Origin: Nemertoderma westbladi
Taxonomy: Eukaryota; Animalia; Xenacoelomorpha
Length of the DNA stretch: 64,000 nucleotides
Direction: 5' to 3'
Assembly: GCA_032718475.1 (NCBI GenBank)
Contig: JAUCBJ010007602.1
Coordinates: 1-64,000, forward strand
Shown here piece by piece: positions 1-64,000 of this stretch. The translations under genes and the position numbers were made by a program. Positions within the stretch are counted from its first letter, which is position 1. Every line of letters starts with the position of its first letter. Below the pieces are notes generated by a model. That model was not told the DNA's origin and ran no database searches. It saw only the letters and a program-made list of their open reading frames with translations.

Positions 1-530
1 ATATTTACACCTAGCCAGGGTCTAAGTACATTCATTTCGCTAAGTTTTCCTAATAATAAAGTTTGGATGTGGGGTTGAATTTTAATTAATGATGAATGAA
101 TATCAGGAAAATCTTCATCATCTGGAAGATTGTAAACATAGATTTCTAAACGGTTATCGTGTGCGGCTCGTTCGAGGATAAAAATTGATGAACCTTGACC
201 AGATTTCAGTCTTTTTCTAGATACGATAGTATTGTTTTGGTTCCGTTGTGGTGGTGGTCTAACATGATAATAACGTTGGTGACAGTCGTGACATAAGTAA
301 TTCTCATATAAATACTCTTTATTACAAGTAGGGCAAGTTTTTTCATACACGCAAAACTTCATTTCTTTACATCCCGTAGTCGACTCATGTCGTTTACATA
401 TTTCTTCACGTGAACATTTCACACGACAATTAAAACAATTGTATTCTTCAAAATGAGATTTCACATGTGTTAAATAATTTCGTTTAGAAATTTGAAGAGG
501 ACAAAATGGACATTTCAATTGTTTATCCAT
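1..530 (-). CDS. Partial ORF (open to the window edge): Cys/His zinc-finger-rich N-terminus, probably the start of a Polinton/adintovirus-type protein-primed DNA polymerase B
   Basis: Hand translation from ATG at 530: MDKQLKCPFCPLQISKRNYLTHVKSHFEEYNCFNCRVKCSREEICKRHE...CPTCNKEYLYENYLCHDCH...ERAAHDNRLEIYVYNLPDDEDFPDIHSSLIKIQPHIQTLLLGKLSEMNVLRPWLGVN, with no stop down to base 1. A C2H2 finger (CPFC-x11-H-x3-H) is visible. The polymerase assignment rests only on resemblance and context; no catalytic motif is in the window. Confidence 0.5.
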   Translation of the reverse strand, partial: MDKQLKCPFCPLQISKRNYLTHVKSHFEEYNCFNCRVKCSREEICKRHESTTGCKEMKFCVYEKTCPTCNKEYLYENYLCHDCHQRYYHVRPPPQRNQNNTIVSRKRLKSGQGSSIFILERAAHDNRLEIYVYNLPDDEDFPDIHSSLIKIQPHIQTLLLGKLSEMNVLRPWLGVN

Positions 531-1080
531 CTCTTTATTATCCTAAAAACAATTTAAAATTAATATGAATATTGTTATATATATAATCAAAAAAAAATTC
601 ATAAGCTACTCAACACAAATAAAATATAATATCTAAACTTTAATTAATTTAATATTTTCAGAATGAGCTCGATTGAATCAGTTGAGCTCTTTATATATAT
701 ATATTTCAAGTTTCTACTTATACCAACCAATCATAAATAACAGTTACATTGGAAACTAATATCATAAATAAAGTTGCTTTTACAACTGAATTCTTTATAA
801 TAAAATCAAGTATAAACCAAGATGTACATAATACGTTTTTAATTTTCATTGATAAAGTAGGTTTTACATGCAAATGTTTTATTATGGTGGTGTAAACTCA
901 CGCATTTACATGCGAATGTTTTATACCTAATCCCGTGCTCACATTAAACTATCACCAATATTTACTCAATAAAGTCACCTTTACATGCAAATACTTTATA
1001 ATAATCACGCTTTGTGATAAAAAGTTACCTTTACAAGTTAGTGTGAAACTGAAAAAGAAAAGTCTCTAGTTAATAATAAA

Positions 1081-1368
1081 TCAATCTGATACTGTTTTTA
1101 TATGTTCCTTATTGTAATCTGCTACCTCTTCACTTGCTTTTGTAACTTTTATTTTCTTTGTAGGTATAGAATCATTGTTGGGAATGGAAGATGATTGAGA
1201 TGTAGATCTGCGCTTTCTATCACTCGAGGACTCTTCGATGTATGTCTTTGGATTAAATGTGGATGAAACTACTTCTGGAAATGACTTATTAACCTTAAAC
1301 TTCCAAGTTGGTGGATATAGAATCACGAAACCGTCTGCTATATCAGTTGATGAAACCTTTAACATCAT
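1081..1368 (-). CDS. Small Ser/Lys-rich hypothetical protein, overlapping the end of the upstream ORF
   Basis: 95-aa ORF with basic stretches (RKRR, KKIK), co-oriented with its neighbours. No family recognised. Confidence 0.3.
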   Translation of the reverse strand: MMLKVSSTDIADGFVILYPPTWKFKVNKSFPEVVSSTFNPKTYIEESSSDRKRRSTSQSSSIPNNDSIPTKKIKVTKASEEVADYNKEHIKTVSD

Positions 1369-2137
1369 TAGAGATCATAGAGTAGAGAAACTCTATATGA
1401 GGTATGTCTTTATCGTAATGTAACTGTAAATATTTGCTTTCCTTGTCTGTAATAATTACTTTTTTTTCTTGTACATTTATTTTTACTTTAAGTCGGTCAG
1501 ATAAAGCTACTTTATCGTCCGTATCTAGCTCTGAAAAGACACCTTCGTTACTAATTTCATAATTCCATTCATACCACAATGAATTTACTTCCGATGCTGT
1601 TAAGTTAAACCCATTATAATACCTAAGACCAATAGCATCAGAATATCTAGCTGAAATCTCCCATAGTCCCATATAAGTCGCTCCTTTATATTTGCTTACA
1701 AAACCAACAAAAGATGGGTTGGTTAAATTAACAACATAACACTGATTTATTATTTCGAGTGGTGGTGATAACAATTCTAATATTTCTGTCTTACTCTGAA
1801 GTAATAAATTAATGAATGATTTGTTTAGAATTTGACATTTGCCTTGCTTCTGAATATATACGTTTTCAGTAATAACACAGGTGGAAATATTTAACTTTCC
1901 TCTTGTAAATTCTATATTAGGATAAATATTACCTCTTGAAACTGGTGATTCCTTTTGTCGGTTGAATAATATTTCTAAGACGTCTAGAAGGTAGAGTGTA
2001 TCCTGGTAAGAGAAGCACGTTGTTACATTGCTATCGCTTGAGAGTAATATAAAGTACTTGCCATAAACAATACTACAGGTATATTTATTAAATGTAAATT
2101 TCCAAGTATTGCTTGAAGTTTTTTTAAATAAATCCAT
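1343..2137 (-). CDS. 264-aa protein with a possible PC4/Sub1-like ssDNA-binding domain
   Basis: VGFVSKYKGATYMGLWE...YYNGFNLTASEVNSL resembles the PC4 pattern (VxVxxFKGxxxIDIRE...KGISLxxEQWxxL). Intact ORF inside the putative Polinton. Confidence 0.4.
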   Translation of the reverse strand: MDLFKKTSSNTWKFTFNKYTCSIVYGKYFILLSSDSNVTTCFSYQDTLYLLDVLEILFNRQKESPVSRGNIYPNIEFTRGKLNISTCVITENVYIQKQGKCQILNKSFINLLLQSKTEILELLSPPLEIINQCYVVNLTNPSFVGFVSKYKGATYMGLWEISARYSDAIGLRYYNGFNLTASEVNSLWYEWNYEISNEGVFSELDTDDKVALSDRLKVKINVQEKKVIITDKESKYLQLHYDKDIPHIEFLYSMISNDVKGFIN

Positions 2138-2689
2138 AATTAGAATGAAAACTATTTTGAAAAATAAAAACTAAATAAATGATTATTAGATTGTAAAACT
2201 TCGGTTTATATGGTTGCTTTAATAAAACAGAGTGACTTACAGTGAGGAATATAGTAGATTCGTGTAACAGATGCAACGTGTACAGCTAAATTTATTACAT
2301 TAGCGTGAGTTAGAGAGTGAAATAGCAGTAACGTGTAACAGATGCAACGTAATCAATGCTAGCCCTGTCATTCTAACTTATATTCAACTTAGTTGATCGA
2401 CCAGTTACAACGATAAAAGAAATTGATTATTATTAATAGTCGAATTAATGTATTCTACGCTATAGTAATTATGTTAAGGAACTAGAAGCTATTTATAAAC
2501 ATCTGCTACCGGTGATGAAGATGAAGAATTCAATGACTATGGTATAACTCAGATATTTATCGCCTTTTTCTCTCGAGGTTGGATGGAAGAGTGATTGGTG
2601 AGTTGTGAGGAGTTATATCGGTCCCGGGTTCGAATCCGGTTGAATATTTTGTTATCTGAAAAATTGCAAAATTAAATTTAGTTACTGGT

Positions 2690-3040
2690 GAAAAATAGTA
2701 GAAGTTACCTGTAGACACCTCTAGCATCTGTAAGATAAAGGTTGGTGAATATGAAAAATACTGGTTGCTGAAAAATTGCGATTTGAAAAATAGTAGAAGT
2801 TACCTGTAGACACCTCTAGCGTCTGTAAAATAAAGGTTGGTAAATATGAAAAATACTGGTTGCTGAAAAATTGCGATTTGAAAAATAGTAGAAGTTACCT
2901 GTAGACACCTCTAGCGTCTATAAAATAACGGTTGGTGAATATGAAAAATACTGGTTGGTGAAAAATTGCGATTTGAAAAATAGTAGACGTTACCTGATGC
3001 TAAGTGTAGACACTCGAACACCTGTAAAATAAAGGTTGGT
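2690..3040. repeat. About 95-bp tandem repeat, 3-4 copies, in the putative TIR/subterminal region
   Basis: GAAAAATAGTAGAAGTTACCTGTAGACACCTCTAGC recurs at about 2690, 2786 and 2880, with a degenerate copy at about 2975. Confidence 0.9.
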
Positions 3041-4606
3041 GATTGGATGCAGTACTAGCGTCGGGGGACTAATAACGCCTCTAGCGGAATAAGCGGGAAC
3101 TTGAGAATTTACCATGGTTACGGATGAAATGCTGTCATCTGATTGGTTGAAATAATAACGACCACCGCTAAAGGATGAAATGGTGGCTTCTGATTGGTTG
3201 CAGTACCAGAAATGGATGGTAATGATGGGCTACGGGTGACCATGAAGCCGTGTACTAGTTTCTTATACTACTCTGGTGGCCCTAAGCCACATTTTAGTAA
3301 TTTCAAAAAATGGCCCGAAAATTGATATTTTTCCGCAAACCCTTTTAAAAGAAAAAGCATGGCATGGCATGCAAAAAGCATTTATGGGGGTTTTAGTATG
3401 TGCGGGCTATATTTTGGGAATAAAATATTTTGTGATAGACAAAGTGTAGCAGATTTACAAAAGTTTTTGTAAAGCTTGTTGCAGTAGTTTTACAAAACCA
3501 ACGATAGTAGTAGTCCTAAAGCTGCTGACCATTTTGCTATATGTTTGATGGCAATTGAGTAACAAATAACATCAAAACAAAGTCAAAATCGACAAACTGA
3601 TAAAAAGGACAGAGAGCATAAATATCAGCAATATATTATGTTGTTGAAAAGAGCAGTTTTAAGGTCAAAAAATAATTCCATGTTGAAAACCAATATCACC
3701 TTATGAAAGCCCTTCTATCAAACTACAAAAAATGGTGTAAATTTTCGAAAATTTCAATTCTGTGGGGGTTATAGTTGGCCCCCTTAAGGCTGACTGGCCC
3801 CTGTAGGCATCTAATTTTAATTTATCCAAATTCAATTATGCTGTCCCAGAGTTTTAGATTTTGCAGGAATTGCACCTAAAATGCCATCAAATGCAAAATT
3901 CAATACACGAGGGCAGACCATCTGAATTTCGGTTAAATTAAATTACAGTAGCGACAAGAAGATATTTCTGACACGTTTTTTTTTATCAACAACTATTTTA
4001 TCTACAACTAATTTATCCTTTTTTTTTATCTATTAGGGCTTATATTTATAAAACTCGTTTCCGGTCAAAAAAAAAATAACATTTCGCTCTACCATATCTC
4101 CATGCTATACATTTACTATGTAGGCCTACAGTATTTCCAGTAAGTCACCACGTCAAAATTTGGTTGTTCTTTTTTGGTTGGTATTTGTTTAACAGCATAA
4201 CTACAAATAATTCCCCACAAATAATAAAATTAAATTCTCAATTCTTCATAATTAGCACATTAAAGTTTTACTGCCCATGTTTTATTATTTCCCTGCCATC
4301 AGGTCTCGAACTAATAAAGCAGCACCTGTCGGTCGACTGAGCTAGAATAGAATTTGCAATTTTATCACAAATTTAGGGATAGAAAGTAGTCGAAAGATGC
4401 ACTTTCTTGCAAATTTTAGTGATAAAAAATGTGGACTTTTCCGATAAAAATATTTTTTTCACAGGAATGACTCACTGAGAAAAAATGGCCCGTATTTTCG
4501 GCTGGCCCTAAGTAAGGCCCGTGCCTTATATGCTTATATTATATTGATTGTATTAATATAATATATTGTGGCAAACCCACCACCACGCACAATCAAACTA
4601 CAGTAT

Positions 4607-5090
4607 TTATTTTTTTATTAAACGCATACATGTTAGTATGATGGGGTGAGTTGAGAAAAGGCCAGAAGACCAGTTGGTAAGCCGAAGCTTGATAGGCACT
4701 GGCCTTCTGAGTAATAAAGTATAAGATAACATTAATAATAAGTATAAGAAATATTATTTGAAATGAAAGTAAAGAAATATTGTTATTATTATTTAATACA
4801 GTACATTAACTACAAGTAGGGAGTGTGAGGGCTACTCTGATGTAGATAGTTTTACACCAACAGTGTAAAACCCCTGTTAGTGTTCTGGCGAGTGTAACGG
4901 ATAGTTGACTTTCTAAATATGTTCGCAAATCCTACTGGAAGTTTATCATAATAAGCGTCAAACATTAATTTTCCTGAATTAAAAGTTTGTACAGGGATTG
5001 CAACGGAAGTATTTGTAATTATTTGTAGATAGGGATTGAATGTGCATCCCAATCGCTAAAAGTTATAGCTGGAATTATTTTGTTCACTTG
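4607..5090 (-). pseudogene. 3' fragment of a CR1/L2-like LINE
   Basis: Peptide KLMFDAYYDKLPVGFANIF...RYTRQ resembles the C-terminus of CR1/L2 ORF2. It is followed on the minus strand by a short UTR and an A-rich tail (T-run at about 4607-4618). Confidence 0.35.
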
Positions 5091-8000
5091 AACCCGCCTT
5101 AAGGTTAATCCGGCACTGGGTATAACAAAGGTGGTTATTTGGTGGTTATATAAAGCAGCCCATGGGGACTAACTATATCTACAATATTCCATGTGATGTT
5201 GTGACTATTTTCGGTCTGGAAAACCCGAAGGGGTACGGGCCACACGACATAGATCAGTGCTGCTACGAAGATGGTTGAGGCGGGAGTCGATTCGGGCAAG
5301 TTGCGTCGGTTCTTTGGATGGATTTCAGACATAACTGCCAATGGATATATTCAGAGGAGCGACATGCAGCATAAACGAATGGAATCACTGATGTGCACGG
5401 TAGATGAGAATAAGGAACCGTCATTCTCCAACTAAGTGCATCAGCATCAGAGATCGTAGTACTGATGGGAAATATGTTAACAGATCTTCAATCTTACAGT
5501 TGGCTTGCAGTTGGCAGTTAGGACCGATTTATCGAAAGACTTTTAATATAACTGCCGAGAAAGGGGCCGTTTTAAGTTTTTTTCTAAATAATAATTAATA
5601 ATGATAATCTTGCAATTCAAGAACAAATTATTTTATTTTTTTTATTTCAATTTCAGAAGATTTTTCAAGTTATTTTAGTTATATATATATACATATTTAT
5701 TTCAGATTCCGTATTAAAATATAGTAATATTATACAGTGATAATGCTGGTGATCTTTTTTTCAAATAAAACAATATATTCGATATAAAAATGTAATGGAA
5801 AACACTATTTTTCACTCACTTTCTTTAGAAAAATTCAGATATTCTGCCCCTGTTAAGATACCAACGAGTTTCTTCATAAAACTTAAAAATCATAAATTGT
5901 GATTACTAATATTAAGTAGTGCTGGGAGCATAATATTAGTATAATATAATATTATTTGCATTATATTATTTGTATTATTAGCATAATATTATTAATAACA
6001 TAATATTAGTAATCATGATCACACCAGTGACAGTATCGCGTCAGTATTTTATACACTGAAAATCATAAATTGAAAATTAAATATAATAAGAATCAATATA
6101 ATTATAAATGAAACAAGATAATCAATATCAAGTCCACCTAAGGGACATATGGTTGCCAAGAGGTGAGTGATGATGTACTGGTACCAATACACTGGTGGTA
6201 GAATGACAATTATATCACAATAATCACAATCAGTGCTTATATAGGGACAAATCCAATATCAATATAATCAATAAGCTCAACCAGTAATCTCTTTTTGGTA
6301 ATCAATTCAAAATTTCACCTGATTGATTGGGCGGTTGTGAGCTATAAGTTAAACAAAGCCATCTCATATCCCCTTATAACTTTCCCTAGCATTCAACCTG
6401 TCGTATGATGTTGCTTGGTTGTTTGCTTAATAAACACTTTTGCTCTCATGACCTACGTGCATACTCATATCATAATTAGCTACTCCTCTCTTAATTTCAC
6501 CATACTTGAATTGGTTCTTGGTCATTGATGCCTTTTCTCTAGTTATGACGTAGTTGATATATTGATAACACAAGTTCTTAGAATTTCCAACATGTTATCT
6601 CTATTGGTTGAGTCGAATGTTTCCGAAGTCCAAATATGTCAGAACTGCAGGAAGTATCTTTGATTTGAAATTTTAATCGATCAATATTTTTGGCTGATCT
6701 TTTAAACGTAAACACATGGTCCTATGACAATTCGAATAATCGCCTGATTGATCGCTTTGATATTTTCTATTCTGACCTAAGTGTGGTGTGTAAAAAACAT
6801 GCTCCCCTCAAAAAAGTGTTCAAAAAAATCAATTCCACGTAAACCATGGCTATCGGCTGCGCTGCTCAAATCCATTAATAAAAAAATAAACTATATGCAA
6901 AATATGTCAACAACCCAACCTTAATCAACCATAGTTTGTACAAGGCCTATAGAAATCGACTGACCACTACCCTGCGGGCCGCCGAACGGGAGAATTCTAC
7001 TAGAAAGCCAGCAAGCTGGCTGGAAGGAACCCGGGGGAAGAATCCTAGCCAAGACTATTACAAATGAACTATGTCAGTCAGCTGTAGGCCTAGTAAGTAG
7101 GCCTAAACTAAACAATTATATATATGACCCTGAACCCACCCTAGAACCACCCTATATTATAAATGCAGACTCCATTTTCCATACGAATATTACAACACCG
7201 ACTGCTAAGGCAATCAACCAATGCTGCATTATAGAACAAAACTAACAATAGAAAGGGGTAGCTATAGTTACTAAATCTAAAACACAAACAAACCTCAAAT
7301 ATCCTAGCTGTTCCACATTAGTGTCAGTAGTTCTGGTAAGATAATAATAGTGATAACAGTTTCTTTCAATTTTTTGAATAAATACAAATTATATAATATA
7401 TTATAGAGCAAATGTATAAACAAAAACTCAACTAATATTATGAAAATTTAAGGTCTAAACAATATGAAACAAAATAATACATTATCAAAGACAAATTAAA
7501 TTTTAATATCACAACAACTATATCCAAGAAATTTAACAAAACCGCAAATCAGTCAAAGTGAAAAGGGGGGACAGTTCCCCCCTTCAACCCCCCTTTCAAT
7601 CAGCACCCCGTCCCAAAAGCAAAGCCGTACCCAGACCCAGTCAAGCAGAATAACCTATGGAGATAGATATTATGACAACACACCCAGTTCTTTTAAATTT
7701 GCGTGATTTGAGTTTTATGCTCGCACCACTATTGAGTTTTATAATATTTGTAAGAAATGTTAAAACTTATCTTATGCCAATGTAGTAATGGTATTAAAAT
7801 ATAATTAAATTAATTAGCACTATTAATGCTTCAGCTAAAAAATGATGCTAATCCTATGTAATAATAAAAATAAGAATATTACTTTTAAGAACTTTCTACA
7901 TATAAACTATACAAAATAATCAGCCCAAGGATTCGTGGAATAATAATATAATCCTACTGCAGTTGTATATTTTATTATGTATATTGACAACTCAACTATT

Positions 8001-8299
8001 TTCTGTCTATACCTGAGAAGTGTAGACTCAGCCAGCAGCGCTGCTCCTACAAGGCAAAGGCAGGCAGGAGGGGTGTAGTCAAAGTCAAGAAATTCCGCCT
8101 GGATGGAATTCTATCTCAGACAGCCCTGCACTCCACCGTTCCTACTCCACAGCTAGCTGCTGCAGCTCAGGCAGGAGTTGTTATTTTACCATTGCTTTTA
8201 ATTTCGCGACAAAATAATGTCAAAAAACTAAATATATCGAATACCACACATAGAATCGATCTGATATTTTGTAACGTGATTATGAACAACCAAAGCAAT

Positions 8300-8805
8300 G
8301 TACTTGCAAAATTTCATCAAAATCGCCAGGCAGGAAGTGCCTGAACCTAGATAATTATCAGTCAGTCAGTCAGTCAGTCAGTCAGTCAGTCAGTCAGTCA
8401 GTCAGTCAGTCAGTCAGTCAGTCAGTCAGTCAGTCAGTCAGTCAGTCAGTCAGTCAGTCAGTCAGTCAGTCAGTCAGTCAGTCAGTCAGTCAGTCAGTCA
8501 GTCAGTCAGTCAGTCAGTCAGTCAGTCAGTCAGTCAGTCAGTCAGTCAGTCAGTCAGTCAGTCAGTCAGTCAGTCAGTCAGTCAGTCAGTCAGTCAGTCA
8601 GTCAGTCAGTCAGTCAGTCAGTCAGTCAGTCAGTCAGTCAGTCAGTCAGTCAGTCAGTCAGTCAGTCAGTCAGTCAGTCAGTCAGTCAGTCAGTCAGTCA
8701 GTCAGTCAGTCAGTCAGTCAGTCAGTGTTATATATCCTGAGATTTTTACAGTAAGTATCCTGCAGATTTTTACAGTAAGTATCCCGCTGTCGAGCGGGCT
8801 CCTAA
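8300..8805 (+). mobile_element. 3' part of a probable non-autonomous Helitron/Helentron-like element carrying the (CAGT)n tract (5' end not defined)
   Basis: Hairpin CCCGCT-GTCG-AGCGGG (8783-8798), then CTAA (a CTRR end, 8802-8805), then T. Upstream AAAATTTCATCAAAATCG and an internal tetranucleotide microsatellite are as seen in DINE-1-like elements. Confidence 0.45.
8358..8726. repeat. (CAGT)n microsatellite, about 92 perfect units
   Basis: Directly visible. Confidence 0.99.
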
Positions 8806-8819
8806 TTACACCTCTCAAT

Positions 8820-9360
8820 TTCATAATAATAAATCAAACATGCGGAAACCTTGGCGTACAATAAATGATGCTTTGGGCCGAAATTCAAAAAATTGTATTC
8901 CACGTAAACTTTCTGTATCAATATATAACAATGAGTCGATTATAATAAATCCTATAGGTATGGCGGAATCATTTAACTCATTTTTTACATCTATCACGTG
9001 ATATCCCTACTTCTCCTCGTTGTCCATTACGCCACATTCAGCACAACAAATCAAATTCATTTGCACACATTAATACTACTCCAGTTGAAGTACAATATTA
9101 TTTATTACAATTAATTGAAGCATCAACATCAAATGACAAATGTCCAACAAAACTTATAAAAACAGCCGCACATATAATATGTAGTCATATTTCGGAACTA
9201 ATCAATCTAAGTATCAAACACGGTTTTTCCCGAATTCTCTCAAGGTAGCAAAAGTAAACCCAGTTTTTAAATCTGGTGACCCATGCCTTAAGACTAATTA
9301 TCGCCCTATCTCTTTACTGCCAGTATTGAGCAAAGTGTTTGAACGCATAATATATCACGT
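8820..9360 (+). pseudogene. Frameshifted CR1/L2-like LINE ORF2 fragment (pre-RT region and RT domain 0/1)
   Basis: 9242-9355 translates to KVAKVNPVFKSGDPCLKTNYRPISLLPVLSKVFERIIY. Upstream peptides are WRTINDALGR and MAESFNSFFTSI. Confidence 0.85.
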
Positions 9361-9619
9361 ATTCTAGGTCATTGATCAAGAAAAGTTGCCACCTCCATGC
9401 AGCATAAAGGAGGTGCCACCTGTAGCTGCATAGACGCTCTTACTAGGGAAAATCTGGTCCTGTAACTAGGACCCCCTTCATTCTGGGATAAGGACGCCCT
9501 TGGTACTGGATAATGGACCCATATACTTGGCTGCAGGGGTATATGGCCTGGCCAGGCAGATGGTGATCTACCTATGGCTGGTCAGGATTAGAGTGTTCTC
9601 ATGTCCACTCTGAGTGCAC

Positions 9620-10340
9620 TTCACTGCAACCTGCACCTGGCAGCAGGGGTACAGGGCATGACCCAGCAGATGAGCTGCACAGCCAATGGTGGGTCATGTG
9701 CGCCAGAGTAGATATGGGTGATGGGCCTCATATCTGACTCCACTGCGACACCCACCCTGTGGAATGGCAAACCAGGGTATAGTATTTGCCCCGAGAGCTG
9801 ACTCGTCAAAAATGCACCCCCAACCCCCACTATGGAGACTAATCAGTGTTTCTGCTTCCCATGGTACTGCATTAACCCCCTCAACTGGGTATGCATATCA
9901 TCCCTCATACGTTTACCCGCCCTCTCTCTTTCTCTATCCTCTCTAATACTCAGATCAGCTAACTCTGCTTCTCTCGCAATCCTCTCAGCTTTCCTCGCCT
10001 TTCGCTCTCTGGGCTCGTTCGTTTCTCTCTCAACCCTCGATGCCTATCTCGTTTCTTGCTCTTTGCGACCATTCTCTTCTCTCTCAACCTGTACTCTATG
10101 CTCATTTATTTCCCTCTCAGCCCACTCCTCCTCCCTTGCCTCCCGTTCTCTATAATCTCTCGCCACCTTCTCGGCCCTCTCCTTACACTCTCTGGCTAGT
10201 TGCCTTTCCCTTTCTAGTAACGCAGTCCCCTCATCCAGCTGTCTCTCTAGTTCCTTTTGATCCAGCGCGACTATGTCTAGTTGACACGCCAGATCTATCT
10301 CTAACGCCCTTCTTGCTTTCGCGGAGGATGTAGCGGACAT
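9620..10340 (-). pseudogene. Decayed ORF with a Glu/Arg-rich coiled coil; family unknown, possibly TE ORF1/gag-like
   Basis: ORF 10044-10340 (ERERQLARECKERAEK...) continues in frame through stops (REAELADLSIRG*REREAG...) into ORF 9621-9830. Confidence 0.3.
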
Positions 10341-10914
10341 TTCGGTTGCGACGGACTCCCATCACCTGTTTGTCCTACTAATTCACCCATGCTTACTGGG
10401 ATTCCTACTAACCGACGACACCGAATCTTCGGGGTTAACCTCAGGTTTGGTGTCATGCGGGTCCGCCCATCCCACTAACTTAATTCCCCTCGCATCTACT
10501 AGATAGGGCCCTACGTACACCACACTAGCCACCATCACCTAGGATCGCCACAATTCGAACAGTTCTGTGGCGACCCCCCTCGCCCTCTCACTTGCATATT
10601 TCCCCCTGCCCAAATCGAACTAGGTAGCGAAAATGCTTGTTGCACTCACCTAGCCTCCGGTACAACTTGGACTGGTCTACCTTTCCTCCCTCTCTAGCAT
10701 CCTTCAACAACTTCTTGGTGGCGTTGTACCCTCATCGTAGGCGATCGCTCATCCCGACGTCTTCCTCCTGGACTTGACCTTCCCTCCTCATCCGGCGCCA
10801 TACCGTCAGACCCACCGTTGCCGTTCCGGTGGGCCGTTCGCCGCCCTCGGCCACTGGTCGGCCAGCGACTTCGGTACTTCATTCGCCGCTCTGATCTTGC
10901 CTCGACTCGCTCTA

Positions 10915-11274
10915 TTATGTGGGCTTTATTAAATCTACCCGGGCGTGGGGTCACGCTCACTCCTTGTAGGCCTTTATTGAATCTACCCGGGTATGGGTTC
11001 AAGCTCACTCTTTGTGGGCTTTATTAAATCTACCTGGGTGCAGGGTCAAGCTCACTCTTTGTGGGCTTTATCAAATCTACTTGGGCATGGGGTCAAGCTC
11101 ACTATTTGTGGGCCTTTATTAAATCTACCCAGGCACTGGTTCAAGCTCACTCTTTGTGGGCTTTATTAAATCTACCCAGGCGCTGGGTCACGCTCACTCT
11201 TTGTGACCTTTATTAAATCTACCTGGGCGCGGGGTCAAGCTCACTCTTTGTGTGCTTTATTAAATCTACCCGGT
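10915..11274. repeat. 47/48-bp satellite, left part of array 1
   Basis: Unit GTGGGC(C)TTTATTAAATCTACCCGGGCGCGGGGTCACGCTCACTCTTT. Confidence 0.95.
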
Positions 11275-12759
11275 CGTTGCCGTTATTCCCGACACCATGG
11301 GGGAAAAACGCCGATGCTGGAGGCGGAACTTTACAGACCACGGAATCCCGGCCAGTCACCAGATATTGATTGTGGAGAAGGAATAATTTCTTGGATGCAA
11401 GATTGCGGTTGAGAAAAAGCTGCATTGGTTGGATATATTCTTTAATGTAGTTAATCTCACTGAACCCTGATTGAGAATAAATTGGGCTTCCCCAAATCAA
11501 TATACACCAAATTATTCACTATAATAATACACGACAATATAAATCCCTACAGTAAATTATTTAATTACCCACTGTTCGCTCAGATTTTAGCCTAACTAAT
11601 GTTCCCCAGATTTTCCCTCGGTCCTAGTCTTGGTGCCGTAGTGTCGGTCGACCCTGTCGCGTGTCCGTCCCACCCCTCCCGAACCCCGAAGGGATCGATC
11701 ATCGAGAACCAGTACGGCTTGGCTAAGGGTTGGTCCAGTCGGTAGACTCTGTCACGTATCCGTACCACCCCTCTCGAACCCCGAAGGGATCGGTCATCGA
11801 GAACCAGTACGGCTTGGCTAGGAGTCTGTCATGTCGGTGGACCCGTTCGCGTGTCCGTCCCACCCCTCACGAGCCCCGAAGGGAACGATCATTGAGAACC
11901 AGTACGGCTTGGCTAGGGGTCCGTCGGTTCATCGCAGAGACCCAACCACCTAGGCTTTTCGAGTCCTTATTCAGGCTCGTAGTCGCTTCGGCGGCCGAGA
12001 AACTGCTCCGAACAGTCGGTAGGCCAGTAGAGTCCAGTCCTCTGTCTTTCGACCCCGTCGCGTGTCCGTCCCACCCCTCACGAACCCCGAAGGGAACGAT
12101 CATCAAGAACCAGTACGGCTTGGCTAAGGGGTCTGTCATTGGTTCCCGTCGCAAATCCCTGGCACAAGCAGCAGACTTTCCGATGTCCTTTTCAGGCTCG
12201 TAATAACTGCTGTTGACCAGAGACCGCTAAGGGCAGTCCTCGTCAAACCCTTCCTCTGTTAGTCGGCCGCCCTTTTGCGTGTCCGTCCCACCCCTCGCGA
12301 ACCCCGAAGGGATCGGTCATCGAGAACCAGTACGGCTTGGCTAAGGGGGCTGTCGTTTCCCGTCGCAAATCCCTGACACAAGCAGCAGACTTTCCGATGT
12401 CCTTTTCAGGCTCGTAATAACTGCTGTTGGCCAGGGACTGCTAAGGGCAGTCCTTGTCCTTTAGACCTAGCGAGATACCAAATCCACCTCTACAGGCAGC
12501 AGGAAGTTGGCTAGGCCTAATAGTAGTCAGGTAAACCTGAATACTGCTTAACTTTGCCTCCCACCCCTGGCCCTTATAAATATGAAATGAGTCCTGTACC
12601 CTGTAAGTCGCCCCAATATTCGCCCATAAATCGCCCCCAGTTCATAGAGTGTGCCCAAACCCCGTGGTCCCGCACCCAGTAGTGATATCGGAATAATCAT
12701 TTTAAATAAATACAAAAAATATTCAACTCGCGTTATGAAAAGTTGAAATACCGCGAACA
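11275..12759 (-). repeat. 3' LTR of BEL-1
   Basis: (C)GTTGCCGTTATT...CCGCGAACA. Near-identical to 21034-22524 (roughly 30 differences counted by eye, plus a 6-bp indel). PPT at 12760-12768. Confidence 0.95.
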
Positions 12760-12937
12760 GTCCCCCCCAATGACCTTCGTGAGGTCTATCGGTAGATTGA
12801 GTTTGCGTAGGTCATTCCCATATAAAAAACCCCAAATTTTTAATATTGCATAGTCTTGATTAATTTGGCCTAGAGTTCATATATATATATGTATAAAAAT
12901 AAATGTTCAATAAATGTTTCTGGAATATCCCGGTCCA

Positions 12938-15556
12938 CTATTTCTTTCTCTGATACGCCTTTCTCCTCTTCGCCCGTCGACTCTCGTCGATCGCTAGAGC
13001 TGGTAGAGGAGCGTCAACATCCATCGTGAGCAACGCTTCGGCTTGTCTCCTGGCGGCTCTTCCTTTCGATGGCAACGGGATCATATCGGTTCGTCGTTCC
13101 AACTCGGAGTTGCGAGCCTCAAGGAACCACTCTCCATCACCGAACTCCTCTTTATATGAGTATAAGCGTCTAAGGACTTCGAATGGGCCGAATAATCAGG
13201 CGCTCAGCAACAGATCCACGTAATGGAAAGGTAGTGTTGCCATCGTATGGAGGCGCTCCGGGAAGGAAAAATACCCGCACGCCATCTCCTGCGCGATATT
13301 CCGAGCGTTTCTCCGCACTTTGGTCCTTATGTGGCTGTTTGCGTATGTTTCGAACATGACCATATTTCCCATAGCGGTAACATCTTTTGTAGGACATTTT
13401 ATATAGCAGCGGGGGCTAGCGGAATGTCCACGGAAACCGCACGTAGTGCAGAGGTTATAGAGGATCGGACAGACTGAAACATCGTGGCCCGATGTCGCGC
13501 AGTATGGGCAATAAAGTATCCCGAGGAGCTGGAGGCACGAATCGGTAACCCGATTTCGTCTACCACGTGGGCACTGCTCCGAACTGCAGTTACCGCACAC
13601 CTCCTACTGCATCTCTCGACCGGGGAATATCGGAATCGGGACGCCGACGTAATACTCGAGTCGTCGGTCGCTCTTTTGAATATTTGCGGTGGCCGGTAGC
13701 CCGCGGAAGGCTGGGCTTTTGCGTAGTAGGTCCTCGCTCCGATAACCTTCTTTATGTCCTGTCGGTCTCAACTCGGACGACCGTTTCTGGCGGTGGATCC
13801 ATTCGGTCTGCTCGGCGTACCAACGGGTTAGTCGCATAGGATCCTGTGGAACGGAGGGGGTAGTAGTCACCGCTGGTTGGCGAAGAGGTGCCGGGGCTTT
13901 CGACAGAGGGATTCCGAGGAGATCGTTGGGAGTCGGCGCAGCGCTGGGACCCTTTTCAACCAGTATCACTGAACGGGACCATTGAGTGCTGGTACTCGGA
14001 ATCTCCGAAGACCAGTCTTCGCCACCCGGGAAAGGATATGGGGATAACCTTTGGCATATGTCGCCGAAGTCGTTTAACGCGAAGGTAGTAACTAACTCCC
14101 TTGCAGGGCTACCGGAGCCGAGTGGTGTGGTAATGCCCGCTTCCGTCGCAGGTTCGGCAGAGGCAACCCGTTTGGCTGCCGGTTGGTAAGCGGCTTCTGG
14201 CTCGAGTTGTCGCTTCGGGGTGGAGAGTAGAACGCCCTCATGTAGCCATAGTTCTTCCCCTTCCGAAGAAATCAGAGGCTCTTCCGCCCCGAGAAGATCG
14301 GTAATTGTAGGGATGTCGTAGGGTCCGTTCTCATCCCAGGAATCGATAACGGCGAGCGTTTTCATCTCTCCCGGTGTGATGTTCTCGACCGCTTTGAACG
14401 CGTGCTTTATAACCTCGTTCCAGTCGTAGTCGACAAAGGAAAGAGGAACCGCCGTAATGAGGTTATTGAGGGTTTTACAGATAAACTTAGCGACGGTGTA
14501 TGATTCCATAACGACGTAGATGTAGTTCCGTCGATCCGGATTTTCCCACCTTTGGTGTATCGTCCACTTTCTCTCAACGTCCTTCCATCGACCCTCTCGC
14601 TCGCTCTTTATTTCCAATCCCGGGTATCCACCATATATCTTATTATAGTCCTGGAATTTCTGAGGTTTAAAGTCGATGCCGCCGTTTAGCACAGCGAGGT
14701 AGCCGATCCCGGATTTCGTTTGTCTAACCTCGCGGAATCCTCGCATGAATTCGGCGGATCGTAACCAGGCTAGAAGTGTCTGGGTGTTGATGCAATGACT
14801 AATGGCATTGAGATCTCCTTTGCGGTCTCTTCCTAAAGGAGCGTTCGCGTAGTCGTTCCGGACATCCGCTTTTATATCCGACCCGATTTTAATGACGTCG
14901 AAGTCGAAGAGGATCTTTTGGAATTCTGGAGGTAGCAACCAGATCGCTCCGGCTGCCTGCACTTCCTGTCTGGGTGTCGGAAATATTCGACACACCAATA
15001 CCAAACCGTCCAGGGTTCCGAGGACGACGACCAAGGATCGACCATATTCTTTCGCCCCGTACTTCTCCTGGTAGTCGTCGTGATTCTGGATGATCGATAT
15101 TCGTTCCTCTCGTAGCGTCGCCGTACACTCCGCTAGGTTTCCCCAGTGGGCGAGGTACGTACTCTTGTCGTCGACGAAACTTTGACATCGCGCCAACGTC
15201 ATCGCTTTCGAGGTGGGCGTCGCGTTTCCCTCGTTGTCGTATATCAAACATCGGGATCTGTAGATGCTTTGCCGAAACGTTTCCCAATACGACAACTCAT
15301 CCCCTCCGGTAGCCTTTGCGTTCCGAGTTCTTTTCAGTCTCGTACTAGCATCGGCCAACCGGAGGGCTCGTAGATTCCGGGAATCCGGTCCCTCTCGCCC
15401 GGAGAATTTGACGACTCACACATTCTCGTTTATCAGGGTGCTCCAATTTGTATCAAAGTTAGGGGCTCCGGGTTGTGGATATTCCAGTAGATCTATCGTA
15501 TTACGTAATTCGCCGATAATTTGGCGATTTGGGTCCATATTTACAATTATGTCCAT
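12938..15556 (-). pseudogene. Env-position accessory ORF of BEL-1: DEDDy-like 3'-5' exonuclease plus zinc knuckles, about 872 aa, broken by three in-frame stops
   Basis: One reading frame from ATG 15556 to TAG 12938, with stops at 15416-15418 (TGA), 13604-13606 (TAG) and 13196-13198 (TGA). Motifs: LIYDNEG; LPPEFQKILFDFDVIKIGSDIKADV; KSGIGYLA; YIYVVMES; CPYCATSGHDVSVC; CTTCGFRGHSASPRC; basic tail RRAKRRKAYQRKK. Confidence 0.8.
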
Positions 15557-16089
15557 TGCAAAATTATATCAGTTAATTATAAATCCAGAAAGTCTGAAAC
15601 TATAGTGATTGCAGAATAATTCAGTTTATTTTTAATTCAGTTTATTAAATAACATTGCTATATAGGCATCTATCATCTTATTGCTAATACATTCAGCATT
15701 TACAGTTACTATAGCTATACATTAATATCCAACCAGTTTTTTGACTTTTTATGTCCTCTTCTTTTTTCCAATTCTTTTCTTTTTACATTTTTATACTTTT
15801 TTTTGTCTTTTTTCATTTCTCATTATTATTTCATCACATTTCATTTATTTCAACACATTTCATCATTTATTTCCACATTTATTTCACATTTCATTTATTT
15901 CCACATCATCATTGGGGTTATAGCCCCCCGGCTATCATCATTTGTTATAAGCGCAGCACCAGGGTGCGCATCATTACATTTTCATCATCATACGCGTCAT
16001 CATTCGGTTTATAGTAATGTCGTCTGTTTCTTTTCATTTTTTCCAACTACATTCAATCATCTTCTTTGGGAAATTTTCGTTGTGGAAGG

Positions 16090-16510
16090 GGTGTTACGCG
16101 GCAATCTGGGATCTACAGCTGGGCTAGTTACACCGCCTACGCCCCAACCTGCACACGTAACGGACAATGAAGACGCTGGAAGTGAAGTCACGTGGAATGC
16201 ACCAGGGACCCACCAGAATAACACTCCCAACAACATAAAGCTCAGCCGACGAAGTCATGTGGGATGGGGTTACGCAACATTCTGTGATCTACAGCTGGAC
16301 TAGTTACACCGCCTACGCCCCAAAATCCACGCAACGGTCCCACCAGAATAATGCGACTGAGAACATAAAACCCTCTATCGTCGAAGTCATGTGGATGCAC
16401 CATGGACCCACCAGAATAACGGGATAGAGGGGGTGTTGCGCGGCAATCCGGGATCTACAGCTGGACTAGTTACACCGCCTATGCCCCGAACTGCGCATGC
16501 AACGGACAAC
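16090..16510. repeat. Three imperfect direct repeats (about 170-bp spacing) between pol and the accessory ORF
   Basis: GATCTACAGCTGG(G/A)CTAGTTACACCGCCTA(C/T)GCCCC at about 16111, 16286 and 16452. Confidence 0.85.
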
Positions 16511-16781
16511 ATAACATACTACAATAAATACAATGAATTCCACTTCAAATCTTTACCATTTCCAATAATCCAATGTCGTTGGTCCCGATGACCAAAATCA
16601 GGGTAAACGATAAATAAACGACCCTGCGTCAGTTGAAACATCTGCAGGGTGACGCTGGACTCCACATAACACACGAGGAAACACAAATACCATTGCGTGG
16701 TTACAGTTGGTTTAAGGGGGGTCCATTTTCATTGTCGATAAATCACAGTTTAAAGGAGTTTGTCAACAGGATTAGAAGGGT

Positions 16782-17653
16782 TTACACGGGTTTAGCATTG
16801 TCACCAATGTCTGCAGCAGGATCCTGAGTAGGGAACTTATCACCTCTCGTAGAGTAACCGCTGTCATTGCCTTCGAGAAGGCACAGCCTCTGGATAGGGC
16901 GTTGGTAGTGGCCCTTTGCCGTTCGTATCGTCACAGTCCTCGCAAGTCCGTCTTTGCTTGGTTGTATTGCCACGACTCGCGCCACAGGCCAGTGGATGCG
17001 GTCTTTGAGGTCTTCTTTGACCAGCACCATGTCGCCAACTTCGACATTCCTGTAGGTGTTGTTCCACTTCCTCCTGGTCCGGAGGGTTATGAGGTACTCC
17101 TGGGCCCAGATTCTCCACCAATGCGCTGCCAACGCTTGGGCCTTCTTCCAGTTAGTATGTCTTGCGATATCGTCGGAATCCGGAAACATCGTCTCTGGGA
17201 GAATATGGGTTTTGGGTCTTCCCAGTAGGTGGTTAGGAGTGAGGGACTCAACCGAGGCGTTCGCCATCCGGGTATTACGGCAGATTATTCCATACTCTCC
17301 CATTAATGGTGTCAATGTTATCCACGTCATTATTATCATCAAAAACATTACTAGCCACCAAAGCATGGGCGAGCACCAATGTCCGTCTTTGAACTTGGCC
17401 TGGTCAAGGACGTCCATACAATATTGATCCTCCTCGGACGGGTTTTCGTCTTTTCAGCGAACTCTTGGGTCTCTAGATTAAAGTATTTAGTCATCTCTTG
17501 CTGGGTTTTCTCGGTCTCAAGAAACAAATCCTCGTCAAGGTCTGTAGCTGAACAATAACGCACGGATGTTGCATTCTCTTTAATCTGACATTTAGGAAGG
17601 TATGTATAGGTGTCAGTAGTCTCTTCCTTGATGCCGCAGAGTGTCCATCCCAT
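16782..17653 (-). pseudogene. BEL-1 pol remnant: post-protease region joined to the integrase C-terminal (DUF5641-type) domain
   Basis: GWTLCG...KYFNLE and KDGHWCSPMLW run almost directly into LTPNHLLGRP...WKKAQALAAHWWRIWAQEYL...GDMVLVKE...WPVARV...DGLARTVTIRT...RPIQRLCLLE. No YxDD, RNase H or DDE core is present. Confidence 0.9.
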
Positions 17654-17695
17654 TATTGTTCGTTCAGCGTAAAAGCCATTATCCTGCTTTATAGA

Positions 17696-20637
17696 TCAGG
17701 CGACGTCTCCGGTGGGTATGTGTAATTCCGGTGTATCAAGTCCGATCAGTAGGGTGATGCAGTTTACATCCAACGGAAGGCACCTAAGGTCTACATCGTC
17801 TCGGTCCAATTGTATGAGGGGGGCGTACTCGGCTGATTGTCGGAACCGCACTCGGAGGTCTGTGTGTACCAAGGCGTTCTTGATGGTCAGCTTAACCGTC
17901 TCGTAGCCCTTCATTACTTCTTCCATCTGGAGCTGCACCTCCCCGGATTCTACCTCTCTGTGGTCGGTAATAGTTTGTATGGGCCGTTTGCAAGGTTCAT
18001 AGTCTAGGCCGAGTTGCTCGAGGAAATCCCGGTCGATGATGGTTCCGTCCGACCCGTTATCAAGGAACGCGAGCGTTGTCAAGGATTTACCGACCCCTTG
18101 AATTCTTACTGGGATTACTTTGGCGAAGACCATGTAACGGCGATTTATAAGGTTGATCATGGCCGAGATATTTGTCACTTGTGATGCATCGGTGGAGGTT
18201 TTAAATGGGTTGGTTTCTCTCCGTTGGGTCGTCCGGGTTCCTTTAGAAACGTGGTTTGTTTCTCCTCTTCGTTTGGCTTCAATCCGAAAGGGGAGGGTGG
18301 TGAAGTCAAAGTTCGCGGGGATGTGGAGGAGCATGTGATGACGTAGGTCGTTACAGACCACACAGCATGATCTTTGGTCGCAATCCCGAACATAGTGACC
18401 TGTTCCAAGACACCGGAAGCATCCTCGGTGTTTCATTATCGCCTCGAAGCGTGGGACGAGTTCGGCAAACTGGAACTTCCTGCAGAATTCCACTTTATGT
18501 TTCTCTCCGCAGAAGAAACATATAGGGGAGGCTGTGGTGCCTTCCCTTTCGGGTGCCCAATTCGCTAGGTAGCATGCCCATTCTTCTGCTAAGGTCGGTT
18601 CCTCGTAATCCTCATCATCCGAGTCCTCGGCCATACTGACGGCCATCGTACTCACAGGAGTAGGGCAGAATCTTGGGTTTGGAGTGGGTGCCCTGGTAAT
18701 TGCTCTCCATCCCATCCAATTTGGAGAGACTCTGTTTGGAGAACATGGGGTCGTTCATGGCCTCTGATATATCTTCTATGAATGCCGACATTTCGAGGAA
18801 ACTGGGATCTCGATCTGGGTGTCTGCGTCGGAGATCTACGCATTTATACGCCCACTTACTTTGCAGCCATCCGGGGAACTTTCGGGCGATCTGTCGGAGG
18901 TTTAGAATGTTGTTTACTTGTTCCTCCTTATTTAATGGTCTTAGAGTGTAGTAGGCATCCTTCATGGAATCTGAGAATTCCTAGATATTTTGTGGGTCCC
19001 CTAGGGATCCCGCGTCCTGTATCAGTTTCTCGAGAGTTTTATTAATTATAGTCCCGATATTTCCGTATCTTTTATCTAGAGTTTTCCATGCGTCATAGTA
19101 TGCCTCATGAGCTCCTCCCTCGAAGCATGCGATAATCCGACGTGGTTTGTCGCCCAGGTATTGGGATAAATATACTAACTTTTGTGCATCGGCTATGTCC
19201 GTTGATCCAATCTGCACGAAAAACTGTTTCTTGAATCTGAGGTAATCGACGGGATCTCCTTCGAAGGTGCGGATCTCCATCTTGGGCATGGCCAGTCGGT
19301 TCTCTAATGCCCGGATGATGCCAACGTCGTCTGAACCGGAATGACTAGGAGGGTTATAATTATCGGCACTCTCTCCCATACACGATGGATCGATGATAGG
19401 TGGAGTTTTAATGATGACGCGGCTACGGATTTGTGGTGCAGATGTAAACGGGTTGTTGGATTGGGGAGTGGCGATCCGTTCCGAGTCCTTTTCAGGCTCG
19501 TACTTGGGGACGCTCGGGACCGTGGGATTAGCTGGGATATAAGGTTCCTCATTCTTCAACGTAACCGGTGGGGGATGGAATACCGGTGCTTGTGCCGATA
19601 ACGTAGACTGTATGATAGGCAGGAACTCGGGTTTCGGGGGTTTCACCGTCGGTGTCGTTAATGACCTCTCTAATTCTGGTATCGGTATTGGTTCATAGTT
19701 CAAATCTATATCCCTTTCCCAGTCCTCGTATAGTTGAATATCTCGTTCTATAACTGTGGCTTCGTATTCCGCGAGTTTCGCAATATCCGCATTCTTTTTG
19801 TGTATGAGAATCGCTTGGGCCTCGGTGTGTTGTTTATGCATTTATGCTTCCCATTTACGTTGTTCGATCTCTTGTTGGGCCTCTCGTCCACGTTGTTCAG
19901 CTTCCTGTTCACGTTGTTCGGTCTGCCATTTGGCCTCTCGCCTATGTTGTTCAGCTTCCTGTTCACGTTGTTCGGCCTGCCGTTTGGCCGCTTGCTCGGC
20001 CTCTTGTTTTTGCATTTCGGCGGCTAATACATCTTGCTCGGTTCGCAGTTGAACATACTCATCTTCCATCCGAGCTTTGAGGGCTAATGCCTTCTGTTCT
20101 CGTAGCTGATCTCGGAGTGGCTTACCCCCTTGAGAACTGCGCGCTGAGCCGGATATCTCGCTCCTAGCGCTGGAGTGCTGGTGTCTTGAGGACCCCGTTC
20201 TCTTTCGATGAATTGTGGTCCTGGTGTTGGAGGTTCGCACTGATTCTGCGTCTGTTCTTTCAGCTCTCTTGTAGTACTGTTCCTCGTAGCCTCTCACGAA
20301 GCTGAGGGTCCTCCGGTATTGTTTGCGGAATTCGTCTAGGCGTGCAACGTGTTCTTCCAATTTGGGGTAGTTTACCTGGTCGGTGGCGGGGATGAGTTCT
20401 CGGTACGCCTGTATCATTCTCTCATATTGTTGTAAGATACTTCGGATATTCTGAAGCTGAGTTTGTATCTCGTTGAGAGGGGTTTCGACTCCATTGAGTT
20501 GTTTCTCTATACGTTGATACGCTCGAGTGACTCCGCCCTAGTCGACGGGCCATGTTCTTGACGTTCGGTACCTCGTCGGCTTCCGAGTCTGTGTGGTGGT
20601 CCATCTCATCGGTATCGGATACGTTATTCGTCGTCAA
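17696..20637 (-). pseudogene. BEL-1 gag-protease region, disrupted by stops and frameshifts
   Basis: Coiled coil (19842-20417); DUF1759-type PKMEIRTFEGDPVDYLRFKKQF...KLVYLSQYL; three BEL-type knuckles (CFFCGEKHKVEFC, CFRCLGTGHYVRDC, CVVCNDLRHHMLLH); protease AFLDNGSDGT and LLIGLD. Confidence 0.92.
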
Positions 20638-21033
20638 TGTAGCGCCTCGTCGATAGCTAGATGTGCGATGTCGTAAAATAGTTCGTCGTAGGTATTGTAC
20701 TCAGCCTGGACCACCCGAACGGTAATCCTGAATCGTCCGACGTTCGTTCCTTGTACTTCAACCTCGATGTGCCAGATTCCTGGCTCAACTTGGATTATAT
20801 CAATGGGTGTGATCGATACTTCCATTCCCTGTTAACAACTCTCCAAATATGTGATCTGCCGACTACGAGTTGGTTAGATCGAGTTTGTTGATTAATTAAA
20901 CCACGACTTTGTCTTAACTCAAATACCAGAGTTTCCTCGTAGTGGGTGCTGGTAAGCACAGAGAGAGTTTGAAGAGTATTGTAGGATTCCCAACTTCCAC
21001 CAGTTGAAGTTGGCCGCGTTTTATTCTCAATTT

Positions 21034-22524
21034 TGTTGCCGTTATTCCCGACACCATGGGGGAAAAACGCCGATGCTGGAGGCGGAACTTTACAGACCAC
21101 GGAATCCCGGCCAGTCACCGGATATTGATTGTGGAGAAGGAATAATTTCTTAGATGCAAGATTGCGGTTGAGAAAAAGCTGCATTGGTTGGATATATTCT
21201 TTAATGTAGTTAATCTCACTGAACCCTGATTAAGAATAAATTGGGCTTCCCCAAATCAATATACACCAAATTATTCACAATAATAATACACGACAATATA
21301 AATCCCTACAGTAAATTATTTAATTACCCACTGTTCGCTCAGATTTTAGCCTAACTAATGTTCCCCAGATTTTCCCTCGGTCCTAGTCTTGGTGCCGTAG
21401 TGTCGGTGTCGGTCGACCCTGTCGCGTGTCCGTCCCACCCCTCCAGAACCCCGAAGGGATCGATCATCGAGAACCAGTACGGCTTGGCTAAGGGTCGGTC
21501 CAGTCGGTAGACTCTGTCGCGTATCCGTACCACCCCTCTCGAACCCCGAAGGGATCGGTCATCGAGAACCAGTACGGCTTGGCTAGGAGTCTGTTGTGTC
21601 GGTGGACCCGTTTGCGTGTCTGTCCCACCCCTCACGAGCCCCGAAGGGAACGATCATTGAGAACCAGTACGGCTTGGCTAGGGGTCCGTCGGTTCATCGC
21701 AGAGACCCAACCACCTAGGCTTTCCGAGACCTTATTCAGGCTCGTAGTCGTTTCGGCAGCCGAGAAACTGCTCCGAACAGTCGGTAGGCCAGTAGAGTCC
21801 AGTCCTCTGTCTTTCAACCCCGTCGCGTGTCCGTCCCACCCCTCACGAACCCCAAAGGGAACGATCATCGAGAACCAGTACGGCTTGGCTAAGGGGTCTG
21901 TCGTCGGTTCCCATCGCAAATCCCTGGCACAAGCAGCAGACTTTCCGATGTCCTTTTCAGGCTCGTAATAACTGCTGTTGACCAGAGACCGCTAAGGGCA
22001 GTCCTCGTCAAACCCTTCCTCTGTTAGTCGGCCGCCCTTTCGCGTGTCCGTCCCACCCCTCGCGAACCCCGAAGGGATCGGTCATCGAGAACCAGTACGG
22101 CTTGGCTAAGGGGGCTGTCGTTTCCCGTCGCAAATCCCTGACACAAGCAGCAGACTTTCCGATGTCCTTTTCAGGCTCGTAATAACTGCTGTTGGCCAGG
22201 GACCACTAAGGGCAGTCCTTGTCCTTTAGACCTAGCGAGTTACCAAATCCACCTCTACAGGCAGCAGGAAGTTGGCTAAGCCTAATAGTAGTCAGGTAAA
22301 CCTGAATACTGCTTAACTTTGCCTCCCACCCCTGGCCCTTATAAATATGAAATGAGTCCCGTACCCAGTAAGTCGCCCCAATATTCGCCCATAAATCGCC
22401 CCCAGTTCATAGAGTGTGCCCAAAACCCGTGGTCCCGCACCCAGTAGTGATATCGGAATAATCATTTTAAATAAATACAAAAAATATTCAACTCGCGTTA
22501 TGAAAAGTTGAAATACCGCGAACA
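21034..22524 (-). repeat. 5' LTR of BEL-1
   Basis: TGTTGCC...GCGAACA, with TG..CA ends. Confidence 0.95.
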
Positions 22525-23780
22525 CCGGTCACAGGGTCACGCTCACTCCTTGTGGGCCTTTATTAAATCTACCCGGACGCGGGTTCAAGCTCACTCAAGT
22601 GGGCTTTTATTAAAGCTACCCGGGCATGGGGTCATGCTCACTCTTCGTGGGCCTTTATTAAATCTACCTGGGCACAGGGTCAAGCTCACTCCTTGTGGGC
22701 CTTTATTAAATCTACCCAGGCGCGGGGTCACACTCACTCCTTGTGGGCCTTTATTAAATCTATCCGGGCGCGGGGTCAAGCTCACTCAAGTGGGCCTTTA
22801 TTAAATCTACCCAGGCGCGGGGTCACGCTCATTCCTTGTGGGCCTTTATTAAATCTACCCGGACGCGGGTTCAAGCTCACTCAAGTGGGCTTTTATTAAA
22901 GCTACCCGGGCATGGGGTCATGCTCACTCTTCGTGGGCCTTTATTAAATCTACCTGGGCACAGGGTCAAGCTCACTCCTTGTGGGCCTTTATTAAATCTA
23001 CCCAGGCGCGGGGTCACACTCACTCCTTGTGGGCCTTTATTAAATCTATCCGGGCGCGGGGTCAAGCTCACTCAAGTGGGCCTTTATTAAATCTACCCAG
23101 GCGCGGGGTCACGCTCATTCCTTGTGGGCCTTTATTAAATCTATCCAGGCGCGGGGTCAAGCTCACTCAAGTGGGCCTTTATTAAATCTACCCAGGCGCG
23201 GGGTCAAGCTCACTCTTTGTGGGCTTTATTAAATCTACCCGGGTGCAGGGTCACGCTCACTCTTTGTGGGCTTTATTAAATCTACCCGGGTGCGGGGTCA
23301 AGCTCACTCTTTGTGTGCTTTATTAAATCTACCCGGGCGTGGGGTCACACTCACTCCTTGTAGGCCTTTATTAAATCTACCCGGGTGCGGGGCGGGGTCA
23401 CGCTCACTCCTTGTGGGGCTTTATTAAATCTATCCGGGCGCGGGGTCAAGCTCACTCAAGTGGGCCTTTATTAAATCTACCCAGGCGCGGGGTCAAGCTC
23501 ACTCTTTGTGGGCTTTATTAAATCTACCCGGGCGCAGGGTCACGCTCACTCTTTGTGGGCTTTATTAAATCTACCCGGGCGCGGGCTCAAGCTCACTCTT
23601 TGTGTGCTTTATTAAATCTACCCGGGCGCAGGGTCACGCTCACTCTTTGTGGGCTTTATTAAATCTACCCGGTCGCGGGGTCAAGCTCACTCTTTGTGTG
23701 CTTTATTAAATCTACCCGGGCGCGGGGTCAAGCTCACTCAAGTGGGCCTTTATTAAATCTACCCGGGCGCTGGGTAACGC
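22525..23780. repeat. 47/48-bp satellite, right part of array 1
   Basis: Same unit. A 286-bp (6-unit) block is repeated, as shown by identical peptides at 22591 and 22877. Confidence 0.97.
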
Positions 23781-25429
23781 TTCGAAGCAGTCATCATCAA
23801 CATCACTGACTAGTCAGATGTCTAGTAAGATATAATCCCCCAGTAAACCCTTAAATAAAGTTTATAGTACTAAAAAATGCCTAATATGAATAAAATTTAT
23901 AAAACACAACTAAATAACAATATAAATTTATGTATAGATAAGTAATTAATATAACAGATAATGCCAAAAAACTCAGTCGACCGTATGTGCTTTTTACTCA
24001 TTCGGCACTTCTAACACATCCTAGACTATCATATCCTATACTCTATCCTCCGATCATACCCTATCATATCTTACTCTATCCTACCCTATCATATCATGTC
24101 CTACCCTATCCTCCTAACCTACCCTACCCTATCCTAACCCTATCCTATCTAACCCTATTCTAATCTAACTATATCCTTGTCCCATCCCTTCCTCTGAAAT
24201 ATCTATCCACACTACCCTGATGAGCATCCGTTCACTAACAATGCTATTAGGCTACCCTCCTTTACCTATATATATGTTATATTCATATTTATATATATAC
24301 TGATATATATATTACAATAATTATTATGTGTGCATTTATTATAATGTATATGTTTATATGGGTAATAATAAACAATCATAAATAGACTTAATTCCGTCAA
24401 CCAATCTATTACCTGGCCCTAGTATCGGATCTATTATTGTTGATATATTTACGTAGAAATCAATTTTGGCTCTTATGCTGCAGTTTCTCTATATGAGATC
24501 CAAGTAATTAATTGTTATTATTGGACGGATCCAATTGTTGTTGGACGGATCCAATTGTTGTATGTTGGACGGATCCAATTGTTGTTGGACGGATCAAATT
24601 GTTGTTAGACGGATCCAATTGTTGGATGTTAGACGGATCCAATTGTTGGATGTTGGACGGATCCAATTGTTGTTGGACGGATCAAATTGTTGTTAGACGG
24701 ATCCAATTGTTGGATGTTGGACGGATACAATTGTTGGATGTTGGACGGATCCAATTGTTGTTGGACGGATCAAATTGTTGTTAGACGGATCCAATTGTTG
24801 GATGTTGGACGGATCCAATTGTTGGATGTTGGACGGATCCAATTGTTGGATGTTGGACGGATCCAATTGTTGGATGTTGGACGGATCCAATTGTTGGATG
24901 TCCTTATTTCTCACATGTGTTTGTGTGTTTGTTTGTACACGTACAACTTCATGCATAATGTTGATGGAATTGCATGAAACTTTGATGATAGGTTCATTAT
25001 CGGACCTAGTTGCGTATGCTAGGTTTTGGATGTGTCGGACCTGTAGGTTGCTTAGAAACAGTGAAATTAATTATAGAATGAAAGATCATAATCGTAGAAT
25101 TCACTCAATCAAAATTATATTGGACATACTTTCTGCAAAATGTTGCCTAGTGGTCAGCTGCTGATGATTGTTGCATTGAATAGATTACTGTAGATGATGT
25201 AAATACAAGTTTGTCACCATCTGTGAACCAACTGCCCGATACAAATTCCTCTTATTTCCTCCACTAGAGGATCGCGAATCTCCCGCCCACCCCTTTCTTT
25301 CACTCTTTGATCTTCTCTTCATTTCTTCCTTTTTCTACGACTGATATATATTTTTCCGCACCCGAGATGGGAAGCCTTTTACGTATTTTAAATATAAATG
25401 TATTTAATGGGGTTTTCATAAATGTTCTG
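23781..25429. repeat. 1.65-kb non-satellite segment, copy 1, containing a (CCTAT)n-like tract and a 24-bp minisatellite
   Basis: Matches 28061-28130 joined to 37709-39208. Confidence 0.9.
24515..24900. repeat. 21/24-bp minisatellite TTGGACGGATCCAATTGTTGGATG
   Basis: Directly visible. A shorter copy lies at about 38490-38675. Confidence 0.95.
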
Positions 25430-28060
25430 CCCAGGCGCGGGGTCACGTCCACTCCTTGAGGGCCTTTATTAAATCGATCCGGGCGTGGGGTCACGCTCAT
25501 TCTTTGTGGGCCTTTATTAAATCTACCCGGGCGCGGGGTCGCGCTCACTCCATGTGGGCCTTTATTAAATCTACCCGGTCGCGTGGTCACCCTCACTCTT
25601 TGTGGGCTTTATTAAATCTACCCGAGCGCGGGGTCACGCTCCCTCCCTATGGGCTTTATTAAATCTACCTGGGCGCGGGGTCACACTCACCCTTTGTGGG
25701 CTTTATTAAATCTACCCGGGCGCAGGGTCACGCTCACTCTTTGTGGGCCTTTACGAAGTCTACCCGGGCACGGGGTCACGCTCAATCTATGTGGGCCTTT
25801 ATTAAATCTACCTGGGCGCGGGGTCATGCTCACCCTTAGTGGGCTTTATTAAATCTACACGGGCGTGGGGTCACGCGCACTCTTTGTGGGCTTTATTAAA
25901 TCTACCCAGGCGCGGGGTCACGTTCACTCCTTGTGGGCCTTTATTAAATCGACCCGGGCACGGGGTCACGCTCACTCTTTGTGGGCCTTTATTAAATCTA
26001 CCTGAGCGTGTGGTCGCGCTTACTCCATGTGGGTCTTTATTAAATCTACCCAGTCGTGGGGTCACCCTCACTCTTTGTGGGCTTTATCAAATCTACCCGA
26101 TCGCGGGGTCACGTTCACTCCTTGTGGGCCTTTATTAAATCTACCCGGGCGTGGGGTCAGGCTCACCCTTAGCGGGCTTTATTTTATTCTTCCAGGGCGC
26201 GGGATCAAGCTCACTCTTTGTGGGCCTTTATTAAATCTACCTGGGCACGGGGTCAAGCTCACTCTTTGTAGGCTTTATTAAATCTACCTGGGCACGGGGT
26301 CAAGCTCACTCTTTGTAGGCTTTATTAAATCTACCCAGGTGCAGGGTCACACACTCTTTGTGGGCTTTATTAAATCTACCCGGGCGCGGGGTCAAGCTTA
26401 CTCTTTGTGGGCTTTATTAAATCTACCCGGACATGGGGTCACACTCACTCCTTGTGGGCCTTTATTGAATCTACCCGGGCGCGGGGTCAAGCTTACTCTT
26501 TGTGGGCCTTTATTAAATCTACCCGGGCGCGGGTCATGCTCACTCCATGTGGGTCTTTATTAAATCTACCCGGGCGCGGGGTCACGCTCACCCTTAGTGG
26601 GCTTTATTAAATCTACCCAGTCGCGGGGTCACGTTCACTCTTTGTAGGCCTTTACGAAATCTACCTGGGCGCGGGGTCACACTCACTCCATGTGGGCCTT
26701 TATTAAATCCACCCGTGCGCGGGGTCACGGTCACCCTTAGTGGGCTTATTCAATCTACACGGGCGTGGGGTCACGCTCACTCCCTGTGGGCTTTATTAAA
26801 TCTACCTCGGCGCGGGGTCACGCTCACTCTTTGTGGGCTTTATTAAATCTACCCAGGCACGGGGTCATGTCCACTCCTTGTGGGCCTTTATTAAATCGAT
26901 CCGGGCGTGGGGTCACGCTCATTCTTTGTGGGCCTTTATTAAATCTACCTGAGTGTGTGGTCGCGCTTACTCCATGTGGGTCTTTATTAAATCTACCCGG
27001 TCGCGGGGTCACCCTCACTCTTTATGGGCTTTATTAAATCTACCCAGGCACGGGGTCATGTCCACTCCTTGTGGGCCTTTATTAAATCGATCCGGGCGTG
27101 GGGTCACGCTCATTCTTTGTGGGCCTTTATTAAATCTACCTGAGCGTGTGGTCACGCTTACTCCCTGTGGGCTTTATTAAATCTACCCGGGCGTGGGGTC
27201 ACACTCACCTTTTGTGGGCTTTATTAAATCTACCCGGGCGCGGGATCACGCTCACTCTTTGTGGGCCTTTACGAAGTCTACCCGGGCGAGGGGTCACGCT
27301 CACTCCATGTGGGCCTTTATTAAATCTACCCGGGCGCGGGGTCATGCTCACCCTTAGTGGGCTTTATTAAATCTACACGGGCGTGGGGTCACGCTCACTC
27401 CCTGTGGGCTTTATTAAATCTACCCGGGCGCGGGATCACGCTCACTCTTTGTGGGCCTTTACGAAGTCTACCCGGGCGAGGGGTCACGCTCACTCCATGT
27501 GGGCCTTTATTAAATCTACCCGGGCGTGGGGTCATGCTCACCCTTAGTGGGCTTTATTAAATCTACCCAGGCGCAGTATCACGCTCACTCTTTGTGGGCC
27601 TTTACGAAGTCTACCCGGGCGAGGGGTCACGCTCACTCCATGTGGGCCTTTATTAAATCTACACGGGCGTGGGGTCACGCTCACTCCCTGTGGGCTTTAT
27701 TAAATCTACCCCGGCGCGGGATCACGCTCACTCTTTGTGGGCCTTTACGAAGTCTACCCGGGCGAGGGGTCACGCTCACTCCATGTGGGCCTTTATTAAA
27801 TCTACCCGGGCGCGGGGTCATGCTCACCCTTAGTGGGCTTTATTAAATCTACCCGGGCGCGGTATCACGCTCACTCTTTGTGGGCCTTTACGAAGTCTAC
27901 CCGGGCGAGGGGTCACGCTCACTCCATGTGGGCCTTTATTAAATCTACCCGGGCGCGGGGTCATGCTCACCCTTAGTGGGCTTTATTAAATCTACCCGAA
28001 CGCAGGGTCACGTTCACTCCTTGTGGGCCTTTATTAAATCTACCCGGGCGTGGGGTCACG
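25430..28060. repeat. 47/48-bp satellite, array 2
   Basis: Same unit as array 1. Ends in the same CGCTTCGAAGCAGTCATC junction. Confidence 0.97.
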
Positions 28061-28130
28061 CTTCGAAGCAGTCATCATCAACATCACTGACTAGTCAGAT
28101 GTCTAGTAAGATATAATCCCCCAGTAAACC

Positions 28131-28394
28131 TGTGGGCTTCCCCTTTCCAGGGTAATGGATATATATAAAAATCAATAACAATGAATGACTGAATGTATGA
28201 ATAATGTAATCCCTGAATCCGGTATCATATAACTGAATGTCAGTACAATGCAATACAGCAATAATATATATATATATAGATCTATAACGGACCGGTACCG
28301 TACTGCAATACAATGCAATAACTGAATGTCTAATCATCTCCCTATATCATAATAAAAATGTATGTACTGTATGATAAAAATATATAACCTTACA
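28131..28394 (-). repeat. 3' LTR of the Gypsy element
   Basis: TGTGGGCTTCC...CCTTACA. PPT AAGGGGGAGTTA on the minus strand at 28395-28406. Confidence 0.95.
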
Positions 28395-28851
28395 TAACTC
28401 CCCCTTACAAATGCGGAGCACATTCCTAATACTACAATTCTCAATATGGTTACTAATAATGATAATGAACATACATATCTGTAAGGTTGTCAAAAAAAAT
28501 GCACTATATTTTTTTACAATTAAATTAAATATTTATATATAAGTAAATGGGAGATTACCATAAAATAATGCGTAAGCAATATATATAAGCTTAGAGATAC
28601 CATCATTAATGTTGCGATCTTGCGAACATTATAGATTATTAATTAATACATTCATTTCACAGTAACATTGTAAATATAATTCTTGCAGACAAATACTATT
28701 TGTACATACAATATGTGAAAAAATAATATAGAACATTTATTTTTTTTTAAATCTTTCAAGAAAAATAGTTTCACACTTATATAATAGTAAACAAAAATAT
28801 ACATTAATTTCAATATCAATAAATGTTCAATGAATAAATTGCATTGATAAT

Positions 28852-31807
28852 TTAAACAAACTTGACTCTGCGTTTTACAACTGACGGTTTGGGAGACAAG
28901 AAGTTTCGAGCTAATTCTGTAGCATGTGTTAATTTACGTGTTTGGTGCTGATCCCTAAAATATGAGTCCGAATATTTTACACATTTATCCTTTGTAACAA
29001 AACCACACTTATTTATGGCAAGGTAATTGACTGGAACTTCATTAGGAAAACAATGTCTCTTATTAATTACTGAATCATATGGTAATATTAACGCTGGCCA
29101 ATAACTATCGGATAAAGGTGCACAAACAACCTTATGTTTTAAAATCTTTGGAGCATGTCTTTTGCAAGTATGTGTTTCTCTCGATTCACTTGTCCCGATC
29201 CCAGTTTTCGATAGAGATCCCGGTACAATCATCTTTTGGTTAGTTATTTCAGTTTGCGAATTTTGTGAACTTTCATGGGTATTCCAATTGTTGTTATCAT
29301 CTATTTGTAAGAAAGCAGGTTTAACCCGGTCCATTGATATTTTCGTTGGAATACCTTTGACGCTTATTGAGACAGTTTTATCATTCCGTTCAATTACTTC
29401 ATAAGGGCCTGTATATCGATAAACTAGACTTCCTTTTTTACGATCATTTCTAATCCACACATGTGAAATGTCTTTCATATATTTTGGAACATATGTTGAA
29501 GTCGAATTGTGTTTCCGATCAGGTGCTACAAACGACCTTATTGTAGACATTAATTTCTCCATATATGCAGGAACTTTGAGAGTCTTTGTTTGGTTATCCG
29601 GGATTATAAATTGTCCAGGTAGATCTACAACTCCACCTAAAACCATTTCGGAAGGGCTATAACCTTTTTTTGTAATTGAAGTTCTTAAACCCAATGGTAA
29701 TGCCTGTGACCAACTTTTATCTGCAGCGTGTGCCCGCAAAGCATTTTTCATAGTGCGATGCATTCGTTCAACAGCACCATTACTTTGTGGGTGATATGTT
29801 GTTGTTCTCTTGCGTTGAATACCCAACTGCCTCATTAATTCTTCCCATACCTTTGACTCAAACTGGCTTCCTCGGTCTGAAATTAAGTTACGTGGTACTC
29901 CAAAAATGCTGATCCATCCAGAAATAAGGGCATTTACAACAGTTTCGGCATCAATACTTTTTACTGGAATGGCTACTGGCCAACATGTATATCTATCAAT
30001 GACAGTCACTAAATAATTATAACCATTGGAAGGTATAAATTCTCCAACAATGTCAATATGAATAGTCTGAAATCTATCAGTGTTTTCAATATTTCCAATT
30101 TCAGTTTTAATGTGCCGTGTAACTTTAGCCTTTTGACATCGTATGCATTGTCGGCACCATTTCCGAACATCCTTACGCATACTAGGCCAAATGTACCTTT
30201 CGGCAATTAGCTTGTATGTTTTGTTGAAACCCAAATGTGCTAAATTGTGATGATGTTGGAATAATTTAAATCGCATTTCATATGGGATGTATGGTCTTAA
30301 ATGTCCTTTCGTATTATCACACATAATGACTTTATCATCAGTCTTCAATTCATGAAGTGGTAATGTAGTTTTTTCGAAAAAACTTATTAGAGAAGGGTCA
30401 GATAATTGCATATCAGCTATTGATGAATCAATGTCAACCATAATTGCTGCAGTTTGTGTTGTCCATGATAACGTATCTGCAACTATGTTTGAATTTCCAG
30501 AAATATGCTGGATTGAGGTAGTGAATTCTGAAATGTATGATATCCACCTTGTCTGCTGTGGGGATGGATTTTTCATATTTAGTATATGTATTAGAGGTTT
30601 GTGATCTGTTTTGATTATTATATTGGAACCGAGTAACCAAGAGAAGTGTTTTAGGGATAAATATATTGCCAATAACTCTCTGTCAAAGACTGATTTCTTT
30701 TGTTCTCGCGGTGTAAACTTAGCCGAAAAAAATGCTAATGGAAAACGTTCATCATTAATAACTTGGTGAACCACAGCACCCGCTGCTGTATTTGATGCTT
30801 CTGTAGTAAGTTCTATTTTTGATTCAGGCTTATTACATGGAAAGGATAATGTGACACTCTCCAAAATTGCAAATTTGAGTTTCTCAAATGCTGCTGAAGC
30901 TACATCTGTCCATATAAGAAAATTGTTTTTTGACTTCTTATTGTAGTTCCGGGTGAGATCTGTTAGGGGTGATGCAATATCCGAGAATTTCGGTATGAAT
31001 TTATGGTAAAATCCTGCCATACCTAATAGTCGTTTTAATTGTTTGATACTTTCTGGTTTTTGGTAGTTTATGATCGCTTCTAACTTTTCTGGCAATGGTT
31101 TGATACCATCTTTTGATATTTCTGCACCCAAAAATTCCACTTTATCATAGAAAAATTTACACTTTTCAATCCTCAAATGTAGACCATATTCTGCAAGTCG
31201 ATTGAAAATTATTTTCAAATGTTCTAGGTGTTCCTTAGGTGTCTTACTTCCTACCAATACATCATCTACATAACACCAGATGAAAGTCAACCCATAAAGG
31301 GCTACATCCATTATCCTCTGAAATGTTTGCGATGCATTGCGCAACCCATACGGCATTCTTCGAAAAATGAAAAGACCAAATGGGGTAGAGATTGCAGTTT
31401 TAATTTGGTCTTCTTCCGCAACTGGTACTTGCATATATGCCGATGCTAAATCTAGTTTAGAGAAAATATTGCATCCATGCAAAGCAGCTGGTAAGTCATT
31501 CAAATTTGGCATTGGATATCTGTCTGGGACTGTATGTTTATTTAATTCTCTATAATCACCGCAACTGCGGTAAGGTGTTGTTTTTGAATGGGGTTGAGGT
31601 GCAACATGTAATGGTGATGCATATGGTGATTCACTGCGAAAGCATATATCCTGTTGGAGCCATTTATTGAAAGCTTCTTTAGCAGCTTCCAATCTGTCCC
31701 CAAATAATCGCCTTGGTTTGCAATATGTTGGCATACCACTTGTTATGATGTGATGTTTAATATTATGTTTTACTTCTTCTTCTGCACTTACTGGTTTAAA
31801 TACATCT
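28852..31807 (-). CDS. Gypsy pol 3' part: RT, RNase H, integrase and a C-terminal PWWP-like domain
   Basis: RT motifs [26 protein letters not shown]. RNase H TEAS (usually TDAS), DRELLAI, TDHKPL. Integrase [27 protein letters not shown]. The first 8 aa of the ORF-track entry come from the LINE. Confidence 0.95.
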
Positions 31808-34800
31808 CGGACGCGGGCCCCGAAGATCAACTGTCCCGTCTGTCAACGAGGAACAAACTCTCGGAGTAAGATCGTCCAATGCGAGAGTTGTGACACATTT
31901 GTACATTTAAAATGTTACCGCAGCAAACGCAGTAATTTATTCTCCACCAGAAACAATCTTGAACCAAGTTTTCTCTGCAATAGCTGTATTTTTACAGAAC
32001 TTCCCTTTCATGATACAATTTTAGAATCAGAAACCGACGATTCATTTCTCACATCGCCTCTGCAAACTCCAAGTGATGCTGAGAGTGAAACTTTTAATTT
32101 TTTTAAGAAAAAAGGTCTGCATTTTTTGCACTTAAACGCACGATCTCTGCTTCCAAAACTTTCCGAAATTCGTATTTTAATCAATAAATCCAACCCAGCA
32201 GTTTTAACAATCTCTGAAACTTGGCTCGATGATAGTGTTTCTGATGGAGAAATTTATATTGACAATTACGTAGTTTTACGTAAGGATAGGGACAGACACG
32301 GTGGTGGTGTCTGTACTTACATTCGATGTGATTTAGCTTTTAATCGTAGGGAAGATTTAGAGACTTGTGACGAAGTTTTACTGGTGGAACTTTTACTTCC
32401 TAAAACTAAACCTATTTTAATCGGTACTTTATATCGGCCCCCTAAACAATCAGATTTTTTGCAAAATTTTGAAAATACAATTTTATGTAATCTTAGGTCA
32501 GACTGTGAAATATATTTCTTAGGTGATTTTAATATCTGTTACCATCACAAAGCATCCCCCATCTGTAAACAGTACCAAAGTATTTTAAATTTGTTTGGTT
32601 TAAAACAAATTATTCGAGATTCTACCAGAATTACCAGTAAAACTTCTACTTTACTAGATCACATCCTTTGTAATAATACCGATATTATTTCTCAATCTGG
32701 GGTTTTACCTATAGGTCTAAGCGATCATTTTATAGTTTTTTGCACAAGAAAGACACAAAAATCTTTTTTCGGGGATCATAAAACAGTAACAGTTAGGTCT
32801 ATGAAAAATTACAGCAAGGAACGCTTTTTAAGTTTGTTAGTTAATTCTGACTGGGAACCCTGTTTTAAGGCCGCTGACATTAACCTTGCGTACACTGTTT
32901 TTAAAGATATATTTTTAAAGGCACTTAATACTGTAGCACCAATTAAAAAAATTAGTCTTAAACAACGCACTGAGCCCTGGATGACCTCGGGTATTCTTAG
33001 TAATATCAGAGAAAGAGATAACTATTTGTATAAATTTAGGAAATACCGTGTTTTAGCTGATTATAATAATTACTGCAAATATAGAAACCTTGTCCAACGG
33101 GAAATAAAAAAAGCTAAATCTGAATATTTGTACAACAAAATAAGTGAGAATAAAGATAATCCAAAAAGTCTATGGTCTACCCTAAAATCTTTAGGTTATA
33201 AAAACCTTAAATCTAAATCGAATATTGTTCTGCAAGATAACGGTGAGCTGATTCATGATCATACTCTAGTTAGTAATTTATTTAATAATTATTTTACTAA
33301 TGTTGCCTCTAATTTAGTTAAGAAATTACCGTTATCAAGTAATAAATATAGTATAGGGTCCGAAACTCTAAATAATTTTTATTTAGAAAAGTTACAAAAT
33401 TCAGAAAAGTTATTTTTAAAACCCGTTTCTGAGGATTTCGTTTTTAAAAATCTACTTAGCCTATCAGCCTCAAAAAGTACCGGTCTAGATCTAATACCTG
33501 CCCGTTTTCTTAAGGATGGTGCTGAAGTACTTAAAGTGCCTATTACTTTTATTATTAATTACTCGATCGTAGATAATGTAGTACCAGACGAACTGAAATT
33601 AGCTAAGGTTGTTCCTCTGTATAAAAAGAATAGTAAAGTAGAACCCTGTAATTACAGACCTGTTAGTATCTTAAGTATTGTATCTAAAATTCTAGAACGT
33701 TCTGTTTTTCTACAGCTGGAGGCACATCTTAGTAGGCTAAATCTGATCTATGAACTTCAGTCCGGATTTCGTAAATCATATTCTACAGACACCTGCCTTA
33801 TTAACTTAACTGATACAATTAGATGTAATAACGCAAAGGGTTTATATACTGGTATGGTAATGTTGGACCTACAAAAGGCTTTCGATACTGTAGATCACGA
33901 AATTCTGCTTGGTAAGTTAGGCCTGATGGGTGTAGGTTCTATAGACTGGTTCAAGTCCTACCTGTCAGACAGAGGTCAAACTGTAGTCATTAGCAAATCG
34001 CTGTCTACTGTACAAGAGATTACCTGTGGTGTACTGCAAGGTAGTATATTAGGTCCTCTGCTTTTTGTATGCTATGTAAATGATATGATAAGTAGTATAG
34101 ATCCCGATTTTAAACTCATTTTATATGCCGACGACAGTGCTCTTATCTTCTCTCATAAAGATCCTATCCATATTTCCCAAAAGTTAAGTGCAGTTCTAGA
34201 ATCCTGTAATGAGTGGTTGGTTGATAATAAGCTATCCATTCACTACGGTAAAACTGAAAGTATTTTGTTTGGTTCCAAAAGAAAGTTAAAGAAGGTAACT
34301 AAGTTTGAAGTCACTAGTAATGGACATAAGATTGAAAATAAAAAGGAAGTTAAATATTTAGGCGCCACATTGGATAACTGCTTATCAGGAGAAAGTACAG
34401 TGAAAAATATTTTCTCGAAAGTTAACAGTAGGCTTAGGTTTCTATACAGAAATAAAAATAGTTTAAATACCGACTCCCGCAAGTTACTTTGCTCTTCTTT
34501 AATACAGTGTCACATGGACTATGCGTGCTCTTCTTGGTATGAAGGCTTAACCAAACAGCTTAAATGTAAATTACAAGTAGCTCAGAATAAAGTAGTACGA
34601 TTTATTAAAGACTACAAACCTAGGCACCACCTAACTCCAGATGACTTTTCTGAATCTGGACTACTTAACTTAGATAGTAGAGTTAAGCAGCTACGCCTTA
34701 ACCATGTGTATAAAGTGTATAATGGTAAATGTCCCAATTACCTAAAACAAAAATTCAACAGAGTACGCGATACACACTCTTACAGTACCAGAGCTAGTGC

Positions 34801-34993
34801 TTCAAACTTCTACCTCCCGAATTGTAAATCCTTTGAATCTGATACTTTCTTTTTTAACGGCATAAAAAATTGGAACGCTCTGCCTAATGAAATTAAAAAC
34901 CTAGATAATCAACATTATTTTAAATCTGCAGTTAAATCTCATCTCCGTGTGCAATGTAAAAATAGGTACAATAGTTCTACAGTAAGTTATTAG
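31808..34993 (+). CDS. LINE ORF2: PHD finger, APE endonuclease, reverse transcriptase
   Basis: The frame is open 106 codons upstream of the ORF-track start: CPVC...[15 protein letters not shown]...FLCNSC (C4HC3). Then [51 protein letters not shown]. Confidence 0.93.
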
Positions 34994-35327
34994 TTTATTA
35001 ATTATTTACTATTTATACTGTAATTACGTTTTATAATAAATTGTTCTGTACATTACATCTTTATCGTTGAGTCGGGCATTGTCACGCTCTCGGTAAAGTT
35101 GTACATGTACATAGTGTAATTACGTTTTATATTGGTTTTAGGTTAGCGTAGTGTAATATTGTATTTGTAACCAAGTAACATAAAGGACCCCCTTGGAAAT
35201 AAGCTGCAAAGCTTTAGGGGTAATCCTATATGTTATGTTGGACAATACCTTTATACCGGTACATTGTTTGGTGTATTTGTTATTGTTTTTACATAATGTA
35301 TAAATAAATCTATCTATCTATCTATCT
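31808..35327 (+). mobile_element. CR1/L2-group LINE, 5'-truncated, inserted antisense in Gypsy pol
   Basis: Removing it restores Gypsy ...ISNCK-DVFKPV. The 3' end is AATAAA followed by a (TATC)n tail, and ATCT is shared at both junctions. Confidence 0.93.
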
Positions 35328-35790
35328 TTGCAGTTTGAGATTAGTTTAGTCACCTGTGGTAAATATAACTCATTACCAATCTTGATATGGTTTATACAAA
35401 AGTTATCACCATAATTTGTTTTAGGTTGAGTTTTACAAAATTGGCGAGTGTATATAATATCTTTCGATTGAATTAATCTATCATTTGCACAATCAATCAG
35501 CATATTATAATGTTTCATAAAATCTTTTCCCAATAATGGTTCTGTCACTTCAGCTATAAAGAAAGTCCAATTAAATGTTTGGTTTGGAAACTCTTGAATT
35601 GTAAATGAAAGGTTTTTTCTAGCTATAATTTTTATTGGAGTTCCATTAGCAGCCTTTAAATTAAAATCTGGAGGAGAATAACAATCAGAAGTGGCATAAC
35701 TTAATGGTAAGCAACTGTACCATGTACCACTATCTGCTAAGAAATGACCTATTGGGTGTGCGGTGACATAAATTGAATTTACTCCGACGG
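35328..35790 (-). CDS. Gypsy pol 5' part (aspartic protease), in a different frame from gag
   Basis: HFLADSGTWYSCLP and EPLLGKDFMKHYNMLID. Ends at ISNCK, where the LINE is inserted. Confidence 0.85.
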
Positions 35791-36957
35791 ATTCCGCATT
35801 CCCGTCGGAGAATGGGAGTTTTCCGAATGAGGTATACTATCTCGACTATATTGATGTGGGATACCTGCACTACCTTCTCTAGAATGATTAGAGTCACCAC
35901 TTCGATAATAAGTTGGTTGATTTATTCTCCATGAACAATACTCTGGACCTGCACACTTAGTTGCCTTTTGTCCAAATCTCCAGTGGTACCAACAATGTTT
36001 TCCAGCTGGATTACAAGAACGTGAACTTGATCGTGGTCTACTATAATTTCTGATTGAAGAATTTGATGGACTTCGTTGACCATAATAATTGTTACTCCTA
36101 CTTCTTGTAGGTGACCTGCCTCGATGATTTTGTGTTTGAAGACTTTCTACAGCTTGGGTTAACTTATTTATTTGTCTTACCATATCATCTCTCCATGGGT
36201 TTGTAACTGCATTATCTGCGGCTACCTGTACAGCTGATACACCTTGATGAGTACTTAGTTGAATATTCTCCATCATCCTATCTGCTATTTCAGCTAACTT
36301 AGTTAATGACACACCCTCTAGAGACACTAATGATAACCTTATGGGTTCAGGTAAAATTTCTAGAAATCTTATTTTAACAATGTTTTCATTGTTGGGTGCT
36401 AACCTTTGAAGTTTACGGAGGGCAACTGATGGTTTGGTGTCCCCTAAATAATGTTCTTTAAGTAATTGTTTCAGTCGCCTGTCTGCACTATCATCAAAGT
36501 GGGTTATTAGACTTTCCTTGATTATGTTAAAATTATCAGTAACACATGCACCACTTTCAAATAATACATTGGTAGGTATTGCAGAAAGTAAGCTTGCCTT
36601 TTTAACATTTTCATTACAGTTATCCAAAATTTGTTCAATTTGATCAAACCACACACGGGTATCCTTCTCATAGAAAATTGGCAGTTTTATAGGCCTACTA
36701 CTTGTATCTGGATCAGTATGTGCTGATGAAACATTGTGTAACGGTATATTCGACTGAGGTTGAGGAATGTGAACTTGAGTTTGGTGGATATGACTTAATG
36801 CCAATTTTACAGCATTTTGGTTTTCCATTTTTAATATCTCTATTATTTCACTTTTTGTTTTCTTTGATGTATTATCTGGATGGTAATCTGGATCCCCTTC
36901 ATTTAAAATCTCCAGTGCCATTTCTAAAGTTGATTTGTTTATGTGATCGTAATTCAT
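35779..36957 (-). CDS. Gypsy Gag
   Basis: IKLPIFYEKDTRVWFDQIE, LGDTKPSVALRKL, LAEIADRMME, and the CWYHWRFGQKATKC knuckle variant. Confidence 0.9.
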   Translation of the reverse strand: MNYDHINKSTLEMALEILNEGDPDYHPDNTSKKTKSEIIEILKMENQNAVKLALSHIHQTQVHIPQPQSNIPLHNVSSAHTDPDTSSRPIKLPIFYEKDTRVWFDQIEQILDNCNENVKKASLLSAIPTNVLFESGACVTDNFNIIKESLITHFDDSADRRLKQLLKEHYLGDTKPSVALRKLQRLAPNNENIVKIRFLEILPEPIRLSLVSLEGVSLTKLAEIADRMMENIQLSTHQGVSAVQVAADNAVTNPWRDDMVRQINKLTQAVESLQTQNHRGRSPTRSRSNNYYGQRSPSNSSIRNYSRPRSSSRSCNPAGKHCWYHWRFGQKATKCAGPEYCSWRINQPTYYRSGDSNHSREGSAGIPHQYSRDSIPHSENSHSPTGMRNPSE

Positions 36958-37420
36958 TTTTCTTTTTTATCTTTGTCAGGTTGTAGGGCAGTAGGTAGGC
37001 AGTTAGGGTAGGTTTCCCAACTGGTGGTAGGCCAGTATGCAGTAGGCAGATTGTTGTATCAGCCCCTGTCCGTATATATCATAATGCAACAGCAGGCTGG
37101 CAGGCCTATTACAATATCATAATACAGCAATATTACAATCAAAATTTCGCTTTTTTTTTCGAGTATTTTTTTTAGCGGCCTACCGGTACTGCGGTAGTTT
37201 GAATATTTTATTGACTGATTGAGTCAGTAGGCAGGTAGGCCTAATACCGGGTAGCTATTATACGGTATACGTCACTGTAGCATTCAGTCGTCTTACCATA
37301 CACAATGCAGCAATGTATAATTGTAGTTTTACAGGTTCCGAATGCAATTTTCCAAGTTTAGTTGTGTTGACCATTGTTCAGTAGTTCCTCTACATTTCAT
37401 CGCTCGCATCCTGTCGCATC

Positions 37421-37435
37421 TCGTCTGGGTCACCA
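37421..37435 (-). promoter_or_regulatory. Primer-binding site, tRNA-Trp-like
   Basis: Minus strand reads TGGTGACCCAGACGA, 4 nt inside the 5' LTR. This is close to the complement of the tRNA-Trp 3' end (TGGTGACCCCGACG). Confidence 0.75.
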
Positions 37436-37439
37436 TTTG

Positions 37440-37703
37440 TGTGGGCTTCCCCTTTCCTGGGTAATGGATATATATAAAAATCAATAACAATGAATGACTG
37501 AATGTATGAATAATGTAATCCCTGAATCCGGTATCATATAACTGAATGTCAGTACAATGCAATACAGCAATAATATATATATATATAGATCTATAACGGA
37601 CCGGTACCGTACTGCAATACAATGCAATAACTGAATGTCTAATCATTTCCCTATATCATAATAAAAATGTATGTACTGTATGATAAAAATATATAACCTT
37701 ACA
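37440..37703 (-). repeat. 5' LTR of the Gypsy element
   Basis: Direct copy of 28131-28394. Confidence 0.95.
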
Positions 37704-37708
37704 AAACC

Positions 37709-39208
37709 CTTAAATAAAGTTTATAGTACTAAAAAAATTCCTAATATGAATAAAATTTATAAACACAACTAAATAACAATATAAATTTATGTATAGATAA
37801 TTAATTAATATAACAGATGATGCCAAAAAAATCGCAGTCGACCGTATTTGCTTTTTACTCATTCGACACTTCTAACACATCATAGACTATCCTATCTTAT
37901 ACTCTATCCTCCGATCATAACCTATCCTATCCTATCCTATACTCTATCCTCCTATCATAACCTATCCTATCCTATCCTATCCTCTATCCTCCTATCATAC
38001 CCTATCCTATCCTATACTCTATCCTCCTATCATACCCTATCCTATCCTATACTCTATCCTCCGATCATATCCTATACTCTATCCTCCTAACCTACCCTAC
38101 CCTATCCTAACCCTATCCTATCTAACCCTATTCTAATCTAACTATATCCTTGTCCCATCCCTTCCTCTGAAATATCCATCCACACTAACCTGATGAGCAT
38201 CCGTTCACTAACAATGCTATTAGGCTACCCTCCTTTACCTATATATATGTTACATTCATATTTATATATATACTGATATATATTACAATAATTATTATGT
38301 GTGCATTTATTATAATGTATATGTTTATATGGGTAATAATAAACAATCATAAATAGATTTAATTCCGTCAACCAATCTATTACCTGGGCCTAGTATCGGA
38401 TCTATTATTGTTGATATATTTAGGTCGAAATCAATTTTGGCTCTTATGCTGCAGTTTCTCTATATGAGATCCAAGTAATTAATTGTTATTATTGGACGGA
38501 TCCAATTGTTGTTAGACGGATCCAATTGTTGTTAGACGGATCCAATTGTTGGATGTTGGACGGATCCAATTGTTGGATGTTGGACGGATCCAATTGTTGG
38601 ATGTTGGACGGATGCAATTGTTGGATGTTGGACGGATCCAATTGTTGGATGTTGGACGGATCCAATTGTTGGATGTCCTTATTTCTCACATGTGTTTGTG
38701 TGTTTGTTTGTACACGCACAACTTCATTCATAATGTTGATGGAATTGCATGAAACTTTGATGATAGGTTCATTATCGGACCTAGTTGTGTATGCTAGGTT
38801 TTGGATGTGTCGGACCTGTAGGTTGCTTAGCAACAGTGAAATTAATTATAGAATGACAGATCATAATCGTAGAATTCACTCAATCAAAATTATATTGGAC
38901 ACACTTTCTGCAAAATGTAGCCTAGTGGTCAGCTGCTGATGATTGTTGCATTGAATAGATTACTGTAGATGATGTAAATACGTTTATCACTAATATGTTT
39001 GTCACTATCTGTGAACCAACTGCCCGATCCAAATTCCTCCACTAGAGGATCGCGAATCTCCCGCCCACCCATTTTCTTTCACTCTTTGATCTTCTCTTCA
39101 TTTCTTCCGTTTTCTACGACTGATATATATTTTTCCGCACCCGAGATGGGAAGCCTTTTACGTATTTTAAATGTAAATGTATTTAATGGGGTTTTCATAA
39201 ATGTTCTG
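37709..39208. repeat. 1.65-kb segment, copy 2 (continuation after the Gypsy insertion)
   Basis: Colinear with about 23850-25429, with a longer (CCTAT)n tract and a shorter 24-bp array. Confidence 0.9.
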
Positions 39209-41499
39209 GGTTGTCTAATTATTTAATTTTAAAAGGTAAAATCTCACAGAAATGTTGGTAAACGATGTCGCAAGAGATGATGAGATCTACCATTGCCAAA
39301 TCCGTGCCACTAAAGGTTATTCAGTTAAGAAGGAGAGAACGAACCCGTATAAGCGAACCGAGTGAGGTAATCATATTAACTCTCTGGTATTCGCATATTC
39401 CAAAAGGGAATTTGTGATACTTCAGTTTCACTTACTATTTCATAAGGTAGACAATTATTGTTGTGTTTCCAACTAACCAATGACGAAGTTTCTTAGAGGG
39501 CAGCATGTTCCCACCATGATGGCACTACTACAGTGGTGCTCCCATTTCATTCCCCCACTGTGATATCCTGTCAAATCAGAAACATCCTGTTACAATGAAA
39601 CTTCATAAGGCGAACCATCAAAGCGCGACCTGTTCATTGGGTAAGTAAATTACGAAAGAGTTATCAAAAATACAAATATACTCTGTCACACATAGAACAC
39701 ATTCTTTGATGAAAGTTGATTTCAATCCGGTATAGGCTTTATATATTAATGTTAATTTCCTTGTGGACAATTTCACATTAAAAGCTAAGGTTTCGCGTGT
39801 TTGATATTTATTTAATTACGCGTATGCTATTTAGTTACACACCGAATAAAAGTTACAGCATGTGTAAAATATTTAATCATTTACTCGCTATCAGTCACCA
39901 GAAAAGTTACATTGAACGTCAATATATTAGTGTGAATGAAGAATGTATGTAGGTTATTCCTAAAACTTTTACTTGATCAAAAATTATACATCAGTTGATA
40001 TGGTTTTTTAATTAGTTCAGTTTTCCCATATGGATTAAATATTGAATAAAATACTGAAACAGGAAATTTGTGGGTGTTTTATATATAGCATAACTTGATA
40101 AAATGTATATATTAATTTAATAATAATTAAATTAAATAATAAATTTATATCTATTATTTTGCTTAGTTAACACCGCGAGTGTGAAAATTGTTATGAACGT
40201 AAAGTTCAATAGAATATTAAACAAATGAGTTAAAAAGCAGCTATTTCAGGTTATCAATTAAATTTGGAATACTTTGATCATAAGAAATTGTTTATTATTT
40301 TTATTATTTCGTATAAAATATATTTAATACACTGTATTTATTTGTACATTACTAAGCTTACAAAGCTTACTAAGCTTACAAAATAAGCAAGGTATTTTCC
40401 TATTTATTAACTTCACAAAAAATAATGCACAAAAATATAAACAGTTGTAGTTATTGTGTGTACTATTACTACTAACTACTGTAAATCAAATAAGTAAGTA
40501 TTAGTTAGACTGTAAAATAATTTTATTACAAAATTTTAACAAAACTCAACGCCGTTAGTATTAACAGCGAGTTGTTATTTAGCATTTTACAACTTTAGAG
40601 GACATTACAGTATCGTATTGGCCTGTACATTTAGTATTGTATTTGGTGTTTTAATGTTATTGTTTTGGTGTTGTAATGTCGCTTTTTTATGTGATATCCA
40701 ATGACGGCGAGCTGTAAAGTTACGACGTCATTGGCTACAACGTAAACAATAGGTGGTATTTATTATTAATTGCCTGACAGCCAGATAGGCCTACTGCATT
40801 ACCTACCGGTAGCTATTAATAACCAGTAGCTATAAACTATTAACATGGCTCCAAACGCCACCATAAATATAAGCTAACTTATTTATAACATAATTTATGT
40901 CATTTTTACATTTATTTATACAGCAACTAATTTAAGTTGTGCAGTTTCTATCACGTATAATATACATACAATCATTTCATAATGTTACAATTTTGGAATA
41001 AAACTACATACATACTTGTTGCAAAGTACTTTACAGCGTTCTGATCCTCGTGGCTTTATTTTCACTCACTCACTACGTTCGTTCGTGTAACAAAAGCTAC
41101 TTTACACACAAATATGTAAATAGTTATAAACCGAAATAAAATATAATCCCTCCCTAGACAACTAATACAACGTAACATAGACAATGTAGCAGCGGTAGTG
41201 TAGTACTGCTCTATACACCCCACTCATTGGTTTACTAACTTGCTTTTGAAATTGAAGATGTTTTAGAACATCACCTATGCTATATCAAATTATAAAATTT
41301 TCTAGAAGAACATTTTCTAGAAGATCTTCTTTCTAAGAGATAGGGACATTTTATGATTTTCAAACAGGCATTTCCTGTTGGAAACTACTACTACAATGGG
41401 CCTGTTGCAGCTGTGTATACTCGTGCTGAAGCGGGGTTTATGACTATGGATCCAATGTATTTTAAAACGGTGTTCTTGAAACATAAAACTATGAAAGAT

Positions 41500-42420
41500 G
41501 TTATCGAGATTTTTCACAAAACGAATAGGCTGCTATAATTGAGATGATCGACCTTGAGCCACAACTCGTTAACTTTATCACTACACTGTTACTTTGGAAT
41601 TACATAATAGTATGATAACGCACACCAAATCAACCGACTCTATAGGGTTCGAACCCCTTATTTACCTAGGTTTAAGACTTCCGTTTACAATTAGCTGAGT
41701 GTGTTGTGTCTAAGACCATGCTTGGTCTTAGACACAACACACTGAAAGCCAACTATTTTTCATTTCTTCATTTCCTCATATTTCTTCATCCGTCGGTCCA
41801 GGTAGCTCAGTGGTTTTAGACACAACACATCTGGATCTGAAGATAACCGCAAATTTGAAACCTAGGCACCGGGTTCGAGCCCTAATAATAGTTGATATTT
41901 TTCGCCCTGAAAAGCTTTGATACCTTCAAAATTTGATTTTAGAACAAGGAGTTATTGATATATTAATCGAAATATAAAGGCTGGTCAAACATCAATATTA
42001 TATCCTCTTATGCAAAATAGGCTAATAAACTATAAGGAATACCTCTAATCACGCCGTCCTATCACGAGTGATCAGGGAAACACCATGATCGGTTTAGTCA
42101 TAATAATTAGTCATAATGACACTGGGTCAAGAATAGACTCGTGATTGTAGACATTATTTCCAAACTAGAAGTAGAGTGATTCCCAAGATATTGCACAAAA
42201 TGAACAGGACTCAAACAAACTATACAGTTTGTGATGTATAAATACCTTACAGAAGATTTAAAAATATGATCATTTGACCCTGACATACAGTAGTTGGTGA
42301 AAAGTAAAAACACTTTCATAGTAATAGTGCAGTGATAATGTTATTGAGGTGTGGCTCAAGGTCGGATCATCTCAATTATAACAGCCTAAGGTATTCTTTT
42401 TGTGAAAATTCTGGATAACA
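41500..42420. repeat. Nested inverted repeats (MITE-like) with tRNA-derived SINE-like pieces
   Basis: About 41500-41590 is inverted at about 42325-42420. There is a perfect 21-bp-stem hairpin at 41698-41743. An A-box-like TAGCTCAGTGG (about 41803) and a B-box-like GGTTCGAGCC (about 41871) are mirrored at about 41645. Confidence 0.55.
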
Positions 42421-42986
42421 TTATCACTCCACTCTTACTTTGGAAGCGTGACTTTGGTCGATTGAAACTCTAATTTTGGGTTTAGCTGGCCGTCATGTTA
42501 TATGCAATACTCTGAAATTAATAGTTTTACTCCTAATCTGAAGGTGTCTAAGTAGTATATTTTGCATTGAATTCACATCTCTTTGGAGGTCGTGGGTTCA
42601 AACCCGCATAGGCCAGTGCAGTTTTAGTTTCGGCACGAATGCTTTGAAGGGACTAGCCAGTGCACAAATCTGCCTTGCATCCTTAAATTGTAGCATTTAA
42701 TATATAACATTTAATATAATAGTTACTGTTTAACATGAAATTTATTAATAAAAAATAAATAATTAAATTAAATTTTTTTTAATTGAATTGTAATTGTTTG
42801 GTTTAATTTAAATAAATTATATGGAATATATTAAGAGTAAATTGTGTTATTGATGACAGATAATTATCTAATTATGATTTCGTATAATGGATGATCGATT
42901 GATTGTAAATACAAAGTAAATTATAATAAAACATATTTTATTACAACTGAAAGCGCCGAGGTTTGTAATAATAAAACAGGTCAATA

Positions 42987-45230
42987 TTGATCTCATTGAT
43001 AGCGAATATCATGAATGGATTCGATTTCACCGGTTCTTTACTGGTGGTATTTGGAAGTGCCAACATACTCAGTGTATATTATGTCATATTCACAAATAAA
43101 TTTCTTCAAAAAACGCCAAATTATTTCGTCGCGAATTTAGTCAGTGTTGACTTATTACAACTGGCCATTCTTATGGTTTTGCTTTGGTTTCCATTAACAA
43201 ACCAATCAATCTGCATTCTCAAGTTGCTCAGCTACACTACTGTCTTGGCGATGGTATATGCCTTGCTCTTTATTGCTATGGACAGATGGTACTATATAAC
43301 TAAACCCTTACGTTATCGTCTACATATCACGAAGATCAAGGCTTTAGGTCTCATTGCCTTAATGTGGTTGGCTTATATCTGCCAATTTGTTGTTATACTA
43401 TCAATACATGACAATGCTAACACGGAAGCTATTGTCATCATTGCTGAGTGTACCAATGCTATCCCCAACTGGCTAGCCTGTTGTCTGATTGCTCAGACAT
43501 TTATCATCTACCTGACTATAGCTAGCCTCTACGTTATTATATTCAAACTAGCCTATCGAGAACAGAAACGTCGCGGTCGATTTTCAAAGACTCAAAGTTT
43601 GACTTTGACACCAATTTATAAGCGATCCAGACAAAACTCAACTGTGTCGTTAAGTGAACAAGGAAGAACTTTGGAAAGTTTTCGAAAGTTTCGACGTAAT
43701 TTCTCTGATAATTTCAATGCCATGCGGCAGAGTGGAAGCCAAGTAATACATTCAGATGAAGTGCCAGAGAACATAACTCAACTTGCACGCAGTTGTGAAA
43801 ACGTATCAGTACTAGATACTGCCTCTTCTAATACCACTTCTATGTCTCAGGCCGATAACGGAAAAGCTAATAATGGCAAGGTGTGTTATACCAAAACAAG
43901 AAATGTTTGGTATAATGCAATTATGAATACAACAGGAAATGAGGTTGGTTTACTGAAGCGTCGTATTTCATTGCCATTTATGTCCATGGCACAAAAGTAT
44001 CGAGAAAAACGAAGGAATTCCCTGCAAATTCCAAAGCTTGTTGTTGAAATGGTAACATTTTACGACTGTAGTACCGAGACCTCAAAAACATGTGATACTG
44101 ACACTACTGACAATCATGATGAGACTCACTATTTAGGGAACAATCTGTCAACAATAATGAGTGAAGAAAATTCATCATTGTCTCTTTGTCCAATGAATGA
44201 TTCAGTTTCAAATGAGTCATTGTTAAGACCAAATCAATCTACATCCAAAGAAACTCAGGACGAGCGCCTATTAACTCCGAATTCTGGAAGCAGATTAATT
44301 ATCCCAAATCAGCAAACTGCATCGAAATCTTTCCTAGTCGGCTCATATTGTAAGACTGACCAAATACAATGTGCTATAAGTAAATCTATTCCCAACTCTG
44401 AAATAATGCCGGATAATTTAGAATCTTTTTCAGTAGTTCCTCCAATGTCAACTGTTTGTAACGAAGCATCAATTGAATGTCTACAAAGGATAACAGAAGA
44501 TGCTTGTGATATTCCAACAAGGGAAACTCAGGGATTTGAGGCTCGAATCATACAAGACCAAAGACACACAGATGAGGTAGATGGCAAGAAATCGGAAATG
44601 CACCAAGACCCGAGTAGAGAAAAAACGCCATCCGTGGTGAATGATGCCACTAAAGATACTGCACAAGGTGCTCAGTCCCAGACTCGAGAACAGTTGACGC
44701 ATAAAGTTGATAATTTAGCATCTACCGCGGAATTTAAAATAAATTCGTATTTATCTCCAAGGATTCATCAAAGGCGAAGGAGCCTTTCGCTTCCAGAAGC
44801 TACCTCGCTTGTGAATATCGAACGTTGCCATACGCTGAATATACCACATACAGGAAGTGGAGGGCTCAATGGTAGATGGCGTTCGGTCCCTTCAATTGAT
44901 CAAATTTCATCAAGAGAATTGAAACGCACCTCGGATATACTAAAAAGATCTATTGATTATGTCATTATTCATATAAAACTGTTGTTTGGGTATTTCGCAG
45001 TAACTTTGAGTTCCTTTATTCTTACAATGTTTTTAATCGGTAGATCCGTATCCATTTACATGGGACATGGAATGGCACATGATTTAATCCTCACGGATAT
45101 TTTTAATTTATTTTTAGCCACTAATTGTGTAGTCGACCCTTTAGTATTTACATTCAGTAGCAATGAGTTTAGAAGAGCATACAGAAGGTGGTTTCGTAGA
45201 CTCTGTAGAAACAGACGGTTTACTTGGTAA
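42987..45230 (+). CDS. Intronless class A (rhodopsin-like) GPCR with a very long third intracellular loop
   Basis: TM1 GSAN, TM2 NYFVANLVSVDLL, TM3 C...AMDRWYYITKPLRY, TM4 W, TM5 LY, about 470-aa Ser/Thr-rich loop, TM6, TM7 NCVVDPLVF, helix 8 EFRRAY. The first ATG is at 43011; the ORF-track start is TTG. Confidence 0.9.
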   Translation: MISLIANIMNGFDFTGSLLVVFGSANILSVYYVIFTNKFLQKTPNYFVANLVSVDLLQLAILMVLLWFPLTNQSICILKLLSYTTVLAMVYALLFIAMDRWYYITKPLRYRLHITKIKALGLIALMWLAYICQFVVILSIHDNANTEAIVIIAECTNAIPNWLACCLIAQTFIIYLTIASLYVIIFKLAYREQKRRGRFSKTQSLTLTPIYKRSRQNSTVSLSEQGRTLESFRKFRRNFSDNFNAMRQSGSQVIHSDEVPENITQLARSCENVSVLDTASSNTTSMSQADNGKANNGKVCYTKTRNVWYNAIMNTTGNEVGLLKRRISLPFMSMAQKYREKRRNSLQIPKLVVEMVTFYDCSTETSKTCDTDTTDNHDETHYLGNNLSTIMSEENSSLSLCPMNDSVSNESLLRPNQSTSKETQDERLLTPNSGSRLIIPNQQTASKSFLVGSYCKTDQIQCAISKSIPNSEIMPDNLESFSVVPPMSTVCNEASIECLQRITEDACDIPTRETQGFEARIIQDQRHTDEVDGKKSEMHQDPSREKTPSVVNDATKDTAQGAQSQTREQLTHKVDNLASTAEFKINSYLSPRIHQRRRSLSLPEATSLVNIERCHTLNIPHTGSGGLNGRWRSVPSIDQISSRELKRTSDILKRSIDYVIIHIKLLFGYFAVTLSSFILTMFLIGRSVSIYMGHGMAHDLILTDIFNLFLATNCVVDPLVFTFSSNEFRRAYRRWFRRLCRNRRFTW

Positions 45231-45957
45231 TTTAGATTCAAGCCGCTGGAAATATATATTGCTTGAGTATATACAAACATATTGACAATGTAGAAGAACC
45301 ACTTATCACATTGAAAATGCAAATAAAGTGAAGAATAATTGTGTTATTGTGACCGTATTTAATTAACAATCAAATATATATATTTCGAAAAGACCCCAGT
45401 GACGAGTTGATTTTCCAAGGGACTCTGGGTGTATGTCCAAATGTATATATGTATATATATACATATGTATAATATTCATCATGTATGATGAATATTACCA
45501 TTTATTAAATAAATTCATGACAATTATTATTTCTCTAGAAAGAAAAGTTTGATATAATATATGCAGTATTGCATCTGAAGTCGGTTTTAGACAGCACATC
45601 GATTTCATTTTGTTTCACTTAGAATGAAATTAAATGTAAGAGGGTAATGCTAAATGCATTGCGATCGTGAATAATCGATGTCCTGATCGATTCGTGGTTT
45701 ATCACAACGTTGTCTTTGCGCATGGAATCGAAGTAAAACCATCTCAGTTTCTGTGTCTAGATCGTCGGTATTGTGTAGATTGATTGGGTGTCCAGTAGTT
45801 ATGAAATCCATATACGTATCATTAGTAGTAGAAGCATATTTCACCTTATATGCTAACAAAAATGCAATGTCCTCCTATAAAAAAAGGAATAAGCATGGTT
45901 CTATTTGGTCATTTTTCCTTACCATATTAAACTTTTGCTTCTGTACAGCTAGCTATA

Positions 45958-46849
45958 CACCATGTCCCGTAATATAGTGTCATTTTCTGATGACATGGAC
46001 ACCCCCCCCCCCCCAGATTTTTCTACAAATCTTTATCATATTGCTTGAACTTTGAAACACAACTAGTTCAACTCGCCGTGGTTGTTACCATGAAGCCGGA
46101 ATTTTCGATATTGCCATTAAATTTTTTTATAAGCGTTTTAAAAAAGTGTCTTTTGCGAAATCGCACCCTCCGTATCGTGGACATTCTTCACTTTAGTCGT
46201 AATTTTTTCATATCATTAGAAAGCTTGCCTTGCAAGGATTCGAAATATGTAACAATATATGAATTTCGTTGAGAAACAGCTGAGAAATAGGCGTTCAAAG
46301 ATTTCAAGAATTATCGTTCGCTGCAGGCCATTTATTCTATTTAATAAATACACAAAATTGTAGAATGTGTTATTTATTTTATAAGTTGGTTGGCAACAGC
46401 GGTATTCCTATCCAATATATCTATTGTGTAGCTATTCATTCTTAAACAAAATGTTCCAGAACATCGTGTATTTATTAAATAGAATAAATGGCCTCCAGCG
46501 AACGATAATTCTTGCAATCTTTGAACTCCTATATTTCAGCTGTTTCTCAACGAAATTCAGGTATTGTTACAAAATTCGAATCCTTGCAACGCAATCTTTC
46601 TAATAATATGATAAAATTACGACTAACGCGAAGAATGGCCATGATACAGAGGGTGCGATTTCGCAAAAGACACTTTTTTAAAACGCTTATAAAATATTTT
46701 TTAAGGCTAAATCGAAAATTCCGGCTTCATGGGGTCATCGACGGTGAGTGGAACTAGTTGTGTTTCAAATTTCAAGCAATATGATAAAGATTTGTAGAAA
46801 AATAATCTCCGTCTCTTCAGAAAATGACACTATATTACGGGACATGGTG
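45958..46849. mobile_element. Tc1/mariner-type MITE, almost entirely palindromic
   Basis: TA|CACCATGTCCCGTAATATAGTGTCATTTTCTGA ... TCAGAAAATGACACTATATTACGGGACATGGTG|TA. The arms stay complementary for about 400 bp. No transposase. Confidence 0.92.
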
Positions 46850-46929
46850 TAATACCTGTCATGCACATACAGCTATCTTATACCTTAGTATACATGAAAG
46901 GGAAGCCTGTTTGCGGCAGCATCGTACAG

Positions 46930-47480
46930 AGGGTTTGCACTAATGAGCTGTATGCTGAAGGTGTATACCGCCATAATGGATTCACGTTTATACGATTGGG
47001 CTGAGTCGCGAGGCTTTTCCCCAATGAACAATATGTGTTCAGAAAAGAACATTCAGAACAGGAGCTGCAAAATGTATTTTCAATCATATTGTAAATGCAC
47101 TCAGTGTGCCCATGGTTTGACCGATTGTGATTTGGTGTCAGTACAAAATTTTTTCTTTGCAAAATTTTGTTCTTTTATATCTTTAAATTTTATATTAGTT
47201 GTGATTGGTAGGCGTATTTCGGAGGAAATTATGCAAATTGTTGGAGTATTGCAGGGTGACAGCTTTCATCTCCCTTATTTGCTATTTTTGGTGCTGACCT
47301 GCCAGCCATCTTGATTGTAAAATTCACGCTTTTGTTTACTTGTACGCCTACAAAAATGAGAAGGCGCAAAATGTTCTTGCTAAATTAGCCGAGTATTGTG
47401 AGGTGAATGACCTTAAAGTCAACGAAACCAAAACTGAAGCAGTCAAGTTTCTTAGAGGTGGACGGCTATCTGCTTGTTAT
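46930..47480 (+). pseudogene. Degenerate non-LTR reverse transcriptase fragment
   Basis: KVYTAIMDSRLYDWAE, GVLQGDS and LKVNETKTE occur in the expected order, with deletions and frameshifts. Confidence 0.7.
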
Positions 47481-48208
47481 AAAGTTAACACGAACTGAAA
47501 TCCAGTAATGATAAGTATACTCTCTATAGCTGAGTAGGGGCACTTACTCCACTCGGTGGTACTCGTCTCATCCCGACCTATATATAATCATGGCCCTCTA
47601 CCCAATATGTATATAACATGCGAATAAATCAGTATGCGTACAGGCGTATCAGCTACAGGATTGTCATACTCGTGCGTATACGAGATTTAATGAGGGATCT
47701 CATGCAACTGGTATCATTCTGAGAAATGGATGGGTTCCAGTATCCTAGCGAGGCATCTATAACACCAACTCTTCTGGGAAAAAGTCAGTATATCCTATAG
47801 CTGATTGGAGCACTCATAGATTGATGTAAATTAATCTTCAAAACCCCATACAAATATCATGGACCTCTACCACTGCATTATATGGTCGAGAAGCCAAATC
47901 CTTGATATCTCAGTCAATACTGTATAAATATTTCAAACACCATTCCAGAAATGGATTTCATTGGCTCAATTTTCATTCAATAGTCATTCATTATATTGGG
48001 TTATGCCCCATAATCATTTCATTCCGGTGTAGAATTTATCTATTATACTAGCAGGCAATACCCGAGGCGGATTACCCGGTATTTCCCACTACCGGTATAG
48101 GCCTACTTGCGTACCGGTACTTGTATAGGCCTACCGGCGTACTGGTATCTGGGACCATTTATTTGCATTATGCGTTATTTGCATGGAGCCCTACTGTTAC
48201 CTCCCAGT

Positions 48209-51200
48209 GGTGTTTCCTAAACAACGTTATGTATATATGTTTCCCAAACAACGTTATGTATATGTGTCTCCTAAACAACGTTATGTATATATGTCTCCTA
48301 AACAACGTTATGTATATGTCTCCTAAACAACGTTATGTATATGTGTCTCCTAAACAACGTTATGTATATGTGTCTCCTAAACAACGTTATGTATATATGT
48401 CTCCTAAACAACGTTATGTATATGTCTCATAAACAACGTTATGTATATGTGTCTCCTAAACAACGTTATGTATATATGTTTCCTAAACAACGTTATGTAT
48501 ATGTGTCTCCTAAACAACGTTATGTATATATGTCTCCTAAACAACGTTATGTATATATGTCTCCTAAACAACGTTATGTATATATGTCTCCTAAACAACG
48601 TTATGTATATATGTGTCTCCTAAACAACGTTATGTATATATGTCTCCTAAACAACGTTATGTATATATGTCTCCTAAACAACGTTATGTATATATGTATC
48701 CTAAACAACGTTATGTATATGTCTCCTAAACAACGTTATGTATATGTGTCTCGTAAACAACGTTATGTATATATGTCTCCTAAACAACGTTATGTATATG
48801 TGTCTCCTAAACAACGTTATGTATATGTGTCTCCTAAACAACGTTATGTATATATATGTCTCCTAAACAACGTTATGTATATATATGTCTCCTAAACAAC
48901 GTTATGTATATATGTCTCCTAAACAACGTTATGTATATATGTCTCCTAAACAACGTTATGTATATGTCTCCTAAACAACGTTATGTATATATGTGTCTCC
49001 TAAACAACGTTATGTATATATGTGTCTCCTAAACAACGTTATGTATATATGTGTCTCCTAAACAACGTTATGTATATATGTGTCTCCTAAACAACGTTAT
49101 GTATATATGTGTCTCCTAAACAACGTTATGTATATATGTCTCCTAAACAACGTTATGTATATGTGTCTCCTAAACAACGTTATGTATATATGTATCCTAA
49201 ACAACGTTATGTATATGTCTCCTAAACAACGTTATGTATATGTGTCTCGTAAACAACGTTATGTATATATGTCTCCTAAACAACGTTATGTATATATGTC
49301 TCGTAAACAACGTTATGTATATGTGTCTCCTAAACAACGTTATGTATATATGTATCCTAAACAACGTTATGTATATGTCTCCTAAACAACGTTATGTATA
49401 TGTGTCTCGTAAACAACGTTATGTATATATGTCTCCTAAACAACGTTATGTATATATGTCTCGTAAACAACGTTATGTATATGTGTCTCCTAAACAACGT
49501 TATGTATATGTGTCTCCTAAACAACGTTATGTATATGTGTCTCCTAAACAACGTTATGTATATATGTCTCCTAAACAACGTTATGTATATGTCTCCTAAA
49601 CAACGTTATGTATATGTGTCTCCTAAACAACGTTATGTATATATGTTTCCTAAACAACGTTATGTATATGTGTCTCCTAAACAACGTTATGTATATATGT
49701 ATCCTAAACAACGTTATGTATATGTCTCCTAAACAACGTTATGTATATGTGTCTCGTAAACAACGTTATGTATATGTGTCTCCTAAACAACGTTATGTAT
49801 ATATGTCTCCTAAACAACGTTATGTATATGTGTCTCCTAAACAACGTTATGTATATATGTATCCTAAACAACGTTATGTATATGTCTCCTAAACAACGTT
49901 ATGTATATGTGTCTCGTAAACAACGTTATGTATATATGTCTCCTAAACAACGTTATGTATATGTGTCTCCTAAACAACGTTATGTATATGTGTCTCCTAA
50001 ACAACGTTATGTATATATGTCTCCTAAACAACGTTATGTATATGTGTCTCCTAAACAACGTTATGTATATATATGTCTCCTAAACAACGTTATGTATATA
50101 TGTCTCCTAAACAACGTTATGTATATATGTGTCTCCTAAACAACGTTATGTATATATGTGTCTCCTAAACAACGTTATGTATATATGTGTCTCCTAAACA
50201 ACGTTATGTATATATATGTCTCCTAAACAACGTTATGTATATATGTCTTCTAAACAACGTTATGTATATGTCTCCTAAACAACGTTATGTATATATGTGT
50301 CTCCTAAACAACGTTATGTATATATGTGTCTCCTAAACAACGTTATGTATATATGTGTCTCCTAAACAACGTTATGTATATATGTGTCTCCTAAACAACG
50401 TTATGTATATATGTGTCTCCTAAACAACGTTATGTATATATGTCTCCTAAACAACGTTATGTATATGTGTCTCCTAAACAACGTTATGTATATATGTATC
50501 CTAAACAACGTTATGTATATGTCTCCTAAACAACGTTATGTATATGTGTCTCGTAAACAACGTTATGTATATATGTCTCCTAAACAACGTTATGTATATG
50601 TGTCTCCTAAACAACGTTATGTATATGTGTCTCCTAAACAACGTTATGTATATATGTCTCCTAAACAACGTTATGTATATGTCTCCTAAACAACGTTATG
50701 TATATGTGTCTCCTAAACAACGTTATGTATATATGTTTCCTAAACAACGTTATGTATATGTGTCTCCTAAACAACGTTATGTATATATGTCTCCTAAACA
50801 ACGTTATGTATATATGTCTCCTAAACAACGTTATGTATATATGTCTCCTAAACAACGTTATGTATATATGTGTCTCCTAAACAACGTTATGTATATATGT
50901 CTCCTAAACAACGTTATGTATATATGTCTCCTAAACAACGTTATGTATATATGTATCCTAAACAACGTTATATATATGTCTCCTAAACAACGTTATGTAT
51001 ATGTGTCTCGTAAACAACGTTATGTATATATGTCTCCTAAACAACGTTATGTATATGTGTCTCCTAAACAACGTTATGTATATGTGTCTCCTAAACAACG
51101 TTATGTATATATATGTCTCCTAAACAACGTTATGTATATATGTCTCCTAAACAACGTTATGTATATGTCTCCTAAACAACGTTATGTATATATGTGTCTC

Positions 51201-54200
51201 CTAAACAACGTTATGTATATATGTGTCTCCTAAACAACGTTATGTATATATGTGTCTCCTAAACAACGTTATGTATATATGTGTCTCCTAAACAACGTTA
51301 TGTATATATGTGTCTCCTAAACAACGTTATGTATATATGTGTCTCCTAAACAACGTTATGTATATATGTGTCTCCTAAACAACGTTATGTATATATGTCT
51401 CCTAAACAACGTTATGTATATGTCTCCTAAACAACGTTATGTATATGTGTCTCCTAAACAACGTTATGTATATATGTTTCCTAAACAACGTTATGTATAT
51501 GTGTCTCCTAAACAACGTTATGTATATATGTCTCCTAAACAACGTTATGTATATATGTCTCCTAAACAACGTTATGTATATATGTCTCCTAAACAACGTT
51601 ATGTATATATGTGTCTCCTAAACAACGTTATGTATATATGTCTCCTAAACAACGTTATGTATATATGTCTCCTAAACAACGTTATGTATATATGTATCCT
51701 AAACAACGTTATGTATATGTGTGTCCTAAACAACGTTATGTATATGTGTCTCCTAAACAACGTTATGTATATGTGTCTACTAAACAACGTTATGTATATG
51801 TGTCTACTAAACAACGTTATGTATATATGTCTACTAAACAACGTTATGTATATGTGTGTCCTAAACAACGTTATGTATATGTGTCTCCTAAACAACGTTA
51901 TGTATATGTGTCTCCTAAACAACGTTATGTATATATGTATCCTAAACAACGTTATGTATATATGTGTCTCCTAAACAACGTTATGTATATATGTCTCCTA
52001 AACAACGTTATGTATATATGTGTCTCCTAAACAACGTTATGTATATATGTGTCTCCTAAACAACGTTATGTATATGTGTCTCCTAAACAACGTTATGTAT
52101 ATATGTCTCCTAAACAACGTTATGTATATGTGTCTCCTAAACAACGTTATGTATATATGTATCCTAAACAACGTTATGTATATGTCTCCTAAACAACGTT
52201 ATGTATATGTGTCTCGTAAACAACGTTATTAATATATGTCTCCTAAACAACGTTATGTATATATGTCTCGTAAACAACGTTATGTATATGTGTCTCCTAA
52301 ACAACGTTATGTATATATGTATCCTAAACAACGTTATGTATATGTCTCCTAAACAACGTTATGTATATGTGTCTCGTAAACAACGTTATGTATATATGTC
52401 TCCTAAACAACGTTATGTATATATGTCTCGTAAACAACGTTATGTATATGTGTCTCCTAAACAACGTTATGTATATGTGTCTCCTAAACAACGTTATGTA
52501 TATGTGTCTCCTAAACAACGTTATGTATATATGTCTCCTAAACAACGTTATGTATATGTCTCCTAAACAACGTTATGTATATGTGTCTCCTAAACAACGT
52601 TATATATATATGTTTCCTAAACAACGTTATGTATATGTGTCTCCTAAACAACGTTATGTATATATGTATCCTAAACAACGTTATGTATATGTCTCCTAAA
52701 CAACGTTATGTATATGTGTCTCGTAAACAACGTTATGTATATGTGTCTCCTAAACAACGTTATGTATATATGTCTCCTAAACAACGTTATGTATATGTGT
52801 CTCCTAAACAACGTTATGTATATATGTATCCTAAACAACGTTATGTATATGTCTCCTAAACAACGTTATGTATATGTGTCTCGTAAACAACGTTATGTAT
52901 ATATGTCTCCTAAACAACGTTATGTATATGTGTCTCCTAAACAACGTTATGTATATGTGTCTCCTAAACAACGTTATGTATATATGTCTCCTAAACAACG
53001 TTATGTATATGTGTCTCCTAAACAACGTTATGTATATATATGTCTCCTAAACAACGTTATGTATATATGTCTCCTAAACAACGTTATGTATATATGTGTC
53101 TCCTAAACAACGTTATGTATATATGTGTCTCCTAAACAACGTTATGTATATATGTGTCTCCTAAACAACGTTATGTATATATATGTCTCCTAAACAGCGT
53201 TATGTATATATGTCTCCTAAACAACGTTATGTATATGTCTCCTAAACAACGTTATGTATATATGTGTCTCCTAAACAACGTTATGTATATATGTGTCTCC
53301 TAAACAACGTTATGTATATATGTGTCTCCTAAACAACGTTATGTATATATGTGTCTCCTAAACAACGTTATGTATATATGTGTCTCCTAAACAACGTTAT
53401 GTATATATGTCTCCTAAACAACGTTATGTATATGTGTCTCCTAAACAACGTTATGTATATATGTATCCTAAACAACGTTATGTATATGTCTCCTAAACAA
53501 CGTTATGTATATGTGTCTCGTAAACAACGTTATGTATATATGTCTCCTAAACAACGTTATGTATATGTGTCTCCTAAACAACGTTATGTATATGTGTCTC
53601 CTAAACAACGTTATGTATATATGTCTCCTAAACAACGTTATGTATATGTCTCCTAAACAACGTTATGTATATGTGTCTCCTAAACAACGTTATGTATATA
53701 TGTTTCCTAAACAACGTTATGTATATGTGTCTCCTAAACAACGTTATGTATATATGTATCCTAAACAACGTTATGTATATGTCTCCTAAACAACGTTATG
53801 TATATGTGTCTCGTAAACAACGTTATGTATATGTGTCTCCTAAACAACGTTATGTATATATGTCTCCTAAACAACGTTATGTATATGTGTCTCCTAAACA
53901 ACGTTATGTATATATGTATCCTAAACAACGTTATGTATATGTCTCCTAAACAACGTTATGTATATGTGTCTCGTAAACAACGTTATGTATATATGTCTCC
54001 TAAACAACGTTATGTATATGTGTCTCCTAAACAACGTTATGTATATGTGTCTCCTAAACAACGTTATGTATATATGTCTCCTAAACAACGTTATGTATAT
54101 GTGTCTCCTAAACAACGTTATGTATATATATGTCTCCTAAACAACGTTATGTATATATGTCTCCTAAACAACGTTATGTATATATGTGTCTCCTAAACAA

Positions 54201-56559
54201 CGTTATGTATATATGTGTCTCCTAAACAACGTTATGTATATATGTGTCTCCTAAACAACGTTATGTATATATATGTCTCCTAAACAACGTTATGTATATA
54301 TGTCTCCTAAACAACGTTATGTATATGTCTCCTAAACAACGTTATGTATATATGTGTCTCCTAAACAACGTTATGTATATATGTGTCTCCTAAACAACGT
54401 TATGTATATATGTGTCTCCTAAACAACGTTATGTATATATGTGTCTCCTAAACAACGTTATGTATATATGTGTCTCCTAAACAACGTTATGTATATATGT
54501 CTCCTAAACAACGTTATGTATATGTGTCTCCTAAACAACGTTATGTATATATGTATCCTAAACAACGTTATGTATATGTCTCCTAAACAACGTTATGTAT
54601 ATGTGTCTCGTAAACAACGTTATGTATATATGTCTCCTAAACAACGTTATGTATATGTGTCTCCTAAACAACGTTATGTATATGTGTCTCCTAAACAACG
54701 TTATGTATATATGTCTCCTAAACAACGTTATGTATATGTCTCCTAAACAACGTTATGTATATGTGTCTCCTAAACAACGTTATGTATATATGTTTCCTAA
54801 ACAACGTTATGTATATGTGTCTCCTAAACAACGTTATGTATATATGTCTCCTAAACAACGTTATGTATATATGTCTCCTAAACAACGTTATGTATATATG
54901 TCTCCTAAACAACGTTATGTATATATGTGTCTCCTAAACAACGTTATGTATATATGTCTCCTAAACAACGTTATGTATATATGTCTCCTAAACAACGTTA
55001 TGTATATATGTATCCTAAACAACGTTATATATATGTCTCCTAAACAACGTTATGTATATGTGTCTCGTAAACAACGTTATGTATATATGTCTCCTAAACA
55101 ACGTTATGTATATGTGTCTCCTAAACAACGTTATGTATATGTGTCTCCTAAACAACGTTATGTATATATATGTCTCCTAAACAACGTTATGTATATATGT
55201 CTCCTAAACAACGTTATGTATATGTCTCCTAAACAACGTTATGTATATATGTGTCTCCTAAACAACGTTATGTATATATGTGTCTCCTAAACAACGTTAT
55301 GTATATATGTGTCTCCTAAACAACGTTATGTATATATGTGTCTCCTAAACAACGTTATGTATATATGTGTCTCCTAAACAACGTTATGTATATATGTGTC
55401 TCCTAAACAACGTTATGTATATATGTGTCTCCTAAACAACGTTATGTATATATGTCTCCTAAACAACGTTATGTATATGTCTCCTAAACAACGTTATGTA
55501 TATGTGTCTCCTAAACAACGTTATGTATATATGTTTCCTAAACAACGTTATGTATATGTGTCTCCTAAACAACGTTATGTATATATGTCTCCTAAACAAC
55601 GTTATGTATATATGTCTCCTAAACAACGTTATGTATATATGTCTCCTAAACAACGTTATGTATATATGTGTCTCCTAAACAACGTTATGTATATATGTCT
55701 CCTAAACAACGTTATGTATATATGTCTCCTAAACAACGTTATGTATATATGTATCCTAAACAACGTTATGTATATGTGTGTCCTAAACAACGTTATGTAT
55801 ATGTGTCTCCTAAACAACGTTATGTATATGTGTCTACTAAACAACGTTATGTATATGTGTCTACTAAACAACGTTATGTATATATGTCTACTAAACAACG
55901 TTATGTATATGTGTGTCCTAAACAACGTTATGTATATGTGTCTCCTAAACAACGTTATGTATATGTGTCTCCTAAACAACGTTATGTATATATGTATCCT
56001 AAACAACGTTATGTATATATGTGTCTCCTAAACAACGTTATGTATATATGTCTCCTAAACAACGTTATGTATATATGTGTCTCCTAAACAACGTTATGTA
56101 TATATGTGTCTCCTAAACAACGTTATGTATATGTGTCTCCTAAACAACGTTATGTATATATGTCTCCTAAACAACGTTATGTATATGTGTCTCCTAAACA
56201 ACGTTATGTATATATGTATCCTAAACAACGTTATGTATATGTCTCCTAAACAACGTTATGTATATGTGTCTCGTAAACAACGTTATGTATATATGTCTCC
56301 TAAACAACGTTATGTATATATGTCTCGTAAACAACGTTATGTATATGTGTCTCCTAAACAACGTTATGTATATATGTATCCTAAACAACGTTATGTATAT
56401 GTCTCCTAAACAACGTTATGTATATGTGTCTCGTAAACAACGTTATGTATATATGTCTCCTAAACAACGTTATGTATATATGTCTCGTAAACAACGTTAT
56501 GTATATGTGTCTCCTAAACAACGTTATGTATATGTGTCTCCTAAACAACGTTATGTATA
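48209..56559. repeat. 27-bp satellite (25/27/29-bp variants), about 310 units
   Basis: Unit CTCCTAAACAACGTTATGTATAT(A/G)TGT. Length variants differ by dinucleotides. Confidence 0.99.
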
Positions 56560-58573
56560 TGTAATTGAAGAGATACGCCTATTCCTACTATTGGAAGAGA
56601 CGGTAACAATACCTGCAATATCCTACTGTAAAGTTTGTAAATCAAATCATAAATCCGACCTTCTCACCAAAACAGTAAACTCTAAGTAAGCGAATATATT
56701 GCAGTATCGATCTCTTATAACCGGTGAGGCAGAAAACAGTCTACGAGCAGACAAACTTCGATAAAACAAATCCCGCGCAGCGAATCCTAAAATCAGGCTG
56801 ACTCACTGACGGACTAAGAGGCTCGTATACTTTGCCGCGGTGTGATTTATATGGTTGAGCAAAGGGGCGCTAGCTAGGTATAGAGCAGATATTTGGAGAT
56901 GTCTAACTAGCGGGCAAAGCACAGTACGGACTAAGTTAATTTTATATATTTCGAGGTGTAAATAATTTCTAACGCGCGTGTGTTAATTCTGAACGGTCAA
57001 AAACAGTTTTGCTCCTTCACATATATAATTACTGGGTACGGTGTGCATTTACGAATATTCTAATTTTGTAACTTGTAGGTCCAATACTCACGAATGATAA
57101 GGTCCCTTCCCCTCTTGCGTATTTCCAGGACTCAAATTCAGGCATAAGGTTAATACTACGCCCAGAATTCGGCAATTTTAGGTACCAGGTCCCTGATACT
57201 AAGAAGAGATGTGTTAGTTTACTACTGTAGGCGTACGGGTACTAATAGCTATCCTGGCTCCTATCTAGAATTCTAGTCACCCAGGTAGTCCGGGTAACTT
57301 CCTATTAGGGCGTTGGCGGGGACACGGTAGATGTTAGTATATCCCTGATAGCCTCAATTTATTTGCGCCTAGTGTAAACTGCCCTACCGCCTGAACGGTA
57401 CAATCCCAATTCAGGTGAAAACACAGCAACCCCCCTAGCCTACAAGTTCTGATGTAATGGACACTGTTGTACGGCAAATAGTCGCACACACACCTGTACT
57501 TAGCAAGAGTTAAGCGTACAGTTTGCTGCACCCTAACCAATGTGTATGCCTTGTACCGGTGTGCCTACGTCCTATCTGCGTACTAGTATCTGCTCTCTCT
57601 CCCTCCCCCGTAGGAATGTGAAGGTCTACTGTGGGTTTTCCTGAATCAAGACAGTACAGTCCCTATGATGTAATTTTAGGCTTGCAGCGTGTCACTACGT
57701 CTACCTCTTGATCTTTTGGTCTTATACTTAGGTAGCAAGGATCGAACGCTGTCTAACCTTTCAGGCGATGGGCGAATAACTCTAAGATGGTATTGCGGGT
57801 TGTCTCTCGTCTACATTCCCGTGATGTTCCCGTTCATTGCTGCGGCCCGATCTCTAGCCGGCCATCCTGTCCCTGAGTTTGTTCACCGTAGTGAATTCAT
57901 AGTAAAACAGAAAAGCTGAGAGAATATTCTGACTTTATTACAGAAGACACAATTATAATACAATGTAATCTGAGAATAAACTAAGCACGACAGAATAAAT
58001 CTGAGAAGTATAGATTGAAAATTGAAGATAGTGTGAGTGATAACTAATGAACGAATCGCACCTTTATATACTAAATTTGTGCTGCAATCAATCGAGAAAA
58101 TTCTCGATTGTTCTATGGGTTCTAACAAGGTTTTAAAGATAGCTTATTGGTCCAGCTAATATATAACTTGCACGACATTGGTTACAATCAAATAACTACA
58201 GCCTTATTGGTACAGACAAATGCAATTAATTTGTAGCGGTTAATTTAAATGAGTTGAAATTCTGCACAAAAAATAATTCGCACTTACTAGGATTCGAACT
58301 CGATACCTACTACACATATAATTTCCAACGCTCTACCAACTGAGCTACTGAACCACTTGACCGATAGATACACAATAGATAGAACCAATACTAATGAGAA
58401 CTCAAAGCAATCTTTACAAAGTTAATTCGAATAAAATAAAATTTTGAAAATCCACGGCATTTAGGGAATATAATTCTATACCGCTCCATGAAAACAGGAT
58501 ATTATCGTGCATAAAAATATACGGTTTTCACCAATAATCAATCAAACTATAGAATACTTAGGGCGTACTTACA
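56560..58573 (-). repeat. Putative 3' LTR of BEL-2 (inner boundary uncertain)
   Basis: TGTAA...TTACA inverted ends. On the minus strand: three CCAAT boxes (about 58147-58212), TATATAAA (about 58063-58070), then AATAAA (about 57934-57939). No clear PPT next to 58573. Confidence 0.5.
58287..58354 (-). other. tRNA-derived sequence with Pol III A and B boxes (not a canonical tRNA)
   Basis: GGTTCAGTAGCTCAGTTGGTAGAGCGTTGGAAATTATATGTGTAGTAGGTATCGAGTTCGAATCCTAG. The D-arm and T-loop are intact; the acceptor and anticodon stems do not pair. Confidence 0.7.
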
Positions 58574-59178
58574 TATTTACAATTAAATTTCAAACAATAC
58601 TTCCTTTCTACGTAATGATTCGATACAAAATAATTACAAATTCAAACTTTACGTATTTAAGGCTTTACTAAGTAAGTACAATATAAATCTAAATTAAATT
58701 CACCAATATAAATCTATTGCATCTCAATATTGCATAAATTTAAACAATTACAAATACAAATAAATGAAAACAATAAGAAAGGCTCGCGAGTCTTCCATCT
58801 ACTATTGCATCCCAAATATTGCATAAATTCAAGTAATTACAAATACTTTCGTACCTAAATGTAGATTGCATAAGTTTGGAATAATTACAAATATGAGTCT
58901 TTCTGAGCACAAAATTTTCCATCTATAAAACTTTCTATTTCACTGTAAATACAAATACTGCTTATAAAATATAAATTGCATAATATTCGGAACTCTTTAG
59001 GTAAGTTCGGAATAATCACAAATATAAAATATAAATTCTTACAAATATAAATCTTTCAAATATAAGTTCCTTCTAAATATAAACACTTAAATTTTCTAAA
59101 TATAAAACATATAATTCAAAATAAATCACTAATCATAAGAAAGGCCCACGAGTCTTCCGTCCACCCTTGCCCTCCCTT

Positions 59179-62100
59179 TTATCGCTTAGTAGATCGAGCC
59201 CTGCCGCGTCCTCGAAAACTGCGCACAGGTGACTTTGCTCGCGATATGGGACTTGTGGGGCGAGTCACTGGTTTACTTGGGACGTTGAGGGACGGTGCGA
59301 CTATTTCCTCGCAAATTCGTCTATTTGGCATCCCAAAACCTCGACCAATTCCTCGTGACCGATCAGTTGTCGCTACAGTTGGTAGAACGTCTGGGAACTC
59401 GCGAAAGGCGGACGACGCAGACCCAAGAGTAGCTTGCGCCCCCTGTTGATCAGCTGGTGTATGTCCCGATCCTCCTACCGGTTCTCTTGGAAGTGATACC
59501 GTATCCCGAGTAACTCGAATAGTCGGCTCAACTCCCTTGCGTTCTTCTACATTAATAATTTTCTTTAATTGTTGGCCCACTTTCTGGACCCGTATGATCC
59601 TACCCTGTCCGTCCTCCCGAGGGTGACGTGCAGACGGCGCAACCGGAGTGGCTGATATATTCGTCGCCTCTAGGACCTCCTCTTCCTCGAATACGCTCGC
59701 TCGTATACGTTTGTGGTAAAACGCGGCTCGGTACGCCCATGCGACGGTTAACCAAGCTCCCTTGTTCCGCTTTTCAGTTCGGAAACGATCGAATTCACCA
59801 TACGTAATCCGATTAACGACTTTCTGAAAATTCCACGTGTTTTTGTTATCTGGGTGAATCTGTAACAGATACTCGCGCACCACTCGGAATCCGCTGTCGT
59901 GGGGCAAAATATCAACAACCTCGATAAGTTCGTCATATTGGGGCATAGCGGAGATATATCCTTCCGACATCATCGTCTGAGGGTTTACCGCCCAAAATCC
60001 GAGATGCGCTCTCATCGGAAACCGTCTTCTCTGTGCCGATACATGTTCGTCGGCTAAATCTTCCCACTCATCAAATAACTTCCTCACAAGTTTTACAGAT
60101 TCGTGTTCATAAGGTATATCTCTCAGTTGGCATTCAGATGCTCGATGTCCCTTTATATTGCAGTAAGTACATTGAGCCATAAATCTCCAGCAAGTATAAA
60201 AGGTATGAGACCCTTGATCCCCACACCATCCACAGATTAGCTGAGTCGTAGTAATGTGCTTTCCACTGCACTTTGCCATATGATGTCCAGCGACGCCACA
60301 TTTACTACACATCGTATTGGCAGGGTACCACACTCGTTCGTATATAAGATCTCCAATCGGTCGAGCGCTTCCTCCCATACTATAATCGTAATCATCTGGG
60401 TCTATGGGTTGGTAGGTTTCTGAAGGTTGTAGGCAAACTATAGCATCTGTTGCTTCAAGTTGTCGAATCTCCGTCTGAGATTTCTTCGGGAGGTTCCTTT
60501 CAATCTCAAGAAGTTCCTCTAAAGGATCGTCGGCGATCGTAGTAGTTACTTCGAATTCATCACCAAGGTGACCGATAGGCGCGCGCGTCTGCCGTGATTC
60601 ATCCGTAATTTCCACGATACGTTCTCCTTCATAGGGTAACAATGTAAACATAGATGGTCTTTCGATAAGAGATCCCGCACAGCGAAGATACACGTCTCGA
60701 AATATGCTAAATCCTGCTCGAGTAAAGGCATTACACTGAGCGTCGGAGTTGTAGAAGGGTTCAAGGAATCGTCTAAACACGTCGGTACGAATTCTCCCTT
60801 CCATGTAGAACGTATGATCTTCTCCGAGACAAAGTGGATGTCTTTTGAGAGTCCGAGACACAATGTCGGCGATTAGGCAAACATTCACTGACGACTCTAT
60901 CGCTAAATAATATTGTAAGACCGCTCTTGGAGGTGACGTAATAGCCCAATACACGCATCCTCTCCATTTAAGCTGTGATTCAAACTCACTCATATCTGGA
61001 GTATCACCTTCTCCATAAGTTTCAATATACTTGTTCCTTTTACCTTCCTTATAATCCCAATTGAATAACAGGTAGGAAATGTATCCAGTTCCAGTCTTCT
61101 GAGTATTATACTCACGAAAATATCCCTGTTCTATAGACCACAGAATAAGAGGTCGAGTGTCGACGTATGGTGTCGGTAGTCGGTCATCGCTGTCCGTCAT
61201 GCCGGCGAAGTCGCTAATTAAATCCTCCCTTACTCCTGATCCAACCTTTACAACAGTTTTATCTAAAATCATGTTTCTTACCATCTTCGGTAACATTCTA
61301 GCGTCAATATTACAAGCTTGGTCCATCTTCTTTACTATATCGGTGATAAGATGGTGTCGCTTTGTATTCGCTGGAGGTATCGGCATTCGTTTGTCGCTCC
61401 TCTGTCTACTGAAAACGTGCAGAACTCCGTCCGCCGCTCTAATCTGTATAGTCTTAGAAGTCAAACTTTGCTGATGACTGCCGCCCTCGTTATCGTAAAA
61501 CATATAACCGTTTTCCTGAAACGATCTAAACGTCCTAGTCCATTCATCCAACAATTCTTCCGAAGGTTGCCAAATCTTCTCTATATCCTTATCCTCATCG
61601 AAACGAATAACCTTACCTCGCCAATCTGCGGCAATATCCGTATCCGACTCGAAGGTTCCGATTCCAATCCATAAACGAATCGTCTTGGTTAGATATCCTT
61701 TCAGATTACTCGGAGCTATGTCGGCACCAGCTCTATCCAGTTCCTTAAAATCTTGGATATGAGGTGGAACGTTGTTCACGACCTTTTGAGTAATATGTCT
61801 ACGTAAATCATATATCTTACTCATATCGCTGAAAACAACTGCAGGAAGAAACTCCAAGTTTGAAATGATTTCTGGATGATCCACGATGGGTATTTCGTAC
61901 GTCGTATCCTGTCGGACTGGTATACTAATAGGGAAATTGAGTGTCGTACTCAATGGTTTCGTAGCTGAAGTACTATACGGTTGCATTTCTCTTGGCCTCT
62001 CCGGGGATGCAATCTGTAATCTCTGAATAACGTTTTGAGCAAAGTTTATGCTCTCGAAAACTTCCGGTGTCATCTCCTTAGCTGAAGTTTGATCGTGTGA

Positions 62101-62904
62101 CGTCCAATGGCAAGGTAGGCTCGCGAGTCTTCCACCCCATTCTTCCATCTCACCTTTCTCGAAAGCCTTGTAGGCTCTGTATAGGCTAAGAGCTTCTTTC
62201 TTTTCGCGGGTTGACTGATTCGCCTCGTCCAGCGTAAGTTCAAATACATCGGGTTCAACAACCTTAGGTGGGTAAATGACAGTTTCTCCCGCCTTTGGTC
62301 CGGTCATAGCAAATGAATGATATGGATTCGATAAAGGATACCCTCCTTCCTGGTAGCGTAGTTGTTGATGATTCGAACACCTCGCCAATATCGGTTCGGG
62401 ATTTTCCTTATTCAAACGCATCGGAATCGCATTTCGTTGTTCGCGCATACAAGAACCGCATTGATAATAAAGTTTATAAACTGAAAATGCTTCCTTGGTT
62501 TCTCTATCGTCCCCTCGAGTTCGTCTGTAAAGATGCATTCCATCGAATTCATCGCGTACCGCGGGCATAGGTTCGTGCGCCTTTAGGTATTGCATGGTAT
62601 GATACAAACGACTAATTTCAGTATCGGGGTCTTCGCTAATGTCTCCCGTATCACACAAAGCATCGTACGGGTAAAGTTCGTTGAAGGTTTGGCGCAAACT
62701 TTCGATTCTTTCGTTTAATGCGTTTTGCCTTCTCTTTAATACATTCGAGTCATATTTAGTTCTCGCGAGTTTCGCTGTACTTTCCGATAATTCTTTTATA
62801 CCAAATATAGTGTAATCCTTGGCTCCAAATCTTTCGAATGGCGCTGCTGCCTCCTCTTGGATATCATATCCCCATCTCGGCTCTCCTTGTATCCCTTTCT
62901 CCAT
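59179..62904 (-). CDS. Env-position accessory protein of BEL-2: DEDDy-like 3'-5' exonuclease plus three zinc knuckles, 1241 aa, intact
   Basis: ExoI YMFYDNEG; IQIRAADG; ExoII LPKMVRNMILDKTVVKVGSGVREDL; YVDTRP; KTGTGYIS; ExoIII-like QYYLAIES; CSKCGVAGHHMAKC, CGWCGDQGSHTFYTC, CTYCNIKGHRASEC; RG-rich basic tail. No signal peptide or TM segment seen. Confidence 0.85.
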   Translation of the reverse strand: MEKGIQGEPRWGYDIQEEAAAPFERFGAKDYTIFGIKELSESTAKLARTKYDSNVLKRRQNALNERIESLRQTFNELYPYDALCDTGDISEDPDTEISRLYHTMQYLKAHEPMPAVRDEFDGMHLYRRTRGDDRETKEAFSVYKLYYQCGSCMREQRNAIPMRLNKENPEPILARCSNHQQLRYQEGGYPLSNPYHSFAMTGPKAGETVIYPPKVVEPDVFELTLDEANQSTREKKEALSLYRAYKAFEKGEMEEWGGRLASLPCHWTSHDQTSAKEMTPEVFESINFAQNVIQRLQIASPERPREMQPYSTSATKPLSTTLNFPISIPVRQDTTYEIPIVDHPEIISNLEFLPAVVFSDMSKIYDLRRHITQKVVNNVPPHIQDFKELDRAGADIAPSNLKGYLTKTIRLWIGIGTFESDTDIAADWRGKVIRFDEDKDIEKIWQPSEELLDEWTRTFRSFQENGYMFYDNEGGSHQQSLTSKTIQIRAADGVLHVFSRQRSDKRMPIPPANTKRHHLITDIVKKMDQACNIDARMLPKMVRNMILDKTVVKVGSGVREDLISDFAGMTDSDDRLPTPYVDTRPLILWSIEQGYFREYNTQKTGTGYISYLLFNWDYKEGKRNKYIETYGEGDTPDMSEFESQLKWRGCVYWAITSPPRAVLQYYLAIESSVNVCLIADIVSRTLKRHPLCLGEDHTFYMEGRIRTDVFRRFLEPFYNSDAQCNAFTRAGFSIFRDVYLRCAGSLIERPSMFTLLPYEGERIVEITDESRQTRAPIGHLGDEFEVTTTIADDPLEELLEIERNLPKKSQTEIRQLEATDAIVCLQPSETYQPIDPDDYDYSMGGSARPIGDLIYERVWYPANTMCSKCGVAGHHMAKCSGKHITTTQLICGWCGDQGSHTFYTCWRFMAQCTYCNIKGHRASECQLRDIPYEHESVKLVRKLFDEWEDLADEHVSAQRRRFPMRAHLGFWAVNPQTMMSEGYISAMPQYDELIEVVDILPHDSGFRVVREYLLQIHPDNKNTWNFQKVVNRITYGEFDRFRTEKRNKGAWLTVAWAYRAAFYHKRIRASVFEEEEVLEATNISATPVAPSARHPREDGQGRIIRVQKVGQQLKKIINVEERKGVEPTIRVTRDTVSLPREPVGGSGHTPADQQGAQATLGSASSAFREFPDVLPTVATTDRSRGIGRGFGMPNRRICEEIVAPSLNVPSKPVTRPTSPISRAKSPVRSFRGRGRARSTKR

Positions 62905-63561
62905 AATTAGGGTGTAGTTACATAATCATTACTACTAGAGGGAATACAACAGAGTTTGTAGTTAGTTGTGAGGAGACGTGAGAGTTTCGTCTGCCCTTTG
63001 GGCTCGACAACGCTCTAACCTCCTACCCATAGCCTAAGATCTAGGGTTTCTTTAATGACACGCTGCTTCTTATCTAAAATTTTTGCCGAAATAAAAACGA
63101 ATTTGGGCTAAACTGGCCGTGAGTCTAAAATACTCACTTTTTGATCCCAAACTATTATCAGAAAATAAGCAGTCAAGAATTAGTAATAAATATAGGGGAG
63201 TCTATTTTGACGTAACTTATTGAAACAAGACCGTGTAAAATTTTATTAAAATTTTAAGAAAGGCTCGCAAGTCTTCCTCTCTTGTTTCTCTAATTTTAAG
63301 TTCCACCCGACTGTACCCTGAAATCTATTCACTGGAGAAATTTTTAAAAATTTTTCAAATCCAAATGGATTGTCTAAAATTTCGAAAATGTCTCAATATT
63401 GTGAGTTCCAAGTAGAATTCCATTTCTTATACCTACAAATCCCGCTCCTATGTGACACATAAGGGTACTACCCTCAATGTTCACATATAAAGACAATGGA
63501 ATTCTACCGCTGTCCTTACTACGGTGTACAGGTACGTGGAAATCTATTTGTAAACTTCTAA

Positions 63562-64000
63562 TTATTTACTTGTATTAGGTGGAGATTTGTAGTCTCCAGA
63601 CTCGTTACGAGTTTCTTCAAGAAGTACGAGACGTTGAGTCGGTCTGTCTACTGTACGACCGTCAATTGTCCGTACTGTCACAGTTCTTGTCACTCCATCC
63701 ATAGATGGATGTGTGGCTAAAATGACACCTGTTATCCAGAAGCGTCTTTTTAGATTCACTTCTGCCAACAGCACGTGATCTCCCGGCTTTAATGCGCGGG
63801 TGTTATTGTACCATGTTGTTCTGGCAGAAATAGAGGGCAAATAATGGTTTTGCCATATTTCCCAGAATTTGTTAGCCAGTAGTTGCGTGATTTTCCACGC
63901 TTTTCTACCGTAACTGTCGCTTTCTATTGGAATAGAAATCGGCGTTAATGTCGTCGGTGCCTGCATAAGCAGGTGTGCCGGTGTTAAAGCAAACTGGGAT
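63562..64000 (-). CDS. BEL-2 pol C-terminus (integrase C-terminal, DUF5641-type), partial
   Basis: ALTPAHLLMQ...WKITQLLANKFWEIWQNHYL...PGDHVLL...HPSMDGVTRTVTVRT...RPTQRLVLLE. Frame open to the window edge. Confidence 0.92.
   Translation of the reverse strand, partial: SQFALTPAHLLMQAPTTLTPISIPIESDSYGRKAWKITQLLANKFWEIWQNHYLPSISARTTWYNNTRALKPGDHVLLAEVNLKRRFWITGVILATHPSMDGVTRTVTVRTIDGRTVDRPTQRLVLLEETRNESGDYKSPPNTSK

Follow-up and report, generated by a model that had tools for sequence, protein, structure and literature searches.

Two BEL retrotransposons, here called elements A and B, lie in a 64,000-nucleotide stretch of the Nemertoderma westbladi genome (contig JAUCBJ010007602.1, positions 1 to 64,000; hereafter the window) and carry a homologous third open reading frame (ORF3) in the same position, downstream of pol. 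We hold with high confidence that the two genes are homologous and equivalently placed, that their family is broad, that it has diverged together with pol and under selection, and that it comprises active-looking as well as inactive-looking sub-groups. The predicted protein joins a putative DEDDy 3'-5' exonuclease domain to a Cys/His zinc domain.

Two BEL elements with a third open reading frame

Both elements, with all of the features given below, are on the minus strand. Element A is bounded by a 5' LTR (21034..22524) and a 3' LTR (11275..12759) of 97.65% identity, which differ by 24 transitions and 6 transversions. The LTRs have TG...CA ends with one terminal base altered in the 3' LTR, which is preceded by a G-run polypurine tract. 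The 5-bp target duplication CCGGT (11270-11274 and 22525-22529) is located inside a 47-bp satellite. A possible primer-binding-site TGG (21002-21033) was noted some 30 bases inward of the 5' LTR end, not adjoining it. A BEL/Pao gag with DUF1759 and zinc knuckles, a protease and a DUF5641 integrase end are all present. The gag and aspartyl protease region (17696..20537) is broken, while the segment at 16782..17453 comprises a pol-deletion junction (~17250-17365) and the integrase C-terminus (DUF5641, E 2e-29), which is on the same strand as ORF3. Reverse transcriptase (RT), RNase H and the integrase core are deleted from the copy of element A in the window.

ORF3 of element A (12938..15556) starts 1.2 kb past the integrase stop and matches the family profiles. 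The earlier note on this DNA had joined it into a single frame of about 872 codons by reading through three stops; this frame was recovered, with in-frame stops at codons 47, 651 and 787. It contains the DEDDy (EXD2/RNase D-like) exonuclease domain (14447..15289) and the Cys/His zinc domain with a helical extension (13208..13603). M119 was considered as the translation start and dropped, as this codon differs in other copies.

The A family is abundant in its organism: 7613, 6014, 4171 and 139 contigs from four runs belong to it, with 30 of 30 bins covered. Since every contig covering codon 651 (21, 13, 19 and 3 contigs) differs there from the window copy, the stop at this codon is private to that copy. 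Other copies run on across the deletion junction, with loose ends at 17249 and 17364, and the loose-end contigs suggest that the codon-47 stop and the pol deletion are likewise private to the window copy. Copy A has suffered a deletion and is decaying; its family is present in high copy number. No RNA data set was found among the listed holders of element A sequence.

Element B has an intact ORF3 of 1241 amino acids without a stop (59179..62904), of which the N-terminal ~450 residues have no assignment. Its exonuclease domain is located at 60805..61542 and its Cys/His zinc domain at 59848..60318. Upstream lies the integrase C-terminus (DUF5641, 63560..64000, E 2e-22); the rest of the element is past the window edge, such that only ~145 codons of its pol are inside the window. 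A candidate splice acceptor (62930..62965), consisting of a CTAAC branch-like motif, a pyrimidine run and AG, precedes ORF3. The probable 3' LTR (~56560..57428), with a G-run followed by TG...CA, is present as a single copy in the window. As stated before, the LTRs show no visible similarity: nothing in the LTR of A could be aligned with the 3' end of B.

Several other features of the window were recorded. A Gypsy element (28131-37707) has short LTRs of 268 bp (98.9% identity) and an integrase with weak PWWP similarity at its end (E 0.005-0.016); it is interrupted at 31754-34993 by an opposite-strand LINE with PHD, APE and RT domains. A repeat-rich unit, ~1.5 kb long, is present twice (23845-25429 and 37704-39208; 85-93% identity), on either side of the Gypsy element and a 47-bp satellite block. 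The two ORFs in positions 1-2170 have no Pfam match, and we take them to resemble Polinton/adintovirus genes. A single-frame rhodopsin-family GPCR of 751 amino acids with a very long loop occupies 42975-45230, and beside it a 0.9-kb stretch (45956-46851) is 82.5% identical to its own reverse complement.

Homology and domains of the ORF3 proteins

The homology of the two genes, which had been proposed from colinear motifs, was assessed by pairwise and profile comparisons. BLASTP of the A against the B protein gave 28% identity over 103 amino acids (E 4e-9) and a further match in the Cys/His region (E 2e-4). In local shuffles, the scores of the exonuclease region (112) and of the Cys/His region (68) were each equalled in 0 of 300 trials. 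By contrast, shuffles matched the N-terminus (185/300), the linker (134/300) and the tail (236/300) as well as the real sequences did, which is chance level; the previously listed FEVLRR/FRVVRE and basic-tail matches fall in such regions and carry little weight. An exonuclease profile built without the window proteins scored 74 bits with A and 47 bits with B (best of 300 shuffles, 4.0), and the corresponding zinc profile gave 50 and 38 bits, with a maximum of 9.1 bits among 120 BEL gag-pol controls. Both domains are thus significant and above all shuffles and controls, and the A/B similarity detectable by sequence comparison is confined to the putative exonuclease domain and the Cys/His zinc domain. 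Together with the location of both genes after the DUF5641 integrase end on the same strand, the BLASTP and profile results uphold the earlier claim of a homologous gene in the same position.

By profile and predicted fold similarity, the ORF3 domain belongs to the DEDDy 3'-5' exonuclease superfamily. A 58-sequence family profile compared with solved structures matched EXD2 (E 6e-11), T. brucei RNase D (3e-5) and Egalitarian (0.008). The B exonuclease model, built from 10 sequences, is of low confidence (mean pLDDT 50.7); Foldseek placed DEDD-type nucleases on top (best WRN, E 0.016), and with VIA the best match was Nibbler (Z 7.5, rmsd 4.4, 164 aligned residues), where a Z below 8 is not decisive alone. 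Pfam gave no exonuclease match in the A or B protein, phmmer searches of the A protein against PDB sequences yielded chance matches only, and DNA_pol_A_exo1 matches just 1 of the 58 family members. As Pfam misses the family, repeat annotation overlooks it.

The candidate catalytic set of element B is D471, E473, D561 and Y666/E670, i.e., D-E-D-E plus the ExoIII tyrosine. That of element A (D107, E109, D231, Y347/E351) is the same if the motif YDNEG is ExoI, a register that is uncertain. YDNEG is the best-scoring ExoI window in both A and B. In A this register requires an insertion of ~45-55 amino acids: the spacing between the best ExoI window (D107/E109) and the best hairpin (G184) is 77, against 17-37 in the family, and in MAFFT and HMM alignments the family ExoI falls on a later strand without acids. 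Among the 40 of 59 differences listed for A-family copies, none affects D107 or E109; those listed are 5 synonymous to 1 non-synonymous in codons 100-135 and 6 to 5 in codons 151-172. This pattern is a hint, not proof, in favor of D107/E109 as ExoI.

Of 56 homologs examined, 52 dereplicated sequences had the catalytic positions covered. All four positions are acidic in 31 of these, and both ExoI acids are missing in 16, most of which belong to one pol clade, with L016 apart. Further degenerate forms were found in L150 and L154. Glutamate at the last catalytic position occurs in A, B and only one of the other 31 all-acidic homologs. Judged from these residues, catalysis looks dispensable in the family.

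Of all parts of ORF3, the zinc domain varies least. It is predicted to form a single folded unit, and the model, built from 95 sequences, folds confidently (pLDDT 79, pTM 0.73). A Foldseek search with this model against PDB and BFVD returned no match at E 0.001; the best hit had E 0.078 over 76 columns and viral models reached E 0.14, which is the level of weak CCHC-knuckle similarity. The Pfam family zf-CCHC matches part of the B domain (E 5e-4). As far as sequence and model comparisons reach, this is an undescribed Cys/His domain without a Pfam or fold match over its length, and it provides a well-folding model without known structure.

Distribution, inheritance and selection

A two-sequence profile retrieved 6 relatives from 1.84 billion proteins, 3 of them with the same two-domain layout. 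Word-index protein searches with B or with alignment A2 gave no relatives, and scans of viral contigs for the exonuclease-zinc family gave nothing. A degenerate zinc motif, whose search pattern matched A and not B, yielded at least 120 metagenome stretches (flanks for 80) and 13 loci in genome bins, i.e., at least 133 loci. After iteration the exonuclease domain was found in 62 of the 133 motif loci listed. As the loci were picked by their zinc motif, this linkage of exonuclease and zinc domains is partly built in, and in 40 of them (L081-L120) the sequence is not long enough for an exonuclease to be seen. Loci L015, L052, L074, L079, L121-L123, L126, L127, L130 and L132 were left out of the zinc alignment as chance or unrelated matches. 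Although titled as bacterial, the genome bins G001 and G002 include eukaryotic contigs, given their 8 and 6 matches to BEL integrase.

Of the 38 exonuclease loci that have 1 kb or more of upstream sequence, 34 are preceded by BEL pol on the same strand; overall this holds for 43 of 62. The four without it are L054, which lies inside its own long ORF3, the decayed copy L013, and L009 and L033, which are one near-identical sequence without pol in ~1.8 kb upstream. L009, L033 and L075 have exonuclease-plus-zinc genes of >99% identity with no pol within 0.9-1.9 kb upstream; they could represent a non-autonomous element or a copy that became fixed in the host. Among 24 long ORFs scanned, Peptidase_A17 was detected in 17 and DUF5641 in 19, and 5 had no match. 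In the BEL element L125, which also has an exonuclease ORF3, a deoxynucleoside kinase (PF01712, E 6e-46) precedes RT in the gag-pol frame (3542-9538, minus strand).

A sample picked by pol, comprising nine distinct BEL elements from two genome bins, had two env-like ORF3s, two SGNH-like ones only, one combining SGNH-like, exonuclease and zinc domains, two with exonuclease and zinc domains, and two with a degenerate exonuclease and a zinc domain. Even this small sample shows that the ORF3 slot of BEL elements can be occupied by env, by an SGNH-like protein or by a nuclease. One env-like ORF3 (L148:5623-7353) matches Baculo_F (E 8e-9), and the other (L149:293-2062) is 33% identical to it. An SGNH/GDSL-like domain is fused to the exonuclease and zinc domains in L151:8462-10159 and L133:250-3780 and forms ORF3 alone in the sister elements L152:4447-5655 and L153:1427-2701. 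We take the ORF3s of L151-L153 to be SGNH-like from their GDS, N and DGxH motifs; Pfam and PDB profile searches of these ORF3s were blank. In two further loci (L048:3341-6529, L061:6880-9648) the zinc domain is kept, but the N-terminal region is of another kind and does not match an exonuclease.

To follow inheritance, we compared patristic distances among 29 elements from metagenome contigs. ORF3 tracks pol in these elements (Mantel r 0.91 for pol and exonuclease, 0.78 for pol and zinc domain, p 0.0002), and of 20 strong pol splits the exonuclease tree recovered 13 and the zinc tree 15, with 3 and 1 conflicts, respectively. The exonuclease dN/dS was 0.04-0.56 in all 20 hand-picked close pairs, which are not independent, and 0.04-0.11 in the two closest inactive-type pairs. 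For the zinc domain it was 0.04-0.39 in 19 computable pairs, inactive types included. Within the A family, 24 of the 40 listed differences (of 59) in 15040-15440 are synonymous and 25 are in third positions, a synonymous share well above the roughly one quarter expected without selection. Profiles, co-divergence and dN/dS thus support the previous reading of an old acquisition retained under selection over a one-off transduction of a host gene. In pairs such as L029/L047, L019/L037 and L022/L034 the synonymous divergence of ORF3 is ~0.45-0.5, against ~0.7 for pol, and many ORF3s contain long open antisense frames.

The carriers were also placed among other BEL elements. In an unrooted pol tree of 157 rows, one branch (0.80) separates all metagenome carriers from the env elements and 26 pols of named hosts. 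The integrase ends of A and B score best, at 108 and 100 bits, with pols of named hosts or of other BEL elements; the best carrier loci reach 81 and 64 bits. Over 130 integrase columns, B fell into a starred, insect-dominated BEL group (97/92) without A or the exonuclease loci; over 250 protease-region columns, A fell into a starred group of 11 rows (99/97) outside the exonuclease loci, and a quick tree of this region placed it with pols of Patella, Diadema and Fundulus. AU tests on these 130-250 columns did not reject monophyly (A plus B, p 0.21; all carriers in one clade, p 0.13 and 0.13). On the ORF3 side, A and B join weakly (80/80) with long branches. On balance, we consider that the gene probably spans several BEL sub-clades, a spread that may reflect exchange, or an ancient origin with many losses. 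The notion of a BEL lineage trait accordingly stands as far as an old, selected cargo is concerned; its second part, that A and B form one sub-clade defined by ORF3, is not borne out by the best trees, in which they lie apart.

Possible roles and comparison with known systems

We propose that ORF3, as a putative nuclease domain fused to a zinc domain, inherited with pol and kept by purifying selection, would be translated from a spliced subgenomic RNA, as suggested by the acceptor-like signal before the B gene and by analogy with env. The protein would then be an RNA-binding accessory that trims or sequesters small silencing RNAs of the host or their precursors; trimming would probably occur in some lineages, and the element would benefit against host silencing. 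We put this proposal as a whole forward tentatively, at a little under even chances. Its parts differ: by analogy with TbRND, RNA binding through the zinc domain is likely, while counter-silencing as the purpose of ORF3 is a somewhat more tentative suggestion, which we rank above end-processing in replication and RNA scaffolding. The loss of catalysis in some members, the refilling of the slot and the constancy of the zinc domain would fit a protein that interacts with the host better than one needed for a core step of replication. EXD1 and Maelstrom have a binding role, and a role of this kind would fit here because 16 of 52 homologs lack the ExoI acids and L048 and L061 keep the zinc domain only. 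To our knowledge, very few mobile elements of animals are known to encode a suppressor of germline small-RNA defence. Dozens of candidates, intact and under selection, come from this family, and its active, inactive and zinc-only forms would provide natural controls. A binding role of the EXD1/Maelstrom type is also raised in the discussion of PMC5408684; the paper also reports no clear link between the rotifer DEDDy ORF3 and copy number, which counts against our proposal.

A stronger version, in which ORF3 would be an ancient, exchangeable counter-silencing cassette, a nuclease with a new zinc fold that shortens or captures piRNA or siRNA guides, moved between sub-clades and repeatedly gave rise to EXD1-like dead decoys, appears rather unlikely. 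The ORF3 protein may instead aid replication by trimming 3' ends, be it of the genomic RNA, of the tRNA primer or of cDNA, or by proofreading for RT. DEDDy enzymes generally act on RNA and on single-stranded DNA ends, the tight co-divergence with pol would suit a partner of RT or integrase, and 31 of 52 homologs retain all four acids; PMC5408684 proposes such a role for the rotifer ORF3. We nevertheless find this explanation improbable, as a well-supported pol clade without the ExoI acids has long intact gag-pol frames and a conserved ORF3, and the close relatives L152 and L153 have an SGNH-like ORF3 instead. Somewhat less probable still is a scaffold or export factor for unspliced element RNA with the nuclease fold as an RNA-binding surface, comparable to Egalitarian or to the CERV protein of Cer1 (PMC10309623). 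Egalitarian is among the profile matches, inactive-type and zinc-only forms persist under selection, and long low-complexity linkers and basic tails are present, but the full catalytic set held by 31 of 52 homologs over deep divergence speaks against it. Independent captures of host exonucleases by A and B, for which one could cite that the best trees do not pair their pols and that the 47 bits of B with the held-out profile are close to the 45 bits of EXD2 with the full profile, are, like a neutral passenger, very improbable: the same family-specific zinc domain follows in frame (50 and 38 bits against at most 9.1 in controls), B was found without matching the zinc search pattern, and the two ORF3s join, albeit weakly, with long branches and in a tree of ORF3s only, so that by sequence the shared zinc domain already largely refutes independent capture, and the clear selection on ORF3 argues against a passenger.

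BEL/Pao elements with an env as third ORF after the integrase are known, namely roo, Cer7 and Tas. The ORF3 of the A/B type differs from these in having a nuclease fold and a zinc domain and no fusion glycoprotein, and an env reading was rejected. Compared with the host proteins EXD2, WRN-exo, Nibbler (Mut-7), EXD1 and Egalitarian, ORF3 shares candidate ExoI D-x-E, ExoII D and ExoIII Y-x3-D motifs. It differs from the EXD2/WRN/Nibbler group by its low identity (~10-15% in structure alignments) and in being encoded by a mobile element, and unlike host DEDDy nucleases the family has its own insert between ExoII and ExoIII.

The T. brucei enzyme TbRND likewise combines a DEDD domain with a C-terminal zinc domain (CCHC in TbRND), which according to PMC7797062 serves small-RNA trimming. 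It is the top match of the zinc model and the nearest Atlas cluster (0.87-0.88, a lead only). The ORF3 zinc region differs from that of TbRND by its length (~130-160 amino acids), more Cys/His clusters, the helical extension and a linker of 120-520 amino acids; the shared architecture is likely convergent.

We found no report of an exonuclease ORF3 in BEL/Pao in the literature covered, with most subscription journals, Repbase and bioRxiv supplements outside its scope. The closest known systems are the Juno/Vesta LTR and Athena/Terminon elements of bdelloid rotifers, whose DEDDy ORF3, according to PMC5408684, PMC6431247 and PMC5718144, occupies the env position after pol and is common to unrelated retroelement groups. 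In that slot DEDDy alternates with a GDSL/SGNH esterase and env, and one GDSL-DEDDy fusion is described (PMC5408684). The BEL ORF3 lies in the same slot, and the fusion is mirrored in L151 and L133. The rotifer carriers are Gypsy-like and their ORF3s are described with DEED, whereas the carriers reported here are BEL/Pao (Peptidase_A17, DUF5641), with a long C-terminal multi-Cys/His domain and a large inactive-type group. Our results thus extend the observation of enzymatic ORF3s in rotifers to BEL/Pao elements.

Follow-up and report, generated by a model that had tools for sequence, protein, structure and literature searches.

The locus and its features

The window, meaning the whole stretch of 64,000 nucleotides analysed here, holds two BEL/Pao retrotransposons in reverse orientation, which we call element A and element B. 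Element A is present within the window as its 3′ part only, its 5′ LTR and gag-pol falling beyond:

56560..58480, minus strand: probable 3′ LTR of element A, about 1.9 kb (from signals and ends, without an LTR pair in the window)
59179..62904, minus strand: third gene of element A, 1241 aa and stop (open reading frame list)
60130..60309, minus strand: three CCHC-type zinc knuckles, aa 866-925 (pattern; homologous to the knuckles of P0003 and element B)
60826..61584, minus strand: predicted DnaQ-fold 3′-5′ exonuclease domain, aa 441-693 (motifs, alignment, fold searches)
62905..63561, minus strand: non-coding gap of 657 nt, from the pol stop to the third gene (frames)
63562..63999, minus strand: pol end, the BEL/Pao integrase C-terminus (Pfam, DUF5641, E 2.3e-22)

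The third gene is an intronless open frame of 3.7 kb; the longest frame in 200 shuffles of its region has 174 aa. It comprises, in order, an N-terminal part of 440 aa assigned to no family, the nuclease domain, an acidic linker, the three knuckles, a short conserved helical/GF segment and a basic tail (10 K or R among the last 30 residues). The nuclease motifs succeed one another as YDNEG at 470 (D471, E473), IQIRA at 486, LPKMV at 538, GSGVRED at 555 (D561), VDT at 581, GTGYISY at 605 and YYLAIES at 665 (Y666, E670). The knuckles are spaced CX2CX4HX4C (866), CX2CX5HX4C (891) and CX2CX4HX4C (912), and the Pfam zf-CCHC profile gives them an E of 0.025 only, under its cut-off. No envelope feature was found in the protein: its best 19-residue hydropathy is 1.38, it has no RxK/RR site, and a family profile search gave no match to viral glycoproteins. 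A sequence-only reading of this DNA had described a 1241-aa frame after a BEL/Pao integrase end, devoid of env features, and this is borne out by the DUF5641 match upstream and by the hydropathy; its nuclease motif order and three knuckles are indeed found, at residues 470-670 and 866-925. It had also termed the nuclease intact, a word that applies presumptively, because the last catalytic position is E rather than D.

The gap upstream of the gene contains a candidate splice acceptor near 62944-62932 (a pattern match only). The probable 3′ LTR displays three CCAAT boxes, a TATA at 58070 and an AATAAA at 57939, and terminates in CA at its junction with a 27-nt satellite. Its boundary at 58480 corresponds to a loose end in sequencing run X2; no clear polypurine tract was found before this position, and the LTR matched neither a tRNA nor an Rfam family. 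Two further candidates were rejected, a 17-nt repeat considered as an RNA hairpin (z between -1.4 and +1.0) and a deletion class derived from a joint skipping 58756-63255 in runs X1 and X4, one side of which covers 21 letters only, on a repeated motif. Family A is widespread: three DNA runs contain it as numerous near-identical contig pieces. Summed contig depth over 56560-58550 is higher than over the open frame, a figure that does not stand for a copy number. Run X5, presumed to be RNA, was left aside for its sparse coverage.

A second element with the gene in the same slot

Element B has both of its LTRs within the window:

11276..12759, minus strand: 3′ LTR, 1484 nt (LTR pair), with a G-rich polypurine tract just before it
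13196..13603, minus strand: third gene, knuckle part, in the same frame behind one stop codon (frame, homology)
13604..15415, minus strand: third gene, nuclease part, 603-aa open frame (homology; D60, E62, D184, Y300, E304)
16782..20537, minus strand: gag-pol with stops and frame changes (DUF1759 E 7.7e-9, knuckles, aspartic protease E 2.5e-5, DUF5641 E 1.9e-29)
21035..22524, minus strand: 5′ LTR, 1490 nt (LTR pair)

The LTRs share 1455 of 1484 aligned letters (about 97.7%); they start with TG and end with CA (5′ LTR) or CG (3′ LTR), and ACCGG flanks the element on both sides as a target duplication. The primer site is complementary to the element's own 3′ LTR (12 nt; 0/500 shuffles). DUF5641 and DUF1759 we take to be marks of BEL/Pao. 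Element B is broken and non-autonomous, and a family profile search of its gag-pol gave no match to reverse transcriptase, RNase H or integrase-core families. Even without reverse transcriptase and RNase H it totals 11.2 kb and, with its 1.5-kb LTRs, it stands above sizes that are typical of BEL/Pao elements rather than strict criteria (LTRs of 0.2-1.2 kb, a genome of 4.2-10 kb, together with a tRNA-complementary primer site; PMC8742986).

No ATG precedes residue 72 of the nuclease frame. The gene sits between DUF5641 and the 3′ LTR, in the same slot as in element A, and the outcome envisaged by the sequence-only reading, that in other copies the frame might lie outside LTR-bounded elements, is absent here. 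The third genes of A and B are 28% identical (E 4e-9). Because their integrase ends are 41% identical over 133 aa and their nuclease domains 24% identical, we consider them to represent old, separate families.

A third homolog, P0003, is a protein record of a public set; it matches over the nuclease, the knuckles and the segment that follows (E 5e-12 over aa 536-1015). In these three proteins, which are 24-32% identical, D471, E473 and D561 (D31, E33 and D121 of alignment A2) are invariant; the last acid of the series is E in elements A and B but D in P0003 (canonical YLRGD). P0002 and P0004, from a 50%-cluster search with three matches, were dropped as knuckle-only matches. Word-index protein searches over one range of length classes returned nothing for aa 330-960 of A or for A2, and P0003 only for A1; no relative was found in viral contigs, JGI metagenomes and phage records, and none at a useful E in 201 bacterial genomes. 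No rotifer sequence came up in the protein searches.

Selection on the third gene

The dN/dS comparison proposed by the sequence-only reading could be made within family A. Of the 88 variants that the nuclease domain of element A shows, the 40 best supported, linked as they are and scored site by site, comprise 28 silent changes, 12 replacements and 0 stops, where a share of 0.21-0.29 would be expected to be silent (p from 4e-11 to 1e-7), giving for these listed variants an omega of about 0.11-0.18. The two listed variants that hit catalytic codons leave the amino acid unchanged, and no indel reaches a 1% share in 861 nt of the nuclease region. This excess of silent changes among copies indicates that the element likely needs its third gene, and supports the view that we are dealing with an accessory gene under selection inside BEL/Pao elements. 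A mere passenger, either a host gene gained by chance or a chance resemblance to nucleases, would fit with the fact that no single family or fold match is significant; it is made most improbable by the intronless 3.7-kb frame, by the silent excess and by the occupation of the same slot in families only 41% identical in integrase.

Predicted fold and catalysis

The proteins share with EXD2, WRN, RNase D and Nibbler (PF01612) the order and spacing of DxE, the Q-strand, LP..L..IL.D..I.KVG.G...D, xD, the GL/GY helix and YxxxD/E. They differ from PF01612 proteins in that they fall below all curated cut-offs, end the motif series with E in both window genes, and carry extra stretches of 30-50 aa behind the second strand region and ahead of the last helix; an HRDC was not seen. 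Neither PF01612 nor other Pfam exonuclease profiles matched A, B or P0003 at E≤1 or 10, whereas the NCBIfam DnaQ epsilon profile reaches 0.027 on the first motif. Searching PDB sequences with the element A protein alone gave 0 matches, and with profile A2 a sole match at E≤10, EXD2 (E 1.1).

Aligned by hhalign with 16 standalone PF01612 proteins, the element profile covers 151 columns at E 0.005 and a probability of 7-16%; the first four motifs line up, whereas the last one (YxxxD/E) does not. The score is 25.9, and 40 column shuffles reach no more than 19.95. Conversely, a profile of the 16 proteins puts the three element proteins in places 1-3 among 85 frames, with hmmsearch E values above 0.6. 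Against single E. coli proteins, hhalign of A2 places windows of RNase D and of the Pol I exonuclease at ranks 1-4 of 65, by a narrow margin over decoys (19.6 versus 18.3).

Structural models point the same way. AF2 pLDDT is 31 from a single sequence and 38 in a later model; the AlphaFold and Foldseek check that the sequence-only reading had suggested does bring EXD2 and RICE1 to the top rows, at a best E of 0.12 and from that model of pLDDT 38. A BFVD fold search gave nothing under E 0.6. Among the 50 VIA matches listed, 27 align at least 100 residues (Z 3.0-4.1, none at 5), and all 27 are, by title or from what is known of the proteins, DnaQ-type exonuclease domains; the matches include Nibbler, EXD1, RICE1 and Egalitarian, tied with exonuclease domains of DNA polymerases. 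Taken singly, none of the fold or profile results reaches significance, and the evidence for an RNase H-like five-stranded fold is one-sided but weak. The DnaQ-like nuclease of the earlier reading stands as far as the motifs and all the long VIA matches are concerned, while its fold scores stay below significance. Taking all of this together, we hold it very probable that the region adopts a DnaQ fold of the WRN-exo/EXD2/RNase D kind, and likely that D471, E473, D561 and E670 support two-metal catalysis.

The protein might, alternatively, be a pseudo-enzyme, a nuclease-fold RNA-binding adaptor akin to Egalitarian or EXD1 that would route element RNA without cutting it, to the germ line for example. 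The E at the last acidic position of both window genes and the presence of Egalitarian and Exd1 among the modelled structural matches are in line with this idea. We find it improbable, in view of the three invariant acidic positions in such divergent proteins, of the YxxxD of P0003 and of the rotifer DEDDy proteins, which have likewise exchanged a D for an E and are considered possibly active (PMC5408684).

Comparison with known systems

Exonuclease third genes of the DEDDy type were known before in LTR retrotransposons of rotifers: an RNase D-like ORF3 is present in Juno1/2, Vesta2/5 and Terminons of bdelloids (PMC5408684). Elements A and B resemble these, by description and not by sequence, in having an exonuclease gene downstream of pol that replaces env, without transmembrane or coiled-coil env features, and in a D-to-E change (DEED in the rotifers), which falls on the last position in A and B. 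By contrast, the rotifer hosts are rotifer-specific lineages beside Mag, where A and B are BEL/Pao, and the third gene of element A, with 1241 aa and three knuckles, has a fused knuckle array that the text consulted does not describe for ORF3.

Within BEL-type elements, Cer19-ORF2 of Caenorhabditis is an extra, expressed zinc-knuckle gene between the LTRs of a DUF1759 element, and thus similar in position and in knuckles; exonuclease has 0 mentions in the text and two supplements searched, the comparison again being one of descriptions (PMC7084138). Env-bearing BEL/Pao elements (Tas, Cer13, Atlas, roo) likewise place a third gene behind pol and ahead of the 3′ LTR (PMC8742986; PMC9094657), in contrast to which ours lacks a membrane segment or furin site and is predicted to be a soluble nucleic-acid enzyme.

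The sequence-only reading did not recognise the architecture as described; DEDDy third genes were already on record in rotifers (PMC5408684), and an extra knuckle gene in the BEL-type Cer19 (PMC7084138). Its other provision, that the architecture might already be annotated in known BEL families, was not encountered in the literature consulted, where we found no exonuclease third gene in BEL/Pao. What is new here is BEL/Pao elements carrying a putative nuclease-plus-knuckle third gene in two divergent families.

Possible roles

Knuckle arrays are nucleocapsid-type RNA binders, while Nibbler, EXD1 and RICE1 act in small-RNA pathways. Nothing in the data favours an anti-silencing role over one in replication. 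We tentatively prefer replication, because knuckle arrays bind RNA and elements A and B are large for BEL/Pao; the role is not an essential one in general, since most BEL/Pao elements manage their replication without it. The third gene occupies the place of env in two divergent families of a BEL/Pao lineage, and its product is predicted to join the nuclease to the knuckles. As to its function, we give slightly less than an even chance to a joint scheme, in which the protein would be made from a spliced or internal message of its own, its knuckles would tie it to the element RNA within the Gag particle, and its nuclease would remove unpaired 3′ tails by trimming single-stranded 3′ ends of RNA or cDNA of the element in replication. 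The targets might be the primer, nucleotides added without a template ahead of strand transfer or integration, or mispaired cDNA ends.

Counter-silencing, where an active exonuclease would trim or destroy host small RNAs such as piRNA and siRNA, or their precursors, held by the knuckles and basic tail, strikes us as rather unlikely. The closest modelled structural matches include Nibbler, EXD1 and RICE1, and family A abounds in near-identical pieces; yet these matches are tied with DNA-polymerase exonucleases, so that substrates cannot be ranked, and the 2′-O-methyl ends of mature piRNAs block such enzymes. Rodriguez et al. raise a silencing-related role and also discuss the other functional idea of the sequence-only reading; the copy number of the rotifer DEDDy families is not consistently high, which argues against counter-silencing (PMC5408684).

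A proofreader, editing DNA alongside reverse transcriptase as coronavirus ExoN does and keeping unusually long elements faithful, would agree with the matches to DnaQ epsilon and to Pol I exonuclease domains and with the length of the elements and of their LTRs (1.5-1.9 kb). It appears very improbable: the gene is separate from that of reverse transcriptase, the 29 differences in 1484 letters between the LTRs of element B reflect age and are uninformative on fidelity, and longer LTR elements, namely 25-kb Gypsy elements, exist without a gene of this kind (PMC9289625, abstract).

Meaning for BEL/Pao elements

Reverse transcriptases are not known to proofread, and few counter-defence proteins are known from animal retrotransposons. 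It is conceivable, if on balance unlikely, that A and B belong to an old, undescribed BEL/Pao clade with its own active exonuclease and a second nucleocapsid module, captured independently of Gypsy-type elements, which would trim or edit cDNA or primer ends in the particle, or else destroy host small RNAs. If true, the former would give a retroelement its first proofreading-like factor, and the latter would be a rare element-encoded silencing suppressor in animals. The 1241-aa copy of element A, from a young multi-copy family, offers a direct test object. That selection has kept a nuclease-knuckle gene in BEL/Pao, as a counterpart of the exonuclease third genes in Gypsy-like elements of rotifers, suggests repeated gain of this tool in two LTR superfamilies.

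A third gene in the env slot of two BEL/Pao elements

The sequence-only reading had placed a long sense-strand frame, devoid of env features, past the integrase end of a BEL/Pao element (element A). It was right on both counts: the frame reaches 1241 residues, against at most 174 among 200 shuffles, and neither a membrane segment nor a furin site was found in its protein. HRDC had no match there either. The frame upstream matches DUF5641 (E 2.3e-22), which is the C-terminal end of BEL/Pao integrases, and 657 nt separate its stop from the start of the third gene. Element A extends beyond the window edge; indirect evidence places its putative 3' LTR: two contigs of X2, one of three DNA sequencing runs, have a loose end at 58480, promoter and polyadenylation signals are present, and a CA end abuts a 27-nt satellite.

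BEL/Pao elements and their repeats
62904..59179, minus: third gene of element A, open frame
about 58480..56560: putative 3' LTR of element A
63277, 62133, 59158, 58796, minus: copies of GGAAGACTNGNGRGCCT
22524 to 11276, minus: element B, with LTR pair, flanking ACCGG and G-rich tract
11600-12460 and 21370-22230: 88-nt-unit arrays in element B LTRs
48100-56560; 22525-28130 / 10900-11275: satellites around the BEL/Pao elements

What settles the slot of this gene within BEL/Pao is another element of the window, element B, where its homologue lies, as the earlier reading would require of other copies, inside an LTR-bounded element. Element B has LTRs of 1490 and 1484 nt, with 1455 identical letters, and ACCGG at each of its outer flanks, and it encodes DUF1759, knuckles, protease and DUF5641; RT, RNase H and integrase-core were searched for in it without a match, and its gag-pol is broken. 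Between integrase end and 3' LTR lies a 603-aa frame homologous to the element A third gene (28% identity over 103 aa, E 4e-9). Past a single stop, the same frame continues with two knuckles that are homologues of the element A knuckles (E 2e-6). The integrase ends are 41% identical, and therefore A and B are distinct, old families with a common third gene.

Both elements are inserted in satellites, of 27-nt and 47/48-nt units. The primer site of element B (21031-21020) shows 12-nt complementarity to the 3' LTR of the same element (LTR position 1279, about 11481-11470; 0 of 500 shuffles), with a mismatch in the 5' LTR copy; judged from sequence, this is a self-priming signature. Its LTRs hold five copies of an 88-nt unit, spaced 95-217 nt apart, and a repeat beginning GTAGGCGGTGTAACTAG occurs three times at 16100-16490 (minus), in the 1366-nt gap upstream of its third gene. 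The 17-nt motif GGAAGACTNGNGRGCCT is found four times in the window (0 expected), always within element A and in a single orientation: one copy upstream of the third gene, one within it, one directly past the stop of the gene and one in the 3' untranslated region. The four copies share no hairpin; two contain the palindrome CTCGCGAG, so that the motif is perhaps a DNA-binding site. In the U3 part of the element A LTR, a tRNA-like A box and B box lie 48 nt apart (58347-58291, minus) and may stem from the capture of a tRNA or a SINE head; ARAGORN and Rfam made no call there.

Other features of the window
28852-36966, minus: Gypsy-type element (pol 28852-31842, gag 35779-36966), read by eye
31754-34993, plus: LINE with a 1079-aa frame, interrupting the former, read by eye
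42975-45230: intronless 751-aa frame, G-protein-coupled-receptor-like with a very long third loop, read by eye
3-2170, minus: two frames (180 and 275 aa), by impression perhaps part of a Polinton-like or viral insert

Identity of the predicted nuclease

All the motifs named earlier were located in the element A protein, in the order proposed. As to the DnaQ-type identity, no curated family rose above cut-off; the fold and profile results are several, each of them weak, and agree with one another. Among 1.84 billion cluster representatives the homologue search returned three matches, one being P0003, an unnamed ENA record of 558 aa with nuclease motifs, knuckles and the segment following them; the other two match through the knuckles alone. 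Across the proteins of element A, element B and P0003, 24-32% identical, D471, E473 and D561 are invariant, and the sole PDB sequence match of their profile is EXD2 (E 1.1). A poor AF2 model of the domain (pLDDT 38) put EXD2 and RICE1 at the top in Foldseek (E 0.12-0.4). When this model was compared by VIA with 48,161 chains, 27 of the 50 chains listed aligned over at least 100 residues (Z 3.0-4.1, rmsd 4.0-6.2), all 27 being, as judged by title or by the domain, DnaQ-type exonuclease domains; the remaining 23 aligned over 41-67 residues. With hhalign, the alignment to 16 of 17 standalone PF01612 proteins spanned 151 columns and kept the first four motifs in register, at E 0.005 and a probability of 7% (score 25.9 against at most 19.95 in 40 column shuffles), and 29 of 30 RNase D-type proteins gave 54 columns (E 0.002, probability 16%). 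Taking sequence and model together, we consider the predicted DnaQ-type exonuclease fold very likely.

The last motif reads YxxxE in elements A and B and YxxxD in P0003, and therefore nuclease activity is likely, as a prediction; that the protein is an adaptor that does not cut seems to us distinctly unlikely. The N-terminal part of the element A protein, without match in element B or Pfam, shows a probable coiled coil (aa 40-75) and a CxxC...CxxH pattern (aa 149-179; gene 59185-62904).

Selection

The comparison of silent with replacement changes across copies, as the earlier reading had proposed, indicates constraint. Variants came from contigs that cover element A in many pieces at 80-100% identity; the contigs belong to three DNA runs from three studies under one organism label, one run possibly being the source. 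Over the nuclease region, 88 variant positions were above a 1% share, and the 40 best supported comprised 28 silent, 12 replacement and no stop changes, with an expected silent share of 21-29% (omega about 0.11-0.18; p 4e-11 to 1e-7, values that overstate, given linkage between the sites and their choice by support). No indel was among the variants listed for this region. From a wider set, 12 of the 40 variants listed lie within the third-gene frame, eight of them silent, and three of the four replacements fall in the last 160 residues; the 12 indels listed, of 50, are all outside the frame. The third gene is thus under selection, and present in two BEL/Pao families; to a passenger gene we give hardly any credence.

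Precedents

For rotifers, Rodriguez, Kenefick and Arkhipova (2017) described RNase D-like DEDDy ORF3s, a DEED variant among them, both in Terminons and in elements of the Juno and Vesta groups; they state that such exonucleases were previously unreported in retrotransposons and discuss for them both 3'-end processing and a role in silencing (PMC5408684). The latter possibility, transposed here as a counter-silencing role, we regard as rather unlikely, while still worth weighing. Later reviews restate the rotifer account (PMC5718144, PMC6431247, PMC6338049). Cer19 carries an extra knuckle gene (Fischer and Ruvkun, 2020), in the available text without a named nuclease (PMC7084138). The ICTV profile of BEL/Pao lists gag, pol and env only (PMC8742986), and the accessible parts of PMC3118150, PMC2774666, PMC13524379 and PMC9094657 contain no exonuclease or nuclease in the relevant sense. 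Full-text searches, confined to openly available literature, turned up no description of a BEL/Pao element with an exonuclease. Malik, Henikoff and Eickbush are said to have mentioned, in 2000, an exonuclease and nucleocapsid region for nematode BEL elements. We think it rather unlikely that the exonuclease-knuckle architecture in BEL/Pao has already been published or has a Repbase annotation. Without an HRDC match and with a host from a superfamily other than Gypsy, the third gene here may represent a capture independent of that in Gypsy-type elements. The initial interpretation is partly supported: a selected third gene in BEL/Pao families is sustained. The concept of an exonuclease third gene in LTR elements has been published before; what seems new is that the host is BEL/Pao, that three knuckles are fused to the nuclease, and that there is evidence for selection.

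A possible role in the particle

A non-coding gap after pol and a candidate splice acceptor near 62932 lead us to infer that the third gene is expressed separately from pol. Nucleocapsid knuckles bind single-stranded nucleic acid; by analogy, the three knuckles would do the same and carry the enzyme to element RNA inside the particle. A true proofreader seems very unlikely to us. Our preferred reading, tentatively held, is that this separately expressed, knuckle-recruited nuclease would trim unpaired 3' ends within the particle.
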